Shown here: positions 1-64,000 of the stretch, in pieces | Layout: every line of letters begins with the position of its first letter | How positions within the stretch are numbered: position 1 is the first letter of the stretch | Source of the DNA: Coraliomargarita sp. | GTDB taxonomy: Bacteria > Verrucomicrobiota > Verrucomicrobiia > Opitutales > Coraliomargaritaceae | NCBI GenBank assembly: GCA_965216325.1 | Contig: OZ244160.1 | Coordinates: 1,504,001 to 1,568,000 of the forward strand | Direction: 5' to 3' | DNA: 64,000 bases | The notes under the pieces: generated by a model | What the model was told of the DNA's origin: nothing | Databases searched by the model: none | The model's input: the letters and a program-made list of their open reading frames with translations, nothing else | Made by a program: the position numbers and the translations under genes

Positions 1-1838
1 ATGTAACCGGCCCGGCCAAGACCTGGGTAGGCACTATTACCGACACCAACTACATTATACTCCTTATCAAACAGATTATCCACACGGCCAAACAAGGCCC
101 ATTGTTCGGTAATTTGCCAATCGACAACAAAGTCTACCAAGAAGTAATCATCCCCCGCACCACCCGAGTCAGGACTAGCGTGGTATCCAGTGCCTGTTAG
201 ACCAGTGCGAATGTCATCTGACAAATCGGCCACCGCAGACACTTGAACAGTGTGCCGCGGACGACGCAGCAAACGGCGACCAGTATCCTTATCCTCGGTG
301 TCGAGATAAGTATAGCCAACCCCCAAGCTCAGGAAGTCGAAGGCAGCATAATCCGCACTCAACTCTATACCCTGCGTCTCGGCCTCAGAGATATTATAAA
401 CATCATAGCGGTAACCTCCGTCGATAAAACCGATGTATTCGAATTCAATCAGATCATCGATATCATTATAAAAGTAGACCGCAGACCACTCCAGCTTGTC
501 CTCCAGCAGACGTTGACGAAAGCCCAGTTCATACGAAACACCTTCTTCCGGATCAATCGGTGAGCTCGGGTCATAGTCATATGCCAAGTCACTTGGACGT
601 GGAGGCGAATAGGAGTTCGACACCTTGGCAAATACTGACGCATCCCACTCTAGAATGTTGTAGATTGCCTCAAAGTTGCCCGTTAGTGACTCGTCATAAT
701 CACTGTAATCATCTCCACGCACACCAGCACGCAATTCGATGCGTTCATTGATCTGCCAGACGGCTTGAGCAAACCCGCCAAACTGTGAAACGTTATTTGA
801 GTAGTCAGTTGAGTTACGCTTCAACTCATCATTGCGGTAGAGCATGCCACCTGTGAGCAACAACTGATCAGAGATGGTGTAATCCACTTGCAGACTCACT
901 TCATCCGAGTTGATCTCATCGTCTGTCACACTGTATGGCCCTTCACCCTCTAGGTCACTTTCGCTACGGGAGTAAAAGAAATGGATTGTGATCTCATCGG
1001 TCGCATAGCGAAGCCCGGGCGACAAGATCCAGTATTGATTTTCGGTCCACGCCTCGGGGCTCGGATATCCGACTGATCCAGGAACATCTTTATCTACCTC
1101 AGTATATTGCCCGAGCAATTCGAAGGTAAAATCTTCAGCGAGCAGATAATCAAAACGTGAGGTAATGGAATACTCGTCAGTCGAGTCATTATCACGTTCA
1201 TTATCAGTGGTCAGCGCCGACCCACCCACGCTCAAGCCCCAACTCTCATCCGAGACTGCAGTCGAAAAGGCCCCACGATAGGTATCATTTGAACCGAACT
1301 CACCCTCAAGCGCAGCTGTGTATGCTTCCTCGCCGAGAACTCGTTTCGATTGTAGGTCCAGCACACCACCAATGCCACTCGATCCATAGTTCACGGAAGA
1401 GGCACCTTTCTGGAACTGCACGCTTTCGAGATTATTGATCGAGAGCGACTCCGCATTGAACTGGCCACTAAAGGCGCTCGGTAAACGACGACCATCTAGG
1501 AAATATCCAGTGTGGTTGCTATTCGTGCCACGGGTAAAAACCGAGGTGAGCGCACCATAGGCACCATTACTACGCACTGTAACTCCAGTCTCGCGCTTGA
1601 GTGCATCCGTCAATGTACGATCCTGCCAGAACTCCATTTCATCCGCCGAGATGTAACTCACCGAAGGTGAGACACGATCAGGCGAGAGCGGCGTGCGCGT
1701 CGCAACCACCACGTAGGGTTCCATCTGCACCTCTGTGGTATCCGTCTCGGACATCCCTGCCCCAGCAAAGGTAGCGGCCACAGGTAAGGTGCAGGCTGTT
1801 AATAAGATTGTTCGTTGTTTGGTGAATGAAGCATTCAT
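1..1838 (-). CDS. TonB-dependent outer membrane receptor, BtuB-like plug; 3' end runs just off the window
   Basis: Manual translation from ATG at 1838: MNASFTKQRTILLTAC...VVVATRTP (TonB box), SVFTRGTNSNHTGYFLDG plug motif; C-terminal GRVDNLFDKEY...PGLGRAGY near base 1. Absent from the ORF track because the stop lies outside the window. Confidence 0.9.
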   Translation of the reverse strand, partial: MNASFTKQRTILLTACTLPVAATFAGAGMSETDTTEVQMEPYVVVATRTPLSPDRVSPSVSYISADEMEFWQDRTLTDALKRETGVTVRSNGAYGALTSVFTRGTNSNHTGYFLDGRRLPSAFSGQFNAESLSINNLESVQFQKGASSVNYGSSGIGGVLDLQSKRVLGEEAYTAALEGEFGSNDTYRGAFSTAVSDESWGLSVGGSALTTDNERDNDSTDEYSITSRFDYLLAEDFTFELLGQYTEVDKDVPGSVGYPSPEAWTENQYWILSPGLRYATDEITIHFFYSRSESDLEGEGPYSVTDDEINSDEVSLQVDYTISDQLLLTGGMLYRNDELKRNSTDYSNNVSQFGGFAQAVWQINERIELRAGVRGDDYSDYDESLTGNFEAIYNILEWDASVFAKVSNSYSPPRPSDLAYDYDPSSPIDPEEGVSYELGFRQRLLEDKLEWSAVYFYNDIDDLIEFEYIGFIDGGYRYDVYNISEAETQGIELSADYAAFDFLSLGVGYTYLDTEDKDTGRRLLRRPRHTVQVSAVADLSDDIRTGLTGTGYHASPDSGGAGDDYFLVDFVVDWQITEQWALFGRVDNLFDKEYNVVGVGNSAYPGLGRAGY

Positions 1839-1888
1839 ACGCCTTCCGTCATCCTCACATATGCAAGTAAAACAAGCATAAATAATAA

Positions 1889-1905
1889 ATGAGAATCATT
1901 CGCAT
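1889..1905. promoter_or_regulatory. Fur-box-like palindrome upstream of the TonB receptor
   Basis: ATGAGAATCATTCGCAT: 7-1-7 inverted repeat TGAGAAT-C-ATTCGCA resembling the Fur consensus TGATAAT-N-ATTATCA, ~50 bp upstream of the start codon. Confidence 0.6.
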
Positions 1906-2148
1906 AATGCACCTCAACTGAACAGCCTACGCCCATCGCACACCCCCAAGAAGCGCAAGCAACTATCAACAAGATAGATACGAACTCACACAACACCCAC
2001 ATGAGACTAAGTCTCAAGGATCAACAAATTTACACAGCTAATCGAGCAGTGAAGCTGCCCTATCGTAGATGCTTCACTTGCCGAGTCGCGAGCCTGCCGA
2101 ACGGTGAATGCATTCCGCAGACATGCCGATTTGAATAACGTATGCGCT

Positions 2149-2595
2149 GAAAGACGGACAGGAATGTCCGTCCTCCTTCAAACGTGATACAGGAGGCAGG
2201 ACATTCCTGTCCTGCTCAAACGTCGGTTCGAATCGAAACGGCCGAAGCTTTCCAAATCGCTTACGAATGCAGCTTAAGCGCATTTAAGCGAGGTATCGCT
2301 TGGTAGGGCAGTCTCGCGGTTCGGCAAGCTCACCGCCCTGAGCCCGCCGAAGGGCCAAGACTGACGCCTGTCCGACCTAGCCTTGGGAAAGACGGACAGG
2401 AATGTCCGTCCTCCTTCAAACGTGATACAGGAGGCAGGACATTCCTGTCCTGCTCAAACGTCGGTTCGAATCGAAACGGCCGAAGCTTTCCAAATCGCTT
2501 ACGAATGCAGCTTAAGCGCATTTAAGCGAGGTATCGATTGGTAGGGCAGTCTCGCGGTTCGACAGGCTCACTGCCCTGAACTTGCCGAAGGGCCA
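2149..2595. repeat. Tandem duplication (period 238 bp) of a REPIN-like unit
   Basis: Two near-identical copies. Each has an inverted pair of GGAG-GCAGGACATTCCTGTCCTGC-type REPs (2153/2192 and 2391/2430) plus a GTAG-type REP with an internal insert. Confidence 0.9.
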
Positions 2596-3812
2596 GATGG
2601 GAGGGGTCTTTCAGACCAGACCTTTATTGAATTGGTATCACTCTCCGCCTCCAACAATCGAGTCCGCCGATGCTGTTGTGGAAACTGCAAGGTAATGACC
2701 GAGCCCACTCCTTCGCGCGATTCGATACCGATCTGACCACCATGGTCGCGCATGATACGATTCACAATCATCATCCCCAGCCCGTGTCCACCGGTCTTGG
2801 TCGTGAAATAGGCCTGAAAGACTTTGGATAGATCCTCCTCTGAGATGCCGTCGCCCGTATCGATGAACTGCATGTAGACAAACTCATGATCACTTCGCGC
2901 CAGAATGCGCAAGCGTCCACCGGGGTGCATCGCCTCCATGGCGTTCTTGATCAGATTGAAGAACACCTGCTTCACTTGGCCACGGTCGCCAAGAATCGCG
3001 GGGACTGCTTCCGCCACTTCAACATTCACATCGATCTTGCGGCCGCTGAGTTCGGCTTCCTGCACACGGAGCACCTCATCGACGAGTTGAATTAAGTCCA
3101 ACTCATTGAGCTCAGGCTTCTGTGGCCGCACCGCCTCAAGGAAGTGGGTAATGATGCCATCCAGACGCTGCACTTCGCCTTGGCAGACACGAATCGAATC
3201 CGCCAGCTTCTGACCGCCCTCAAGCTCCAACTTCTTGAGCTTACGCTCAATCAACTGCAGATGAATCGTGAGCGAGTTCAACGGGTTGCCTAGCTCGTGC
3301 GCAACACCCGCGGCGAGGCGCACAATCGATCCCGTGCGCTCGTTCTCGATCAACTCCTCCATCGAGACTTTGTCTTCGGTCACATCGGAAAGCACGACCA
3401 CATAACCGCCACTCTCCGAGCTCCCCACCTGCGCATCAATCGGCACCATATAGAGCCTGACAAATCGATGCTCCGGGTAGCTGAGCTCAATCTCGCGGGA
3501 CAAGACCGGCTTGGCCGTCATGCCTTCGTCGCCATCTGTAGGATCAATCGAACGTGCCAGGTCCGGCACCATTTTCCAGAGTCGCACCACTCCAATGTCG
3601 TCTTGTTTGAGACCGATAATCCCACAAGCAGCATCGTTAGCATACTGCACCGTGCCATCCGAATCGATGACCAGAATACCATCCTGAATGGTATTGAATA
3701 CCGTCTCCTGCATCTTGCGCTCCCGCGCCAAGCGCTGCACGAGAATCCCCAGATTCACCGAATCAAGATCTTCGATTCGCCCTAAGATTTTGTCCAAGCC
3801 AGTGTTCTTCAT
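2568..3812 (-). CDS. PAS-domain sensor histidine kinase (NtrB-like)
   Basis: H-box [12 protein letters not shown]-box [15 protein letters not shown] and GHGLGM G-boxes; last codons (PSASSGQ*) lie inside the repeat. Confidence 0.92.
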
Positions 3813-3817
3813 TAAAA

Positions 3818-3850
3818 ATCCTACTCCTAATCCTACTCTTAATCTTAATC
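3818..3850. repeat. Hexamer-periodic repeat arm downstream of four-helix-bundle gene
   Basis: ATCCTACTCCTAATCCTACTCTTAATCTTAATC; 26/33 identical to the reverse complement of 4261..4293. Confidence 0.8.
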
Positions 3851-4243
3851 GCCCGTGTTGTAAGCACCCTGCTCCTCATACACCCGATCTGTCGAATTAC
3901 TACAAATCAAACCAACCAACATCGAAACAATCTCGCGCAGCAGCTGTTTCCCTTCATCGGCCTTCTGCTCAGTGATTAATGCCTTTCGACAAAGCACATC
4001 CAATACAGCCGCACACTCCAAGGCCGAGCCACGAGCAATATCGAAGAAGCGACAACGATCCGCAGGAGTGAACTTGCCGTTGCCCTCTGCAATATTAAGC
4101 GGGATCGAAGTCGAAGCTCGCTCTAACTGATCGTGCGCAGCAACCCGCTTTGCCAGTTCTTCTAGAACTGAGGCTGCAAATTCAACAAAATCCAGAGCCC
4201 GTTGATAAACCTGAAGCTTTTCGTGATCAAATACTGCGCTCAT
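3845..4243 (-). CDS. Four helix bundle protein (23S rRNA IVS-protein family)
   Basis: [10 protein letters not shown]...[17 protein letters not shown]...[13 protein letters not shown] family signature. Confidence 0.9.
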
Positions 4244-4260
4244 CTCTTACCAGACGTGGG

Positions 4261-4293
4261 GATTAAGATTATGATTAGGAGTAAGATTAAGAG
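4261..4293. repeat. Hexamer-periodic repeat arm upstream of four-helix-bundle gene
   Basis: GATTAAGATTATGATTAGGAGTAAGATTAAGAG, inverted partner of 3818..3850; contains the coaB stop codon. Confidence 0.8.
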
Positions 4294-4937
4294 GGGATCG
4301 GAGCAATCCTTTGGATCAATTCCCTAGCAATCGCCGCCTTCGTGTCCGGGCCGATTGCGGTTTCACTGCCATCCGCACCGATCAAGAAGACTTCATTCGT
4401 ATCGGCCGCAAAGCCAGAACCTAAGCGACCAACACGGTTCGCCACAATCCAATCGAGACGCTTCTCTTCAAGCTTACCGCGTGCATAGCCCTTCACATTG
4501 CTCGTCTCCGCAGCAAAGCCCACCACCGTCTGATGCGCCTTGCGCTCCGTCATCGTTTTCAGAATATCGATCGTGCGCTCAAACTCGATGCTCATTGACG
4601 CACCGCCCTTCTTCTCCTTCTCGGCATGCTGCACCACTGGACGGAAATCGCTCACCGCCGCCGTCATGATCAACACATCGCAGGCATCAAACAGCGCATC
4701 GACCTGATGATACATTTCCTCGGCCGAAACGACCGGGTAGAGGATCACATCGTCCGGCTCCGGCAACGACACGGGACCTGCCACCAAATCGACGGTCCAA
4801 CCGGCCGCAACCGCCGCTTCGGCAAGGGCGTAGCCCATCTTTCCGGTGGAAGGATTGCTGATAAAGCGCACCGGATCGATAAATTCACGGGTCGGTCCCG
4901 CAGTGATTAAACAACGAATAGAGCTTGCATTCGACAT
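4287..4937 (-). CDS. coaB: Phosphopantothenoylcysteine synthetase (stand-alone CoaB/DFP domain)
   Basis: [40 protein letters not shown] motifs; start taken at MSNASS. Confidence 0.9.
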
Positions 4938-4962
4938 AACTGGGAAAAGCCTAAGCGGACTC

Positions 4963-5742
4963 ATGCCCGAACAGCAACCCAGCACCTCGCCTAATCCTCA
5001 AAATTCTGCCGCGCCCAAAGCACCGGTGAAACAGGAGAACGTCTTCTTGAACCTCGGCTGCAACCTGATCCTGCCGATCATGGTGCTCAAGAAGGGCGAA
5101 AAATGGTTCGGCAGTCTACTCGAACCGTACTTCGACCGCGTGGCTGTCGGCGTGCTGCTTATCGCCATCGCCTTCCCGATCGGTTATTTCATCTTCGATC
5201 TCATCAAGCGTAGCAAATTCAACTTCGTCTCGATTGTCGGCTTGATCAGTGTGCTCCTCACCGGGCTCTTTGGCGTGCTGGAACTTCCCGTCGAATGGTT
5301 TGCACTCAAGGAAGCCGCTCTACCACTCGCGATCGGTATCGGCATCGCAGCCTCAATCTACACCAGGAACTCATTCTTCAAAGCCATCGTCCTCAATCCC
5401 GACATCTGTAATGTCGACCGCATCACCACAGCGCTTCAAGAAGCTCAAAAAGAAGCCCAGTTCGAAAAACTCCTACGCTTCTGCAACTGGGTCATCGTGG
5501 TCTCGATGGGACTCTCGGTCATCCTGAACTTCGTTCTGGCACGCTGGATTGTCGTTAGCCCAACAGGCACCGAAGCCTTCAACGACGAAGTGGCCAAAAT
5601 GATGTGGGTCAGCATGATCGTGATCATGATTCCCAGCATGGCGCTGATGATCTATGCCTTCTACCGCCTGATGTCCGGCATCACTCAGATGACCGGCCTC
5701 AAACTCGAAGACATCATGCATGGAGCGGATGCAAAATCGTAG
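4963..5742 (+). CDS. Multi-pass membrane protein, VC0807-like family
   Basis: Several hydrophobic segments; [15 protein letters not shown] and [15 protein letters not shown] motifs. Confidence 0.7.
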
Positions 5743-6121
5743 GGGCGCGACTTGACGAATGACACGACCTTAAGAGCATTTCACTTTGGGATAGATTGGT
5801 AGGGCAGTCTCGCCGAGGCTGCCGTTCGCTAAGATGCCGTGAACTGCAATCGGTTCAGGATGGCAGGTTGATGCTGTAAGCAATCCACGTGGCATGGGTA
5901 TTCTGTATTGTTTGCCGAACGGTCGTCTCGGCGAGACGACCCTACCACAAAGAAGCCTTAGAGAACCCAAATTCACCGTAAGGTAGTGCCATTCGCGACT
6001 TGCCTGCCCTGAGCTTGCCGAAGTTGACGCACCCTCAACAGAGTAACAGCCCTGCTCCACTGCGGGTGTCCGTTCCGAGCCGAAGGCAACGAGACCGGAC
6101 CGGACCAACCTCACCCCTACT
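5739..6121. repeat. Cluster of GTAG-type REP palindromes between convergent genes
   Basis: GTAGGGGCGCGACTTGACG at 5739; inverted pair GTAGGGCAGTCTCGCCGAGGCTGCC (~5799) / GGTCGTCTCGGCGAGACGACCCTAC (~5921); REPs with loop inserts at ~5995 and ~6064-6120. Confidence 0.8.
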
Positions 6122-6124
6122 ATT

Positions 6125-8656
6125 TCAGCGCTTCAGGTCCACCGAGTGCAGCTCAAAGAAGTCACCCGCATACTGGCGCGACTGGGTGAAGTGGATCCGC
6201 AACTCAGCAGCCCCTGCTGGAGCTACCATGGGGATCGTGACCGATTTCACACCATCCGACTGGCCATTTGGAAAACGAAGCGGCAACTGCACCTTCAATT
6301 GTTTCCCAGCCTCATCTTTCCACGTCAGTTGCACCTGTGTTCGGTTATCCGGGCTAATTGAGTATCCACACTCCAGTTGTAAGAAGTAAGCAGCACCCGC
6401 ATCCACTTCAACATCGGTAAACATTGAGGACATATCCGCGCCTTCAATCCGAACCCCCCGATCCGATTCGATGGCCAGCAACTTAAACTTTTCAGATGGC
6501 CGGAAATCAAACTTCCACCCCGGGACAACTGGCACATACGGACCAAGGAACGAGTGGCGAGTCTGCCCCGAGTGATTCAGATTGAAATTCGGCAACAGCG
6601 ACACGGCCGAGCCCAAGTCCCATTCGTCCAGCGCCGTCTGAATCCGCTCATAGCCCTCAATCGCAGGATTGCTTCCCGCCGCAAGCGCAGCCGGCACAGG
6701 GTCCGTCTGCATCATACGAGTAAATGACTTTAGCCGCGCATGCATCGGGTCAGCAATCAGCTCTTGCGCATAATCCCGATAGAGCTGACGCGCATTGATG
6801 AAGTCTTCAAGCTGCCCAGTCGATAGGTCACGACGCAAGACAGACTCGACCAACTCCACACGCGCCCGATGCATCTCAGCATATAACTCCGTAAAGCGGA
6901 ACGCATCCGCAACCACCTGCACACGCGCCAAGCGGCGCGCATCCCCCGCCACCAATTGCTCAGCCTCTTGAATCTGAGCACGCATGTCCCTGATGAGTTC
7001 CGGTGTAAACAGCTCAATCCCCGCCTCATCCTTATACAGTTTAATCCACTCAGCTTCCCCTTCGTGTTCGTTACGATGCCCCTCGGCCATCTCATAGAAT
7101 GCACGCATCGGTCCCGCAGCCGCACCAAAGAAGTGGGTGTAATATTCGTTCAGTAAGGCCTCAGCATCCTGTTGCGAATCCCATAGCAGCTCGGCCGCTA
7201 ACCAGGCCTTGGGACCATCCATCCCCCATGCCGAAGGCAATTGCGAAAAGAACACATCCACACCGATGTCATTGAGGTGCTTCAAACTCTCATCGATCCA
7301 TTGGCTAAACTGCCTGGGATACGGATACGGCGCCCCAAAGTAATAATCCCAAGTCGCCATGCGCTCGATACCCGAGCCCATCCAACGCTCCGCCAACGCT
7401 CGATCCTCATCCCGGTATGCAGGGTCATGCCATTGAGCTCGATCCGAGGTCAAGACGGGCATTATATGCGGATGGAGCGGAATCGAAGGTGACGGCTCGG
7501 TCCAATAATACGCAAGCGCAGTCAGATAGCGCGGCTGACCGGAGGGCGTCGTCCAGATTGAACGGCCTGAAGCATTCACAACCGTAGGGGCGCGACTTGC
7601 CTGCCCTGAGCTTATCGAAGGTGACGCCCCCGCCTCCAGAGCAGACCCCACATTCGTTCGGGCGTGCCAAGGCTCGCCCCTACTTGCAATTCCTCGCTCG
7701 GCATCATAGGCATCCAAGCGAGTCGCCACCTGATTCATAAAGCCAAAGACCAAATCCGTATAGTTCGGTCGGTTTCTGAAATACTGAACTGGCTCTACGG
7801 TAAGCTCGGTCCATTCCGAAGTGTCAAACAGGACATTGTCATTAATCGACAGCGAGAAACTAGGACTTTGCGGATGCGCCTCAAAATGCGCCATCGCAGC
7901 TTCGGCTGCCAGCTCAACCACTCGCGGATGCGTGAAATCCGGCTGCGGATCGGTTCCCCCATGCCCCCTAGGGCGCCGCCGCGTTCCCTTCACCAAGGCA
8001 AACAATTCAGGCTCTTGATCGTAGAGTTCGGCCGTAAAGACCTTCGCCAAGGCATGATTGAATGAATACACGCGATTCAAGCGATTCCGCCGCCCAAAAT
8101 CGGCATCTGACGGATACAATTGCCGCTGCACAAAATCCGGGGCTTCACGCCACGGTCGATCCGGAAAGTAAGTCGGCACCGAACCATGCTGCTCAAACCC
8201 AAGATCCGAAGCCCAATACCAACGCGCGCCCAAGACATCCTGACAAAGCGCCATCACCGCATTCGCGAGTCCCGCATCCGTCGCGGCACGAACCATGACC
8301 CGTGTGCGCTCACGCCGAATCGAAAAACTACCCAGGTTCTCGACTAGCCAATCCGCATCCGAATGCTCCAACACTATGCAGTTCTTTGCGGGTAGCTCTT
8401 CATCAGAGTGACTCAACGCCACTGGCCAGAGTTCTACAAGGTCATCGACAGCAGCAAGCAAAGTAGCAGAAGACTCTCGCGGTAAAGCCACACTATCGAT
8501 CCCAGTGAGCCTCAACTTTGCGGAACCAAGAGCAGCCTCCGGTTTCCAGAACTGCGCACGTTCTGATGCTTCTACCGTCAGCAATGCTGTCATGAAGCAT
8601 ATTACAGATTTCAAATTAGAAATTACAGACATCTGGGCTCTTGCGATCTGAAACAT
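6125..8656 (-). CDS. DUF4838-like secreted carbohydrate-active protein with an in-frame REPIN insert
   Basis: 843 aa ORF with PELFALVKG..QPDFTHPRVVE..FSLSIND motifs; REP pair at 7584..7683; start uncertain. Confidence 0.7.
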   Translation of the reverse strand: MFQIARAQMSVISNLKSVICFMTALLTVEASERAQFWKPEAALGSAKLRLTGIDSVALPRESSATLLAAVDDLVELWPVALSHSDEELPAKNCIVLEHSDADWLVENLGSFSIRRERTRVMVRAATDAGLANAVMALCQDVLGARWYWASDLGFEQHGSVPTYFPDRPWREAPDFVQRQLYPSDADFGRRNRLNRVYSFNHALAKVFTAELYDQEPELFALVKGTRRRPRGHGGTDPQPDFTHPRVVELAAEAAMAHFEAHPQSPSFSLSINDNVLFDTSEWTELTVEPVQYFRNRPNYTDLVFGFMNQVATRLDAYDAERGIASRGEPWHARTNVGSALEAGASPSISSGQASRAPTVVNASGRSIWTTPSGQPRYLTALAYYWTEPSPSIPLHPHIMPVLTSDRAQWHDPAYRDEDRALAERWMGSGIERMATWDYYFGAPYPYPRQFSQWIDESLKHLNDIGVDVFFSQLPSAWGMDGPKAWLAAELLWDSQQDAEALLNEYYTHFFGAAAGPMRAFYEMAEGHRNEHEGEAEWIKLYKDEAGIELFTPELIRDMRAQIQEAEQLVAGDARRLARVQVVADAFRFTELYAEMHRARVELVESVLRRDLSTGQLEDFINARQLYRDYAQELIADPMHARLKSFTRMMQTDPVPAALAAGSNPAIEGYERIQTALDEWDLGSAVSLLPNFNLNHSGQTRHSFLGPYVPVVPGWKFDFRPSEKFKLLAIESDRGVRIEGADMSSMFTDVEVDAGAAYFLQLECGYSISPDNRTQVQLTWKDEAGKQLKVQLPLRFPNGQSDGVKSVTIPMVAPAGAAELRIHFTQSRQYAGDFFELHSVDLKR

Positions 8657-8674
8657 TAAATCTGCAATCTTAAA

Positions 8675-9577
8675 TCAGGAATTTGAGTCACGCTCAAATT
8701 CCTTAATCTTCAGACGGATCTGGTAAAAATAAACCGCCTTACAGAAGGCAAAATGAAAGCCCGCCGCACCATCCAGAAAGCCGCGCTTTAAAAAATAGCC
8801 ACGCAGAAAATAAACCGGAGCCGCCCACCATTTGGCGATGTGGCGATACTTACGCTGCTGGCGCATTGTCAACGTAGGGGCGCGACTTGACGCGCCCGCT
8901 CCCGAGCCATCGCCAAGAATATCCGGATTAAGATTACGAGTAAGAGTATGATTAAGAGTGCTCGTCCCTTCAACTAGTTGAAGATAACGAGCGGCTTCCC
9001 AGGACGCATACTCATTGTGCTTCGCGATGTAGTGATGCAGCCCACGATATTCATTATGTTCAATCGGCGCGCGGATCTCACCAAGCGGCCCCTCCAGAAT
9101 CGGGTGCTCATGAATCTCCATGTCCAACTGACTCCACGAATTCTCTTCGATACGCTCATACTCACCCGCACCGAAACGGAATAGCGCCAACTTGTTAAAC
9201 TCATCGCCATGCTTCAGCTGCTTGCCTAGGAACCAACGCTCATAGTTCAACCAGAACCCTACACAGGTAGTCTCGGCCAACACACGCCTCAGTTCTTCAA
9301 CAAAGCGCTCCGTCACAAATTCATCCGCATCCAGAAAGAGCACCCAATCCGTCGTAAAGGCATAGTTCCGCAAGACCCAGTTCCGCTTCTTCGGGAACTG
9401 GCCATTCCATTTAAACTGTAAGACCTCGGCACCTGCTTCTTGAGCAATCTCACAAGTCGCATCCGAACTTCCCGAGTCCACTACCACCACCTGCGCAAAC
9501 GCAGATAGTCGCCCCAAACAACGGGGCAGATTGTCCGCCTCATTCTTAACGGGAATGACTACTGTTACGGGCAACAT
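8675..9577 (-). CDS. Glycosyltransferase family 2
   Basis: VTVVIPVKNE, VVDSGSSD, LFLDADE; repeat-derived insert at 8874..8958. Confidence 0.9.
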   Translation of the reverse strand: MLPVTVVIPVKNEADNLPRCLGRLSAFAQVVVVDSGSSDATCEIAQEAGAEVLQFKWNGQFPKKRNWVLRNYAFTTDWVLFLDADEFVTERFVEELRRVLAETTCVGFWLNYERWFLGKQLKHGDEFNKLALFRFGAGEYERIEENSWSQLDMEIHEHPILEGPLGEIRAPIEHNEYRGLHHYIAKHNEYASWEAARYLQLVEGTSTLNHTLTRNLNPDILGDGSGAGASSRAPTLTMRQQRKYRHIAKWWAAPVYFLRGYFLKRGFLDGAAGFHFAFCKAVYFYQIRLKIKEFERDSNS

Positions 9578-9606
9578 GGAGTTAGTCTTAAGTTTTAAGT
9601 GGTTAG

Positions 9607-9676
9607 GTAGGGGCGAGCGTTGGTCCGGTCCGCTTCGCGTCAGGTCTTGGCGCCTTCGGCTTGGAACGCACGCCCG
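9607..9676. repeat. GTAG REP with a second hairpin element inserted in its loop
   Basis: GTAGGGGCGAGCGTT-[GGTCCGGTCC...CTTCGGCTTGGAAC]-GCACGCCCG; the uninserted form GTAGGGGCGAGCGTTCCGCACGCCCG occurs in rmlB. Confidence 0.7.
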
Positions 9677-9710
9677 CATTGAGGTCTTACTTTCAAGGCC
9701 ACCGCACAAT

Positions 9711-10136
9711 TCAGTCCAAAAACCTGGAAAACGGACGTTCCAAGAAGTCAGATACGTGGTGGTAGGCCTCACTTTCAAGAACCTCACGAATTAACTCACG
9801 ATCGACGTTTAGATATACATGCACGATCGCATTGCGCATGCCAATGGCTTTCGCCCAGACGTCCACGTCTGCCTCGCGACACATGCCCGCCTCCTGCAAC
9901 GCAACAAAGGCATCATATGCATTGACCGGCGCCGGCGAACGCCCCGCCAAGCGCAGTAGATGCTTCGCCTTGCCAATCGCATTTTCCACCAGCAATTGAA
10001 GGGAGTGCTCCAATCCGTTCCACTCTAATTCACTCAAACGCCCCTCTGTTTGCAGACGCTTGCGCGCTTCGAGGAGCGCTGCTTCTTGCCGACGCAACAT
10101 GCTTAAGGTTGCTTCGTGGTAGAGCTCATAGTCCAT
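9711..10136 (-). CDS. hepT: HEPN/DUF86 RNase toxin (HepT-like, type VII TA)
   Basis: RX4HXY motif MRNAIVHVY; overlaps upstream MNT gene. Confidence 0.88.
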
Positions 10137-10509
10137 GTGCTTTCCTAAAGTGAAATTCCTCCTGTGCGCTCCAGGCGCGTTGATAAAAACGAAACAAATC
10201 CAGTGAACGATGCCCCTTCAAAATGCGTCCTTCTTCGGCAACCGTAATACACAGCCCGATGGGCACCCGTCGCAAATCGACCAGATCAATCACTGCGCCT
10301 GAAATGCCTAGCGCCGCAGACAATTCCGACTTCAGCCGCTCCATGCGCGCCAGACGATCCAGCTGGGTAGGAAACTCGTCCACAAAGGAAAGCGCGAAGT
10401 CCCAATCCGATCCCGAGGCTGCCTGCGCCTCACCTCTGGCACGGCTTCCATACAGAAAGGCCACCGCCACATCCGCTTGTGCTTCAAAAAAATTGACGGC
10501 CTTTTGCAT
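10126..10509 (-). CDS. mntA: Minimal nucleotidyltransferase antitoxin (MntA-like)
   Basis: FLYGSRARG...SDWD and IDLVDL motifs. Confidence 0.88.
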
Positions 10510-11048
10510 ATACCAACCGAAGCTATGTCTCTGACCTACAAATTCAAGCCCCAAGCAAACCGTAGTAGCGTGCGCACTTGTGCGTCACAACCGAGCAACA
10601 GCCATCCCACCGAATCAAGTGCATTCACAAGTGAAGCACCTACGACTAAAATTCGCTTTTTTGCGGCCACAGAAAAGCGCGGGCACCGAGCCACGCGCTG
10701 TTTAAGTTCAAACCAAACCGTTTATAGTCCAGATCCACCCCTGTGATCCTTCGCGTCACCCTGTATCATGAATCTCATAAAGTAGAAGCGCGCTTCCAGC
10801 CGCTTTTTCTAAGCCCCATCCCACGCTCCGTGTCTTGGTGCCTCCGTGTGATCCCCTCGCTCCTGCGGGTCCAAGCCACGTCAGATTTTCTCACACGGAG
10901 ACACGGGGACACGGAGGCTCATCAACAAGGATCGTTCCTGACTTTCAGATACGCTCGCGACCTTCGGCAAGTGGAGCCACAACTCGAGCACGCAGGAAGA
11001 CTTTGAATACCACTTGCAAGTGCACAGTTCTTGTGCATAGTTCACAGA

Positions 11049-11291
11049 ATGAAAGCCTCTTTACTTGCTTTGCGTCGCAGCCCTGCAGAGGTCTTGGCGG
11101 CGATTGAAAAACGCCAAGAAGTCACCCTGACCAAGCGAGGCAAAGCAATCGCTCGCATCGTTCCACTTAGCAGCCATGCAGCCAAGTCTGTTCATTCACA
11201 AACCGCATTTGGTATGTGGAGCGACGCCTCGGCACAATCCGTCGATCAACAGGTCCGCAAACTACGCGAGGGGCGATTTCATGATCTTTGA
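11049..11291 (+). CDS. Phd/YefM family antitoxin
   Basis: EVTLTKRGKAIARIVP motif; overlaps the PIN gene. Confidence 0.85.
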   Translation: MKASLLALRRSPAEVLAAIEKRQEVTLTKRGKAIARIVPLSSHAAKSVHSQTAFGMWSDASAQSVDQQVRKLREGRFHDL

Positions 11292-11664
11292 CACCGATGT
11301 CCTCATCTGGTGCTTTCGCGGCAATGAAGCCGCAGCCCGCGTGATCGATGCCTGCCAAGACCGAAAGATCACAGCCGTCACTTTGATGGAACTGCATCAG
11401 GGCGCACGCAATAAGTCCGAGCAAAAAACGATCAATAAATTCGTTCGTGAAATGGAGTTCCACATCTTGCCAATCGACGAAAACATATCGCATCGCGCCT
11501 GTATCTACGTCGAAGAATTTTGCCTCAAAGCATCGATGCACATGGCCGACGCGCTCATCGCTGCGACTGCGGTCGAGCAGGCCGAAACACTCTGCACCGC
11601 CAATCACAAACATTACAAAGTCGTTTCCGAACTGGACACGAAAGTCTTCAAGCCGACGCACTGA
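11281..11664 (+). CDS. vapC: PIN-domain VapC toxin
   Basis: MIFDTDVLI, TLMEL, ADALIAATA, LCTANHKHY. Confidence 0.9.
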   Translation: MIFDTDVLIWCFRGNEAAARVIDACQDRKITAVTLMELHQGARNKSEQKTINKFVREMEFHILPIDENISHRACIYVEEFCLKASMHMADALIAATAVEQAETLCTANHKHYKVVSELDTKVFKPTH

Positions 11665-11941
11665 GGTATTCAGTCCCCCACCGAAGGTGCCCCCCCTAAG
11701 ACCACCCTATCCTGAGCTTGTCGAAGCGAACAACTAACAACGAACACCTAAACACTAACAACTCCCCGCCGGAGACTTCCAGCCCCGCTGGCCTCTTAAA
11801 TTTTAAATCTGCAATCTTAAATCGCACGCACCGCGTGCTCCTCCCCCCTAACAACTAACAACTCCCCATAAATCCTAAATCTTAAATCCCACGCAACGCG
11901 TGCACCCACTCCTTCGACAAGGGCCCCACAGAATCGCAACT

Positions 11942-12319
11942 TCAAACGCTCTTCAGGCAGTTCAGCAAGGCACGAAAGGCCTCTGCATGTGCCGGGAGAT
12001 GTGCATAAATCTGCTCGGCCAAACCTTCATGATACGTATGAGAGGTCAAATTGCGATCCTTCACCGTGCGACTAAGGGCTAAACAGAGATCCTCATCAAT
12101 TAAGGATACTTGGAACGCAGCCTGATAGCATCCCTTCGGATAGCGCACCTCTAAATCATACGCCTGCTTGAGCGATTCCTGCAGTGCTTTCCAGCAAATC
12201 TCCGAGGTAAACTCAAAGCGCTGAATGGACGCATCACGCGTCTTCTCATCCTGAACCGGATCGCTCAGAATCGCCTCAAAACGAGCTAAGGCCTTTTCCG
12301 CTGACGCTAACTTTCCCAT
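11942..12319 (-). CDS. HEPN protein, HI0074 (nucleotidyltransferase substrate-binding) family
   Basis: RDASIQRFEFTSE and DRNLTSHTY motifs. Confidence 0.88.
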   Translation of the reverse strand: MGKLASAEKALARFEAILSDPVQDEKTRDASIQRFEFTSEICWKALQESLKQAYDLEVRYPKGCYQAAFQVSLIDEDLCLALSRTVKDRNLTSHTYHEGLAEQIYAHLPAHAEAFRALLNCLKSV

Positions 12320-12609
12320 AAAATCCCATCACGCTCCACCGCAGCCTGCAAGGCAGACGATGCTGTGTTCAAATCAACAATATCCACCGGATAAATAATC
12401 TCCGTGTCAGCAGCCACCGCATCTTCAAAATCCTCCAGTGCAGTCTCCGAAGACTCAGCGCTTAATCGCACTGCTAAATCAAAATCACTACGACGGCGAG
12501 CCGCATTGACCGCACGAGAGCCAAACAACCAAACCTGAGCGCGTGGCAACTGCTGCCGGACATGCCACCGCAAACGGTCTTCGGCTAGCTTTGCTGCAGG
12601 ATGTATCAT
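12307..12609 (-). CDS. Minimal nucleotidyltransferase (MNT)
   Basis: VWLFGSRA...SDFDLAV and VDIVDL; start taken at MIHPAA. Confidence 0.85.
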   Translation of the reverse strand: MIHPAAKLAEDRLRWHVRQQLPRAQVWLFGSRAVNAARRRSDFDLAVRLSAESSETALEDFEDAVAADTEIIYPVDIVDLNTASSALQAAVERDGILWES

Positions 12610-12849
12610 GCCAATATACAAGCCGCCCACGAACCCAGGCGCAAGACACAAAAAAGCGCGGCCCTTGTGCCACGCGCTTTTTGATTTCAAATTTCAGCAT
12701 TGGTCCGGTTCGCAAGGCGACCGGTCTTGTGTTCTTTCCTTGCCCAGAGGGCATCCACGTCGTCACCCTTCGCAAGCTCAGGGCAAACCTTCGGTTTACC
12801 ATCTACGTGCTCATCGCACTCCGTCACTGCGCTCGGAACAGCTTTATAG

Positions 12850-12958
12850 TATTTCAGCTTCTCCGCATTTCACTCTTTCCGCATCTCAGTGTTCAGTCTT
12901 TCAGCATTTCCGCATCTCAGTGTTCAGTCTTTCAGCATTTCCGCGTCTCAGCTTTTCA
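12850..12958. repeat. Degenerate octamer tandem repeat (TCAGCATT/TCCGCATC)
   Basis: More than ten imperfect 7-8 bp units directly after the GT4 stop. Confidence 0.8.
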
Positions 12959-14335
12959 GAAACTTCCCCCTTCAATCGCACGCAACGCGTGCTCCCACTC
13001 CTTCGCCAAAGCATCCTGCCCCAAATGCGCATGCGCATACTGAAAGGCGTTCTCACGCTTTTCTAAAAGCCTTTCGGCATCCGAACAAAGTTCGCTCACC
13101 ACTCGCGCTAGGCCGTCCACGTCCCCCGGCTCAACCCACCAGCCACAATCCGCAGCTTTCAGAGTATCCACCAAATCCGAATCCTCCGGCGCAATTGCCA
13201 GAATCGCCTGCCCGGCCATCATCGCCGAATAAGTCTTGCTCGGCATCACCACCGTCTCGGAGCCAGGCACCATAGTGACCAAGGCCACATCGGCCTTCTC
13301 CATCGTGCGGATCCAATCCGCCTGATCCAACCCCTCTCCAACCTGTATCCATTCTTTCAGTACACCCGGCAGCTCCGCATGCACCGCCTCAAGCTCAGCC
13401 CGTTTCGGGCCAGAGCAATGAAAAACGTAGCGCGCAGCTTCAGCAAGCGACTCAGACGAACAGGCCTCATCGCTGGATTCATACTCTTGAAACGCTCGCT
13501 GAAGCGTCGCGCTAAGAACCCCGCCCCCCCTAGCCATCTGATTCCAATAGCGGAACAAGGTCTCAGACTCATGCATATTACCGAAATTCCCACAGTAAAG
13601 AATCGTAGGGGCGCGACTTGACGCGCCCGTCCCACCCAGAGTAGCTACGCCGCTGCCAGCAGCACTTTCATACTTTCCCACCTTCACACCTTCACACCCC
13701 AATCGCTCCACCGGGCTCCGCCCGAAAAGCGCCTGGTCCGCCCCCACCGAAATGATCGCCGCATTCGGAACCGCGCCGTGAATCGACTCCACATAGTCCT
13801 GCAAGCGTTGCCCCAGAAACACATTCAGCTTCGCTCGACGCAAGGTCTGCTTCGTGATCCAGCGCACCAGCTTCACTTTGAACGTGCCCTCCTTCCACTT
13901 CCCCGAATGAATCATCGCCTCCGGGAACAAATCATAGACCAAGTGCACCACATTCGGATGCAAGTAAGTCGCAATCAACGGCGCATAGAAGGTGTTGGTG
14001 GACACGACGCACAGGTCGTGTTCAGGAGCCAGAAGACAGGAGTCAGAAGCCAGATTCTTTGAATTCCCAACCGCTTTCCCACCTTCGCAGCCAGCCGCTT
14101 TTCCCCTTTCACCCTTCACTCTTCGCATAACCAGCGCAGCACATAGCTGCGCTGGATATGCGAGGTATTGCCTAAACCTCAACCACAACCGCGCCGGAGT
14201 CGACTTGGCCGCACGATAACTCGCCTCAGAGATTTGAAAACGCTGCCGCGCATCGAAACCGGACTCAGAAAGCTCACGCATAAGACCCGCAAGAAAGCCG
14301 CTATACTCGGTCGAACTCCAAAAATTGACCTTCAT
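12956..14335 (-). CDS. Glycosyltransferase family 4 (WcaI-like) with three repeat-derived in-frame inserts
   Basis: VYDLFPE, LYCGNFG, VMPSKTYSAMMAG; start taken at MKVNFW. Confidence 0.85.
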   Translation of the reverse strand: MKVNFWSSTEYSGFLAGLMRELSESGFDARQRFQISEASYRAAKSTPARLWLRFRQYLAYPAQLCAALVMRRVKGERGKAAGCEGGKAVGNSKNLASDSCLLAPEHDLCVVSTNTFYAPLIATYLHPNVVHLVYDLFPEAMIHSGKWKEGTFKVKLVRWITKQTLRRAKLNVFLGQRLQDYVESIHGAVPNAAIISVGADQALFGRSPVERLGCEGVKVGKYESAAGSGVATLGGTGASSRAPTILYCGNFGNMHESETLFRYWNQMARGGGVLSATLQRAFQEYESSDEACSSESLAEAARYVFHCSGPKRAELEAVHAELPGVLKEWIQVGEGLDQADWIRTMEKADVALVTMVPGSETVVMPSKTYSAMMAGQAILAIAPEDSDLVDTLKAADCGWWVEPGDVDGLARVVSELCSDAERLLEKRENAFQYAHAHLGQDALAKEWEHALRAIEGGSF

Positions 14336-14444
14336 CTTAGCACCACTCTTCACACTTCACCTCTCCCCTTCGAGCGAAGCTCAAGCGCTCCCAGATAAAA
14401 AACACTCCGTCGACGACCACAATCTAACCTTAATATCATATAGC

Positions 14445-14567
14445 TTAGCGCCGACGGCGACTGCAGCGCCGCAGAATACTAAGCGCTATAAACACTCCTC
14501 CAATACAGAGTGCCACGAAAGGAGGCTTCGATAGAAACGACAAATCAGCTAAAACAAATTCACACAT
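14445..14567 (-). CDS. Putative 40-aa membrane peptide (below ORF-track cutoff)
   Basis: MCEFVLADLSFLSKPPFVALCIGGVFIALSILRRCSRRRR*: one hydrophobic helix plus Arg tail, co-oriented with the operon. Confidence 0.4.
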   Translation of the reverse strand: MCEFVLADLSFLSKPPFVALCIGGVFIALSILRRCSRRRR

Positions 14568-14590
14568 AGCTCCTGCATAAATAACGTTTA

Positions 14591-15457
14591 TTAGTTATGG
14601 ACACTGTTCGCATCATCAATCGGCTGCTCTAAAATTTTTAACCGAATCTGATAAAAATAAACCGCTTTAAGCATAGCGAAGTGAAAGCCAGTTGCTCCAT
14701 CGCGAAAGCCCTGTTTCAAAAAATACGTAACAATAAAATAAGCTGGAGCGAACCACCACTTGGCCAAATGCGAATACTTTTTCTTCTGACGATCAGTGAG
14801 GTTCGCATACTCCTCACCTTCCCACCTTCCCACCTTGCCACTCTTCATACTCACGAGACGTAAGTATCGTGCTGCCTCCCAGGAAGAATACGCATTATGC
14901 TTCGCAATATAATGCTCCAAACCTCTAAAGTCATTATGCTCTATAGCCGCTTTAATCTCACCAACCGGACCATTCAAGACCGGATGCTCATGCACTTCCA
15001 TATCCAAGTGACTCCAATTGTCCTCTTCAATGCGTTCATACTCACCAGCACCCAGACGAAAGAGTGCGAGCTTCTTGAATGGGTCTCCTCCACGTAATGT
15101 TTTGCCCAAGAAATGATTCTCAAAGTTCAGCCAGAACCCGACAAGCTCGGTGTTACTGATCGCACTCTGCACTTCTTGAATAAACTCATGTGAAACAAAT
15201 TCATCCGCATCCAAAAACAGCACCCACTCAGTCTTGAATTCATAGTTGCGTAGTGTCCAATTGCGTTTCTTAGGGAACTGACCATTCCACTCAAACTCTA
15301 ACACTTCGGCTCCACATTGCTCCGCTATATCTGGAGTTCCATCAGTGCTTCTCGAATCAATCACCAGCACAGGCCCTAAAGAGCTAACCGCATCAATACA
15401 ACGCCTCAGATTCTTCGCCTCGTTCTTAACCGGTATGACTATAGTAACTCCACTCAT
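14591..15457 (-). CDS. Glycosyltransferase family 2, close paralog of 8675..9577
   Basis: VTIVIPVKNE, LFLDADE; shares long near-identical peptide stretches such as FRxGAGEYERIEE and EHNxxRGLxHYIAKHN. Confidence 0.9.
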   Translation of the reverse strand: MSGVTIVIPVKNEAKNLRRCIDAVSSLGPVLVIDSRSTDGTPDIAEQCGAEVLEFEWNGQFPKKRNWTLRNYEFKTEWVLFLDADEFVSHEFIQEVQSAISNTELVGFWLNFENHFLGKTLRGGDPFKKLALFRLGAGEYERIEEDNWSHLDMEVHEHPVLNGPVGEIKAAIEHNDFRGLEHYIAKHNAYSSWEAARYLRLVSMKSGKVGRWEGEEYANLTDRQKKKYSHLAKWWFAPAYFIVTYFLKQGFRDGATGFHFAMLKAVYFYQIRLKILEQPIDDANSVHN

Positions 15458-15506
15458 AAAAGAAGGCTCTCAGATGAGATTTTACAACACAACAAGCATA
15501 TCGATT

Positions 15507-16352
15507 CTATCTTACTTCGTAGCCAAAGAACTTCAACTGTCCCCGAGCAATCTGCTCAAAACATCGACCTTCATCAGCCTCAAGCTCGAGCTTCCATCGC
15601 CCTACAGTCCGTGAAGAGATTGGCTCTTTTAAACGTGAAAAGTTCTCGTTATTAGAGCGCCAGTCTGACGATAACACGCGTGGATCTAGCTGTTGCTCCT
15701 CTTTCTTACTACCAAGAAACTCCATAAGTTCACCTAACTTTAGATGAGGCTCATCTGCCAAGTCCTCGTATCGAAGATCAAAAATTCTTGGATCTTCACC
15801 ACATCGAATTCTGGCGTCGATACAGCCTTTCCAGTATCTGGCAAAACAATGAACACTTTTACGCTGCGGAACATTTACATGCGACTTACTCGAACAATAG
15901 CAGTCTCGACCGTCTCTCACCATATTTATAACTTTGGCATTAGGAAAAATGTTTAAAAGACGATCCAACTTCATGACATGTTGCGGAGTTTTTTCGACGA
16001 ACCTCCCCGTATCGAGCCCCTGATCCTTACGAATCAACTCAGCCGCCTGCGAAAAGTAAGCACCTGGACCAGTAGAATTGTCTACAAGCTTTTGCCAATC
16101 TCCATCCTTTAAATTAAAATGATTAAAATTACAAAAATTAGACAAACCAAAAAATCCAGTCTCACGGTCAATTGAGTAGTAAGCGCTATGGCAAGACAAT
16201 ATACGATGCATCAACGTGGTTCCTGATCTTGGTGCGCCAACAACAAAAAAAACTTCTAAATCCGTTGAATCGGGGCTCAACCTCCATATAATATTCTTAA
16301 AAACATTCGTTCGGTTAGAGTAGGATTTCACTATATTATACAATGCTCTCAT
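15507..16352 (-). CDS. Sulfotransferase
   Basis: 5'-PSB motif GAPRSGTT, EKTP, RDGRD..S, RYEDL. Confidence 0.88.
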   Translation of the reverse strand: MRALYNIVKSYSNRTNVFKNIIWRLSPDSTDLEVFFVVGAPRSGTTLMHRILSCHSAYYSIDRETGFFGLSNFCNFNHFNLKDGDWQKLVDNSTGPGAYFSQAAELIRKDQGLDTGRFVEKTPQHVMKLDRLLNIFPNAKVINMVRDGRDCYCSSKSHVNVPQRKSVHCFARYWKGCIDARIRCGEDPRIFDLRYEDLADEPHLKLGELMEFLGSKKEEQQLDPRVLSSDWRSNNENFSRLKEPISSRTVGRWKLELEADEGRCFEQIARGQLKFFGYEVR

Positions 16353-16885
16353 AAGTCACTCAACGATTCATCTCTATATTTTATAAACTTCGCTGGATTC
16401 CCACCAACAATTTGCGCCCTCTTAACATCCTTCACCACAACTGAAGCAGCCGCAACAATGGATCGATCCTCAATAGTAGTATTGGGCCCTACAAATACAT
16501 CTGCACAGATCCAAACGCGATTGCCAATTATTATTGGCAATTTAAGGAGAGGCATCGCCGGATCCCTGTAATCATGTGAACCTGCACACAAATGCACGCG
16601 CTGAGACACAGTAGTTTTCTCCCCAATCACTATTTTCCCCAGATTGTAAACAAGTGCCCACTCTCCAATCGCAGCGTGATCTCCAACTTCTAGATTCCAA
16701 GGATAATATATGTTTGTCGTCGGATAGATGTTCACCTTCTTGCCAACCTTGGCCCCATACAGCCTCAAGATACAGGATCGCAGCTCAAAACACGGACGAG
16801 GAGTCAGACGAAAAACCATTTTACCAACGCTCCAGAGTATGCGCAGCAATACTTCCTTGAGTGAATAATTCTGCAAAACCCTCAT
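16349..16885 (-). CDS. wcaF: WcaF-like hexapeptide-repeat acetyltransferase
   Basis: YYPWNLEVGD, LCAGSHDY, GNPAK. Confidence 0.8.
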   Translation of the reverse strand: MRVLQNYSLKEVLLRILWSVGKMVFRLTPRPCFELRSCILRLYGAKVGKKVNIYPTTNIYYPWNLEVGDHAAIGEWALVYNLGKIVIGEKTTVSQRVHLCAGSHDYRDPAMPLLKLPIIIGNRVWICADVFVGPNTTIEDRSIVAAASVVVKDVKRAQIVGGNPAKFIKYRDESLSDL

Positions 16886-18060
16886 CAGACAACAAAATCT
16901 GGTTTTGGACCTCCATGGAGAATCCAACTGTAGAATATGGACATCTGAGATGCGATCGCTGGCCACTGATATTTCTGCTCTACCAAGGCGCGACCTCTCG
17001 CACCCATAGCTGAGAGGTCTTCGTTCTTTGCTCCTATTGCTTGGTTGAGGCCAGCTTCAATCCCCTCTGGCGTGGGTTCGACCCACCACCCGCAGCCATG
17101 CGTGCTTAGCTCCTGCCATGGACAACCCGTAGTCGTCAGCACGGGCACGCCATAGCCAAGCGCTTCAGCCACCACGATCCCGAAGTTCTCTGAATAGGAT
17201 GGCAACACAAAGAGATCCGCAGCCCGATAAGCAGCTTCCTTAGTCGCACCATACAAAGGCCCAATAATTTCCACCTGATCCTGCAAACCGAGCTCTCGTA
17301 TTTTCTGCTCCACTACAGGCAGATGATTAGAATCATCATTTCCCGCAATAACCAGTCGCCAGCCCTCCGGCGCAATTCGTCCCCAAGCATCCAGCAGCAT
17401 CGGCAGGCCTTTCTTCGGATTAAGACGAGAGAGAAAAAACGCGGTCTTCTCACGACCTTCACACCTTTGAACCTTTGAACCTTCACACACAACTGACTCC
17501 GGTAGTTGCACACCATTAGGGATCACAGCGATCGGCTGCTTAAAGCCCAAGCGACGTATACTTTCAGCTTCTGACATTGCAGTCGCATGAAAGGCGGTCG
17601 CTCGCGCAAGATCACGTTTTTGATAGAGCGCCCAAGCAAGCTTCTTTTTCCACTTACCATGATTAAGTGCCCATGGCTCGAGCATTCCACGGGGAGCGAC
17701 GATAAGCGGGACACCGGCTCGCGTCGTCGCGACGGCGGTGTCGTGAGATGCTCTTAGCCATATCGCATGTTGATGAATCAAACATTCAGAACAGGTAGAC
17801 ACTAAGTGGCTAACTGTTGCATCAAAATCAGGAACTAATTTACAACACGAGGCCAACGCACGTGTTTTTTTGCAATCCACAAGGTCTATTTTTGAACTCA
17901 GAGGCACCAAAGGGTCATTGCAGTCTACCGCAGTAACAATCGATACATGATGATCTGTCTCAGCCAAAGCCGCACATAATTGACTCACCGAACGAGGCGG
18001 TCCCCCGCCACTCTCACCGAGAGAAGGAACTGAATGAATTACCTCAGAAATACCACTCAC
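16885..18060 (-). CDS. Glycosyltransferase family 4
   Basis: GGP, PRGMLEPWAL, FVLPSYSENFGIVVAEAL. Confidence 0.9.
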   Translation of the reverse strand: MSGISEVIHSVPSLGESGGGPPRSVSQLCAALAETDHHVSIVTAVDCNDPLVPLSSKIDLVDCKKTRALASCCKLVPDFDATVSHLVSTCSECLIHQHAIWLRASHDTAVATTRAGVPLIVAPRGMLEPWALNHGKWKKKLAWALYQKRDLARATAFHATAMSEAESIRRLGFKQPIAVIPNGVQLPESVVCEGSKVQRCEGREKTAFFLSRLNPKKGLPMLLDAWGRIAPEGWRLVIAGNDDSNHLPVVEQKIRELGLQDQVEIIGPLYGATKEAAYRAADLFVLPSYSENFGIVVAEALGYGVPVLTTTGCPWQELSTHGCGWWVEPTPEGIEAGLNQAIGAKNEDLSAMGARGRALVEQKYQWPAIASQMSIFYSWILHGGPKPDFVV

Positions 18061-19298
18061 AGTCTCCCTCCAGTATGATCAATGATCCATCTACGTTTAC
18101 CCGCAGATGAAATTTCGACGTCATCTGCATATCGAATGTTCAACTGGTTGAAATTCGTATTTAAAGAACAAAGCTTAGACTGAATTTCTTGCTCTAGTGT
18201 CTCCTGCTTCGCATTGGGGTGAGTAACCAGAACTAATTCCATACGGTCATCCCACTTGTGGAATTGGAAATTCAAGACTGAATCCAAACCTTTTACTGCA
18301 TGAGTTAGGGTCTCACTATGGACAGCCGTCCCATCCATAAAAGTGATAATATCATTACTGCGTCCATAAACCTCATCAAAACGAGTAATGACGCCTCCCT
18401 GAAAATCCGGGTCACTAATTCGAACCTCATCCCCAATATCGTAGCGTATAAGAGGGACCACGCGATCATACAAAGATGTGACTAACAATCTGTAGATGCT
18501 TGGGCGATCCGTCGGAATTGCCTCCACTAACAAATCATCCATAACATACATGCCCGTCTCTTGAGGATGCGTATACGCAATCGGTCCAAATTCCACCGAT
18601 CCATACTCCAAAGCAATGGGAGCGCCAAAAAAGGCCTCCAACTCTGCCGCCTCTTCATCGTTCAATCTCTCCGCAGAACACAGAACCATTTTCAAGCCAG
18701 TGCGTTGGGCTTGCTTCTGATTCTCAGAATTTGCACGAGCAAACGCAACAACTGCCGATGAATAACCACACAGCCATTTAGGTTTAAATCGAACAAAATC
18801 AGCAAATTTAGACTGCAACACACTGACTCCCAAGTCATACGCACTCAGGCGATAATAACCAACTAGCCAATCCTTCAACAAGCGCTTCCACCTCTCTAAT
18901 AGTGGGCGAAGCCCCTTTCCAATCGCATTCGAGTGACCCCAGATCAAAAAGCAACGGTCTCGATAATGGACCCCATATTTAAGTCGACCTTCAGCTTGCT
19001 TTGCTCGCGTTCGCGCAGCCCCTTCTGCCCCCACCGGAAGACGTAATGGAGTCCCAGTCGAACCTCCGGTTGAAACAACACTAACCGCCGTCATGTCTGA
19101 TCGCATCAACGAATCAATCGATCCAATAACGTCTACTTTCCGCAGTTCTGGGAGCTCACAAAAGTCTATATATGAAAGAAACTCACGCCGTTCTTGAAGC
19201 GGGCCCCAAAACGTCGTATTCCTCCGAACGTTTTTCCATACTGCGTTAAACTGCTCTAGCTGTCGCATGCCAATTAGATACTTCCCAACTTCACTCAA
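18057..19298 (-). CDS. Phenylacetate-CoA ligase-like (CapK-like) adenylate-forming protein
   Basis: STGGSTGTP, EYGSVE, PLIRYDIGD, GRSND; start uncertain (TTG 19298 or ATG 19268). Confidence 0.82.
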   Translation of the reverse strand: MSEVGKYLIGMRQLEQFNAVWKNVRRNTTFWGPLQERREFLSYIDFCELPELRKVDVIGSIDSLMRSDMTAVSVVSTGGSTGTPLRLPVGAEGAARTRAKQAEGRLKYGVHYRDRCFLIWGHSNAIGKGLRPLLERWKRLLKDWLVGYYRLSAYDLGVSVLQSKFADFVRFKPKWLCGYSSAVVAFARANSENQKQAQRTGLKMVLCSAERLNDEEAAELEAFFGAPIALEYGSVEFGPIAYTHPQETGMYVMDDLLVEAIPTDRPSIYRLLVTSLYDRVVPLIRYDIGDEVRISDPDFQGGVITRFDEVYGRSNDIITFMDGTAVHSETLTHAVKGLDSVLNFQFHKWDDRMELVLVTHPNAKQETLEQEIQSKLCSLNTNFNQLNIRYADDVEISSAGKRRWIIDHTGGRL

Positions 19299-20112
19299 TG
19301 ACTGTCCCTCTGAACCTGAGAGTATCCCAAAAAGAGCGGAGATAAGAGAGATTAACCAGCCTGAAGCCACGGACCATCCAACGGCCCAACTTCGCCGCCC
19401 TCGGGTTAACTTTAGGGTAATATGACTGGGACATTTGTTTAACTTCTTGAGTCATTCTAGCTGGATACTCACCAGTCAACAGCACATTTGCAGTTTTTGC
19501 ATCCGAATGCAGGCGCAAGCCCCAGAAGTAAACAGGCATCCTTTCATAACGGTAACCTGCAGAAACAATTCGCCACCAATATTCAGTGTCCATGCAATAA
19601 TGAAAATCTTCTGCAAAATCTCCAACCTTCTGATACAAGGACTTCGAAAAAAAAGTGCTAGGACCAAATACATTTAGAAGTCCTCTCTTCACGGCAAAGG
19701 ACTCAAAACCACCTGATCGACAACATTTAGTGACTTCACCGACACTGTTGAGATAAACCGAATTTGCGGTCACCCAATCGACTTCCGCCTCTGATAGATA
19801 AGACAATGCCTTCATCATCGAACCACGAACAAGCACATCATCAGAGTTCAGCCATGTCAGATATTGCCCCTTTGCAAGCCGAAAGCCCTTGTTAAAGGCA
19901 TCACTTTGCCCTCGGTCAGGCTCTGACAAGATTTTTCTGAAAAGATGCTTATGGCGTTCCACGACCTGCATCGTTTTATCTGAACTCGCACCATCTACCA
20001 AGATAAACTCTACTCCATCGCAGGCTTCGTGCTCAATGGACTTCAAGCAAGACTCAATATATTTTTCACTATTATAGGAAGCGATAACAACAGTTAGAAT
20101 TACACGACTCAT
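19291..20112 (-). CDS. Glycosyltransferase family 2
   Basis: [27 protein letters not shown]. Confidence 0.9.
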
Positions 20113-20717
20113 TTGGCTGTCCTATACTTAATAATTTTTGCTGTATTGCCACCAACAATGGCCCACTCCGGAACATCCCGAGTCACGACACTTCCTGCAG
20201 CAATGATCGAGTGCGACCCAATCGTAACACCAGGCATAATCATAGCTCGCATTCCAATCCAAACATCATCTCCAATAGTAATTGGCCTACTCACCGAAGC
20301 TCCTTGAATCCGCATAGGACGATTCGTATCGGAATACTCATGATTATATGAAATCAGGACCACATCAGGACCAAGCATTAAGTCATTGCCGACATGAACA
20401 TCACCAATGACCTTGAGTCCTTGAGCCAAGCCACAATTGTCGCCAAGCGAAATACGTGCTCCCGATGCAATGTCGGCTTTTCTCGCGACTCGCAATCCGC
20501 CACCAACTTGCTTTAACATCTTACGCGCAAGAAAAACGCGGAGACCTTGGGCGAACGTCCCTCCAGGGAAACTCGTAGACGGGAGATGCGTGGCAAAGGC
20601 ATAATAAATAAAAACATACAACGATTTCAACAGCCCGAACTTCGACAAGCGCGCACGCAAACGTCGCTCAGGATCATTTAATTGTTGAAACTGCTTTTTA
20701 GAATCCCCTGAGCTCAT
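20109..20717 (-). CDS. Hexapeptide-repeat O-acetyltransferase
   Basis: [30 protein letters not shown]. Confidence 0.85.
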
Positions 20718-21961
20718 CGACCTAATACCTCTTCGTATACGGCTTTTAAACGATCTCCATAGCTCGACCAAGTGTAATTCTGCGCCAACAGCGCAGAACC
20801 AGCACGACCAAGCCTCTCTCGCAAATCTGATCGCTCGGATAATGCCTCTATTTGGTCAGCAAGGTCTTGAGGCGCATTGGGCTCGACGGCTTGATAATGA
20901 ACGCCCGCTTCACCAGGCAAACCACAAGCCTTAGTTGTAATTACCGGCAAGCCCGCGCCCAACGCCTCCATCGCAGACTGAGCACAACCCTCAGAAAGCG
21001 TCGGAAATACATATAAATCCGCCTGCTGTATCAAGCTCTTAAGTTCTTCACGAGGCAGAAAACCTACAAGGTTGATGTCTCCAGCTGTGAGCGCTTCTGG
21101 AAAATACTTCAACCCTTCACTGGCATCCCCCGCAACCGTCAAACGGAACTTCACACCACGCTCCCTCAACACACTCAAGGCCTCAAGTAAGCTACGCACT
21201 CCCTTTCTTAGCACCAGCCCCCCTGTATACAACAGCTCAACCGTAGTCCCATTGACAGCCTCCCAGGACTGTTTCGCTCCATAAAAATAATCCGGAATAC
21301 CCAAGTGCTCCACACAAATACGGTCCGCCGGATAGCCCTCATCGACAAAGGTTTGTTTAACAAAGTTAGAATTTACCAACAGCAAATCAGCAGCTTCACA
21401 GTCCTTCAGAACCAACTGCCAAAATGGATTTCGGTCGCTTAATGAATTAGCTGCCCCAACCCGTTCATACTCACTTCCGATTGCACGCTCCATATAGCTC
21501 GGATGTGCAATACTGTGATCGACGACGATCTTCATACCAGCTGCTCGGGCTGCTTGTATTGCTCCACCTTGGCCGGCACCACTCCTCACATGAAACACAT
21601 CTGCCTGCTTTAAATATGGGCGTGAGCAGAAACCAAAGAACTTCCAGCCTAAAACTTGCGCACTCTCACGCCGAAGCAGACCTGTCGTTGAGATTCGCAC
21701 CAGCACACCGGCAACCATTTCCGCAATCGGTAAGCTGTAAAAATCGCTGTTCTCCAACTGCCCCCCCATCAGCCGCCGCTCTAAACGAGTGTATAAATCC
21801 TTACGTCCGGCAAGTCGACCGACGCAATTCACCAGAAATTCGAAGCGCGCGGCAGGAATCCATCCACATAACATGCGGCGCCCGACCCCACGCTGTTTCA
21901 AGGCAAGATTCACCTCACAAAAGTGCAAGCGCCCAATTCCAACTGAAAGCAATACCTTCAT
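20714..21961 (-). CDS. Glycosyltransferase family 4
   Basis: RKG motif and YVFPTLSEG...[10 protein letters not shown]. Confidence 0.88.
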
Positions 21962-21967
21962 CTCCGT

Positions 21968-23257
21968 CTATACAGTTTCCGTTCTTTGATAGCGACTCTG
22001 CAGGGCCAATCTTTGCCGGTCCGCCATAGCAAACACCAAAGCGATACTAGACGCTTCCACCACACGAAAACCAATGGGCGAAAAAGCGTAATGCCAGAAT
22101 GCATTAAACACAATCACCACTAGAACTCCAAGCAGCGCGGGATAGGAGAGCAGACCAGTTTGAATGAATCGGACATAGAAATATAACAAATAAAGCCAGA
22201 ACAACGCACCGAGAATACCATGCGCAACCCATGCTTCCAGAATCTTTGAATGCGTCGGGATGTAACCAAAACCTCCCTTAGAAACATAGATATCCCGCAT
22301 ATGATAATCTCCCAAAACTTCCAAGGCGTGGATCCAGTATCCCTCATAGTCTAAAGCAAACGAACCATGGCCTAATAGCGGCTTATCCCAAACTGCGATC
22401 ACCCCGCCTACCGCTTCAGGGCGCCCTCTCAATAGGAGTCCCATCGGGCTTTGTGACTGTCGCTCATATTTGACCCGAGCCTTCTCACCTAACATGCCAC
22501 TAGAGGCGGTAAAAGTATACGTAAAATATAATCCCACACAGCCAACGAATCCAATACATGCTGCCAACAACATAGTAGAGAGCTTTAGCCTGAATGTCTT
22601 TGTCTTCCCGTGCTTCAGAAAACCGGTAAAAAACCACAGAATTAAGCTCACCATTATCGCAATCGCTCCAGCAGATCGAGACCCAAGCGCCAAATTCAAA
22701 AAACCTCCCAGAGAAAGCGCACAGCATACCAGACGTGGATAGCGCTCATAGAACCATGCATTAAGTATCGCCAAAAGCGCCACAAATATGTAATTATAGG
22801 TTTCCCCCCATCCATGTCCACGCACATCCCCTGCCACTTCGTCAACAACCAGACTGGACATCTTAAATACCGTAAAGCCTAAGATCACCGAAAAGAAGGC
22901 TCCGATCACGTAGTAACGCCATACCAGCGGGTTGCGCTGAAAAATGAAATATAAGGAATAGATGCACAGCCCTAAAATAATCAGGCGAACAATGCCTTTC
23001 AGCGCAAATTTCGTATAGGTATCATTGATAAAAAAATCAGAGATGCAGGCTGCAAAAATCCACAAGCCCAAAAGCACAAAGACCGTCTTCAACTGGCTAT
23101 TCCTCAGGCTATGCCCAGTAAAAAAGAAATAAGGCGCCATTGCCGATAAAAACACCTCTGAAAATGACAAGTGCGTAATGCCAATATTGACCTGCGTCAC
23201 CGCACCTAAGCCACAGACAAAGGCCAGCAAATTATGGTGAAGGGGTGAAATCCGCAT
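21968..23257 (-). CDS. wzy: O-antigen polymerase/ligase family membrane protein (Wzy-like)
   Basis: About ten TM segments, GSRS, PLLGHGS and THS motifs; adjacent to wzx. Confidence 0.7.
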   Translation of the reverse strand: MRISPLHHNLLAFVCGLGAVTQVNIGITHLSFSEVFLSAMAPYFFFTGHSLRNSQLKTVFVLLGLWIFAACISDFFINDTYTKFALKGIVRLIILGLCIYSLYFIFQRNPLVWRYYVIGAFFSVILGFTVFKMSSLVVDEVAGDVRGHGWGETYNYIFVALLAILNAWFYERYPRLVCCALSLGGFLNLALGSRSAGAIAIMVSLILWFFTGFLKHGKTKTFRLKLSTMLLAACIGFVGCVGLYFTYTFTASSGMLGEKARVKYERQSQSPMGLLLRGRPEAVGGVIAVWDKPLLGHGSFALDYEGYWIHALEVLGDYHMRDIYVSKGGFGYIPTHSKILEAWVAHGILGALFWLYLLYFYVRFIQTGLLSYPALLGVLVVIVFNAFWHYAFSPIGFRVVEASSIALVFAMADRQRLALQSRYQRTETV

Positions 23258-23278
23258 AATGTTATGAGAGCGCCAAAA

Positions 23279-24700
23279 TTAACTGCGTCGGCCACGCAAA
23301 GCTAACAGTTGAGATTGAAACAACTGCACACTGTCAAAACGCATTATCCACGCGTAACAACTATAAACCATCGCTCCAACAAGAATCTCTAAAAGCAACG
23401 GCCCCCGCATCCATGCAACAATGCCATACATCAGCGCTGCGGCAGCAAAAGGTCGCGAGCTATCGCGAAAAAATGCGCGGTGCCCATAGCCAACCACACG
23501 TTTAGTCACTATCCGAGAAAAGACTGCGCCAATAAGCAACGAAGCCACCTGCCCCAATACAATCGCCGCCAAGCCGTAGTGATACGTAAGAAAGAGCACG
23601 ATAAATTGCACCAGCTTCGTAAACAATCCGACTTTGAAGAGCAATCCAGTTTGCCCCTTTGCCACAATTGCCTGCAAGTTCAAAATACCCACCACGTATA
23701 CAAACCCACCCACACACAGAGCACTCAGCAATGGCCCCACATCTGTCCACTGCGATCCCAACAGAAAGGGCACAAGTGCTTCGGAAGTGACTGCCACCCC
23801 CACCAAAATCGGAGTCATGACCTCTAACATCAAACGCATTGCCTTACGTAATGCGCTCAAGAATGCCGCAGGGTCATCCTGCAGACGTGAAAGCACCGGT
23901 AAGCCCACGCGCGCGACAACCCCTGAAATCGATAAAACAGACACCTGTTGCAGTGCCATCGCTCGATTATAATAGCCCAACTGTGCAGGCGAATACACCG
24001 ATCCGACTACAAAGACATAAATCTGTCTTCCCAGTTGGTCCAAAAACTGAAGGCCAATCAGCCCCACCGAGAAGCGCAGAAAGGAACGCATGACATTCGG
24101 GTCAAACGTAAGCGCAGGCCGCCACCGAGTGGCGATCCATGCAAATATCAATCGCGCGGCTGCCAACGCAACATGATGCCAGACCAAGGCCCAGACTCCA
24201 TAACCGGACAGCGCTAGGCTAACCCCAACAGCACCACCAAACAATAAAGCAGGCAAATTAATCAAAAAAACCTGCCGAAAAGCCATCTCCCGATAGAGAC
24301 GAGACAGCTGTATGTTATTGCTTGCGCCCAAAATCAGCACCAAGCCAGTCACACGAATCACACTCGCCAGCTCAGGCATTGCAAACCAGGCCGCCAATGT
24401 TGGCGAAACTCCACAGAGCACTAGATACGAACAGAACGCCGCTCCTGCGCTCATCCAAAAAGCAGTTGAGACATCACGCTCATTTAAGCCCTGCTTTTGA
24501 ATAACCGCATCCACTAAGCCAGCTCCCACTAGCACATTGGTAAATTGATTGAGAGATAGCGCAACCGCGACCAATCCAAAATCAGCTGGCAGCAAGAGGC
24601 GAGCGAGCACAAGCTGAACGATAAACTGCAGTCCCTGTCGTCCAAAATTATCTAGGCCATTCCAAATACCGCCCGACAATGCTTGCTTCCCTACACTCAA
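23279..24700 (-). CDS. wzx: Polysaccharide flippase (WzxC-like)
   Basis: LARLLLPADFGLVA, LGYYNRA, multiple TM segments. Confidence 0.88.
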   Translation of the reverse strand: MSVGKQALSGGIWNGLDNFGRQGLQFIVQLVLARLLLPADFGLVAVALSLNQFTNVLVGAGLVDAVIQKQGLNERDVSTAFWMSAGAAFCSYLVLCGVSPTLAAWFAMPELASVIRVTGLVLILGASNNIQLSRLYREMAFRQVFLINLPALLFGGAVGVSLALSGYGVWALVWHHVALAAARLIFAWIATRWRPALTFDPNVMRSFLRFSVGLIGLQFLDQLGRQIYVFVVGSVYSPAQLGYYNRAMALQQVSVLSISGVVARVGLPVLSRLQDDPAAFLSALRKAMRLMLEVMTPILVGVAVTSEALVPFLLGSQWTDVGPLLSALCVGGFVYVVGILNLQAIVAKGQTGLLFKVGLFTKLVQFIVLFLTYHYGLAAIVLGQVASLLIGAVFSRIVTKRVVGYGHRAFFRDSSRPFAAAALMYGIVAWMRGPLLLEILVGAMVYSCYAWIMRFDSVQLFQSQLLALRGRRS

Positions 24701-24709
24701 GATAACTGA

Positions 24710-25699
24710 TCAATTAGTCAGTGGAAACACCTTACACACCGAGCGCTTCGTAAATTGCTCCATTAGACCAGTGGCACGCTGTTGCCAACTAGGGCACGTA
24801 TAGTCTATAGAAAAATCAAAATCTGGACAATGTTCCAAAATACCAGCTTTAAAGGCACTCATATCAACACCAACCCCAGCCTTTTTCGCTTTTTGGCATA
24901 CCATCCAACACATGCGCCCTGCTGCATATAAAGCCTCCCTACATACAGCAGCATCCAAAGGTACCCCCGTATTCTTAGCATCCTCGAAGCTAAGTAAAAC
25001 AGGTAAAAAACTACTACCGTAAACATGCTCCCATTCCGCATGCTTGAATGCAATTTTACTCCAATTACCTCCATGCTGCCTATAGCAAGCAAGCGCTTCG
25101 CCATAGTAATAGAGCCCACCATGCATAGACATTCGCAGATTCAAGTACCAATCGCCGGAGCGGAGTGCATCAGATTGATACAAACTGCCAATTTTTCTAA
25201 TATCACTCATCCGATACAGCAACCCCGCTGCACACAGAAAATTCCGCCCCAACAACTTGTAGAAAAAGTCTAATTGAGATAGCTCATAGGATTTAGACCT
25301 CATTCGTCCCCATACACGATCATTTTCATCAACATATAGACAACGCGCCGATGCCATACTAAGCGTTTCGTCCCGATCAAGCACTTCGACCATCACCCTC
25401 AAAAAATCAGGTGCACAGAAATCGTCACCATCTTGTCGGTAGAAATAATCTCCATTCAATGCATGCAACTCTCGATCAATCGCTATCGTACCCCTACCAA
25501 GATTCGTTTCATTCTGTATGACTCGCACACGTGGATCATGCTTCGTCAATTCAAGAGCATGCTCGTAACTTCCATCTGTAGAGCAATCATCAATTATCAG
25601 CCATTCAAAATCGCCCATACTTTGCTTGAGCATATAGGCAACATTAGTCTCCAGAAACGGACAATGATTATAAAGTGTTGTTACTATAGAAACTTTCAC
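24710..25699 (-). CDS. Glycosyltransferase family 2
   Basis: KVSIV..YN, IIDDCSTDGS, DGDD. Confidence 0.85.
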   Translation of the reverse strand: MKVSIVTTLYNHCPFLETNVAYMLKQSMGDFEWLIIDDCSTDGSYEHALELTKHDPRVRVIQNETNLGRGTIAIDRELHALNGDYFYRQDGDDFCAPDFLRVMVEVLDRDETLSMASARCLYVDENDRVWGRMRSKSYELSQLDFFYKLLGRNFLCAAGLLYRMSDIRKIGSLYQSDALRSGDWYLNLRMSMHGGLYYYGEALACYRQHGGNWSKIAFKHAEWEHVYGSSFLPVLLSFEDAKNTGVPLDAAVCREALYAAGRMCWMVCQKAKKAGVGVDMSAFKAGILEHCPDFDFSIDYTCPSWQQRATGLMEQFTKRSVCKVFPLTN

Positions 25700-25758
25700 A
25701 GCGACAAATCATACTATAAATAGACGAAGGTGGTAAACCTAAATGAAGGTCTAGAAAC

Positions 25759-26421
25759 CTAACTGTGAACACGAAGAACTTGAGCTGGATTACCAACAAC
25801 CACACCTCCATCGGGAACACCTTTCAAGACCACAGAGCCCATGCCTACTACAGAATATTTTCCGATGGAGACTTTCTCGCGTATAGATGCATTCGTCCCA
25901 ACATGTGTCCCGTATCCGATGCGCACATTCGCCCCAATACATGCATTGTTCGCAATCGACACATAGTCCTCCAAGACAGTGTCATGGCCGAGAAAACTGT
26001 TCGGAAGCAAAATACAATTACTTCCAAGAGTGGTATCCGCACTCAATTGCGCCAATGGACAAATCAAAGACCCTGTACCTATTTTGCAATAGCCTTCAGG
26101 AATCACTGCTGTGGGATCGATGATGCTCAACAAGCGATCTTCCGGAATGCCCAACTGCTCCAACCTAGATGTTGTTTCACGCTCACGAGTCATTCCAATA
26201 TAGGCAATGAATACGTGTGCGTCATGCTTTTTGATCAACTCATGGACATCCTCCGATTTACCAATAACCGGATACTTCCTGAACCTGCCTATCTCAGTTC
26301 CAAAAGGAACAACATCATTAAGGAACCCCAGCATTCGATATCCTCCAATGCGATCTAAAATGGATGATGCGATCATCCCAATCCCACTACCACCCAGCAT
26401 AATTACATTTTTCATAATCAA
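25759..26421 (-). CDS. NeuD/PglD/VioB-like sugar N-acyltransferase
   Basis: N-terminal LGGSG, GFLND; hexapeptide repeats with GHD; GNPA. Confidence 0.82.
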   Translation of the reverse strand: MIMKNVIMLGGSGIGMIASSILDRIGGYRMLGFLNDVVPFGTEIGRFRKYPVIGKSEDVHELIKKHDAHVFIAYIGMTRERETTSRLEQLGIPEDRLLSIIDPTAVIPEGYCKIGTGSLICPLAQLSADTTLGSNCILLPNSFLGHDTVLEDYVSIANNACIGANVRIGYGTHVGTNASIREKVSIGKYSVVGMGSVVLKGVPDGGVVVGNPAQVLRVHS

Positions 26422-26612
26422 TTTTAGTTTTCGGCGCTGCCTTTATCTGCCATCATCAAACGCTACTTCAACATCGCTATAATCTTTATTCTCTGCCCCG
26501 CCGTCATATCAAACCAAGCTACGGCATCCAACATATTGCGTAGGCATCGACGACATAGGTCCGTACCTTGTCCAATTTGCACAACTTCACGCAAGGATTC
26601 ATAGAACGAGAA

Positions 26613-27545
26613 TCAACCTCCATGTTTTCTTTCCGCAAGTGCGATACGCTCAGCCTTAGCCAACACCTTATTCGCACGCTTCAGCATCGGCGGCCCCACC
26701 AACTTCCCATCCAACAAAGTCGTCCCCTGCCCCTTTTCGCTACTTTCACGAATGGCTTCAATAATACGCTTGGCCTCTTCAACCTCCTCACTTGAGGGCG
26801 AGAAGACTTCATTGGCGACATCAATCTGGGTCGGATGCAGCAGCAACTGTCCTGAAAACCCTAATTCACGGGCCTGTTCAACCTCCCTTCGAAAGCCTTC
26901 CGCATTACGAATATCCAGATAAGGCGTATCCAAAACATCGATATGCGCCGAGCGAGCTGCGATCACAATCAACGAGCGCGGCACTATCAAACTGGTCCCG
27001 TGCTCCTTATGCAAACCATCCAGATCGGTGAGATAATCTTCCCCGCCAAAAGCCAACCCGATCATACGCTCAGAAGCGGTGGCAATCTGATGCGCACGTA
27101 GAATCGCCGAACCCATTTCAATAAGGGGCAGCATTTTAAACTTACCAATTTCAAAGCCAAGATCGTGCTCGTACTGGCTCAACAGCTTATCAAAGTAAAT
27201 GATATCGTTTTCATCCCTTACCTTGGTAAACATGAAACCATCCGTGTTGGCATGCAGGGTGGCCTCCAAATCCTTTGTGAGCATTCCCGAATCGATATCA
27301 TTCACACGAATAAAGGTCTGCTGTGGGAATTTATTGGCATCGAGATACTCCCGGACAAACGTCCGCGCATCTGCCTTGCAGGGGGGCGGCACCGAGTCCT
27401 CCAAATCCAGGAGAATGGCATCGGACCGGAAGGAAACAGCCTTATCCAGGAATTTCCTCGTATATCCGGGAACGAACATCGCACTGCGCAAGCTGCCCCG
27501 GGGCGTAGACTGATTAGATGATTCCATAGTGCTTCGCATATTCAA
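26613..27545 (-). CDS. CitE/HpcH-family CoA-ester lyase
   Basis: RSAMFVPG, LDLEDSV, FGGEDY, HPTQI. Confidence 0.85.
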   Translation of the reverse strand: MNMRSTMESSNQSTPRGSLRSAMFVPGYTRKFLDKAVSFRSDAILLDLEDSVPPPCKADARTFVREYLDANKFPQQTFIRVNDIDSGMLTKDLEATLHANTDGFMFTKVRDENDIIYFDKLLSQYEHDLGFEIGKFKMLPLIEMGSAILRAHQIATASERMIGLAFGGEDYLTDLDGLHKEHGTSLIVPRSLIVIAARSAHIDVLDTPYLDIRNAEGFRREVEQARELGFSGQLLLHPTQIDVANEVFSPSSEEVEEAKRIIEAIRESSEKGQGTTLLDGKLVGPPMLKRANKVLAKAERIALAERKHGG

Positions 27546-28350
27546 AAATGTGTTTAAGTTTCTTTAGTTTTGGTGGTGATAAAATTTCTCCACCTTCGGA
27601 AATGTAACCGGTGTCTCCATCGTTATAGGCAAAGAAGGTTTCGCAACGCTGAGCTTGTGCGATTAGCTCTTCGTCTGGTGAGAACACCTTATTGATACAA
27701 ACAATCTGTTGAGGATGGATCGAGAACTTCCCTGTCAGGCCTGTCGACTTGGCCCATACAGTCTCATCGTGCAAACGCACTCCCCCGGTTAAGTCGGTTG
27801 ATATGGTATCGATGGCCTCAACCCCAGAAGCCATCGCCTGCAAGGCAATGTCGGCTTGAACACGCCGGACGAGCCCCTCCAGCTCAGTGGTCTGATAGAT
27901 ACACTCGGATAGAAAATCCTCCAAGCCGAGGCCGATCCCCTTCAATACATTCAATCCGAGGATCGAATTCAACTCCACCAAACCACTGGGACTTTCTATA
28001 AGTCCGATGACGTTCCTTCCAGTTTCAATGCCGTAGTCATCGTATTGCCTCTGCAAATGCGTCCCGGATTCAATTTTTGGCAACACCACGCCAATGTCTG
28101 GAAACCGCCCCAGGAACTCGCGCTCATAGTCCGCAATCCAGCCATCACTGCCATTGAGACGCACGTAAAATCGCGACACTTCCTTCTCCTCATCCAGCCA
28201 ACGAGTGAGAAATGCAAGGGCAACCCGCTTCTCTGCATTCGGGACGGCATCTTCCAAGTCGAAGATATAACGGTCTGCCCCCAGGGCAGCGGAGCGGTCA
28301 AACAACTTCGGCTTATTGGCCGGGATAAAGTGGTATGAGCGACTATGCAT
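27514..28350 (-). CDS. Second, more divergent CitE-family CoA-ester lyase
   Basis: RSYHFIPAN, FDLEDAV, LPKIES, GLEDF, GKFSIHPQQI. Confidence 0.8.
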   Translation of the reverse strand: MHSRSYHFIPANKPKLFDRSAALGADRYIFDLEDAVPNAEKRVALAFLTRWLDEEKEVSRFYVRLNGSDGWIADYEREFLGRFPDIGVVLPKIESGTHLQRQYDDYGIETGRNVIGLIESPSGLVELNSILGLNVLKGIGLGLEDFLSECIYQTTELEGLVRRVQADIALQAMASGVEAIDTISTDLTGGVRLHDETVWAKSTGLTGKFSIHPQQIVCINKVFSPDEELIAQAQRCETFFAYNDGDTGYISEGGEILSPPKLKKLKHIFEYAKHYGII

Positions 28351-28813
28351 TCCGCTTCGGAATCAAGACTCTCCGACGAAATGTCAGAATTTTCTCATCC
28401 CGCTGATTGTAAGCGCGCGTCTCGACATAAACAATACCACGGTCATTCCGGCTTTTAGATTCACGCATCTCAATCACTTCGGTCTCGGCACGAATCGTAT
28501 CTCCGATGTGAACAGGGGCATCATGATTTACGCCTTCATAGGCCAGATTCGCAACCGCTCGTCCGCTAATGTCGGCAACGGTCAAACCAACCACAAGAGA
28601 GAAAACCAACGTCCCAACAACGAGAACCTGACCGTGTTGCGCCTTGCTGGCGTAATCCTGGTCCAAGTGAACCGGATGATGGTTCATGGTAAGTAGTGAA
28701 AAAAGATTGTTATCACTCTCTGTAATTGTCTTGCGGACACTATGCTGGTACACTGCTCCTGCAGCAAAATCTTCAAGGCAACGACCAAATGATATGGCTA
28801 CATTCTTATCCAT
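28343..28813 (-). CDS. MaoC-family (hot-dog fold) acyl-CoA hydratase
   Basis: FGRCLEDF, TITESDNNLFSLLTMNHHPVH, PVHIGDT. Confidence 0.88.
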   Translation of the reverse strand: MDKNVAISFGRCLEDFAAGAVYQHSVRKTITESDNNLFSLLTMNHHPVHLDQDYASKAQHGQVLVVGTLVFSLVVGLTVADISGRAVANLAYEGVNHDAPVHIGDTIRAETEVIEMRESKSRNDRGIVYVETRAYNQRDEKILTFRRRVLIPKRNA

Positions 28814-28839
28814 ATTAGTTATATTATTTATTCTATTAA

Positions 28840-29925
28840 TTAACTTGCAGAGACGACGTCACCAATACTCTCAACATCCTTAGCGCTTAAGTCCAGATAC
28901 AACGGCAAGCACAATATGCGATTAGAGACATCCTCAGAGATTGGCATTGTTGAAGCGTCAACGATGCGCTCCAAAGTATTGACCGAGGGGTAGAAGTAAC
29001 GACGTGGGTATACCTGAATTGCATTCAAAGCCGCTTCCGCCCGAAGTAAGTGTTCTTCCGAATCAAAAAGAACCGGGAAGTAGGAATAATTTGGTTCGCC
29101 CAACTTAAGGTTTTGAAAACCCAGCCCCTGACACTCTAAAAGCGCATTACGATAGCGAAAATACTTCTCCTTTCGATCCCGAAGCACTTCGTCACCATAC
29201 TTCAAGTTAGCAATACCGAGCGCAGCGTGCACTTCGGTCATCTTACCATTAAAGCCATCCTCAACAATCTCTTTAGCCTCATCATGACCGAAGAAGCGGA
29301 TACGCTGAAGCTTTTTATTCAACTCAATGTCGGTTGTAATACATCCCCCACCTTCAGCGGTGTTCAAAAGTTTCGTTGCATGCAGGCTGGTTGCTGAGAT
29401 ATCGCCGAACTCCAACAGACTGCGGTCTTTATATTTAGAACCGACCGCATGAGCCGCATCGTAGATGACCTTCAGATTGTGCTTCCGCGCAATTCCTTCG
29501 ATTGCGTCCACATCACAAGGGTTACCAAATACGTGGACCGGCATAATCGCCACTGTTTTGTCGGTAATTGCGGCTTCGATCTTAGCAGGATCGATATTAA
29601 ATGTATCTGCCTCAATATCGCAGAAAACCGGTGTGCAACCCTCCCACTTGATCGCACTTAATGTCGCAACCCAAGTAAATGGCGTAGTTATGATCTCCCC
29701 TCTCAACTCAAGCGCCTTGATTGCCATCTGAATAGCAATCGTTCCGTTGCTAACAGCGGTGAAGTGTGTAAGCCCGAGCCACTGACACATCTCGCGTTCA
29801 AAGCGCTGTACCATCGGTCCGTTGTGAGTCAAAATTCCGCTAGCCCAGACTTGCTCGAGCAATGCAGCATATTCTTCCAGCGGAGCCAGTGAGGGCTGGG
29901 TCACATAAATGGGCAGATCATTCAT
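28840..29925 (-). CDS. DegT/DnrJ-family sugar aminotransferase (VioA-like)
   Basis: LTHNGP, IYDAAHA, SLHATK (PLP lysine), RRYFYP. Confidence 0.88.
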   Translation of the reverse strand: MNDLPIYVTQPSLAPLEEYAALLEQVWASGILTHNGPMVQRFEREMCQWLGLTHFTAVSNGTIAIQMAIKALELRGEIITTPFTWVATLSAIKWEGCTPVFCDIEADTFNIDPAKIEAAITDKTVAIMPVHVFGNPCDVDAIEGIARKHNLKVIYDAAHAVGSKYKDRSLLEFGDISATSLHATKLLNTAEGGGCITTDIELNKKLQRIRFFGHDEAKEIVEDGFNGKMTEVHAALGIANLKYGDEVLRDRKEKYFRYRNALLECQGLGFQNLKLGEPNYSYFPVLFDSEEHLLRAEAALNAIQVYPRRYFYPSVNTLERIVDASTMPISEDVSNRILCLPLYLDLSAKDVESIGDVVSAS

Positions 29926-29927
29926 AA

Positions 29928-30908
29928 TTAATCGCGAGCTTTGATGAAAACTTCCTCAATCAGACGTGCTTGATTTATATTTTGTAGGTATTCCAATTCC
30001 CGGTCAGTGGAATCTCCGACAAGACCATGAAAATGTCGAAGCATATTCTCGAAATGATTGGCCGGCTCAACAGAGATCACTTCCCTTTCCATACCACACT
30101 CAATAACCAATTCGGCCGAATAGTTGGGAGGTGCGGTGAACAAGCGGTTGGTCGTCAGTCGCCCCTTGCTGCCCCAGAGTTCCAAGCTGCATTGATACTG
30201 CTGATCAAAACCGAATGCGACCTCGGAAAAGAGAGGACCATTCTGTTGTTTCAAGTAGCCCCCCCCCCAGACATCAACCTCGCAATCGTCACCTTTCACC
30301 AGATTAGCCGCAGCCACAGTCAGATCTGAACCGAGAATGATCTGTGATACTTTCAGTGTATAGGCCCCGGCATCCAAGAGAGCACCACCGCCCAAGGCGT
30401 GATCATAGCGAATGTTATCGGCATCGGAAAAAGGAGGAAATCCGAAGGAACTGCGTACACAGCGCAACTGACCAATACGACCAGATTCCAGAATATCCTG
30501 AATGGCCTTTAGCTGTGGGTGGCAGCGAAACTGAAAGTTTTCAACCAAGGCTAGGTTCTTGGAGGCCGCGAGTTGATTCAGGCGGGTAACATCTGTCACA
30601 GTGCATGCGAGGGATTTCTCCACCAACACATGCAAGCCACGATTCAAGGCTTTTTCAATCCACTCCGCGTGCAAACCATTCGGCAAGGGAATATAAACCG
30701 CGTCGAGATCAGCGAACTCAAGTAGTGTCTCGTATCCCACAAATGGAGTGACCCCGAACTGCTCCGCGAATGGCAACGCAGTGGATTCACTTCGACTGGC
30801 CACACCGATCAGCTTGAACAAGTCGGGCAACTGTTGGATAGCTGGAATCACAGAGCGCCGGGCAATCTGCGCACAACCAATAACACCAATATTTAGCGGT
30901 TTCATCAT
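29928..30908 (-). CDS. Gfo/Idh/MocA oxidoreductase, probable NDP-hexose 3-ketoreductase
   Basis: IGCAQIARR, VYIPLP..LH, HVLVEKS, GGGALLDAGAY; next to a 2,3-dehydratase. Confidence 0.8.
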   Translation of the reverse strand: MMKPLNIGVIGCAQIARRSVIPAIQQLPDLFKLIGVASRSESTALPFAEQFGVTPFVGYETLLEFADLDAVYIPLPNGLHAEWIEKALNRGLHVLVEKSLACTVTDVTRLNQLAASKNLALVENFQFRCHPQLKAIQDILESGRIGQLRCVRSSFGFPPFSDADNIRYDHALGGGALLDAGAYTLKVSQIILGSDLTVAAANLVKGDDCEVDVWGGGYLKQQNGPLFSEVAFGFDQQYQCSLELWGSKGRLTTNRLFTAPPNYSAELVIECGMEREVISVEPANHFENMLRHFHGLVGDSTDRELEYLQNINQARLIEEVFIKARD

Positions 30909-30918
30909 AAACTAGGAA

Positions 30919-32340
30919 TTAGACGAAGCGAATGGCAGCAATGAGGCTACGAGCTTGAATGTTAAATACGTTACTAGCGCGTAATAATCCATGGATCTGA
31001 TGGAGCGTCATCCAAACAAAGTTGTCGGGCAGCTCGTCACTGAAGTCATCTTCTGCGAGAACAATACAGTTACGATTATCATCACGGTAGAAACGGCCAC
31101 CCTCTTCCGCCTGAATCGCATCATAGACCAATTGATGCGGCTTTGCATTTAAGACATAGGATTCAAATGGATTATGGTCAATTGGCGCACCATCCGTGCC
31201 GCGACCTTCCAGCGATTGGACCGTCGGAGCGAATTCGAACGCATCATGATTTCCACACTCCATCTTCAATTGTACCGCGAAATGAAGAACTCCTTCGATC
31301 TGTTTGCAGATGAAGGCGCATAAGCCGGCTTGTGCGGGTTCGACCATCGGCTGCGTCCAAGACTGCACTTCCCGCCCTTCAATATTCACATCGACCGCAA
31401 TGACCCGAAAATAGCAACCCGCATCGTGAGCAATTACGGAATCACCAAAAGTCCAGTGCTCCAATTTATCTAACGATACTTTTCGAAGAGATACATCCTC
31501 CGTGCTCTTCAGGTGAGTGAGCCTCGAAATGATTTGCTCGTAGCTGTTAACGGCATGATCCGCTTGTTGGCAAGAAAGGAGGAAACGTTGGTAAATCGGC
31601 TCCGAAGAAGATTGGGCGATCTCCAAAGGGTCTTGCACTGTCCCGAAATGAATGCCTGAAAGCACCGTGCGAGAATCCATATTGATGAGATTGTCATGCC
31701 CCATCAGCACTTTCAACTGTCCGAGGGTGAGCCACTTAAAATTCTCATGAACTTCGATGGGTGCATCAACCCTGATGATGATGTTGCGATTACGCTTTCC
31801 CAGAAATCTAGAGCCTTGTTCCGACTGGAGTTGATCCAGCAATATTTGCTCAGGCTTGGCCTGTTGAAAATACTCCAGATAGAGCGGCGCGCGCCCCTTG
31901 TGTATGCGACTGTAATTACTACGAGTTGCCTGTAAGGTCGGCGAAAGCTGGAAGATATTTGAATTGCCCGGCTCGATCTTGGCCTGCGTCAGGAAATGGA
32001 GCACGCCATCAAACTCTTTAACGATGAAGCCGAGGTAACCAATCTCATTCTGATTAATTAATGGTTGCTGCCAGGTCTTTATCTCCCCCCAAGAGGTTTC
32101 AATCTGATAACCGTCAATCGAGAAGAACTTTCCAGATTCATGTTCGATGGAGCCGGATTTCGTATTGTAGGCCCAACCTCTCAGATCTTTGAAATCGATT
32201 GGTTCGATCTTCGAATAGGTTTTCTCGTTGAGTTCATGCAACCAGCCAATCACGGAATTCAAATCTGTACAGCTGCTTTCAAGCGACTGGGCACTTCGCA
32301 AAAATAATGCTGCGTAGTCTGGACTGACAGCGTGATACAT
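30919..32340 (-). CDS. NDP-hexose 2,3-dehydratase (EvaA-like)
   Basis: Duplicated domain motifs WQQP/WTQP, QLSPTLQATRSN/APTVQ, SEQGSRF/AEEGGRF. Confidence 0.88.
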   Translation of the reverse strand: MYHAVSPDYAALFLRSAQSLESSCTDLNSVIGWLHELNEKTYSKIEPIDFKDLRGWAYNTKSGSIEHESGKFFSIDGYQIETSWGEIKTWQQPLINQNEIGYLGFIVKEFDGVLHFLTQAKIEPGNSNIFQLSPTLQATRSNYSRIHKGRAPLYLEYFQQAKPEQILLDQLQSEQGSRFLGKRNRNIIIRVDAPIEVHENFKWLTLGQLKVLMGHDNLINMDSRTVLSGIHFGTVQDPLEIAQSSSEPIYQRFLLSCQQADHAVNSYEQIISRLTHLKSTEDVSLRKVSLDKLEHWTFGDSVIAHDAGCYFRVIAVDVNIEGREVQSWTQPMVEPAQAGLCAFICKQIEGVLHFAVQLKMECGNHDAFEFAPTVQSLEGRGTDGAPIDHNPFESYVLNAKPHQLVYDAIQAEEGGRFYRDDNRNCIVLAEDDFSDELPDNFVWMTLHQIHGLLRASNVFNIQARSLIAAIRFV

Positions 32341-32365
32341 ATTCGACCCTAAGATGATACGATTC

Positions 32366-33238
32366 CTAGCCTTGTGAAGATTCGGCAACTCGACGCAAAT
32401 ACGCGCCATAACCGGATTTATCTAACTTAGAAGCGATTTGAAGCAACTGCTCTTTATCGATGAACTTTGAAAAATAGGCCACCTCCTCAATGCAGCCGAT
32501 CTTGGTATCCTGACGTTCTTCGATCACCCGTACAAACGTGGAGGCTTCATTGAGCGAGGCGAAGGTGCCGGTATCCAACCAAGCCACACCACGATTCAGC
32601 ACCCCGACCTTGAGTTTCTGACGCTTGAGATAGACCTGATTGACCGTAGTGATCTCGTACTCGCCACGCGCCGAGGGCTCGATGGTTTCGGCGATCTCGA
32701 CCACATCGTTGTCGTAGAAATACAGCCCCGGCACCGCATAGTTGGACTTGGGCTGGGCGGGTTTTTCTTCAATTGAAATCGCGTTCTTCTGCGCGTCGAA
32801 CTCCACCACCCCATAGCGCTCGGGGTCGTGTACGGGAGCGGCAAAGATAACAGCACCCTCGGGGTCCGTGTGCTGGCGAAGCAATCGACCGAATCCGGAG
32901 CCGTAAAAGATATTATCGCCGAGCACGAGGGCAACCTTGTCGTCGCCGATGAACTCCTTGCCGATGACAAAGGCCTGGGCCAGACCGTTCGGTACTTCCT
33001 GCACGGCATACTCGAAACGGCAGCCGAGCTCGGCACCGTCACCAAGCAGGCGCTGAAAGGCAGGCTGATCTTCGGGCGTGGTGATGATGAGGATCTCGTT
33101 GATCCCTGCCAGCATGAGAACGGACAGCGGATAGTAGATCATCGGCTTGTCGTAGATCGGCATGAGCTGCTTGGAAACAGCCAACGTGATGGGGTGGAGA
33201 CGGGTGCCGGCGCCGCCGGCGAGTATGATACCTTTCAT
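32366..33238 (-). CDS. rmlA: Glucose-1-phosphate thymidylyltransferase
   Basis: [37 protein letters not shown]. Confidence 0.97.
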
Positions 33239-33306
33239 AAAATTTAAACCGTTAATTTACATAAATTGACGTTAATATTGAGCGCTCTACTCGTAACCTC
33301 AAGGCA

Positions 33307-34512
33307 TCATGATTTGCCAAGTCTTTCGAGCTGGTAATCACCAGAGAGGATACGCTGCCACCAATCTGTATTGTCCAGATACCATTGAACTGTTTTCCGG
33401 AAACCGGACTCGAAATCCTCTTTAGGCTCCCATCCAAGCTCATCGCGGATCTTAGTCGGATCAATCGCGTAGCGCATGTCGTGGCCGGGGCGGTCGGTGA
33501 CGAAGGTGATCAAATCCTGAAAGGATTTGGATGATGGATGACTGCTTGCGGATGACTGATCTGAAGGTGCGGCGCGGGACGCGCCTGCGCTACCTGAAAT
33601 CTCCTCTTCTAGAATTACACAGATTTTCTTAATCAAATCGAGGTTCGTCTGTTCGTTATTGCCACCGATATTGTAGGTTTCTCCAACACGGCCTTTCGCC
33701 AAAACTGTGTAGAGCGCCTCGGCATGATCGGTGACATAGAGCCAGTCACGAATATTTTCCCCCTTCCCGTAGACTGGTATCGGCTCACCTCGTAGGCACT
33801 TTAGGATCACGACGGGTATCAACTTTTCTGGGAACTGATAGGGACCATAATTATTGGAACAATTCGTCACCAACACAGGCAAGCCATAGGTGTCGCCCCA
33901 GGCACGCGCGAGGTGATCGGAAGCCGCTTTCGACGCCGAATAGGGGGAGTGTGGATCGTAAGGCGTGGTTTCGGAGAAGCCGGGAGCCTCCGCATCTAAA
34001 GAGCCGTAAACTTCGTCGGTGGAAACATGCAAAAATCGGAAGGATTTTTGCGAGGGCTGAGACTTGAGACCTGAGACTTGAGTGGGAAGGTGGGAAGGTT
34101 CTAAGGTGGGAAGGTCCGAAGCGTCGTTACGGGCGTGCGGAACGCTCGCCCCTACAGGCAAACTCCTCCAGTATTCGAGGCTGGCTTGGAGAAGGTTATA
34201 AGTGCCGACGACGTTGGTTTGGATGAACTCTCCGGGGCCATCGATTGAGCGGTCGACATGGCTCTCAGCTGCGAGGTGCATGACAGCATCCGGCTGGTGT
34301 TTTTCGAAAACTTCGGCGAGCGCAGTGGCATCGCAGAGATCGACCTGCTCAAAGGTATAATTCGGATGCTCGGCGAGATCGGCGAGCGACTCCACATTAC
34401 CGGCATAGGTCAGCTTATCGAGATTCACGACCTCACATGCTTTATTTTCAATGAGCAGTCGGACGAGATTGGAGCCGATAAATCCGGCTCCGCCTGTTAC
34501 TAATATTTTCAT
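33307..34512 (-). CDS. rmlB: dTDP-glucose 4,6-dehydratase with two repeat-derived in-frame inserts
   Basis: [36 protein letters not shown]. Confidence 0.95.
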
Positions 34513-34807
34513 AGTAAAAATCGAAGATTTTTGATTAAAGATTACGGATTAGGGATGACTGATGGTGATTGCGGAGAAAAAGGGGTCATGCCGTATATGT
34601 CTATATTTACTGCGGCGAGGCGAAGAGTGGCACTGCGTGCCGTTAAGTGGGAGAGCCTGCGGCTCGGTTAAGTGGTTGGGTAGTTGAGTGGTTCAGCCGA
34701 TGGCTGAGTTAAGTGGTTGGGGCGTTGGGTGGTTGAGTGGGTGCGCGGCGCGCCCTTTGAGTGCCGCGTAAAAGCGCTTTGCGCCACGCGATCGTGCTCA
34801 CTGCCGG

Positions 34808-35166
34808 TTATATTGGGAGCTTTCGAACACGCGAGCGGTCGGGCTCATAGCTCACGAGCGCTCCAGATTTCAAATCGGACTCAAAGGTTTTAAAACATGC
34901 CAGAACGCTGCGCCCCAAGACGCAAGGGCCAAAATTTGGGACCGGATCTGAAAGACACTAGGGCTATCCAAGTGGGAGGCCGCTAGGATGGTGCCAAAGT
35001 CTAAATCGTTGGTAAGGATCACCGCCGTGCGTTGCTTGGCCCATTCCAGAATCTCAGTATCTGGCGCATCTGGCAGCCCGATCCGAGTCCAGTGCTGAAC
35101 CTCGTAATCCTTATCAAATATCGTCTCCCACTCTGGTGAGAGATTCATGTCGATCACAACTCTCAC
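34808..35166 (-). pseudogene. DUF5615 PIN-like toxin, frameshifted
   Basis: MRVVIDMNLS...ILTNDLDFG. The expected C-terminus (LGRSVLACF...GALVSYEPDRSRVRKLPI*) is in another frame, ending at 34808. Confidence 0.75.
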
Positions 35167-35396
35167 GCAGATAACTCAAAGCTGAGTTCCTCTTCGCTCG
35201 CTCGCCATGCAGCGAAACGCAGACAGGCATCTATTTGCTCTGGGGTGATGTAGGGATACATCTCCAAGAGCCGCTCCCGCGAGGTTCCCGCGCCGAGCTG
35301 CCCGACTACACAGCCAACTGTAACCCGAGTGCCACGGATGCAGGGCTTGCCTCCCATAATAGAGGGGGCTGCGCAAATTTCGGGAAAGTGAATCAT
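35163..35396 (-). CDS. DUF433 antitoxin-like protein
   Basis: IMGGKPCIRGTRVTV...LLEMYPYIT..ACLRFAA. Confidence 0.88.
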   Translation of the reverse strand: MIHFPEICAAPSIMGGKPCIRGTRVTVGCVVGQLGAGTSRERLLEMYPYITPEQIDACLRFAAWRASEEELSFELSA

Positions 35397-35629
35397 AGTG
35401 GAAAGTCTGGAGGCCACTGCAATTAGGTCAAATGGAAAGAGCTTGTGAGGCTTCAAAGCGGGTCATGTCGTGAATTTTTCCAGAGGCGCTTCGTGGCGTG
35501 GACGCGAGTTTCGGTGGCGGCTGAGTGATTGGGGCGTTGGGTTGGGTGTGTGCCGCGTAAAGCGCTTTGCGCCACGCGGTTGAAGTTCCGCTACTTTGGA
35601 TAGGATTTAGACAGCGAAATTCCTCGCGA

Positions 35630-36058
35630 CTAGTAACTAATTACCTTCTGAAGCAGTTCAGGAACATGGTTCTGAGCCAAGTCCCACAGCGCGGCATCAT
35701 CGATGATATCATACCCGTGAGCCACCAAGTTCCGAAAGCCAATAATCTTACGATACTCGGGGATTCTTTGGGCGAGTCGTTCAGGATCCAAGCGCTCAAG
35801 GCGAACCAAAGCTTCACCGATAATCTGTTCTCTCATCTGCCCAGTGGGCACCCGACTCGATCCTCTCCTCTCAGGAGAGCTGACCATAAAGGGTCAGCCA
35901 TCTACGTGCATTTGCACTGCGTCAAATTCGCGCTCCAAGGCCAATTGGAGCAAACGATCGCAAAGAAAACTCTCAAAAGTTTTACCATCGACAAACCCGC
36001 TCAGCTCTTGGCAGGCAATCCGTATATCGATCAGTAATTTTTCGACGCTATGCGGCAT
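35630..36058 (-). pseudogene. HEPN/DUF86 toxin interrupted by a 96-bp insertion
   Basis: N-part MPHSVEK...ALEREF and C-part IIGEA...RNLVAHGY are in the same frame, separated by an insert containing TGA. Confidence 0.85.
35826..35921. mobile_element. 96-bp multi-hairpin insertion of unknown class
   Basis: Removing it restores GAA TTT GAG ATT ATC (EFEII); four hairpins; no TIR or clear TSD. Confidence 0.7.
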
Positions 36059-36350
36059 AAACAAGTTGCTTGGAATGCTGGACTGCACGCTCAAAATAGG
36101 GATTCCGAAACTTGCGGTTGACAATCAAATCAACCGGTCGCTCAAGCAATCCCTCAAGATCGTCCTTCAGTCCCATAAATTGCTCAAAGGCGCCTTGGTA
36201 ATCCACACGTTGGAATTCGACCAAAAAATCAATATCGCTCTCTGCACTGAACCGTTCTGAAACAACAGAGCCGAACACAAAAAGTGACTGCACCAAATGC
36301 TTTTCGCAAAGAGCTTTAATGCCTACCTGATGTTGCTCAATAAGGTTCAT
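36048..36350 (-). CDS. Minimal nucleotidyltransferase (MNT)
   Basis: LFVFGSV...SDIDFLVEF, RPVDL, NPYF. Confidence 0.9.
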   Translation of the reverse strand: MNLIEQHQVGIKALCEKHLVQSLFVFGSVVSERFSAESDIDFLVEFQRVDYQGAFEQFMGLKDDLEGLLERPVDLIVNRKFRNPYFERAVQHSKQLVYAA

Positions 36351-36925
36351 TACCTATATCATTGTGTTGACCTGTGGGGTCCGTCAAGGGCCCCAAATGG
36401 GGTCATGTCATTAGCTTTGTGGGTGTTCCTGGATGATTCTGCGCAAGAACCTAGGGCTTCAGGGGAACGGCGGGGGTGAAGGGGAACCGTTCATTACGTG
36501 AATGGACGTTAATTCTTGGAGGATGGCGGGAGGCACTCAGTTTTAAGGGTTAAGCGATTAAGTTTTAAGCTGCTATAGGACTGAAGGGGGCTGGAGCGCT
36601 ACGCGGGTGAGGCTCTTAATCGTAATCCTACTCTTAATCTTAATCTCTGTAGCGGAGCTTTTCCAGAAGCCGGAAGACAGAGGTCAGAGGACAGACTATT
36701 TTGCTGGAAGTGGGCTTCTACTTTTGAGCGGCCGTAACGAGTTCCTCGTTCCGCTACGGATCAGACGGCCAACTCAGGCCTCAAGTCTCAAACTCATCCT
36801 TCCAAGTCTATCTTAATCTCTGTGGCGGGGGGGAACCGTTCATTGCGTGAATGGACGTTAATTCTTGGAGACTGGTGGTGCTGAGGGGGGGGGACAAGCG
36901 GAACAGAATTCAGAATGATCGATGC

Positions 36926-37267
36926 TCAACCGCAAGCGATCATCGCACGAACTTGCTCAGCAAGCGGCTGGATATCATGCATAACCGTGCTCCACAGGAT
37001 CCGATAATCGATCACATCATAACCGTGTGCTAAAACGTTGCGCATTCCGATAATTTTGCGCCCATTTTCAATCCGCTCAAAAGCAGCTTCATTAAGCCGC
37101 TCCAATCGCTTAAGCGCTTCTCCTATAATCTCCAATTCACGCTCTACAGCAACCTGCTGCAGGCGACTTTGATTGAATACATCCTCGGTAACGCCATGAA
37201 GGAACGATTCAATTTCTTCAATCGCTGTTAAAATATCGACGCAGAGCTTTTCTTCTTTAGGCGGCAT
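36926..37267 (-). CDS. HEPN/DUF86 toxin
   Basis: AVERELEIIGEA and MRNVLAHGY. Confidence 0.9.
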   Translation of the reverse strand: MPPKEEKLCVDILTAIEEIESFLHGVTEDVFNQSRLQQVAVERELEIIGEALKRLERLNEAAFERIENGRKIIGMRNVLAHGYDVIDYRILWSTVMHDIQPLAEQVRAMIACG

Positions 37268-37559
37268 ATATTGACTCTTTATGTGCATCCACCTCTCTAC
37301 GGAAGATTGGGTTACGAATCGCGCTATCGCACACCAGATCTACTGGCCGCTTTAGCAAGGCCTCCAAGTCAGTCTTCAACCCCCAATAACAATCGAAAAA
37401 ATTCCGATCAGCTTGCCAATTAAACTCAACGAGAAAATCTGCATCGCTGTCAGGCATCTGTTCACCACGAACAATTGAGCCAAAGGCATACAGTGACTGC
37501 ACCGAGTGTTTTCTGCAGAGAGTTTTGATCTCTAATAGATGCGTGTCGTAAAGTCTCAT
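37257..37559 (-). CDS. Minimal nucleotidyltransferase (MNT)
   Basis: LYAFGSIVRGE..DSDADFLVEF, RPVDLV. Confidence 0.9.
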   Translation of the reverse strand: MRLYDTHLLEIKTLCRKHSVQSLYAFGSIVRGEQMPDSDADFLVEFNWQADRNFFDCYWGLKTDLEALLKRPVDLVCDSAIRNPIFRREVDAHKESIYAA

Positions 37560-37568
37560 TGTGGACTT

Positions 37569-37597
37569 AAGATGGCTGAGGAGTTCCTCGGCGTCAA
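37569..37597 (-). promoter_or_regulatory. Candidate sigma70-type promoter with operator for the MNT-HEPN cassette
   Basis: TTGACG-17 bp-CATCTT, 9 nt before ATG; palindrome GAGGA-NN-TCCTC in the spacer. Confidence 0.5.
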
Positions 37598-38079
37598 ACG
37601 TTGAAAACGTAAGAACTCAAGGGAACGGCGGAGCCGTTGATTGAAAGGTGAACCGTTAATTACGTGAATGGACGTTAATTTTGGGAGGGTGACGGGAGGC
37701 ACTCAGTTTTAAGGGTTAAGCGATTAAGTTTTAAGCTGCTATAGGACTGAAGGGGGCTGGAGCGCTGCGCGGGTGAGGCTCTTAATCGTAATCCTACTCT
37801 TAATCTTAATCTCTGTGGCTCTGGGGGAACCGTTCATTACGTGAATGGACGTTAATTTTTGAGGATGAAGGGACACCTAGTTTTTAGTCATTAGGTATTA
37901 GGGTCTAGGCGCTTAATCCTAATCTCTGAGGGAAGCTGAAATGGCTCCTGGGGGAAAGCGGCGACTTCGACTTGTTCAGTGTAGACTAGAGGCACGCTTC
38001 TACTTTGGCTGGGGCTGTCGAAACGAGTTCCTCGTTCCGCGGGCGGATCAGACGGCAGGCGAATACACGAAGTAGACTC

Positions 38080-38277
38080 CTAAGAAGCTACCGCAAACTC
38101 ACAAGCATTTGGCAACTCAGCATGCTTGGACGCATTGAGAATCTCAAGACCAACGATGTTACCGTCAGCATCATAATCCAAGATGACCCCAGGTCGATTT
38201 TCGTCACTCTCCACGATCGCCCGCTCGCTCAATACGATGCGCAATACATCGACTTCTGTATCGTAATTTACTTTCAT
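38080..38277 (-). CDS. DUF2283 domain protein (putative antitoxin)
   Basis: MKVNYDTEVDVLRI...VILDYDADGNIVGLEILNAS. Confidence 0.88.
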   Translation of the reverse strand: MKVNYDTEVDVLRIVLSERAIVESDENRPGVILDYDADGNIVGLEILNASKHAELPNACEFAVAS

Positions 38278-38537
38278 TTCAAATCCTCCCAATACTTAGA
38301 GACTTTACTGGTTTGGTAAGCGGTGACAACCACTTTAGGTTCCTTTGAATCATTGACTATGATCCGTAATAAATAGGTTTCACCGTGATCGTTGTTAAAG
38401 CGCGACTGATAACATTGCAGTCCATCCTTAGCGACCACCACTTGCTCTGGGTCCACCAAGGCAGCTTCTATCAGGGAAATTGATAGCCCACGCCGATCAA
38501 TTTCAGTCTGTGCGTGTTTTGATAAGGTAAAATTCAT
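38274..38537 (-). CDS. DUF4258 domain protein (RelE/BrnT-like putative toxin)
   Basis: LSKHAQTEIDRRGLS...LRII...VVVTAY; coupled to DUF2283. Confidence 0.82.
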   Translation of the reverse strand: MNFTLSKHAQTEIDRRGLSISLIEAALVDPEQVVVAKDGLQCYQSRFNNDHGETYLLRIIVNDSKEPKVVVTAYQTSKVSKYWEDLK

Positions 38538-38862
38538 TATTGTGGTCCCTGAAATAAAAGGATCGTTTCACGATAACGGCTGGGCAAAGTAAAAAGGGTG
38601 CTTGAGACCAAGCTGCAATTCAATGGGAGAACCTGGAGCCCCCAATGCGGTCACGTCATTACCTTTGTGGGTGTTCATGGATGATTCTGCGCAAGAACCT
38701 AGGGCTTCAGGGGAGACGGCGGGGGTGAAGGGGAACCGTTCATTACGTGAATGGACGTTAATTTTTGGAGGATGGCTTAGGGAAAGCGGAGCTTTTCCAG
38801 AAGCCGGAAGACAGAGGTCAGAGGACAGACTATTTTGCTGGAAGTGCGCTGCGCGTGTTGTG

Positions 38863-39153
38863 TCACAATCGGTTCTGCCAATAAGCCGGTTCGCGGTGGA
38901 GCGATGCGATTGCCAGAATTAAGATTTCGTCGTGCCTGATTTGATAGATGATTCCGTATGGAAACACCTTGGTTCGGCACCTACGGACATTGGCAGAAAG
39001 AAGATTCCATGCTTCTGGATAAGCGACGATTCTTTCCACTGAGTTTCTAATTTCTAATAAAAACCGCAGCCCCAAACCAATTTCTTTTTCTTCGTAGTCG
39101 GCAACCGCCTCATCCAACTCAAGTTCGGCGATGCTTAGAAATCGAACGTTCAC
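38863..39153 (-). CDS. RelE/ParE family toxin
   Basis: AELELDEA..Y, GLGLRF, FPYGIIY, ILAIASLHREPAYW. Confidence 0.88.
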   Translation of the reverse strand: MNVRFLSIAELELDEAVADYEEKEIGLGLRFLLEIRNSVERIVAYPEAWNLLSANVRRCRTKVFPYGIIYQIRHDEILILAIASLHREPAYWQNRL

Positions 39154-39383
39154 TGATTATATTTTCTCTCAAGACGCTCAAAAACGGCAGATGCCTCCAC
39201 CGAGGCGATCCGACCAGCATTATATGCGTTAATACGATCTTCGGATTCTGACGCCCATTTTTCGTCAATCGAAATTTGATGCGGTGCATCCAAGCTAGAG
39301 AGCAGTTTCTCCGCAAGACTGGCACGATCCAAGGCCGAAAGACCGAACACTTGATCTTCAAGTTCTTTAGTTAATGCACTCAT
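39150..39383 (-). CDS. Putative addiction module antitoxin
   Basis: LSALDRASLAEKLLSSLD...W..E.EDR motif; overlaps toxin start. Confidence 0.85.
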   Translation of the reverse strand: MSALTKELEDQVFGLSALDRASLAEKLLSSLDAPHQISIDEKWASESEDRINAYNAGRIASVEASAVFERLERKYNQ

Positions 39384-40220
39384 GTCTACAGGATCGGTGA
39401 ATACGTTATTTTGTCAATTCCGACCGGCGCTCAGGTTGGGGGAAGAGCAATTCAAAGCCCCAAATGGGGTCCTGTCATTACCTTTGTGGGTGTTCCTGGA
39501 TGATTCTGCGCAAGAACCTAGGGCTTCAGGGGAGACGGCGGGGGTGAAGTGGAACCGTTAATTACGTGAATGGACGTTAATTTTTGGGAAGGTGGCTCTG
39601 AAGGAAACGGCTGGAAGTGGGCTTCTACTTTGGGCTATGTGGCGGGCGCATCAAGTTGCGCCCCTACGGCTGTGCGGAGTCCTGCTACTTTCGATGAAGG
39701 TCCAAATGGGGTCCTGTCATTACCTTTGTGGTAGTTCATGGATGATTCTGCGCAAGAGCCTAGGGCTTCAGGGGAGACGGCGGGGGTGAAGGGGAACCGT
39801 TAATTACGTGAATGGACGTTAATTTTTGGGAAGGTGGCTCTGAAGGAAACGGCTGGAAGTGGGCTTCTACTTTGGGCTATGTGGCGGGCGCATCAAGTTG
39901 CGCCCCTACGGATGGGTTAAGCAAAGGGGTCCTGCTACTTTCGTGGGCCAAAGGGGTCAAACGCAAAATCTAAAGACAGGCGCTGCGTGCCGAGGAGTCG
40001 TCAAGGAGTTGAGTCGTTCGGCGGAGCCAGGCGGCTACGCCGAGTGGTGAGTTTTGACTGGTGAAGGGTGAAGATTGATGAACGATGGAAGACCACAGAG
40101 TGAAGTGGAGACGGTGTAAGCACCGCACTATAACGACTGCTGCGCTTTACGCATTCGACAAACTTATCGACGCGAGGCTTGAACATCGTCGTAGGTCTAT
40201 AGCCTAAGAGCGGGGAGAGG

Positions 40221-40604
40221 CTATTCCATAATTCGTTGAACTAATTGCTGACCGATCTCTTCTGCAAGCGTGCAATACAATCGAGCGTCGCGTATGCTAA
40301 CCTCGGGAAGATCCCCAGGATAGCGTCCATTTACGGCAAACAAAGTAAGTGTATCACAAAGATTCAATAGACCTTCTATTTCCCGCCCCTCAGACTGTTG
40401 CACAAGTCGATTAAGATCGTGAGTCCTTTCAATGTGTCTCCCGCGAGCAATGATTAGGGCCTTCAATAGCTTCTCCAGCATTTGCTGTAGGTGGAACATG
40501 CATGGCACTGTCAGTTCTTCCCCACTACGGATCAGGAGCTCAGCGACTCTCCAGTCCTCGTCGGCTTTATCCAGCCATTCTTGGATCTCCTCAGAAACCG
40601 CCAT
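40221..40604 (-). CDS. HEPN domain protein
   Basis: WLDKADED, FHLQQMLEKLLKA, THDL, RYP. Confidence 0.88.
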   Translation of the reverse strand: MAVSEEIQEWLDKADEDWRVAELLIRSGEELTVPCMFHLQQMLEKLLKALIIARGRHIERTHDLNRLVQQSEGREIEGLLNLCDTLTLFAVNGRYPGDLPEVSIRDARLYCTLAEEIGQQLVQRIME

Positions 40605-40929
40605 AGATAAGTTTCCCCGTGTCAACTACTTCGCGCTCAATTGAACTCTGCCATTGAGAGCGTTTCTTGAAGACGCTTTCGTGATCGACTATAATATCTT
40701 TGGCGACTGGCAGCTTACGAGTCGCTCGATATGCTTTGGTGGTATTGGAGAGCTTGTCGCCGTTACCATCTTCAACCACAACGAGCAGGTCGATGTCGCT
40801 TCCAACTCTTGCAGTCCCCCTCGCACAGGAACCAAACAAATAAATCTGCTTCGGATGGAGAGCTCGAATCAGTTCTTGCACCGCTAAATCGATCGACGAT
40901 TGGATCTCTTTGGTCATGTATTGATTCAT
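40591..40929 (-). CDS. Minimal nucleotidyltransferase (MNT)
   Basis: IYLFGSCARG....SDIDLLVV. Confidence 0.9.
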   Translation of the reverse strand: MNQYMTKEIQSSIDLAVQELIRALHPKQIYLFGSCARGTARVGSDIDLLVVVEDGNGDKLSNTTKAYRATRKLPVAKDIIVDHESVFKKRSQWQSSIEREVVDTGKLIYGGF

Positions 40930-41316
40930 ACTGTGGCGATAGAAAGTGAATGCAAGCTTCGTGAGGAGGGCGGCGGAACCGGACGGCTGCGCCGTTGATT
41001 GAAGGGGGAACCGTTCATTACGTGAATGGACGTTAATTTTTGGAGGATGACGGGAGGCACTCAGTTTTAAGGGTTAAGCGATTAAGTTTTAAGCTGCTAT
41101 AGGACTGAAGGGGGCTGGAGCGCTACGCGGGTGAGGCTCTTAATCGTAATCCTACTCTTAATCGTAATCTCTGTGGCTCTGGGGGAACCGTTCATTACGT
41201 TAATGGACGTTAATTCTTGGGAAGGTGGCTCTGGCTGGGGAAGCGAAGCTTTTCCAGAGGCCGGAAGACAGAGGTCAGAGGACAGACTATTATGCTGGAA
41301 GTGGGCTTCTACTTGC

Positions 41317-42579
41317 TCAGGGCTGGTAGGCGTTCGGGTGACGGGCGTGCGGAACGCTCGCCCCTACGGTTGCGCGGAGGCTGGCTTCAAAGACTTTCCG
41401 CGGTTGCCAGCTGAGTTCGCCACGAAGCTTGGAGGAATCAATCGCGTATCGAAGGTCGTGGCCTGGACGGTCAGACACCAAAGTTATGAGGCCCTCATAA
41501 CATTGGTGAGATGATTGATGATCGATGGTAGATGACTGATCTGAAGGTGCGGCGCGGGACGCGCCTGCGCTACCTGAAATCTCCTCCTCTAGAATTACAC
41601 AGATTTTCTTAATCAAATCTAGATTCGTCTGTTCGTTATTGCCGCCGATATTATAGGTTTCTCCAACACGACCTTTCGTCAAAACAGTGTAGAGTGCTTG
41701 GCAATGATCTTCGACAGCAATCCAATCGCGGATGTTTTCACCGGTGCCATAGACCGGAATCGGTTCCTGCTTGAGGCAACATTGGATGACTTTCGGGATG
41801 AGCTTTTCGGGATGCTGGCCAGCACCGTAGTTGTTGCTGCAACGTGTGATGATCGCCGGCAAGCCATAGGTCGTGTGCCACGACTGGACCAGGTGATCGG
41901 CGGCGGCTTTCGATGCGGCGTAGGGCGAACTCGGATTCAGGGGCGAGTCCTCCGTAAAGGGTGGGTCGCTTGGGCCGAGAGAGCCGTAGACTTCGTCGGT
42001 GGAGACGTGCACAAATCGGAACGATTTTTGCGAGGGCTGAGACTTGAGACCTGAGACTTGAGTGGGAAGGTGGGAAGGTTCTAAGGTGGAAAGGTCCGAA
42101 GCGTCGTTACGGGCGTGCGGAACGCTCGCCCCTACAGGCAAACTCCTCCAATACTCGAGACTCGCTTGCAGAAGATTATACGTGCCGACGACGTTGGTTT
42201 GGATGAACTCTCCGGGGCCATCGATTGAGCGGTCGACGTGGCTCTCAGCGGCGAGGTGGAGCACGGCGTGGGGCTTGAAATGCTGAAAGATCTCACTGAG
42301 TGATTTCTCCGAGAATGGTCGATGAGCGGTGGTCGATGCTTGAGCAGTATGGGTTTGCTCGGTGGCGGGCGCCGCAAGCAACGCCCCTACGTTTGGTTGG
42401 CCGAGATCGATGCGTTCGAACTGGTAGTTTGGGTGGCCTTTGAGGTCTTTAAGCGCCTCTGGATTGGCGGCGTAGGTGAGCTTATCCAAATTCAGGACCT
42501 CACAGCCCTTTTCCTCAATTAACATCCGGACCAAATGCGAGCCGATGAAGCCCGAGCCGCCAGTGACTAAAATACGCAT
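41317..42579 (-). CDS. rmlB: Second dTDP-glucose 4,6-dehydratase paralog; three inserts and a REP-derived C-terminus
   Basis: [36 protein letters not shown]. After LRATV the usual xWY is replaced by REP-encoded GASVPHAR. Confidence 0.85.
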   Translation of the reverse strand: MRILVTGGSGFIGSHLVRMLIEEKGCEVLNLDKLTYAANPEALKDLKGHPNYQFERIDLGQPNVGALLAAPATEQTHTAQASTTAHRPFSEKSLSEIFQHFKPHAVLHLAAESHVDRSIDGPGEFIQTNVVGTYNLLQASLEYWRSLPVGASVPHARNDASDLSTLEPSHLPTQVSGLKSQPSQKSFRFVHVSTDEVYGSLGPSDPPFTEDSPLNPSSPYAASKAAADHLVQSWHTTYGLPAIITRCSNNYGAGQHPEKLIPKVIQCCLKQEPIPVYGTGENIRDWIAVEDHCQALYTVLTKGRVGETYNIGGNNEQTNLDLIKKICVILEEEISGSAGASRAAPSDQSSTIDHQSSHQCYEGLITLVSDRPGHDLRYAIDSSKLRGELSWQPRKVFEASLRATVGASVPHARHPNAYQP

Positions 42580-42908
42580 GTGAGCAACGAAGTTGCAGTT
42601 GAGTGGTTCAGCCTACGGCTGAGTTGGGTGGTTGAGTGCCGCGTAAAGCGCTTTGCGCCACGCGGTTGAAGTGGGAGACTCTTAATCGTAATCCTACTCT
42701 TAATCGTAATCTCTGTGGCTCTGGGGGAACCGTTAATTACGTGAATGGACGTTAATTTTTGGAGGATGGCTTTGCGGGGAAAGCGGAGCTTTTCCAGAGG
42801 CCGGAAGACAGAGGTCAGAGGACAGACTATTTTGCTGGAAGTGGGCTTCTACTTTTGGCTCTGTGGCGGGCGCATCAAGTTGCGCCCCTACGGCTGTGCG
42901 GAGTCCTG

Positions 42909-43280
42909 CTACTTTCGATGCGGAATATACTCTCGGATTTGCGTCGTGCTGACGATCCAGAGTTTACCGTTCATAGTCGTCACCTGGCTGAGTCCACGCA
43001 GCAAGACATCCAATGCTTGCAAGATCTCGGAATACGTGGGGGCTTTGGACGGACGCAATACGATGATGCCTGCATACTTCTCCGGCGGATACTGCACTGG
43101 ATTCGAAAAGTCTAAGTCCAGCGTGACTAAAATGCGCGCTTCGACACGGCAAACTTCAATCAAAACCTCATCAATTGTCCCGGCGAGTTGCTGCGCCGTC
43201 ACCGAGCTCACGTCATAACCTGCTGCAGTCAGCAAAGAAAGGCCGCGCCGACCAAGGTTTTCATCTAACTTAAATTTCAT
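42909..43280 (-). CDS. DUF5615 PIN-like toxin
   Basis: MKFKLDENL, RILVTLDLDFSN, GIIVLR. Confidence 0.88.
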   Translation of the reverse strand: MKFKLDENLGRRGLSLLTAAGYDVSSVTAQQLAGTIDEVLIEVCRVEARILVTLDLDFSNPVQYPPEKYAGIIVLRPSKAPTYSEILQALDVLLRGLSQVTTMNGKLWIVSTTQIREYIPHRK

Positions 43281-43332
43281 CGCGTCGACGATTAACAAGC
43301 ACTTGAGCGGATCGACTCAACGGGGGCTTGAA

Positions 43333-43575
43333 CTAGGCAGTCTGCCCGAGCGGAACTTCGATGTAGCGCTCGCGCGACATCTCAGAACCATAAGCGATAC
43401 ATGCATAGATGTCTTCGCGCTCTAACTGTGGATAGTCTTCGAGGATCTCCTCCAAAGACATCTCAGTAAGCATATCCAGCACCAATGAGACCCAGATTCG
43501 ATGCCCCTTAATGCACGGCTTTCCGAAACAGACATCCGGATGAATCGAGATGCGGTCTAGATATTTTGGGTTCAT
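43333..43575 (-). CDS. DUF433 antitoxin-like protein
   Basis: RISIHPDVCFGKPCIKGHRIWV...YPQLEREDIYACIAY. Confidence 0.9.
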   Translation of the reverse strand: MNPKYLDRISIHPDVCFGKPCIKGHRIWVSLVLDMLTEMSLEEILEDYPQLEREDIYACIAYGSEMSRERYIEVPLGQTA

Positions 43576-44174
43576 GTTACGTTAAAAATGGCAAAGGCAG
43601 GGTAAATGTCAATTGAGAGCCTGCGGCTTGAAGGGGAACGAGCCCCCAATGGGGTCATGTCATTACCTTTGTGGGTGTTCCTGGATGATTCTGCGCAAGA
43701 ACCTAGGGCTTCAGGGGAGACGGCGGGGGTGAAGGGGAACCGTTCATTACGTGAATGGACGTTAATTTTTGGAGGATGAAGGGACACCTAGTTTTTAGTC
43801 ATTAGGTATTAGGGTCTAGGCGCTTAATTTTAATCTCTGCGGCGGAGCTTTTCCAGAGGCCGGAAGACAGAGGTCAGAGGACAGACTATTTTGCTGGAAG
43901 TGCGCTTCTACTTTTGGCTATGTGGCGGGCGCATCAAGTTGCGCCCCTACGGCTGTGCGGAGTCTGCTACTTTCGATGCGGGGGCCCCAATGCGGTCACG
44001 TCATTAGCTTTGTGGGTGTTCATGGATGATTCTGCGCAAGAACCTAGGGCTTCAGGGGTGGTGGCGGAGCCGACGTGTGCGGGTGAACCTTTAATGAACA
44101 TTGATTCTTAGAGGGCAGTGGGCAGAAGTGCGTCCACCGCTCGACAAGCTCGCGACCTTCGGCAAGTGGAGCAC

Positions 44175-44333
44175 CTACGGATTTCGCTTTTTAAGCTGTT
44201 TAGCCAAAGCCAAAGCCTGAGCATTCCATTCCAACTTCTGGCGGAAGCTTAGCTTGCGGTCCGCATCACGGCGAGCTGCCTCTGCTCCGCTCCAAGTTGC
44301 TACCTTCCAACTGGCTGAATTCCCTTCACTCAT
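44175..44333 (-). CDS. 52-aa small partner protein of the nucleotidyltransferase (not in ORF track)
   Basis: MSEGNSASWKVATWSGAEAARRDADRKLSFRQKLEWNAQALALAKQLKKRNP*; start overlaps the NTase stop. Confidence 0.65.
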   Translation of the reverse strand: MSEGNSASWKVATWSGAEAARRDADRKLSFRQKLEWNAQALALAKQLKKRNP

Positions 44334-44829
44334 GGCCCTCATTCAATTGGTCCAACTCCTCTAAATCAAGCAAATCACGTGGCCGCCCGGCCTGCTGTTT
44401 CATCGCACGCAAGTGCTCTAGGCCAACCACTGGAATTACCGTGTCCGCCCCTAGCTCATACTCAACACGCTCCGCATACATATCGGAGAAAGCAAAGGGT
44501 TCCTCGACGAAAATATCGACGGGGCAATCCATCAGTTGCTCACTGACCAGCTGATAAACCTGCATCCCTTTCTCTTGCTGCCAAATCCGTCGTTTCTCGG
44601 GGTCTGCAAAGTCCATCAAATCTACCGGAATGTTTGGACGATACCCATAGCGTGCAAAGAGTTCGAGTGCGCGTCGCGGGTTATTGCCATCGAGTGCGAT
44701 CACCAAATCGAGGTCACGTGTCACTCGGAGATAGCCATGCGCCAAAACCGCCAGCCCGCCAACCACCAGATAGCGAACGCCTGCTGCGTTCAGCGCGGCA
44801 AACAACTTTTCTAAATGTTCGGGGTTCAT
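44326..44829 (-). CDS. Nucleotidyltransferase, AbiEii/DUF6036-like
   Basis: YLVVGGLAVLAHGYLRVTRDLDL and MKQQAGRPRDLLD. Confidence 0.82.
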   Translation of the reverse strand: MNPEHLEKLFAALNAAGVRYLVVGGLAVLAHGYLRVTRDLDLVIALDGNNPRRALELFARYGYRPNIPVDLMDFADPEKRRIWQQEKGMQVYQLVSEQLMDCPVDIFVEEPFAFSDMYAERVEYELGADTVIPVVGLEHLRAMKQQAGRPRDLLDLEELDQLNEGHE

Positions 44830-44996
44830 TCTGACAGTGATGAATCGCGAGATACGCTCATAGTTTAAGCTGAAGCGACGAGGATAAAGGAATTACTACA
44901 TTCGGCGGGCGTCGCAATCAACGCCCCTACGATTTCACTTAAAACCTAATTACTTAACACTTAAGACTATCGACCGACCTATTAGCAGCTTTGCTG

Positions 44997-46511
44997 CTAA
45001 TAGGTCGGTCGATACAAATTCCTACTTTTCTGGGAGCGGTAGTCATTCGGCTCTTTCGCGATCGCTTCAAAGTTGAGCGGGCAGTCGTTCAACTCCTGCC
45101 AACGACTGGCAGCCGTGCCCCAGGCCTCGGCGGCAACGTCGGTAATAATCGCGAACTGGTGTTCGGAGAAATTCGCTTTCTCGGCATAGAGCTTCAGCTC
45201 CCCCGTAGCCCCTCCACGCACTGGATGTACATCGAGCCACACCAAGTCGGAGTCCTCATGCGTGTTCCCCGGCAGATAAAACTGGCGAACATCCTCACCG
45301 AGTTGCAGCTCGGCTTTACAAAAGCCCATCTTTTTCAACACAAAGTGAAAGTCCGTCCATAGGTGATTGCCGGAATCGGCACGCTCGACCTCCGCCACAA
45401 ACCAGTTTTTCAAATAGAGCGCATTCCTGGTATCGGCTCGCGCCTGGAAAGAGTCATTCAGCATCGCACGCAAAGAAGCTGCGGTGATTTTTTGACCACG
45501 CAAAATGAAGAGCACGATGACAAAGCCGAAGCCAAAGAAAATGGGTAGGTAACGCCCTTGATCTGCGAAGAAAAGCAGCGCTCCAACCAGTGCGACCAGG
45601 GAGCATCCATAGAGCACCATCACCGTGTTGCGGTGCGAGAGGCCCGTGCGCATGAGCCGGTGGTGAATATGCTGCTTGTCGGGACGAAAGAGCGGCAGGC
45701 CCCGAATTCCCCGACGAATCATCGCGAACGAAACGTCGATGATCGGCAGCGCCAGCGCCAAGACCGGAGCCAGTAAGGCCGCAGCGACCGCGCCCTTCTG
45801 CGAATTCAGCAAGGCCAGCGCGGCAATCACATAGCCGATCATGTAGGCACCCGAATCCCCCATGTATACCTTGGCTGGTGGAAAATTATGAAAGAGAAAT
45901 CCTAGAATCGCTCCGATCATTCCGAGCGCCATAATGAGCGAAAAGCCCCCCCCTCCAGTGGAATAGCTGAGATAGGCCAAGAGCACCATCAACATGAAGC
46001 CCACGCCGCCAGCCAAGCCATCGAGCCCATCAATCAAATTGATCAGGTTCATCACTGCCACAAACCAGAAAACAGTGATCCCCATCGAGAGTGGTCCAAA
46101 GGCGATCATGACATCGGTAAAGGGGATCATGAAGCGCTCGATCGACAAGCCACAGTAATAGGCCATCACACCCAAGCCAATCTGCGCCAGCAACTTGAGC
46201 TTCGCACCCAAGGGCCGCAGGTCATCAATAAAGCCTAGCAAGAAGGCACCCGCCCCCCCCACAAACACCGCATAGTGCATGAGTGTTTTGTTGTCTTTAT
46301 GATCCAACAACAGAAAGCACAGCAGATAGGTAACGCCAAAGCCAGCCACGAGCCCCACACCGCCGATGCGCGGAATGACACCGGTGTGCGTGTGGTGATG
46401 CTGTGGCTGTGCGGTGTTACCCTGCGCAAAACCAACGGCCAACAGACCATGAATCACGATCCACGCCGTGAGACAGCCAAGTAAGATGAAGAATAGGAAA
46501 GGGAAGAGCAT
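44997..46511 (-). CDS. wecA: WecA/MraY-family undecaprenyl-phosphate sugar-1-phosphate transferase with C-terminal extension
   Basis: PRIGG, GFIDD, NLINLIDGLDGLA, NFPPAKVYMGDSG, HIHHRL. Confidence 0.88.
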   Translation of the reverse strand: MLFPFLFFILLGCLTAWIVIHGLLAVGFAQGNTAQPQHHHTHTGVIPRIGGVGLVAGFGVTYLLCFLLLDHKDNKTLMHYAVFVGGAGAFLLGFIDDLRPLGAKLKLLAQIGLGVMAYYCGLSIERFMIPFTDVMIAFGPLSMGITVFWFVAVMNLINLIDGLDGLAGGVGFMLMVLLAYLSYSTGGGGFSLIMALGMIGAILGFLFHNFPPAKVYMGDSGAYMIGYVIAALALLNSQKGAVAAALLAPVLALALPIIDVSFAMIRRGIRGLPLFRPDKQHIHHRLMRTGLSHRNTVMVLYGCSLVALVGALLFFADQGRYLPIFFGFGFVIVLFILRGQKITAASLRAMLNDSFQARADTRNALYLKNWFVAEVERADSGNHLWTDFHFVLKKMGFCKAELQLGEDVRQFYLPGNTHEDSDLVWLDVHPVRGGATGELKLYAEKANFSEHQFAIITDVAAEAWGTAASRWQELNDCPLNFEAIAKEPNDYRSQKSRNLYRPTY

Positions 46512-46635
46512 CGCGAAGCGATGGTCTGGCAAAGCCAGACAAGGTGTGAGGTTTTAGGGTTTAATTGTTAGGGATTAGGAACTGAACCGTTTAGACTGTA
46601 GAAGCAATTGCTTTTTAGGGGCTAGTCCTTACTTT

Positions 46636-47391
46636 CTAGAGCTTGCTTTGACGAGAACGAATTAGCCCCTGTAACATCTTCGCGACTTGTCCACACTCGT
46701 CTATGAGACCTGACAATGCCTCGACATCGCAATCATACACTTCGGCTGCGATCTCCAGTTGCGTGGACAATTCTGCTGCCGATGCTTTGGCAATGTTCAA
46801 AAAGCGGATGGACTCTCTGAGGGCATCACGCGCCTCGCCTTCAGCGAAGCTCCAAATGGGGTCATGTCATTAGCTTTGTGGGTGTTCATGGATGATTCTG
46901 CGCAAGAACCTAGGGCTACAGGGGAACGGCGGGGGTGAAGGGGAACCGTTCATTACGTGAATGGACGTTAATTTTTGGAGGATGGCTTTGCGGGGAAAGC
47001 GGAGCTTTTCCAGAGGCCGGAAGACAGAGGTCAGACTATTTTGCTGGAAGTGCGCTTCTACTTTGGGCTCTGTGGCGGGCGCATCAAGTTGCGCCCCTAC
47101 GGCGGTGCGGAGTCCTGCTACTTTCGTGGGCCAAAGGGGTCAAACGCAAAATCTAAAGACAGGCGCTGCGTGCCGAGGAGTCGTCAAGGAGTTGAGTCGT
47201 TCGGCGGAGCCAGGCGGCTACGCCGAGTGGTGAGTTTTGACTGGTGAAGGGTGAAGATTGATGAACGATGGAAGACCACAGAGTGAAGTGGAGACGGTGT
47301 AAGCACCGCACTATAACGACTGCTGCGCTTTACGCATTCGACAAACTTATCGACGCGAGGCTTGTAAATCTCGATAGCCTTCACTCACCAC
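46636..47391 (-). pseudogene. Four helix bundle gene split by a composite repeat
   Basis: N-terminus VSEGYRDLQ at 47361..47391; C-terminal half AEGEARD..RFLNIAKASAAELSTQLEIA..KMLQGLIRS..* at 46636..46848. Confidence 0.8.
46849..47364. mobile_element. ~0.5-kb composite repeat unit (second copy ~39700..40181)
   Basis: Both copies begin TCCAAATGGGGTC and end CGACGCGAGGCTTG; the right ~250 bp appear identical; this copy replaces the middle of a gene. Confidence 0.65.
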
Positions 47392-47675
47392 GTGCCTATC
47401 CTAATCCCTAACAACTAAGTCCTAAAAACTCCAGCATGGCAGCTTCGCTGGCATGCTGCCGCCCTTGGTCGCACGGGACATTCCGAAACCAATTTTGGAG
47501 GTGCGCTTGCTATGAATGGATAGCGAATGGCGAAAAATGACTGTTAAAACGCGCTTGAGGCGCGGAGGGAGCGGCAGGGCCGCGATTGAAAATTAAAGAT
47601 TTAAAATTTCAGAGTTACAAAGTTCGGGCAATGCGAGTGGAGTCTTCAATATTCAATCGATAATCTGAAATAAGT

Positions 47676-48236
47676 CTAAATCACACTCTCACTGGAGTCG
47701 TCGGAGGATAATAATTCGGCCCCGCCGAGCACTGCAGTGACCACGGGCAGCAGTTTGACCATGCGCGCCTGCCAATTGATGAGGGTGCCCAAGCGTTGTT
47801 CGGCGTGCTTTCGCTGCGCGGGATCTGGCTCTGCCTCGATTAAGTCGCGGATGCCTTGAATCCTCGCAGCTCCGGACTGCAGGTGCGGATTGAACTGGTC
47901 CTGAATGAAGCCGCGCACCAAACGCTTGATCGAGAGCTCCGGCACGTAGTGATCCTTACGACTTCCAGCCACATACTGCACCTTCACCGCACCAAACTGG
48001 CGTAGCAGCTTTAAGCCCTGGCTGACGGAACCCTTGCTGATTCCCAAGCGCTCAACCTGATCGTCAAAGGTGAGCGGACGCTCCGCACAATACAGCACCC
48101 CATAGATCTCCCCCACCGAGCGCGGTAAGCCAATCAAATTGGCGGCACGGACAAACATCTCGACCATCGCGACTTCCCAGGGCTGCAAGGCTCTGGAGGG
48201 CGCTTCTTCAAAGGGAACTGTGGGCTCCGAGGGCAT
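47676..48236 (-). CDS. GbsR/MarR-family transcriptional regulator
   Basis: GLPRSVGEIYGVLY..PLTFD..ERLGISKGSVSQGLKLL...RKDHY; start taken at MPSEP. Confidence 0.85.
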   Translation of the reverse strand: MPSEPTVPFEEAPSRALQPWEVAMVEMFVRAANLIGLPRSVGEIYGVLYCAERPLTFDDQVERLGISKGSVSQGLKLLRQFGAVKVQYVAGSRKDHYVPELSIKRLVRGFIQDQFNPHLQSGAARIQGIRDLIEAEPDPAQRKHAEQRLGTLINWQARMVKLLPVVTAVLGGAELLSSDDSSESVI

Positions 48237-48336
48237 GAGGAGGGTCCGCGCAGTGGATCCGTTATTAGTCTTTAGGTGTTGGGCATTAGGAGGGCAGGAA
48301 CACTGCAGAACCACTATTCATGAACAATCGCGCCAA

Positions 48337-48360
48337 TTTGTTCAAGTTTTTTTGAACAAA
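48337..48360. promoter_or_regulatory. Perfect 9-6-9 palindrome, candidate operator of the GbsR-like regulator
   Basis: TTTGTTCAA-GTTTTT-TTGAACAAA about 100 bp upstream of the regulator start. Confidence 0.55.
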
Positions 48361-48475
48361 CCATACAACTAATGCATTTAGCGGCAAAGCTCAAGAGGGC
48401 TTCACCCTAGAATACCGAGGACGCAATCGAGCATTGCGACCACCCACACCAGCGGGCTTCGCAAGCAAAGCCCCT

Positions 48476-48811
48476 GCTATGTTCGTTTCTGTCAAGAGTG
48501 TAGAAGCGTGTGAGTGTTTTTACATAAGATAAGTGGTTTGTTTTGATTGCAATCGTCTTTGAGCGTCCACCGCGCATGGCCTCGGAGTTTCGATGATCCG
48601 GGATAACCTGCTATCCGTGTTTCTGAGTGTTTCTCAGAAGAGCACACTATGACCTATCCATTGGGTCATTCAAAAGCTTGGTGGCGAAGTGGCCTATTCT
48701 ACAAAATCGTTGTGTTGGCAACAGGGGCTTGGTCAGACTCACTCCGCACAAAGGAAAACTGCAAAAGAACGTTAAAATCAGAGGGTGAAGGCCTTTAGCG
48801 TTGGTTCGGAC
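48476..48811 (-). ncRNA. Candidate bridge/seek RNA region downstream of the IS110 recombinase
   Basis: ~335 nt non-coding end with hairpins, matches to both target halves (AAGCCCCT, TTGTAG) and to the donor end (ATAGCAG); exact RNA ends unknown. Confidence 0.65.
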
Positions 48812-49900
48812 TTATGGGTTTTGTCTGCTTATCAGTCCGAAGTCTTCGAGACTGCATTGGCCAGTGCGTATGCGCCACCAGTCCACGGCGAACTGCCGGG
48901 CGATGGCCACGGCAATTTTCTTGCGGGTCGCCTTACTGGTGGTCTCGTCGCTGAGCTTGGCCTGCCATTTACGCACCCCACTGTAGCCGGGATTCCACCG
49001 GATCAATAACCAGGCGCACTCTTGTAGCATATGCCGCAGGCGGGGACTGCCGTGTTTGTTGATCGAGCCCTGGAAACGCCGATTTGCACTAGTGTCTTCG
49101 CTTGGGCACAGTCCGGTAAAGGAACTGACCGCCTTGCGGTTGTTGAATCGCTTCCAGTTGCAGACCTCACGTTCGATCTGTTCATAGAGGACCACCCCCA
49201 TGCCTTTAGGCAGCACCCGTTCCGGCTCGAGCGCTTCGATACGTTCTTCGATGTTGCTGATTAGCTCGCTAAAGTGCAGGCAGTTTAACCGCAGTGGCTC
49301 CAGCAGGCTGATCAAAAAATCGTCGAGCTGTTCGAGTAGCTGCATCCATTTGCGCGGCTTCCACCAGCCGCTGGGTAAGGGTTGATCGTAATACAGTCCC
49401 AGACTCTTACCACGCTTGGCCGCACGGCCACGTTCTTTGACGAAGCTTTCACGCTGCCGGGTTAGGCTGCGGTGACGCTCTTCTTGCTCGCTGGGCACAC
49501 GCACGACACTGAAGCTGCGGTCATTGCCCCGCAGATAGCCGTCCAGACTCAAGACCATTTGCAACGCATCACGCGCGTCGGTCTTTACCTTCTTACCATG
49601 AGTGTCCCAGTTGATCGGGCGGATTACGTGGTTGTTCACGCCCATCGCCTTGAGCTTGCGGTGCAGGCTGTAACCAAAAGGACCGGCCTCGTAGCAACTT
49701 TGCAACTGCTCGCACTGAGTGCTCAGCTGCTTAATCCATCGAAGGAAGATATCAGGCTTCATGCGCTTCGCGCGTGAAGGGGCGCTGCTATCGATCTTCA
49801 TGACCACCACGTAGGTGCTCGCATGCACGTCAATGCCAAGCTTGATTACTGTGCCCAGTGCGTTCTTAGTTGTCCGTGTAGATGATGTGGGGTTTTGCAT
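48812..49900 (-). CDS. IS110 family DEDD recombinase/transposase
   Basis: LGIDVH, CYEAG, KTDARDA (DEDD RuvC-like); GLCPSEDTS..GSINKHG C-terminal domain. Confidence 0.95.
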   Translation of the reverse strand: MQNPTSSTRTTKNALGTVIKLGIDVHASTYVVVMKIDSSAPSRAKRMKPDIFLRWIKQLSTQCEQLQSCYEAGPFGYSLHRKLKAMGVNNHVIRPINWDTHGKKVKTDARDALQMVLSLDGYLRGNDRSFSVVRVPSEQEERHRSLTRQRESFVKERGRAAKRGKSLGLYYDQPLPSGWWKPRKWMQLLEQLDDFLISLLEPLRLNCLHFSELISNIEERIEALEPERVLPKGMGVVLYEQIEREVCNWKRFNNRKAVSSFTGLCPSEDTSANRRFQGSINKHGSPRLRHMLQECAWLLIRWNPGYSGVRKWQAKLSDETTSKATRKKIAVAIARQFAVDWWRIRTGQCSLEDFGLISRQNP

Positions 49901-49949
49901 AAGTTTATCATCATAGCACTTCCGTGCTCCTGATAAACGCCCATGTCAT

Positions 49950-51569
49950 CTACAACGCAAGGTAGGGGCGCGACTCGACGCGCCCGCCGACAGAGTAGCA
50001 ACCCGCCACACGTAAACGGGCGTGCGCGAGGCCCGCCCCTACAATACACGGGCCGAAAACAGAGACAGAGCCTATCCGGAGCATGGCAATGGCGGAGCAT
50101 TGCCCTCCAGCCAAATAGCACAAAGTTAAGCGCCTGGAGTTAAGAACGTAGGGCTTCTGCTTGCAGAATGCCGCAGCGTTGTAAGCCACGTCAGCGGCTC
50201 CGCCATTCGGCCTAAGCTCAGGATCGAAGGCAAGCAAAGCCCTACAACGCAAGGTAGGGGCGCGACTCGACGCGCCCGCCAACAGAGCAGCAACCCGTCA
50301 TACGTAACCGGGCGTGCGCGAGGCCCGCCCCTACAATACACGGGCCGACCACAGAGACAGAGCCTATCCGGAGCATGGCAATGGCGGAGCATTGCCCTCC
50401 ACCCAAATGACACAAAGTTAAGCGTCTGGAGTTCAGAACGTAGGGCTTCTGCTTGCAGAATGCCGCAGCGTTGTAAGCCACGTCAGCGGCTCCGCCATTC
50501 GGCCTAAGCTCAGGATCGAAGGCAAGCAAAGCCCTACAACGCAAGGTAGGGGCGCGACTCGACGCGCCCGCCGACAGAGCAGCAACCCGTCATACGTAAC
50601 CGGGCGTGCGCGAGGCCCGCCCCTACAATACACGGGCCGAAAACAGAGACAGAGCCTATCAGGAGCATGGCAATGGCGGAGCATTGCCCTCCACCCAAAT
50701 GGCACAAAGTTAAGCGTCTGGAGTTCAGAACGTAGGGCTTCTGCTTGCAGAATGCCGCAGCGTTGTAAGCCACGTCAGCGGCTCCGCCATTCGGCCTAAG
50801 CTCAGGATCGAAGGCAAGCAAAGCCCCTACAACGCAAGGTAGGGGCGCGACTCGACGCGCCCGCCAACAAAGCAGCAACCCGTCATACGTAAACGGGCGT
50901 GCGCGAGGCCCGCCCCTACAGTACACGGGCCGACCACAGAGACAGAGCCATCCGGAGCATGGCAATGGCGGAGCATTGCCCTCCAGCCAAATAGCACAAA
51001 GTTAAGCGTCTGGAGTTCAGAACGTAGGGCTTCTGCTTGCAGAATGCCGCAGCGTTGTAAGCCACGTCAGCTCGCCATTCGGCCTAAGCTCAGGATCGAA
51101 GGCAAGCAAAGCCCTACAACGCAAGGTAGGGGCGCGACTCGACGCGCCCGCCAACAAAGCAGCAACCCGTCATACGTAAACGGGCGTGCGCGAGGCCCGC
51201 CCCTACAATACACGGGCCGACCACAGAGACAGAGCCTATCCGGAGCATGGCAATGGCGGAGCATTGCCCTCCAGCCAAATGACACAAAGTTAAGCGCCTG
51301 AGTTCAGAACGTAGGGCTTCTGCTTGCAGAATGCCACAGCGTTGTAAGCCACGTCAGCGGCTCCGCCATTCGGCCTAAGCTCAGGATCGAAGGCAAGCAA
51401 AGCCCCTACAACGCAAGGTAGCGGCGCGACTCGACGCGCCCGCCAACAAAGCAGCAACCCGTCATACGTAAACGGGCGTGCGCGAGGCCCGCCCCTACAG
51501 TACACGGGCCGACCACAGAGACAGAGCCATCCGGAGCATGGCAATGGCGGAGCATTGCCCTCCAGCCAA
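49950..51569. repeat. Tandem array of ~5.5 x 292-bp REP-rich units (BIME-like)
   Basis: TACAACGCAAGGTAG at 49951, 50243, 50535, 50828, 51115, 51407; each unit has two inverted GTAG-REP pairs and a GGCAATG-N6-CATTGCC hairpin. Confidence 0.95.
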
Positions 51570-51756
51570 AAACAAACACCTAACTAAGTTCCGAACGAAG
51601 CAATGAAGTGCGTTGAGCACGTAAATAGTGCACCGTAGGTGTGCCCGTAGTGTAATGGAGAGTGACCAAACTGGGTGCCCTCTGGGCGAGTGAGGAAACA
51701 CAAGACCGGATGCGGAGCAGACCGGACCACTTAAAACTAAAGCAGCTACGCTGCGC

Positions 51757-52029
51757 TTACCCCTTCGCGACGATCGGCGCAATCAGCAAGAACCACGAAG
51801 CGACACCGCTAAACAACAGCATAAACACCCCGCATGTGCCCATAAAACGCGCAAACTTTTTATACTCGATGGCATTGCTCACACCAAAAAGTTTCGAGCA
51901 CACCGTGCCACGCAATTTGCGCTTGGACTCCTCCGATGCAGCAATGCAGTAAATCCCGATCACGCCCGGCATGAAGCTGATGAAGACTTTAACTAGAAGT
52001 ATTACGAATCCGACGTTTAGGAGTTCCAT
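51757..52029 (-). CDS. Small hypothetical membrane protein
   Basis: 90 aa with two hydrophobic segments. Confidence 0.6.
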   Translation of the reverse strand: MELLNVGFVILLVKVFISFMPGVIGIYCIAASEESKRKLRGTVCSKLFGVSNAIEYKKFARFMGTCGVFMLLFSGVASWFLLIAPIVAKG

Positions 52030-52455
52030 GGCAATAAATGTTAGGAGGAATCAGGTGGCATGAGCGGGAAACCGCCACTTGCCAATCTTAAAATGGGAGC
52101 CAGCGCAGCTGGCAGCATTAAGTCTTAAGTTTTTAGGTGTTAGGAAAATTGGGCGCTCGCGCCGCTTAAAGCGACGCCCCGTGCAGGACAATAAAGGCCC
52201 GAACTCCTGGCGCGAACATGACCGGACGCGGAACAGACCAACCTCGCCCCGAGGTCTAGGGGCCATGGCAAGGAAATGCATCCACCGCTCGACAAGCTCG
52301 GGACCCGTGGCAAGTGGAGCATCTACCCCCAGCAAGAAATCGACCCCCTCTCCAACAACTAACAGCTAAATCCTCCTCATCGCCCGCATTGTTAAATGAA
52401 TCAATTTTAAACTTAATAATTGATTCCTAGCGGCCGAACCACTTTTACTGCTCAG

Positions 52456-54333
52456 ATGCATACACAACTGCAGCCAACCTTACGAATTCTTGCGAGCCTG
52501 CCGCTCCTCACACTTGCATCCGCAGTTTCCCATGCGGATGAAGCAGCTGTCGAAGAGACCGTCGAACTACCGACGCTCTACATCCAGGGGCAAGAAACCG
52601 CGAACAAACGCCCAGTGACGACTTACGCCACTCCGGTCTCCAATCTGGAATTTAATCCACGCGTCGACTTTCAATCACGCAATATGGCTGAAGCTCAGGG
52701 CGACGTCACCATTCGCGGTGGCATCTTTGAAAACACCGGCTTCCGTCTGGGGAGTGCGACGCTGGTCGACCCACAGACCGGCCACTACTTTGCGGAAATT
52801 CCGGTCGCGCCGGAAATGCTCACCGAACCGGACGTGCTGGTTGCAGGCGACAATGCACTGTATGGCTTCAACAGCACCGTTGGCACCATCAGCTACGGCT
52901 GGACCCAAATCCAAAATGGCGGCAGCGCCACCATCGGCGGCGGCGATCACGACCTCAACTTCCAGCGCATTCACCACGGCCAAACCGGCCAGCTCGGCGA
53001 CAGCGCCGACTGGACCTGGGGTGCAGAGGCCGAATACTCCCGCTCCGAGAGCGACGGCACCATCAAGAATGGCGATCACGACTTCGAACGTGTGAGCGGG
53101 CGCGTGCAACTGGTTGGCCCAAGCTCGCAAACCGATCTCTTTGCAGGCTATCAGTCAAAATTCTTCGGCTGGCCCAACATGTATACTCCATTCGGCTTCA
53201 ATGAGACCGAAAACCTGAAGACCAGCCTCTTCCTGCTGAATCACAAGCAGTCCTACAACGAACGCAGCTACATCGAGGCGACCGCCTACTACCGCGAACA
53301 CAAGGACCACTACGTGTTCTCCCGGGAAAACCCCGGCATCTTCCAAGCGAAGCACACAACCGACGTCACTGCATTGGGCATTTCAGGTCTACATGCCTTC
53401 GACGCTCAGTGGGGACTCCACTACGCGGGCCAAATCACCGCCGACGAAATTGAATCGACGTCATTGGAACGCGGCGACTTCCAATCCCGCACCTACAGCA
53501 AGCTCAGTCTGCTTCCGGAGTATCGCATGGAGCTAAATGCCAACGAGACGCTGACCTTCCGCGCCGGCGCCAGCTTCGACGACACCAACCGTGACGACTC
53601 CGAGCTCTCGGCAATTGGTGACATCACCTGGACACGTATCAATAACGATGGCAGTTCCGACAGCGTGTATCTCTCCTACTCGGAGGCGAGCCAAGTGGCA
53701 GGCTACACCGCAATCGGCGGCAGTGACAGTGGCGGCCTGTTCCGCAGCAACTACGACCTCGACCGCGAAACCAGCCAAAACCTTGAACTTGGAGGTGCCC
53801 TCAAGCGTGCCGACTGGAGCCTCGAAGGCGCCATTTTCTATCGCTGGGACGACGACCTAGTGGACTGGACCTACTCTGCAGCCAGCCCAACAGCACGATC
53901 CGCCAACCCCGTCGACATCGACACCTTCGGCATCGAGCTGATCGGCACCAAGCGCTGGAACACAATCGAAGCCATCGCGAGCTATACCTTCCTCGACAAA
54001 GACGAAGACTATGGCGATGACAGCATCGACGCCAGCTTCTACGCGCTCAATTATGCCAATCACCGCGTGACACTCGGTGCGATTTGGACACCAATCGACA
54101 TGATCCAAGTGCGCATCGACAATGAATGGCGCAGCCAAGAGGACAACGAGCTCCGCAGCAGCGATGACGAAGCTTTTTTCACCCACGCAAGCGTCAGCTT
54201 CTTTCCCCCGCAAGTTGAAGGCCTCGAGCTCTTTGTGGCGGTCGACAATGCCTGGGACGACGACTACGAAGAAGTACCCGGCACTCCTGGCCGCGGCGAC
54301 CAATACTCTGCAGGCGCAACGTATCGCTGGTAG
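52456..54333 (+). CDS. TonB-dependent receptor
   Basis: Signal peptide, DVTIRGG plug motif, C-terminal VDNAWDDDYEEVPG...ATYRW. Confidence 0.9.
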   Translation: MHTQLQPTLRILASLPLLTLASAVSHADEAAVEETVELPTLYIQGQETANKRPVTTYATPVSNLEFNPRVDFQSRNMAEAQGDVTIRGGIFENTGFRLGSATLVDPQTGHYFAEIPVAPEMLTEPDVLVAGDNALYGFNSTVGTISYGWTQIQNGGSATIGGGDHDLNFQRIHHGQTGQLGDSADWTWGAEAEYSRSESDGTIKNGDHDFERVSGRVQLVGPSSQTDLFAGYQSKFFGWPNMYTPFGFNETENLKTSLFLLNHKQSYNERSYIEATAYYREHKDHYVFSRENPGIFQAKHTTDVTALGISGLHAFDAQWGLHYAGQITADEIESTSLERGDFQSRTYSKLSLLPEYRMELNANETLTFRAGASFDDTNRDDSELSAIGDITWTRINNDGSSDSVYLSYSEASQVAGYTAIGGSDSGGLFRSNYDLDRETSQNLELGGALKRADWSLEGAIFYRWDDDLVDWTYSAASPTARSANPVDIDTFGIELIGTKRWNTIEAIASYTFLDKDEDYGDDSIDASFYALNYANHRVTLGAIWTPIDMIQVRIDNEWRSQEDNELRSSDDEAFFTHASVSFFPPQVEGLELFVAVDNAWDDDYEEVPGTPGRGDQYSAGATYRW

Positions 54334-54467
54334 AGAGAAAGAGAGAGGGCTGAGACTTGAGTTTGTTCCGAGGAGCGTAGCGACGACAAGACCGAGCGCG
54401 AAACGAATCGGGCCAACCTGAAGCCACCAATTCGTGACTCATAAATTCAGGTCTCAAGTTTCAGCCT

Positions 54468-55238
54468 TCATCCCTCTCGCATGTTCCATGCGACGCAGTC
54501 TTCGTAGTTCACCTTGTCCCCACCGAAGAGATCCAAAGCGCTGCCGATCGTCAGGTCAACCTTGCCGCCACTGAGATCCTGCACCACCTGTAAATCATCA
54601 AAGCCCTTTACGCCGCCAGCATACGTAACCGGGATCGGGCAATGCTCACCTAGAAAACGCACCAAGGCGGCATCGATCCCCTCACATTTGCCCTCGACAT
54701 CTGCGGCGTGGATGAGGAACTCGTCACAGGAGCTGCTCAATTGCTCGAGCGTTTCAGAAGTTACCGCAAGGTCCGTCGGCGTCTGCCAGCGATTCATCGC
54801 AACAACCCAGCCTTCATCGCCTTCACGGCAACTCAGATCGATCACCAGACGACCTTTCCCGACTTCAGCCACCAGCGCGTCGAGACGGTCCGGCCTGAAA
54901 TGCGCCGCCTCATCAAAGAGCCAAGAGGTGACAATCACGTGACTCGCACCCGCACGCAGCCAGTCCACCGCATTCTCAAGCCGAATACCTCCCCCGATTT
55001 GCAAGCCGTGTGGATACGAAGCCAAGGCCTGACGAGCCGCATCATCGTTATTGGGGCCCAGCTTAATCACATGCCCGCCTGTAATGCCATCCTGCCGATA
55101 GCGATCCGCAAAATAGCCCGCAGGCCGATCGCTTTCAAAATTAGTGCGCAGCTCGTCGCCCGAATCCGTTAGCGTGCCGCCAACGATTTGCTTCACTTTT
55201 CCATCATGCAGATCAATACAGGGGCGAAATTTAGTCAT
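54468..55238 (-). CDS. hisA: ProFAR isomerase, eukaryotic His6-like type
   Basis: FRPCIDLHDGKVKQIVGGTL, LQIGGG, HAADVEG, DLTIGSALDLFGG. Confidence 0.9.
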   Translation of the reverse strand: MTKFRPCIDLHDGKVKQIVGGTLTDSGDELRTNFESDRPAGYFADRYRQDGITGGHVIKLGPNNDDAARQALASYPHGLQIGGGIRLENAVDWLRAGASHVIVTSWLFDEAAHFRPDRLDALVAEVGKGRLVIDLSCREGDEGWVVAMNRWQTPTDLAVTSETLEQLSSSCDEFLIHAADVEGKCEGIDAALVRFLGEHCPIPVTYAGGVKGFDDLQVVQDLSGGKVDLTIGSALDLFGGDKVNYEDCVAWNMREG

Positions 55239-55587
55239 GCCGCAGTGTCTGGAAATTCCCGCTCAGCTGGCAATCTTGAAAATTAACCGACTCTCAGAGC
55301 AACAGACTTCAGGAAGGGGCGATCGCTAAAGTAGGCGCGCGCTTTCAGTCAAGCCCAGTCAAAAGCGGCATCTTGACACCACACGTAAACGGGCGTGCAC
55401 CCCTCGATGGACTCGGCCCCTTGAGCTTGTCGAAACGGCAAAGCTCGCCTGGGCGTTTGCTGAAGCTGCACGCCACAACAAGATCAAGTTACATTCAGGA
55501 AACTAGGGAATGAGCCTCAGGGAAAAAGCTTGAATCCTATGTTCCGCGAAATAAGGTACATACTCCAGCTTAGTCTCTTTTTACATT

Positions 55588-56487
55588 ATGAAAAATCTAC
55601 GTCTCCCATTTCTGATCTTGAGCCTGCTTGCATTCACTGCATCGGCAACACAAGCGGCCCAACTTGCGAGCGCTAAAGTGCTCTCAACAACCGGAACCGT
55701 CACCAAATATTTAGCAGATGGTAGCGAGGCCCCAGCCAACTCTGGCGACATTTTGAAACAAGGCGATAGCATCGTCACCACAGCACTGAGCACAGCCGAA
55801 CTCGTCTTTTCCAACGGCTCCACATTGACTGTGAAAGAGAACACCAGTCTGACCTTCAAACAACTCGAGCAAGCAGCCTTCGGTGGCAACAAGAGCTACG
55901 AGCAACTCGCAGGCGACCCAAGCAAGTCACAAACGCTGCTCGAACTCAATTACGGTGTGGTTGATGGCCACGTAAAGAGCCTCAAGTCCGGCTCCACGTT
56001 CGACATCGAAACCCCCCTCGGCACGGCTGCCATCCGCGGCACTAAGTTCAGCGTTGAAATACGCTACAACCCAGTCACTGGTGAGTTCCTGCTCTTCATC
56101 ACCAACAAGGACGGCAAGGTCGACGTCATTTCCCGCTATGCCGGCAAGGTTGAATTTGGTCGCGGCAGCGTAGGTGACAAGACCTACGATAGCAGCATCA
56201 CCAACGACACCAACGAACCGATCCCACCGGCACACAAGATCATCATTCGCATCAGCCCGAGCGATCCATACTACGATGACATCATCGACTACCTCAAGAA
56301 CTTGACTGTCGGCGACTTCGCCAAAGCAGCAAACCCAACTGGCGACACCCCAGGCGACATCCCCGGCGGCAATACCGGTGCAGGCAACTCCAACGGAGTC
56401 CACACCGACGGCCCTGGTGACGGTAAGCCAGGTGACGACTTCGGCATCATCGTTGTCAGCCCTGAGGGTCCAGACGAAGACTCCTAA
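55588..56487 (+). CDS. Secreted FecR-domain protein
   Basis: Signal peptide, LKQGDSIVT, IETPLGTAAIRGTKF; Gly/Pro-rich tail. Confidence 0.8.
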   Translation: MKNLRLPFLILSLLAFTASATQAAQLASAKVLSTTGTVTKYLADGSEAPANSGDILKQGDSIVTTALSTAELVFSNGSTLTVKENTSLTFKQLEQAAFGGNKSYEQLAGDPSKSQTLLELNYGVVDGHVKSLKSGSTFDIETPLGTAAIRGTKFSVEIRYNPVTGEFLLFITNKDGKVDVISRYAGKVEFGRGSVGDKTYDSSITNDTNEPIPPAHKIIIRISPSDPYYDDIIDYLKNLTVGDFAKAANPTGDTPGDIPGGNTGAGNSNGVHTDGPGDGKPGDDFGIIVVSPEGPDEDS

Positions 56488-56517
56488 ATCATAAGCTTCT
56501 AAACGAAACACTTTTCT

Positions 56518-56557
56518 AACCCCGGATTCGCACTCGTCGGATTCGGGGTTTTTCTTT
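56518..56557 (+). terminator. Rho-independent terminator
   Basis: AACCCCGGATTCG...CGGATTCGGGGTT stem followed by T-tract. Confidence 0.7.
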
Positions 56558-56568
56558 AGCCACACAGC

Positions 56569-57420
56569 ATGATCTATCTCGCTATTGTTTCGCTGATCTG
56601 GGCCTTCTCGTTCGGGCTGATCGGTAACACACTCCAAGGCATCGACTCGCTCTACATTGCGAGCATGCGGCTCGGCGTTGCGCTATTGATCTTTCTCCCC
56701 TTCCTGCGCCCCAAGCGGCTCAAGCAGCTCGACATGGGCAAACTGATCGGCTGCGGCGCGATCCAATTCGGCATGATGTATGTGTGCTACCTCTCGGCCT
56801 TTCGCTACATTCCCTCGCACCTCGTCGCCCTGTTCAGCATTCTAACCCCTGTCTACGTGGTGCTGATCCATGACCTAAAGCAGGCGAAGTGGACACCGCG
56901 TTATTTCATCGCAGCGCTCTTCTCCGTGCTGGGTGCGGCAGCCATCAAAGCAAAAGCCGGCGATAGCGGCGACCTCTGGATCGGCTTCGGACTCATGCAA
57001 CTGGCGGGCATCGCCTTCGCCTTTGGTCAAGTGACCTATCGCGACTGGAAGCGTGCACACAAATCCATCCACGACCGCGAAGTGTTTGCCCTACTCACTC
57101 TGGGCGGCGCCACGCTTGCCCTAGTCTTCTTTGGCTTCAGCGGCAACGAATGGCCCAAGCCTTCGATCTCACAATGGGGTGTCATCGCCTATCTCGGTAT
57201 CGTAGCCAGCGGGTTGGGCTTCTTTCTCTGGAATAAAGGCGCAGCGCTCACGAATCCGGGAACACTGGCCGCCTTCAATAATGTAGTCGTGCCCCTGGCA
57301 ATGTTCGCCTCTCTCTTTGTATTCGGCGAAGCAAAAGGAGCCAGCCCCGAAGAGCTGACCCGCCTAGTAATTGGTTCGGTCCTGATCGGCGCGGCACTGA
57401 TTGTCGGCCAACGGAAATAA
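56569..57420 (+). CDS. EamA/DMT family transporter (YigM-like)
   Basis: LIWAFSFGLIG start, about ten TM segments, YLGIVASGLGFFLWNKGA. Confidence 0.85.
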   Translation: MIYLAIVSLIWAFSFGLIGNTLQGIDSLYIASMRLGVALLIFLPFLRPKRLKQLDMGKLIGCGAIQFGMMYVCYLSAFRYIPSHLVALFSILTPVYVVLIHDLKQAKWTPRYFIAALFSVLGAAAIKAKAGDSGDLWIGFGLMQLAGIAFAFGQVTYRDWKRAHKSIHDREVFALLTLGGATLALVFFGFSGNEWPKPSISQWGVIAYLGIVASGLGFFLWNKGAALTNPGTLAAFNNVVVPLAMFASLFVFGEAKGASPEELTRLVIGSVLIGAALIVGQRK

Positions 57421-57421
57421 C

Positions 57422-57536
57422 GGAGGACGGACATTCCTGTCCGTCACAGAACTTGCCAGAGCAGGACAGGAATGTCCTGCCTCCTCACAATACACCCGTC
57501 AAAGCTTACAACGGGGGACGGACATTCTTGTCCGTC
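57422..57536. repeat. Three REP palindromes upstream of RAYT
   Basis: GGAG-GACGGACATTCCTGTCCGTC at 57422, inverted GCAGGACAGGAATGTCCTGC-CTCC at 57461, variant at 57514. Confidence 0.9.
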
Positions 57537-57638
57537 ACCTATATGAGAAACAAAGGTAATTCCAAGATAGCGAAAACATGCAGGACAAGTATAGCCTCCC
57601 TTCTTTACGCATTAGCATAACTTTGTTAGCCTATGTAA

Positions 57639-58235
57639 ATGAAATTCTTCAACCCACGCCTACTCGTGAAAATGCATGGTGGCAAATTACCACACTGGCA
57701 ACAAGAACACTGCCCACAATTCATTACCTTTCGTGAGCATGATTCGCTGCCACAAGCACTCCTAAGCCAGTGGCGAGAAGAGAAACAAATCTGGCTTAAA
57801 AAGCACCCGGAACCACACGATGAAACTACCCGCAATGCTTTCCATGCTAGATTCACTCAGTCGATTGAAGACGCACTCGATCAAGGGATGGGCACCTGCG
57901 TAATGCGCGATGGGAAGAATCGACAAAAGCTCGAAGTGGCTCTGATGCTGGCACAAAACGATCAAGTCGAGCAACTCTCATGGGTAATAATGCCGAACCA
58001 TGTCCACATACTCTGCATACCAAGACTACCTCTGCCCAATCTAATCAAAATCTGGAAAGGTGTCTCTGCGAGGAAAGTTGGCAGAGGCAAACTTTGGCAA
58101 GCCAACTACCGAGACACTCTCATTCGAAATGAAACACACTTCAAGCGAGTCGTGCACTACATTCGAAACAACCCCAGCAAGCTACCCACCTCACAGTATA
58201 CACTATGGGAGTCCGACATAGTTAAAAAGATATGA
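57639..58235 (+). CDS. REP-associated tyrosine transposase (RAYT/TnpA-REP, Y1 HUH)
   Basis: LPHW, FITFR, VIMPNHVHIL (HUH), WQANYRDTLIR, YIRNNP; flanked by REPs. Confidence 0.92.
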   Translation: MKFFNPRLLVKMHGGKLPHWQQEHCPQFITFREHDSLPQALLSQWREEKQIWLKKHPEPHDETTRNAFHARFTQSIEDALDQGMGTCVMRDGKNRQKLEVALMLAQNDQVEQLSWVIMPNHVHILCIPRLPLPNLIKIWKGVSARKVGRGKLWQANYRDTLIRNETHFKRVVHYIRNNPSKLPTSQYTLWESDIVKKI

Positions 58236-58262
58236 GGCTGTGTCCGGGTCCTGATCTGACGC

Positions 58263-58379
58263 GCAGGACAGGAATGTCCTGCCTCCTCACACTACACCCA
58301 CTGGCTTTAGCAAAGGAGGACGGACATTCTTGTCCGTCGCAAACCTTGCCGACGCGCAGGACAGGAATGTCCTGCCTCC
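58263..58379. repeat. Three REP palindromes downstream of RAYT
   Basis: Copies at 58263, 58315 (inverted) and 58356. Confidence 0.9.
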
Positions 58380-58381
58380 TT

Positions 58382-61120
58382 TTACAAGCTTTCCAGAATT
58401 CGCTTGGTTTCGTCGCGCTTCTCAGTCGTTTCGGCGAGCTGCTTGCGCGCGCCTTCAACCACCTTCTCGGGAGCACTTTCAACAAACTTCGGATTCTTGA
58501 GCTTGCCCTCGCCCGCAGCGACCAGCTTCTCGAGTTTAGCCAGCTCCTTGGTTAGACGTGCTTTCTCAGCTTCAACATCGATACTGCTGCTCAGATCGAG
58601 ATAGAGTGAACCGAGCGGAGTCACCACCGCCGGCAGACCATCTGCAGACTGACCGCCCAGTGCTTCAAGCTTACCGAGACCCGCGAGGGTTTTAATCAGA
58701 CCTGAGTTGTCAGTGATCACCTTCGCTTGCTCACCTTCGGCACCGAAGAAGACTTCGACGTCGCGCTTGCTTGCAAGATTGTATTGCGCCTTCAAAGCAC
58801 GCGCTTGCGAGATGAGCTCCTGCAAATTGATCACACGCTCAACCGCGCTCTTATCAACAGGCAATTGCTCGGCGAGCGTTGCTGCTTCAGTGAGCTTGGT
58901 GTTTTGAATAAACGGCGTATTCGCATCGTAACCGAGGCCCTGCCAGAGCTCTTCAGTTATGTGCGGCATGATTGGATTCGCGAGCTGGAGGACTTGACGG
59001 ATCACTAGGTCCTGGATCGCCAGACAGTTATCACGCAGGGCTTCGTCGCCCTTCAGCTTGCCCTTAGATGCTTCCACATACCAATCGCAGAAGTCACCCC
59101 AAAAGAACTCGTAAATCTTATGCGTGAGCGGTGCGATTTCGTAGTTCTTAAAGCACTTCTCCAAATCCGCAGTGAGGTCGATCAAGCGGCCAACAATCCA
59201 TTGGTCATAGTCATCGAACAGGCTGGCGTCGATTCGGCCAAGAATTGCATCAAGGCTCGAGTTGTCGGCCATCGGGCCCGACATCTGACGGAAGCGCGAT
59301 GCGTTCCACAGCTTGTTGCAGAAGTTACGGCCGATTTGAATGCGCTCCTCAGAAAACAGAATATCCGAGCCCGACGGCGCGATGTTGCAGATACCGAAAC
59401 GCAGACCATCGGCACCGAATTTCTCGATCAGATCAAGCGGATCCGGCGAGTTACCCAGAGACTTGGACATCTTGCGCCCCTTCTCGTCGCGAATCAGACC
59501 GTGAATGAAGATGTTCTTGAACGGAATGCGCTGCGCGATCTCTTCGTCGGTCAGCTCTTTCTTGTCCTCACCGTAGAGCTCCAAGCCCGCCATGATCATA
59601 CGAGCCACCCAGAAGAAGATGATGTCGAAACCGGTGACCAGCGTTGAAGTCGGATACCAGTAATCGAGCTCCTTCTGCTGGTCACCATCCGGCTGTGGCC
59701 AGCCAAGGTTCGCCATTGGCCAGAGGTAAGAGGATGCCCAGGTGTCGAGCACGTCTTCTTCCTGTTCCCAGTTTTCCGGATCAGATGGACCTTCAACGGA
59801 AACGTGCACGTGCTCTGGGTTCTTAAAGTCGAGCTCGTTGATCGGCATGCCCTTCTTATACCAGACAGGGATGCGGTGGCCCCACCAGAGCTGACGGCTG
59901 ATGCACCAGTCCTGAATACCGTTGAGCCAGTGCAGGTAAGTCTTCTTCCAGCGATCCGGGTGGAACTTGATAATCCCCTTCTCTACGGCGCGCTTTGCCT
60001 CCTCAACCTTCGGGTATTTGAGGAACCACTGCTCAGACAGACGCGGCTCGATGGGCACATCACCACGCTCCGAGAAACCGACGGTGTTTTCGTAGGGCTC
60101 GCGCTCAATCAAAAGCCCCATGTCTTCGAGCTTCTGTGCGGCAACCTTACGCGCCTTGAAGCGATCCATACCGTCAAACTCTTCGCCCGCGAGGTGGTTG
60201 AGCTTACCGTCGTGGTCGATCACCTCGATGATCTCGAGGCCGTGGCGTTGGCCGATCTCAAAGTCATTCTTATCGTGCGCCGGTGTGACCTTCAGGCAGC
60301 CAGTTCCGAACTCACGGTCCACATACTCGTCGCCGATGATTGGAATTTCAGCCTTCGGGAATGGACGCCAGACCTTCTTACCGATGAGGTGCTTGTAGCG
60401 CTCATCTTCTGGGTGAACCGCAACCGCGGAGTCGCCCATGAGTGTTTCCGGGCGTGTGGTGGAAATTTCGAGGTGGGTGCGCTCGCCGTCGGCTTCGACC
60501 AGCTCGTAACGCATCTTATAGAAGAAGCCGTTCTGTGGCTTCATGTTGACCTCTTCATCAGAGATCGCGGTATGCGTCGCAGGGCACCAGTTGACCATGC
60601 GCTGGCCACGGTAGATGTAGCCGCGTTTGTAGAATTCGACGAAGGCAGTCAGCACAGCCTTCGAGTAGTCTTCGTCGAGCGTGAAGCTGGTGCGATCCCA
60701 GTCGCAGGACGCGCCGAGCTTTTCAAGTTGGTTCAAAATCACACCACCGGACTGCTCGCGGAACTCCCAGACCTTCTCCAGGAAACCCTCGCGGCCGAGA
60801 TCATACTTGGTTTCGCCAGTCGCTTCGCGCAGTTGCTTTTCGACCTTGGTTTGCGTCGCGATACCCGCGTGATCGGTGCCTGGCTGCCAGAGCACGGACT
60901 TGCCTTCAAGGCGCGCACGCCGAATGAAGATGTCCTGCAGGGTGTTATCCAGCACGTGGCCCATGTGCAGCATGCCCGTCACATTCGGCGGCGGAATCAT
61001 GATCGCATAGGGTTCACGCTCGGAATCAGCGACAGCCTTGAAGCATCCAGCTTCAAGCCAGTTCTGATACCAGCGTTGTTCGACTTCTTTGGGTTCGTAG
61101 GCTTTTGCGATCTCGGACAT
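58382..61120 (-). CDS. valS: Valine--tRNA ligase
   Basis: PPPNVTGMLHMGH, GTDHAGIATQ, DWCISRQLWWGH, KMSKS, coiled-coil tail. Confidence 0.98.
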   Translation of the reverse strand: MSEIAKAYEPKEVEQRWYQNWLEAGCFKAVADSEREPYAIMIPPPNVTGMLHMGHVLDNTLQDIFIRRARLEGKSVLWQPGTDHAGIATQTKVEKQLREATGETKYDLGREGFLEKVWEFREQSGGVILNQLEKLGASCDWDRTSFTLDEDYSKAVLTAFVEFYKRGYIYRGQRMVNWCPATHTAISDEEVNMKPQNGFFYKMRYELVEADGERTHLEISTTRPETLMGDSAVAVHPEDERYKHLIGKKVWRPFPKAEIPIIGDEYVDREFGTGCLKVTPAHDKNDFEIGQRHGLEIIEVIDHDGKLNHLAGEEFDGMDRFKARKVAAQKLEDMGLLIEREPYENTVGFSERGDVPIEPRLSEQWFLKYPKVEEAKRAVEKGIIKFHPDRWKKTYLHWLNGIQDWCISRQLWWGHRIPVWYKKGMPINELDFKNPEHVHVSVEGPSDPENWEQEEDVLDTWASSYLWPMANLGWPQPDGDQQKELDYWYPTSTLVTGFDIIFFWVARMIMAGLELYGEDKKELTDEEIAQRIPFKNIFIHGLIRDEKGRKMSKSLGNSPDPLDLIEKFGADGLRFGICNIAPSGSDILFSEERIQIGRNFCNKLWNASRFRQMSGPMADNSSLDAILGRIDASLFDDYDQWIVGRLIDLTADLEKCFKNYEIAPLTHKIYEFFWGDFCDWYVEASKGKLKGDEALRDNCLAIQDLVIRQVLQLANPIMPHITEELWQGLGYDANTPFIQNTKLTEAATLAEQLPVDKSAVERVINLQELISQARALKAQYNLASKRDVEVFFGAEGEQAKVITDNSGLIKTLAGLGKLEALGGQSADGLPAVVTPLGSLYLDLSSSIDVEAEKARLTKELAKLEKLVAAGEGKLKNPKFVESAPEKVVEGARKQLAETTEKRDETKRILESL

Positions 61121-61335
61121 AGCGGAAAATTTGGAAAGTTGCTCAAACTGAGGGCAATGCCACAGCTTTCAAGCCCGAATCTACCTGCAAGTGCTTATGT
61201 GGAAGCGGCATCGTGCCGATGCAGAGCTTGTCGAACAGCCGCTTTATTTCACGATCTGATTGGAAGCGGCTGGAAGCCGCTTCTACTTTATTCTAGCCCT
61301 GTAATGTGACTGAGCAAAGTCCGATGATTTAGAAG

Positions 61336-62055
61336 ATGGACCCTTCAGCACAGCAAAAAGTAATCGTCATCGGCGGCATCAGCGGGGGCATCGGCTCCAT
61401 AATCGCGCAGCTCTGCAAGGAGAGCAGCTACACCGTCGTTGGATTTTCCCGCACCAGCAGCGAGGCAGTCGACGCAACCAACTCCAGCGCACTGGAGGAC
61501 TACATCGCTAAAATTCATGCCGAACAGGGCCGTATCGATGGGTATGTGCATGCGATCGGCTCGATTTTCCTCAAACCAGCGCACCTGACCCGCGACGAGG
61601 ATTGGATCCAAACCATCCAGACCAACTTGAGTTCTGCCTTCTACGCATTACGCGCCTGCACCAAACACATGCAAAAGCAAGGCTCCGGCAGCTGTCTCTT
61701 TTTTAGCACGACCGCGGCACAGATTGGCATCGCCAATCACGAAGCCATCGCCGCAGCAAAGGGCGGCATCGAAGCCATGGTCCGCTCCGCCGCCGCCACC
61801 TACGCCCCTCGCGGTTTGCGCATCAATGCGATTGCTCCGAGCCTTACAGATACTCCTCTCGCTCAACCACTCATTGGCAGCCCTCAAGGACTCGAAATCT
61901 CCAAGCGCATGCACCCGCTTGGAGACATCATGCATGCCGAACAAGTCGCCAGCCTTGCACACTGGCTCCTCAGCGATGCGGCTGCCAGCGTCACCGGACA
62001 AACCTTCGTCATGGATGGCGGCCTCTCCTCAATCGCGCCTAAGCCGCGCGCATAG
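61336..62055 (+). CDS. SDR family oxidoreductase
   Basis: GGISGGIG, NAIAPSLTDTPL, VTGQTFVMDGG. Confidence 0.88.
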   Translation: MDPSAQQKVIVIGGISGGIGSIIAQLCKESSYTVVGFSRTSSEAVDATNSSALEDYIAKIHAEQGRIDGYVHAIGSIFLKPAHLTRDEDWIQTIQTNLSSAFYALRACTKHMQKQGSGSCLFFSTTAAQIGIANHEAIAAAKGGIEAMVRSAAATYAPRGLRINAIAPSLTDTPLAQPLIGSPQGLEISKRMHPLGDIMHAEQVASLAHWLLSDAAASVTGQTFVMDGGLSSIAPKPRA

Positions 62056-62063
62056 ACAGACCA

Positions 62064-62735
<672 letters not shown>

Positions 62736-62755
62736 CAATGAGCTACCGCGCCTAG

Positions 62756-63158
62756 GTAGGGGCGCGACTTGACGCGCCCGTCAGAACAATCGCTCACCAA
62801 CACGATCCGCTAGGGGCACCAGCTACCAGACGCAAACGGGCGTGCGTTCCGAGCCGAAGGCGACAAGACCGGACGATTGCGGACCGGACCAACCCCGCGC
62901 CTACGTAGGGGCGCGACTTGACGCGCCCGTCAGAACAATCGCTCACCAACACGATCCGCTAGGGGCACCAGCTACCAGACGCATAAGGGCGTGCGTTCCG
63001 AGCCGAAGGCGACAAGACCGGACGATTGCGGACCGGACCAACCCCGCGCCTACGTAGGGGCGCGACTTGACGCGCCCGCCAGAGCAATTGCTCACCAACA
63101 CGATCCGCCAGAGCACCAGCTACCATACGCATAAGGGCGTGCACAAGGCCCGCCCCGA
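62756..63158. repeat. Tandem array of ~2.7 x 149-bp REPIN units
   Basis: GTAGGGGCGCGACTTGACGCGCCCG at 62756, 62905, 63054. Confidence 0.92.
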
Positions 63159-63268
63159 CAGTCCAAAACCTTGAATCAGCGATTCTACTAATAAGACAGA
63201 TGAATCACCCCCATCGGCAAATGGCCGCTATTGTCTTGTCATCAGGAGGATTTGTGCAAACTTCTCTG

Positions 63269-64000
<732 letters not shown>

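Follow-up and report, generated by a model that had tools for sequence, protein, structure and literature searches.

The interval between a wecA-like GT4 gene and rmlB in the genome of this marine Coraliomargarita bacterium (G000) holds an island of eight co-oriented toxin-antitoxin (TA)-like gene pairs and a second rmlB. The explanation that we favor, to which we give about an even chance, is that the TA pairs accreted at this site and that the spacers between them, rather than being the sites of a new capture machine, grew and became alike through recombination among repeats resembling bacterial interspersed mosaic elements (BIMEs), possibly with help from a RAYT-like transposase. We document the anatomy of the island, the family-wide spread of its 31-nt motif T, the link of its boundary motif to a RAYT-like gene, and the differences from relatives; the route of recombination is what we infer.

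Pfam assignments bear out the arrangement given in a preliminary description of this DNA, eight co-oriented TA-like pairs plus a second rmlB between the wecA-like gene and rmlB, and place all island genes on the minus strand (Table 1). In seven of the eight pairs both genes score above cut-off in TA-associated Pfam families, and the eighth, a nucleotidyltransferase (NTase) with a 55-aa partner, has weak matches only; with small toxin- and antitoxin-family genes lying side by side, the pairs have the composition of predicted type II/VII TA modules. Modules of the same family share only 35-52% identity (49-52% between the HepT/MNT modules 2 and 3, 35% between the DUF433 genes of modules 7 and 1) and are without close paralogs elsewhere. 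The HepT gene of module 2 is broken by the in-frame stop, and its orthologous pair is intact in contig C145 of the sister species G002, which also carries an ortholog of the module 8 pair at 75% nucleotide identity. The rmlB2 gene is 69% identical to rmlB1 and carries in-frame REP-like and short tandem-repeat insertions. Beyond the GT4 gene, the four-helix-bundle remnant matches positions 62-106 of its Pfam model (E 4e-6, under the cut-off) and aligns with residues 60-119 of an intact 131-aa gene in G003.

Table 1 Features of the island and its borders, in positions of the window (the whole 64-kb stretch of DNA analysed)
Feature	Position	Strand	Basis or remark
rmlB1, dTDP-glucose 4,6-dehydratase, downstream island anchor	33307..34512	-	Pfam; TIGR01181 482.9 bits vs cut-off 365
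rmlB1 leader spacer: AAAAGGGGTCATGCCGTATAT (34579) and 25/41-nt tandem repeat	34513..34869	.	
Module 1: DUF5615 (PIN-like) + DUF433	34870..35456	-	Pfam
Module 2: HepT (in-frame stop) + MNT	35630..36350	-	Pfam
Spacer: block A (36390-36527), T 36484 and 36833, hexamer-repeat hairpin, block E	36351..36925	+	
Module 3: HepT + MNT	36926..37559	-	Pfam
Spacer: T 37650, hexamer hairpin, T 37827, hexamer hairpin (T-hairpin doublet)	37560..38079	+	
Module 4: DUF2283 + DUF4258	38080..38537	-	Pfam
Spacer: block A (38638), T 38733, truncated block E	38538..38862	+	
Module 5: ParE toxin + Unstab_antitox	38863..39383	-	Pfam
Spacer: 242-bp A-T-E'-F unit, then 262-nt block (39926-40187)	39384..40220	+	
Module 6: HEPN + MNT	40221..40929	-	Pfam
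Spacer: T 41008, hexamer hairpin, T 41185, block E	40930..41316	+	
rmlB2, second dTDP-glucose 4,6-dehydratase, rmlB1 paralog	41317..42579	-	Pfam; exceeds TIGR01181 cut-off
Spacer: leader hairpin, hexamer arm, T 42727, blocks E and F	42580..42908	+	
Module 7: DUF5615 + DUF433	42909..43575	-	Pfam
Spacer: block A (43642), T 43737, hexamer hairpin, E, F, second truncated block A (43983-44058)	43576..44174	+	
Module 8: 167-aa nucleotidyltransferase + 55-aa partner ORF	44175..44829	-	Weak AbiEii/DUF2204 matches
GT4 (wecA/mraY-like) glycosyl-phosphate transferase, upstream island anchor	44997..46532	-	Pfam
23S-rRNA-IVS-type four-helix-bundle gene remnant, 5' side cut by block A	46636..46848	-	PF05635
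Last unit: block A, T 46943, E, F, 262-nt block	46849..47370	+	
GbsR/CudC-like HTH regulator	47676..48314	-	Pfam; kept upstream of GT4 across genera

The spacers between modules are 325-840 nt long and, as had been proposed, are shuffled combinations of shared blocks, namely A, T, E, F, hexamer hairpins, and REP-like hairpins. The T-hairpin doublet between modules 3 and 4 recurs at 40983-41219 (237-nt blocks, 95%), the 242-bp unit is present in 1.9 tandem copies (39460-39911, 97%), and the 262-nt block returns at 47109-47370 (99%). The rmlB1 leader has a paralogous leader at 42597-42672, and its motif is found again in a G002 spacer. Judged by their matches, the blocks other than T are genome-wide repeat families, with 112 matches for the REP-like motif and about 30 for the hexamer hairpin block. 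BIMEs are extragenic mosaics of REP (PU) sequences with other short motifs in enterobacteria, and the recurrent combinations of REP-type hairpins and motifs seen here are of that kind: a few short motifs are combined between co-transcribed genes, and the result varies among strains. Unlike BIMEs, the island mosaics are gathered at one locus between TA modules, include a motif that is private to the array in its exact form, and are built of units as long as 180-260 bp that have been amplified in tandem.

T has 12 matches at up to three mismatches, all on the plus strand from 36484 to 46943 (chance expectation 0.00, 100 shuffles), and in a search of the 3.06-Mb genome at up to six substitutions 12 of 12 matches fall in the array. 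Its presence in every spacer between 36351 and 44174, noted before, holds at one or two copies in each of the seven; no T was found in spacers 34513-34869, 35457-35629, and 44830-44996. The motif consists of three tandem 8-nt units with 1-2-nt linkers, forming direct repeats (ACGTKAAT) phased at about 10 bp, and can also be read as an AAC...GTT palindrome with a bulged base. Folded as DNA it reaches -4.2 kcal/mol on the plus strand against -2.9 on the minus strand, so the earlier statement that the stem pairs better on the non-coding strand is literally true, but the hairpin is weak (z -1.3 and -0.5), and a common C-to-A variant lowers the folding to -2.8 without compensation. Differing left and right flank types join at T, combinations that arise because T-hairpin doublets lie in tandem and hairpins are nested.

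The 12 copies had been taken to be restricted to the array, which is correct for the exact form but not for the family: with one indel allowed, 38 sites were found in this genome (3.06 Mb minus 24 kb searched), 26 of them outside the array. T is carried by 31 of 81 genomes of the family, in 7 of 20 genera, and the reversed control gave zero everywhere. All 26 outside sites are intergenic and stand beside unrelated housekeeping genes (lpxB, ligA, oppD, nusB/ftsY, tatC) with no link to TA pairs, and at 20 of them a gene starts or ends at a distance of 3-38 nt from the GAACC end; around a GxxExxY gene the position of T is conserved across genera, and elsewhere T-type inverted pairs flank single small genes. 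The family norm is 10+10 spacing. Array copies are spaced 9+10 and lie 79-411 nt from the nearest gene start; T in the array has lost one base and is a variant, private to this genome's array and the sister site, of an element spread through the family. The single T of G002 has the same 9+10 spacing with a similar hexamer hairpin, and all 12 copies probably descend from one such T that was native to the GT4-rmlB spacer. T itself is probably a protein-binding element.

A GGGGTC-type boundary had also been noticed near several genes, and we located it at seven sites (34582, 35460, 36399, 38647, 39466, 43651, and 46858, with variants at 38647 and 39466); AA[ATG]GGGGTC[AC] has 9 of its 33 genomic matches in the 13.3-kb array, all on the plus strand. 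Mapped across the genome, this block leads to a candidate enzyme, as a suggested HUH/RAYT connection had anticipated: at a distance of 1.1 Mb, a RAYT-like Y1 (HUH) transposase gene is flanked by the boundary motif GGGGTCATGTCATTA, which forms its terminal repeat. There, the Y1_Tnp genes at 2644054-2645733 lie between inverted copies of GGGTCATGTCATTANCTTTGTG, the arrangement of REP/REPIN-RAYT loci, and a ~22-nt core of the ~25-nt motif likewise flanks the Y1 ortholog of G012 (77% identical) and a remnant in G015. The top NCBIfam match of the Y1 protein is the REP-associated tyrosine transposase, at 56 bits versus 24 for IS200 and a family cut-off of 80. At up to five mismatches the terminal motif has ten genomic copies, three at the Y1 locus and seven in the array, the latter single and on the plus strand; the array contains no inverted doublets (REPINs) of it, and the genome-wide dispersal typical of REPINs was not found. 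All 12 T and all seven RAYT-type motifs share one orientation, which we count against the accretion and recombination explanation.

In all seven of its copies, block A, which contains the motif (at 36391-36413 in the first), has a left edge that lies no more than about 2 nt from the foot of the same hairpin. Five modules and two empty junctions have a sharp boundary at the RAYT-type motif; the other side is heterogeneous, the left junctions of unique module DNA falling in six different blocks; module ends coincide with T only at 36871. Direct repeats of CCAAAKGGGGTC bracket the units 39457-39950 and 46849-47136.

Related genomes occupy the site differently. GT4 and rmlB are adjacent in most relatives, adjoining without TA pairs in G014, G012, G015, G007, and contig L066; the order in G002 is rmlB, a 243-bp spacer with one T, and GT4, and its NTase pair is 435 nt from the MNT/HepT pair, versus 7.8 kb in G000. 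In G006 and G008 the GT4-rmlB site holds other inserts, including HEPN/MNT and VapBC-like pairs, and the island modules were not found in the closest relative, G001, whose genome is 80% complete. Metagenome contigs from three studies carry the ParE, HEPN/MNT, DUF5615/DUF433, and NTase modules at 95-99% identity with short spacers devoid of T units, jumping from 39431 to 39951, 42669 to 42902, and 46877 to 47137: the unit in spacer 39384-40220 is missing and 16-27 other letters stand there, 42670-42901 is skipped in two studies, and 46878-47136 is exchanged for 37 other letters in two studies. The sequences compared are short Logan contigs of metagenomes, aligned at 92% likeness; at one joint the shorter side is just 26 letters long, and paralogous repeats may account for some of the joints. 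The idea of repeat-mediated capture and shuffling is upheld insofar as the locus differs among relatives in content and spacing with breakpoints in repeats, but a consistent module boundary exists on one side only, and the sole checkable module neighbourship, the ParE pair next to the HEPN/MNT pair, is retained in environmental relatives while the spacer units vary.

The island was earlier called integrase-less, which is right locally, with no IntI match in the window, but not for the genome, where three IntI genes exceed the TIGR02249 cut-off (811, 2766, and 2854 kb) and one of them adjoins a canonical array with five attC-like sites of about 60 nt (811-816 kb). An attC site, of which each cassette has one, is an imperfect palindrome 55-140 nt long that has R''(..AAC)/R'(GTT..) cores as well as extrahelical bases; T, with 31 nt, a weak fold, and a consensus different from that of the genome's own sites, is unlike an attC, and the attC loop motif, conserved in three of the five sites, has 93 matches in the genome and none in the window. 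The local lack of IntI would fit a CALIN only given attC sites. Precise, two-sided, tightly packed cassettes of the integron type were not seen, the boundaries being one-sided and the spacers long, and the integron-like reading of the array is weakly supported. The Xer-recombined pdif modules of Acinetobacter plasmids are small and often TA pairs with short recurrent sites, as here, and use 28-bp sites (11-6-11, XerC-6-XerD) in alternating orientation; unlike these, T is always direct and has three tandem 8-nt units, and it does not match the pdif type. It is very improbable that T is a short attC-, dif-, or pdif-like site of a new type, recombined in trans by IntI or a Xer-type recombinase, with the array as its CALIN: the genomic IntI genes, the co-oriented T in each spacer, the meeting of flank types at T, and the inverted pairs around single small genes would suit it, but T is basically a set of direct repeats, sits stably in housekeeping operons across genera, and marks no module end but one, and the tandem copies already account for the flank combinations. 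Integron arrays and CALINs, including the TA cassettes of chromosomal integrons (compare Cury et al. 2016, PMC4889954), likewise line up co-oriented small modules with a homogeneous repeat between them; the T family, by contrast, lies mostly outside arrays.

Copying by the transposase itself is rather unlikely in our estimate. The composite unit beginning with ...AAATGGGGTC|ATGTCATTANCTTTGTGG would then be a non-autonomous element nicked or mobilised in trans by the Y1 transposase at 2.644 Mb, and one-ended or rolling-circle-like copying would leave the left edge sharp and the right ends variable, with TA modules perhaps carried or bracketed as passengers. The motif cores flanking three Y1 loci, the NCBIfam match, the concentration of seven of ten motif copies in one orientation, the constant edge of block A, and the bracketing direct repeats speak for such copying; against it are the subthreshold score, the low copy number without REPINs, the varying content of the units, the restriction of the bracketing repeat to two units that are themselves duplicates, and the distance of a Y1 gene whose activity is predicted. 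In REP/REPIN-RAYT systems (compare PMC3116915, PMC3337134, PMC5581495), a Y1 HUH gene likewise lies between inverted copies of a short motif that also occurs elsewhere; in the present case, by contrast, there are only ten copies, and seven of them sit at one locus, single and co-oriented. It is unlikely that the T and block A units were instead kept for use by the island, T serving for example as a protein-bound operator, a roadblock, or an antisense terminator insulating each TA module, so that copy number would reflect selection, not mobility. The conserved sequence and 10+10 phasing of T across genera and at orthologous sites, its closeness to gene starts or ends outside the array, and its terminator-like score on the plus strand (28 terminator-like sites versus 14.3 expected) are in keeping with retention, but array copies are atypical in spacing and distance from genes, the hairpin is weak, sigma-70-type promoters are not in excess (9 versus 10.1 expected), and environmental relatives hold the same modules without these units.

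Under the accretion and recombination explanation, TA pairs would have gathered in the spacer of a conserved polysaccharide operon, and since the eight modules are unrelated or distantly related, they were presumably acquired separately. Chromosomal TA clusters and defence-type hotspots between core genes (compare Makarova et al. 2009, PMC2701414) similarly bring many unrelated TA pairs to one variable site that is differently occupied in related genera; in contrast, the spacers here are homogenised by amplified composite repeats, and the flanking core gene rmlB is duplicated inside the island. The ingredients of the spacers would be the ordinary intergenic repeats of the lineage (T, the RAYT-type terminal motif, REP-type GC hairpins, and long degenerate-hexamer hairpins), and composite 180-260 bp units would have been copied from spacer to spacer, thereby homogenising them, probably by unequal crossing-over, by tandem duplication, and by gene conversion or template switching anchored in short motifs that the spacers have in common (AAAGGGGTC, CTACTTTCG). 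Once alike, such repeats would permit deletion, duplication (rmlB2), and reordering of the DNA between them, and a dedicated cassette-capture enzyme is not needed. Gene conversion over 10-12-nt anchors is unusual, however, and a left edge as constant as that of block A resembles an end set by an enzyme more than it does a breakpoint of recombination.

A further possibility, in our view quite unlikely, is that the composite spacer units with the RAYT-type motif at their end serve as portable tracts of homology and as nicking sites. HUH-initiated or homology-driven recombination would then excise TA modules, and even rmlB, capture them, and change their order from strain to strain. If true, such an integrase-free exchanger would be a functional analogue of the integron made of REP-like repeats.

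Pfam searches confirmed the gene list of the preliminary description, with the eight toxin-antitoxin (TA)-like pairs, the two rmlB copies, and the wecA-like gene GT4 all on the minus strand of this single-contig genome (3.06 Mb, 52.9% GC). Both rmlB copies (401 and 420 aa) passed the TIGR01181 cut-off, and the first HepT carries an in-frame stop. Identity between modules of the same family is just 35–52%, and tblastn of the modules against the rest of the genome found no close paralogs, the sole outside match being a ParE at 44%, from which we infer that the modules were probably acquired separately and not by duplication. Both rmlB paralogs contain in-frame heptamer/octamer tandem repeats (34058–34115; 42038–42095), and the rmlB2 ORF also contains REP-like hairpins (42100–42135, 42357–42396). 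The 55-aa partner of the nucleotidyltransferase (NTase), with the motif TWAGAE..RR..LSFRQKLEWN, matched no family in Pfam and NCBIfam searches and has homologs in the same polysaccharide operon in other genera; homologs lie at L023 1190–1384 (family relative G008) and L042 631–804 (sister species G002).

Features of the array and of the GxxExxY locus (window positions unless marked as genome positions)
Feature	Position	Strand	Basis or remark
rmlB1	33307-34512	-	Pfam
Module 1, DUF5615/DUF433	34870-35456	-	Pfam; follows rmlB1
Module 2, HepT/MNT	35630-36350	-	Pfam
Then, in order: HepT/MNT, DUF2283/DUF4258, ParE/antitoxin, HEPN/MNT		-	Pfam
rmlB2	41317-42579	-	Pfam; between HEPN/MNT and DUF5615/DUF433
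DUF5615/DUF433, then 167-aa NTase with 55-aa partner		-	Pfam; beyond rmlB2
GT4, wecA-like gene	44997-46532	-	Pfam
GxxExxY/PDDEXK_3 gene between inverted T elements	genome 1944188-1944686 (L029)		Housekeeping genes on either side co-oriented

The spacers hold 12 copies of the 31-nt motif T (at most three mismatches; chance expectation 0), all on the plus strand from 36484 to 46943, and under substitutions alone the claim that these copies are confined to the array was fully borne out, no match with up to six substitutions occurring elsewhere in the genome. The privacy of T is lost once a single indel is allowed, with which the T family comprises 37–38 sites, 26 of them beyond the array. The element begins with GAACC, followed by three direct repeats of ~10 bp (CCGTTAAT nn ACGTKAAT nn ACGTTAAT), after which a T-run usually comes; the spacing is 10+10 in family members and 9+10 in all 12 array copies. 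Among 81 genomes of the bacterial family, 31 (7 of 20 genera) carry it, with 1–25 copies in each carrier other than the genome under study, and a reversed control gave no matches. Searched in the metagenome contigs and relatives, the array-type pattern turned up in only two contigs, a metagenomic one at a different locus and one of G002. The hairpin noted earlier, a product of the unit’s internal symmetry (TTAACGTTAA), is present and has the lower energy on the plus strand (− 4.2 vs − 2.9 kcal/mol on the minus strand), but it is weak (z − 1.3 and − 0.5) and is not maintained in five T copies with a C-to-A variant, which fold at − 2.8. The conservation of sequence and helical phasing suggests that T is bound by a protein and does not serve as a folded recombination site. 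Two readings were rejected: a structured RNA formed by block A (the spacer block that starts with the GGGGTC motif) plus T (z values + 0.45 and + 0.17), and small plus-strand ORFs after T (e.g., 42745–43218), the copies of which differ by frame-breaking indels. An Rfam scan of 33–49 kb at E ≤ 1 returned only two chance miRNA matches.

All 26 T sites outside the array are intergenic, and in 20 the GAACC end lies 3–38 nt from a gene boundary (ORFs of at least 80 aa, crude in-house caller), after a stop codon in terminator-like orientation at 11 and before a start codon at 9. The adjoining genes are unrelated housekeeping genes (lpxB, ligA, oppBC/oppD, nusB/ftsY, tatC, ksgA, pheA, nfeD/SPFH, and others), with no functional enrichment in the 36 of 42 neighbor ORFs scanned; T is therefore an intergenic element of long standing in the family, resembles REPs, and has no special tie to TA genes. 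Many of these sites form inverted pairs, 60–470 bp apart, around differing DNA and sometimes one small gene. One pair, flanking a GxxExxY (PDDEXK_3) gene between AIR-synthase-like and acyltransferase genes, also occurs in G013 and G006, which represent the two other genera examined, and in the same-genus closest relative, G001, the left T and the gene are seen up to the contig end; pairing of the two elements in RNA into a ~30-bp stem could form a putative processing site. Between GDPD and lpxB, the genome under study and G001 have a T pair and G013 an 8-nt gap. G013 also has three T elements inside a 115-bp tandem repeat (L019, G013:C26:8410-8668), so the array is not the only place where units carrying T have been amplified locally.

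GT4 and rmlB are neighbors in most relatives, either adjacent or at most a few hundred bases apart (G014, 12 nt; G012, G015, G007, and metagenome contig L066) or separated by inserts of 3.6–7.7 kb, which hold sugar genes in G010 and, as read by eye, include a VapBC-like pair in G008 and a HEPN/MNT-like pair with a GxxExxY-like gene in G006. In G002, whose GT4 is 91–93% identical, the 243-bp rmlB-GT4 spacer contains one T with the 9+10 spacing of the array copies and, after it, a hexamer-repeat hairpin with 71% similarity to those after T at 37827 and 43737; given this shared spacing and similar hairpin, the 12 array copies likely descend from the T native to the spacer. In G002 the NTase pair and the pair that comes next, the MNT/HepT ortholog of module 2, are separated by 435 nt that contain no T; in the genome under study the same pairs are 7.8 kb apart, and six modules and every T-bearing spacer intervene. 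A search for the modules in G001 (80% complete) gave no matches.

The flanks of T look combinatorial (left types A, B, and C; right types R1–R4), but the combinations are accounted for by T-hairpin units copied in tandem, with the block at 37625–37861 matching 40983–41219 at 95%, and by hairpins nested in the interval from T to block E. Recent copying is evident from a 242-bp unit in 1.9 tandem copies at 97% and a 262-nt block with a second copy at 99%. Logan contigs from metagenome studies X5, X7, and X10, which are short, were placed at 92% likeness, and contain repeats that can mislead, carry the ParE, HEPN/MNT, DUF5615/DUF433, and NTase modules at 95–99% identity, with the ParE and HEPN/MNT pairs remaining adjacent. 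At the spacer joint 39431>39951, X10 has 27 other letters, and the equivalent joint in X5, 39443>47134, has 16 and continues in the second copy (99%) of the 262-nt block; X5 and X7 share the same 37 replacement letters at 46877>47137 and both skip the interval 42669>42902. The shorter side of one joint is just 26 letters. Overall, spacer units vary at least as much as modules. Left out as evidence were module 1 and GT4, which lack metagenome cover, the joints at repeats in X2 (a second isolate sample, whose contigs break at repeats and show nothing else), and the joint 34724>42624, which may be a mosaic of two paralogous leaders. An exact search for block A in the metagenome contigs gave 0 matches.

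The genome has unusually many distinct intergenic repeat families. The REP-like GCGGGCnnCGCAAGCnnnGCCCCTAC has 112 genomic matches, often as inverted doublets; the CTCTTAATCGTAATCC block (~30 copies) makes up one side of long hairpins built of hexamer repeats; and GGTAGGGCGCGTTATCCTTAACGCGCCG...GATCGTTAAGGATAACGATCCCTACC forms long inverted pairs (e.g., genome 517516, 601036, 986031, 1017375, 1390180, 1440298, 1962671). A REP-like hairpin lies ~330 nt from an IS110-family (RNA-guided) transposase gene (48812–49900, minus strand). The junction there (window 48451–49900) reads ...GCAAGCAAAGCCCCTGCTATGTTCGTTTCTGTCA, and recurrence of the same junction at six other REP copies (genome 1110803, 2070222, 2345900, 2604026, 2782854, 2983882) suggests that this IS targets the REP family.

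The guess that an HUH/RAYT enzyme drives the array has a real anchor. Block A opens with CCCCAAATGGGGTCATGTCATTAnCTTTGTGG, a motif present 10 times in the genome when up to five mismatches are allowed; 7 copies are in the array, and the other three flank two adjacent Y1_Tnp genes (genome 2644054–2645733) in inverted orientation, where the motif encodes the last codons of the Y1 protein. The same terminal motif flanks a 77%-identical Y1 ortholog in G012 and a Y1 remnant in G015, and the best NCBIfam match of the Y1 protein is the REP-associated tyrosine transposase, at 56 bits vs a cut-off of 80. At five modules and at two empty junctions, unique DNA gives way to repeats at the foot of the GGGGTC motif, whereas the module junctions on the opposite side fall in six different blocks. 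The unit that starts at 46850 cuts short a 23S-rRNA-IVS-type gene whose G003 counterpart is intact. The genome-wide dispersal and inverted doublets of a RAYT family are nonetheless missing, and we regard RAYT-driven spread as unlikely. Block A as a Y1 coding remnant was rejected, the match being limited to the last ~5 codons and blastx returning nothing. By eye, the RAYT-type motif in G010 (L008, G010:C8) lies beside an RHS-type polymorphic toxin locus and the Y1 remnant in G015 (L004, G015:C55) between TIR-domain-like and ATPase-like ORFs, surroundings that resemble variable conflict-system islands.

A selected regulatory role seems quite unlikely. Three IntI genes exceed the cut-off in the genome, and an integron-like site-specific system acting at T would be very improbable: beside the IntI at genome 811172–812605 is a classic array of small plus-strand ORFs, and the five sites between them (~50–70 nt, attC-like by eye, roughly ..YTAAC..AGTCG.. 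loop ..YAC GTT..) are unlike T. The loop motif common to three of the five has 93 loose genomic matches and 0 in the window, and a strict attC regex found 1 site; an in-house AAC...GTT hairpin finder recovered ~1/5 of the sites beside IntI and is too insensitive to serve as a test. The canonical integron there spans genome 811172–820029, with IntI on the minus strand and five small plus-strand cassettes with ~60-nt attC sites; beyond these cassettes come an element that carries two genes resembling tyrosine recombinases and, after it, RelBE- and Phd/YoeB-like TA pairs (by eye). That the island is an integrase-free cassette exchanger is, in our judgment, distinctly improbable.

The array is real and unusual-looking, but nothing in its makeup is of a new kind: TA pairs form an island within an operon spacer, and BIME-like repeats have been amplified locally. 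The operon spacer would have taken in TA pairs, and the native repeat element would afterwards have been amplified between them; that recombination among the repeats shapes the spacers has about an even chance of being correct. The parts of the literature available to us contained no such arrays in Coraliomargarita and no RAYT-linked TA islands. A RAYT-type terminal motif with few copies, concentrated in one TA island, offers a tractable test of RAYT action on non-REPIN substrates, and the family-wide T, with three phased direct repeats, hugging gene ends and bracketing small genes, is of specialist interest. The cassette-exchanger reading, if true, would be a new route of gene-cassette turnover. 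The case illustrates that no dedicated recombinase is needed for a striking cassette array and its private repeat to arise. Also of interest to specialists is the spot in the polysaccharide operon, which TA pairs have colonized repeatedly in different genera.

Follow-up and report, generated by a model that had tools for sequence, protein, structure and literature searches.

A REP-targeted IS1111-group insertion sequence from Coraliomargarita with a predicted two-loop guide RNA in its 3′ end

Results

Overview

The window analysed here, a 64,000-nucleotide stretch of a Coraliomargarita sp. genome (contig OZ244160.1, positions 1,504,001 to 1,568,000), very probably holds an active insertion sequence (IS) of the IS1111 group, with a two-loop guide RNA that is encoded in its 3′ end and matched to a REP target and to the element's own ends. 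The mechanism was described in 2024; the element adds a well-supported new example of it, and not a new kind of system. This reading explains the nine genomic repeats, why their place in REPs is fixed and what a 336-nt ‘non-coding’ tail does; the understanding of the mechanism itself is unchanged. All positions below are those of the window. The element and its surroundings comprise the following features.

48476..49949, minus strand: insertion sequence, 1474 bp without the core and 1476 bp with one AG core
49950..49951, minus strand: left copy of the AG core, preceded by the left target ...TTGT (49952..49955)
48474..48475, minus strand: right copy of the AG core, followed by the right target GGGCTT...
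48452..48473, minus strand: right half of the split host REP, hairpin GGGCTTTGCTTGCGAAGCCCGC; the same sequence follows 9/9 copies
48812..49900, minus strand: recombinase gene, 362 aa, with DEDD RuvC-like and Transposase_20 domains (Pfam PF01548 and PF02371)
49927..49944, minus strand: left subterminal inverted repeat ATGGGCGTTTATCAGGAG; in front of it is the 7-nt extension AGATGAC, which includes the core
48479..48498, minus strand: right subterminal inverted repeat CTCTTGACAGAAACGAACAT; the 3-nt extension AGC comes after it

Boundaries, copies and insertion sites

Read in the sense of the recombinase, the element runs from its left end at 49949 to its right end at 48476. The sequence has CT, which reads AG on the minus strand, at both 48474..48475 and 49950..49951, and units of the adjacent array carry an uninterrupted site, ...GCGTTGTAGGGGCTTTGC..., with a single AG. 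The AG at both edges and the undivided single-AG site together define the element as 48476..49949 with one core copy per side, in agreement with the first-pass annotation, which had described a site TTGT-AG-GGGCTT split at an AG core.

The element's own 3.06-Mb genome contains nine full-length copies, of which eight score identically and one slightly lower. The same ends are common to all nine, each has an intact Transposase_20 match, and all of them sit in host REPs. On the right, 9/9 copies are followed by AGGGGCTT and the REP hairpin, while the left flank ends in GTAG at 8/9 and in GAAG at 1/9. Comparison of the nine sites, together with the undivided single-AG site, shows no target duplication beyond the shared core and hence site-specific insertion. 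Given eight identical copies and one near-identical copy, every one with its Transposase_20 match intact, the element is, on sequence grounds, an active IS.

A search of public runs for the sequence listed no RNA run, and we examined assembled contigs from four DNA runs. Contigs of the IS have about ten times the depth of the flank in all three runs that cover the flank. One run contains a single joint that skips the element; its side is 24 nt, which is too short to show whether the site is empty or is another REP. The assembled contigs of the four runs showed no circle junction.

The target had earlier been called a host REP, and the genome bears this out. There are thirty-four occurrences of GTAGGGGCTT against about six expected, mostly followed by the hairpin. 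A 197-aa open frame (stop to stop; genome positions 1680016..1680606) has a Y1_Tnp match and an HFHVL motif, and this RAYT-type frame is flanked on both sides by the same repeat pair as the IS target, which justifies the REP label. A second, related IS in the same genome has the right guide CUCCCCUCCU, the left guide CCAAG and the right flank AGGAGGGGAG, the latter from a different REP family, so that one genome holds two related elements aimed at two different REP families. Among the relatives there is also a sister element, whose target resembles the other arm of the same REP pair.

IS1111 layout

Non-coding sequence amounts to 336 nt downstream of the gene versus 49 nt upstream. A long downstream non-coding region with a short left end is the published criterion for IS1111 (PMC11187229, PMC11208160). 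Members of this family are also described as having subterminal inverted repeats, usually of 11–13 bp and near perfect, with extensions that measure 7 nt at the left end and 3 nt at the right end (PMC11187229). The repeats here were spotted by hand and then aligned pairwise (the automated repeat search did not report them); they are imperfect, with 14 matches over 18 aligned positions and a 2-nt gap. With the core assigned to the left end, the extensions AGATGAC and AGC obey the 7/3-nt rule exactly. In IS1111 seekRNAs, the complement of the top strand is reported to lie 5′ of the match to the bottom strand (PMC11187229), and the same order is found here, with AAGCCCCU at RNA positions 82–89 and UUGUAG at 108–113. 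As read from the DNA, then, guide order, downstream non-coding region, subterminal repeats and 7/3-nt extensions fit the published IS1111 pattern.

A Sigma-70 promoter scan of 48400..50050 returned 0 sites. A junction promoter could be drawn from the right-end TTGACA (48490..48495, inside the right subterminal repeat), 17 nt, and TGACAT across the joined ends, and we do not claim it, since TGACAT makes a poor second hexamer and TTGAC belongs to the inverted repeat. Separately, a 20-nt inverted repeat joins the left terminus to the first codons of the gene.

The recombinase

The PF01548 match of the recombinase is barely above its cut-off (29.2 bits versus 29); for PF02371 the score is 52.9 bits (cut-off 21.3). 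Five residues (D24, E71, D108, D111 and S271) are invariant across twenty relatives; assigning these columns a catalytic role rests on the motif described in PMC11187229 and on profile alignment to ISCro4. The residue after the serine of GL-P----S(G) is A here and not G, in a column that varies among A, S, G, D and N.

Structural comparison used an AlphaFold model with a mean pLDDT of 82.9. Foldseek ranks 1–10 are all chains of IS621 and ISCro4 (E 9e-10 to 3e-8, TM 0.54–0.65), and the best fold matches run over the whole length (IS621 8wt9/8wt6, E 9e-10, TM 0.55–0.65; ISCro4 9t56, E 5e-9). ISCro4 is likewise the best PDB match in the profile search (E 1.9e-4), with the GL-P----S motif inside the alignment. 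A phmmer search of PDB sequences with the recombinase gave nothing at E up to 0.01; IS621 and ISCro4 are reached only by profile and fold searches. Pfam domains, invariant residues, the IS621/ISCro4-like fold, the downstream non-coding region and the subterminal repeats all agree with the original IS110/IS1111 assignment. The accompanying suggestion of a possibly new recombinase ortholog stands as far as the sequence is concerned (the nearest database protein is 81% identical, and the nearest NCBI-named protein 72%) and falls as regards a new kind of enzyme.

Predicted guide RNA

The 3′ non-coding end has the following predicted features.

48561..48752, minus strand: predicted bridge/seek RNA core, 192 nt, target-binding and then donor-binding stem-loop (covariance model R1, 140.8 bits)
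48684..48747, minus strand: predicted target-binding stem-loop; outer stem 48740..48747 with 48684..48691, second stem 48734..48738 with 48692..48696
48709..48722, minus strand: small hairpin between the two target guides (helix 2), with compensatory changes in 4/5 pairs
48567..48684, minus strand: predicted donor-binding stem-loop; outer stem 48680..48684 with 48567..48571, inner hairpin 48616..48646
48723..48730, minus strand: putative right target guide AAGCCCCU, complementing the top strand of the core and right target AGGGGCTT
48699..48706, minus strand: putative left target guide UUUUGUAG, which has the sense of the left target and core and would pair with the bottom strand
48608..48614, minus strand: putative left donor guide AUAGCAG, which repeats the final five bases of the right end and the core
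48647..48655, minus strand: candidate right donor guide AGGUCAUAG, in which GUCAU complements ATGAC, the five bases that begin the left end

Two stem-loops with compensatory changes are present in the 3′ non-coding end across 100 related elements. In a MAFFT alignment of thirteen relatives, compensatory changes occur in 17/25 consensus pairs and 89.8% of cells pair, a level reached by 0/500 column shuffles; slid controls pair at 35–50%. The RNA model has a match downstream of the gene in 24/26 sources and at 77/80 metagenome loci. The predicted structure of the 3′ end is supported by this covariation. Its folding energy is ordinary, both for the 336 nt (z +0.86; 80/100 shuffles fold at least as well) and for the 192-nt core (z -0.54; 57/200 shuffles at least as stable), and an Rfam scan of 48000..52000 at E up to 1 returned no family. 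A local hairpin between the right donor guide and an upstream AUGAC was dropped from the structure; it is absent in L017-type relatives.

One check proposed at the first pass was whether the guide-like motifs fall in loops or in stems. In both the single-sequence and the consensus fold, the two target motifs are unpaired, in an internal loop flanking the small hairpin. The single-sequence fold places the donor guides partly in local stems, with ATAGCAG partly inside a small one, so that the expected loop position is found for the target motifs and only in part for the donor motif.

Target guides and their covariation with flanking DNA

The guide-like matches noticed at the outset were three minus-strand motifs: AAGCCCCT (48723..48730), TTGTAG (48699..48704) and ATAGCAG (48608..48614). 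All three are exactly there. Among 20000 mononucleotide shuffles of the 336-nt non-coding end, the 8-mer appeared in 121, the 6-mer in 1108 and the 7-mer in 406; the 8-mer followed by the 6-mer within 60 nt appeared in 1/20000. The effective match of the left target guide is GUAG to UUGUAG. On the right, this element's own guide mismatches its REP at the ninth base.

Relatives of the element provide a natural set of guides and targets in the less-studied IS1111 layout, with 100 elements and twenty-eight right-guide types. Taking one representative of each of the twenty-eight distinct 9-mers, the contiguous right-target match has a median of 8.5 nt to the element's own flank versus 3 nt to non-cognate flanks, and it is at least 8 nt long in 19/28 cognate versus 13/756 non-cognate pairs. 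The cognate sum was reached by 0/100000 permutations, a figure that overstates significance because related elements are not independent. There is also some circularity in the flank calls, as flanks were located via a conserved end motif that forces an AG start. The match is 0–1 in 6/28 representatives, either because the hairpin-proximal base is different or because the copy has decayed. Guides and flanks of other lineages can be compared directly: the Synoicihabitans copies have the right guide UGACCCCU and flank AGGGGTCA, L021 has CGACACCGCU and AGCGGTGTCG, and L036 has GGCCCCGCCCU and AGGGCGGGGCC.

For the left target guide, we tabulated twenty-one distinct 6-mers. Across nine lineages, the two bases before the core match at 17/18 positions, compared with a permuted mean of 7.7; 23/100000 permutations reached the observed value, and here too the non-independence of relatives means that significance is overstated. 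An apparent U.G wobble preference at the third base before the core (C or T at 9/9 occupied sites) was set aside as inseparable from REP composition, since unoccupied sites are also mostly C or T there.

Homologues with different targets therefore do not keep the same motifs; guides change together with flanks. This comparison, in which both right and left guides covary with the flanks, supports the first-pass proposal of a bridge RNA programmed to a host REP.

Donor guides

The left donor guide has support from covariation: the last base of the right end and its counterpart in the guide are C:C in seventy-four cases, G:G in two and A:A in one, with two mismatches; the rule is broken by the elements L014 and L015. 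A right donor guide could not at first be found with confidence. We now have a candidate in AGGUCAUAG, which occupies a place in the donor loop equivalent to that of the right target guide in the target loop, and its support is partial: position 5 covaries with donor base 3 (C:G in thirteen types, U:A in thirteen types, one exception), position 6 is an A.A mismatch in 13/27 guide/donor types, and the two hairpin-proximal bases (AG) do not complement the core in this element's subclade. Because the left end hardly varies at its start, few independent changes test this guide, which is less secure than any other part of the predicted RNA.

Discussion

Proposed mechanism and alternative explanations

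In the mechanism that we propose, the recombinase, which combines a DEDD RuvC-like domain with a C-terminal Tnp domain that has a conserved serine, would act with an RNA of about 190 nt and two stem-loops encoded by the 3′ non-coding end. The guides of the target loop would jointly define (Y)YGT-AG-GGGCTT at the outer edge of the host REP. In the donor loop, AUAGCAG would match the right end plus core and GUCAU would complement the first bases of the left end, and the two would jointly define the joined right-end/left-end junction of an excised circle, expected to read right end, AG, left end (...CATAGC-AG-ATGACATGG...). Recombination at the AG core would then lead to insertion into the REP, with AG left on both sides. 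Transcription and processing of the RNA, binding by the recombinase, the circle and the strand-exchange chemistry are assumed by analogy with published members of the family (IS621, ISEc11, ISPa11, ISPpu9).

An improbable alternative is that the first stem-loop alone is the guide, a short seekRNA that reads the target and target-derived donor flanks, while the second is a protein-binding scaffold whose matches to the IS ends are kept by common descent and the recombinase reads the ends via the subterminal inverted repeats. There is precedent in ISEc11, where an 82-nt RNA with only two target matches is reported to have supported movement of a mini-IS whose donor flanks had to match the seekRNA (PMC11187229). 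The imperfect right donor guide would suit this reading, as would the almost invariant IS ends (74/79 right ends finish ATAGC, and left ends start ATGACAT or ATAACAT), which leave few changes across relatives to test the donor guides. Those changes that do occur argue against it: in each of two separate lineages the last right-end base and its guide base have changed in step (G:G in L021 and L100, A:A in L036), and guide position 5 tracks donor base 3 (C:G versus U:A) in 26/27 types. Moreover, the donor matches mirror the places of the target guides around the inner hairpin.

We give much less credence to the idea that the matches are not guides at all, having arisen by chance or from REP fragments picked up by the element, with the site chosen by the protein alone. 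They are short (6–8 nt), and REP-like sequence is abundant in the genome, but the paired target motifs are reproduced by a lone shuffle in 20000, lie in loops of a structure supported by covariation, and vary with the flank across twenty-eight guide types, including the second IS aimed at a different REP. Least credible of all is that the main role of the 3′ RNA is to regulate transposase expression, for example by acting as a processed 3′ UTR or antisense partner, and that its target complementarity is secondary. Although regulatory small RNAs are reported for ISPpu9 (PMC12288879), and the inverted repeat of 20 nt between left terminus and first codons could be read in the same light, the RNA core has no complementarity to the start of the gene, and regulation leaves loop sequences that track the flanking DNA unexplained.

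Wider clade and comparison with known systems

At least 527 of at least 601 stretches matching the pattern encode a relative of the recombinase, and the clade extends through Verrucomicrobiota and many soil and water metagenomes. It is possible, if rather doubtful, that the element represents a large, unstudied clade of IS1111-type bridge recombinases. This suggestion draws on the breadth of the clade, the identity of about 15–18% to solved recombinases, the asymmetric target loop (8–11 nt on the right, 2–5 nt on the left) and the right donor guide, which in this element's subclade does not pair with the core. If such differences reflect a real mechanistic variant (e.g. specificity mostly on one strand), the clade would be a useful set of orthologues, with about 100 natural guide/target pairs; orthologues like this element are raw material for programmable recombinases. 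In the part of the supplements of PMC11208160 available to us, Verrucomicrobia is among the phyla of the tree (ten occurrences), and no Coraliomargarita or Opitut entries are found.

Among known systems, ISCro4 (synaptic complex 9t56) is one of the best structural matches (TM 0.57–0.65) at an identity of only 16–18%, and the likeness is one of protein. ISPpu9 and ISPpu10 of Pseudomonas putida resemble the element in having several copies in REPs or BIMEs, and circle intermediates and a junction promoter are reported for them (PMC12288879). ISPpu9, however, is described as an IS110-group element without subterminal repeats and with its bridge RNA upstream of the gene, in contrast to the IS1111 layout found here.

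IS621, the bridge RNA prototype from the IS110 group of E. coli, shares the DEDD plus Tnp recombinase, with fold similarity over the whole length at a protein identity of about 15% in structural alignment. It is described as having target and donor loops, pairing to both strands around a 2-nt core, and a REP target (PMC11208160); the corresponding pairing in this element is predicted. According to the published account, the IS621 RNA lies upstream, in the left end, whereas that of this element would lie downstream with the guide order reversed, and here, unlike in IS621, the right target guide is long (8–11 nt) and the left one short (2–5 nt plus core). ISPa11, an IS1111-family element of Pseudomonas aeruginosa, shares with this element a REP target, a downstream non-coding region and a top-strand complement placed 5′, and its seekRNA is reported to co-purify with the transposase (PMC11187229). 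Judged by that published description, the two elements differ in host phylum and in REP sequence; the relatives of this element were found mostly in Verrucomicrobiota.

Element boundaries and insertion site

The IS110/IS1111-type element and its only gene are placed as follows:

48476..49949, minus strand: IS element, 1474 bp
48812..49900, minus strand: recombinase ORF, 362 aa, the sole ORF of the element

The non-coding ends are 49 nt (left) and 336 nt (right). Plus-strand CT is found at both IS borders (48474..48475 and 49950..49951), and an undivided site ...GCGTTGTAGGGGCTTTGC... with a single AG is present in units of the adjoining array. Thus, the element inserted at an AG core that was afterwards found on both sides. 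With the core counted with the left end, the left terminus reads AGATGAC then ATGGGCGTTTATCAGGAG, and the right terminus CTCTTGACAGAAACGAACAT then AGC. A 20-nt inverted repeat (49877..49896 / 49935..49954, 80% complementary) sets the left terminus and left flank against the first recombinase codons, and its gene-side motif, CCCACATCA, is also present in relatives. The putative hairpin could limit translation of read-through transcripts.

The 3.06-Mb single-contig genome carries nine full-length copies of the IS, eight with identical score and one slightly lower. In recombinase sense, the right flank of all nine is AGGGGCTT followed by a hairpin of type GGGCTTTGCTTGCGAAGCCC, whose loop carries a longer insert behind three of the copies. 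The left flank is GTAG in eight copies and GAAG in one, and the next two bases outward are variable. The insertion point is the outer edge of a host REP. The REP label given to this target in the first-pass annotation is borne out by the genome: GTAGGGGCTT occurs 34 times, against about six expected by composition, and the hairpin is nearly always attached. There are also sixteen matches to the Y1 transposase family (one in the window at ~57930..58172), including one at genome positions 1680016..1680606, where an open frame of 197 aa (stop to stop) contains an HFHVL motif. The pair GTAGGGGCTTTGC..GAAGCCCGC ... GCGGGTGTCGCAAG..ACACCCCTAC stands on either side of this RAYT-type gene (1679978..1680690 of the same contig), as a REP/REPIN and its RAYT would be arranged, and the IS target is therefore a genuine host REP.

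A tandem array (49950..51570) of a 292-bp unit, repeated 5.6 times with 96% matches, begins exactly at the IS border. As a whole, the unit is unique to this array within the genome. It is pieced together from at least four short dispersed repeats (25–47 nt), each also present at other genome sites. The exact GTAGGGGCTT site is intact in just two of the units; in the rest it lacks one G. The left flank of the window copy (49950..49990) runs into array units, whose REP variant has a 28-nt loop insert, and its right flank (48452..48475) is a simple REP. It may be, then, that the two REP halves around this copy derive from different variants, possibly because an array ends there or because IS copies have rearranged with one another.

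Predicted RNA

When the 336-nt right end or its 192-nt core was folded singly, two stem-loops were predicted.

Predicted stem-loops of the right end (single-sequence fold)
Stem-loop 1: 13-bp stem with one interruption, an internal loop, and a small hairpin
Stem-loop 1, 5' side of internal loop: carries ACCAAGCCCC(U)
Stem-loop 1, 3' side after the small hairpin: AUUUUGUAGAA
Stem-loop 2: closing stem CCACC/GGUGG with an inner hairpin inside

The three motifs listed in the first-pass annotation, namely the right target guide (48723..48730), TTGTAG (48699..48704), and ATAGCAG (48608..48614), lie at exactly those coordinates. The folding that it proposed places the right-half guide and the UUGUAG-type match on either side of the small hairpin, within the internal loop. 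Folding energy was ordinary (z of +0.86 for the 336 nt and −0.54 for the core), so support for the RNA rests on comparison with relatives.

Relatives came from twenty species-genome loci (eighteen with Verrucomicrobiota-type names, one Candidatus Sulfotelmatobacter MAG, and one unlabelled), from five more genomes beyond the window's own among 151 sampled from the same phylum, and from eighty metagenome loci. Thirteen distinct sequences were aligned with MAFFT, and their consensus structure has five helices. Pairing holds in 89.8% of cells, and both sides have changed in 17 of 25 pairs. This pairing was matched in 0/500 column shuffles, and it fell to 35–50% when partners were slid by one to three columns. 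A covariance model built from the aligned relatives found the RNA directly 3' of the gene in 24 of 26 sources (all but loci L028 and L029) and in 77 of the 80 metagenome loci, where four of the matches are cut by a contig end. One partial minus-strand metagenome match was dropped, and guide counts used a set of 100 elements. Several relatives look decayed: in L028 (~1810..1830) the RNA stops after the first stem; in L014 (~2850..2900) a 22-nt piece is triplicated and the right end altered; and in L025 and L027 the right target guide is 1 nt shorter and the protein matches are broken.

Predicted target guides

For the right target guide, we took the 11 nt directly 5' of the small hairpin and compared their reverse complement with the flank past the right end. 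Flanks were located by the conserved TTGAC...ATAGN-AG end motif, and the AG start of the flank is therefore built in. Seventy-eight elements with at least 10 nt of flank gave twenty-eight distinct guide 9-mers, each with one representative.

Right target guides and right flanks (core + target)
Window IS: guide AAGCCCCU; flank AGGGGCTT
L011, a 73%-identical IS of Thalassobacterium: guide UGAAGCCCCU; flank AGGGGCTTCA
Seven Synoicihabitans copies: guide UGACCCCU; flank AGGGGTCA
L016: guide UGACUCCU; flank AGGAGTCA
L021: guide CGACACCGCU; flank AGCGGTGTCG
L036: guide GGCCCCGCCCU; flank AGGGCGGGGCC
L067: guide UGCAGCGUCCU; flank AGGACGCTGCG

Guides vary with flanks, the covariation that the first-pass annotation had set as a test: the median contiguous match from the core is 8.5 nt for cognate flanks (n = 28) and 3 nt for non-cognate pairs (n = 756). 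Cognate values were 0 (three guides), 1 (three), 5, 6, and 7 (one each), 8 (five), 9 (two), 10 (eleven), and 11 (one). Behind the six lowest values are either a different base next to the hairpin (...CCCG, ...CCAU) or decayed-looking copies (L025/L027). Matches of at least eight were found in 19/28 cognate and 13/756 non-cognate pairs. The cognate sum was reached in 0/100000 permutations, a statistic that, like the others for guides and flanks, counts kindred elements as if they were independent. The guide reading draws its strength from the number of different targets that each fit their own guide.

The match of the left target guide is shorter, usually 4 nt including the core and at most 7 (68 elements, twenty-one guide 6-mers). 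Across nine lineages, 17 of 18 positions agree over the two pre-core bases (permuted mean 7.7; reached in 23/100000 permutations) and 23 of 36 over four bases (10/100000). This apparent asymmetry of the target loop, long on the right and short on the left, is worth noting.

The tenth match of the covariance model in this genome comes from another IS, present once, whose recombinase has 384 aa:

~2769471..2771002 of the same contig (274..1804 of locus L045): second IS1111-type element with its own predicted bridge RNA

Its flanks are ...GTCA-AG on the left and AG-GAGGGGAG on the right. The right guide, CUCCCCUCCU, matches the flank at 10/10 positions, and the CAAG part of the left guide, ACCAAG, matches as well. 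A second dispersed palindrome, CCCCTCC...GGAGGGG, provides the site in its loop and 3' arm; eighteen CAAGGAGGGGAG sites of this palindrome are still undivided in the genome. A metagenome sister of the window's IS (L051, 73% protein identity) has guide GAAACACCCCU and flank AGGGGTGTTGC. Its site, GTAG/GGGTGTTGC, looks similar to the REP pair's other arm as found beside the RAYT gene.

Predicted donor guides

The layout of stem-loop 2 mirrors that of stem-loop 1. On the 3' side of its inner hairpin is GAUAGCAG, and AUAGCAG is identical to the final 5 nt of the right end with the core added. Among seventy-nine located right ends, the base in the left donor guide and the terminal base of the end are C:C in 74, G:G in two (L021, L100), A:A in one (L036), and discordant in two (L014, L015). 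Sequence comparison thus supports the left donor guide reading. The match of ATAGCAG to the donor end and core stood as first annotated; the right donor guide, which had not been found then, now has a candidate in AGGUCAUAG.

This stretch adjoins the inner hairpin on the 5' side, just where stem-loop 1 has its right target guide. Its GUCAU complements the left end's initial 5 nt, ATGAC, and in the Synoicihabitans copies AUGUCAU pairs with ATGACAT at 7/7 positions. Over twenty-seven guide/donor types, position 5 against donor base 3 is C:G in thirteen and U:A in thirteen, with one exception; position 6 pairs in fourteen (U:A in twelve, G:C in two) and is A.A in thirteen; and positions 4 and 9 are paired in all. 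The candidate is thus probably the right donor guide. It complements the core bases (CU) in one subclade, which is not that of the window, and a putative right donor guide without core pairing in the window's subclade is worth noting.

Anatomy, insertion sites, RNA structure, and covariation are what the analysis shows, and the steps of transposition are modelled on IS621, ISEc11, ISPa11, and ISPpu9. By this analogy, the element would excise as a circle whose right and left ends are joined through a single AG. The recombinase would bind the predicted RNA, whose donor loop would engage the circle junction and whose target loop would engage the REP edge, and integration would follow via strand exchange at AG.

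Recombinase and comparison with known systems

The recombinase barely exceeds the cut-off for DEDD_Tnp_IS110 (29.2 bits; cut-off 29) and matches Transposase_20 with 52.9 bits. Residues D24, E71, D108, D111, and S271 are invariant across twenty relatives, and the residue following S271 is alanine in the window's protein. Its predicted model has a mean pLDDT of 82.9, and structure matches ranked 1–10 are IS621 and ISCro4 chains. The closest database protein is 81% identical, and the closest NCBI-named protein, from a Coraliomargarita isolate, 72%.

As described in PMC11187229, the IS1111 pattern comprises 11–13-bp repeats, 7-nt and 3-nt extensions, and a downstream non-coding region, with the RNA carrying the complement of the top strand upstream of its match to the bottom strand. 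The window's element has the same extensions, though its subterminal inverted repeats are imperfect (14 matches over 18 aligned positions, with one 2-nt gap). PMC11208160 reports a bridge RNA predicted in the right end for 93% of IS1111 elements. REP-targeting members with an AG core are already known, including IS621 (PMC11208160), ISPa11 (PMC11187229), and ISPpu9/10 (PMC12288879). The original overall reading of the element is correct, and the element is an ordinary though neat example of the REP-targeting members already described; what is novel is its sequence, together with the lineage of its host and how broad the clade is.
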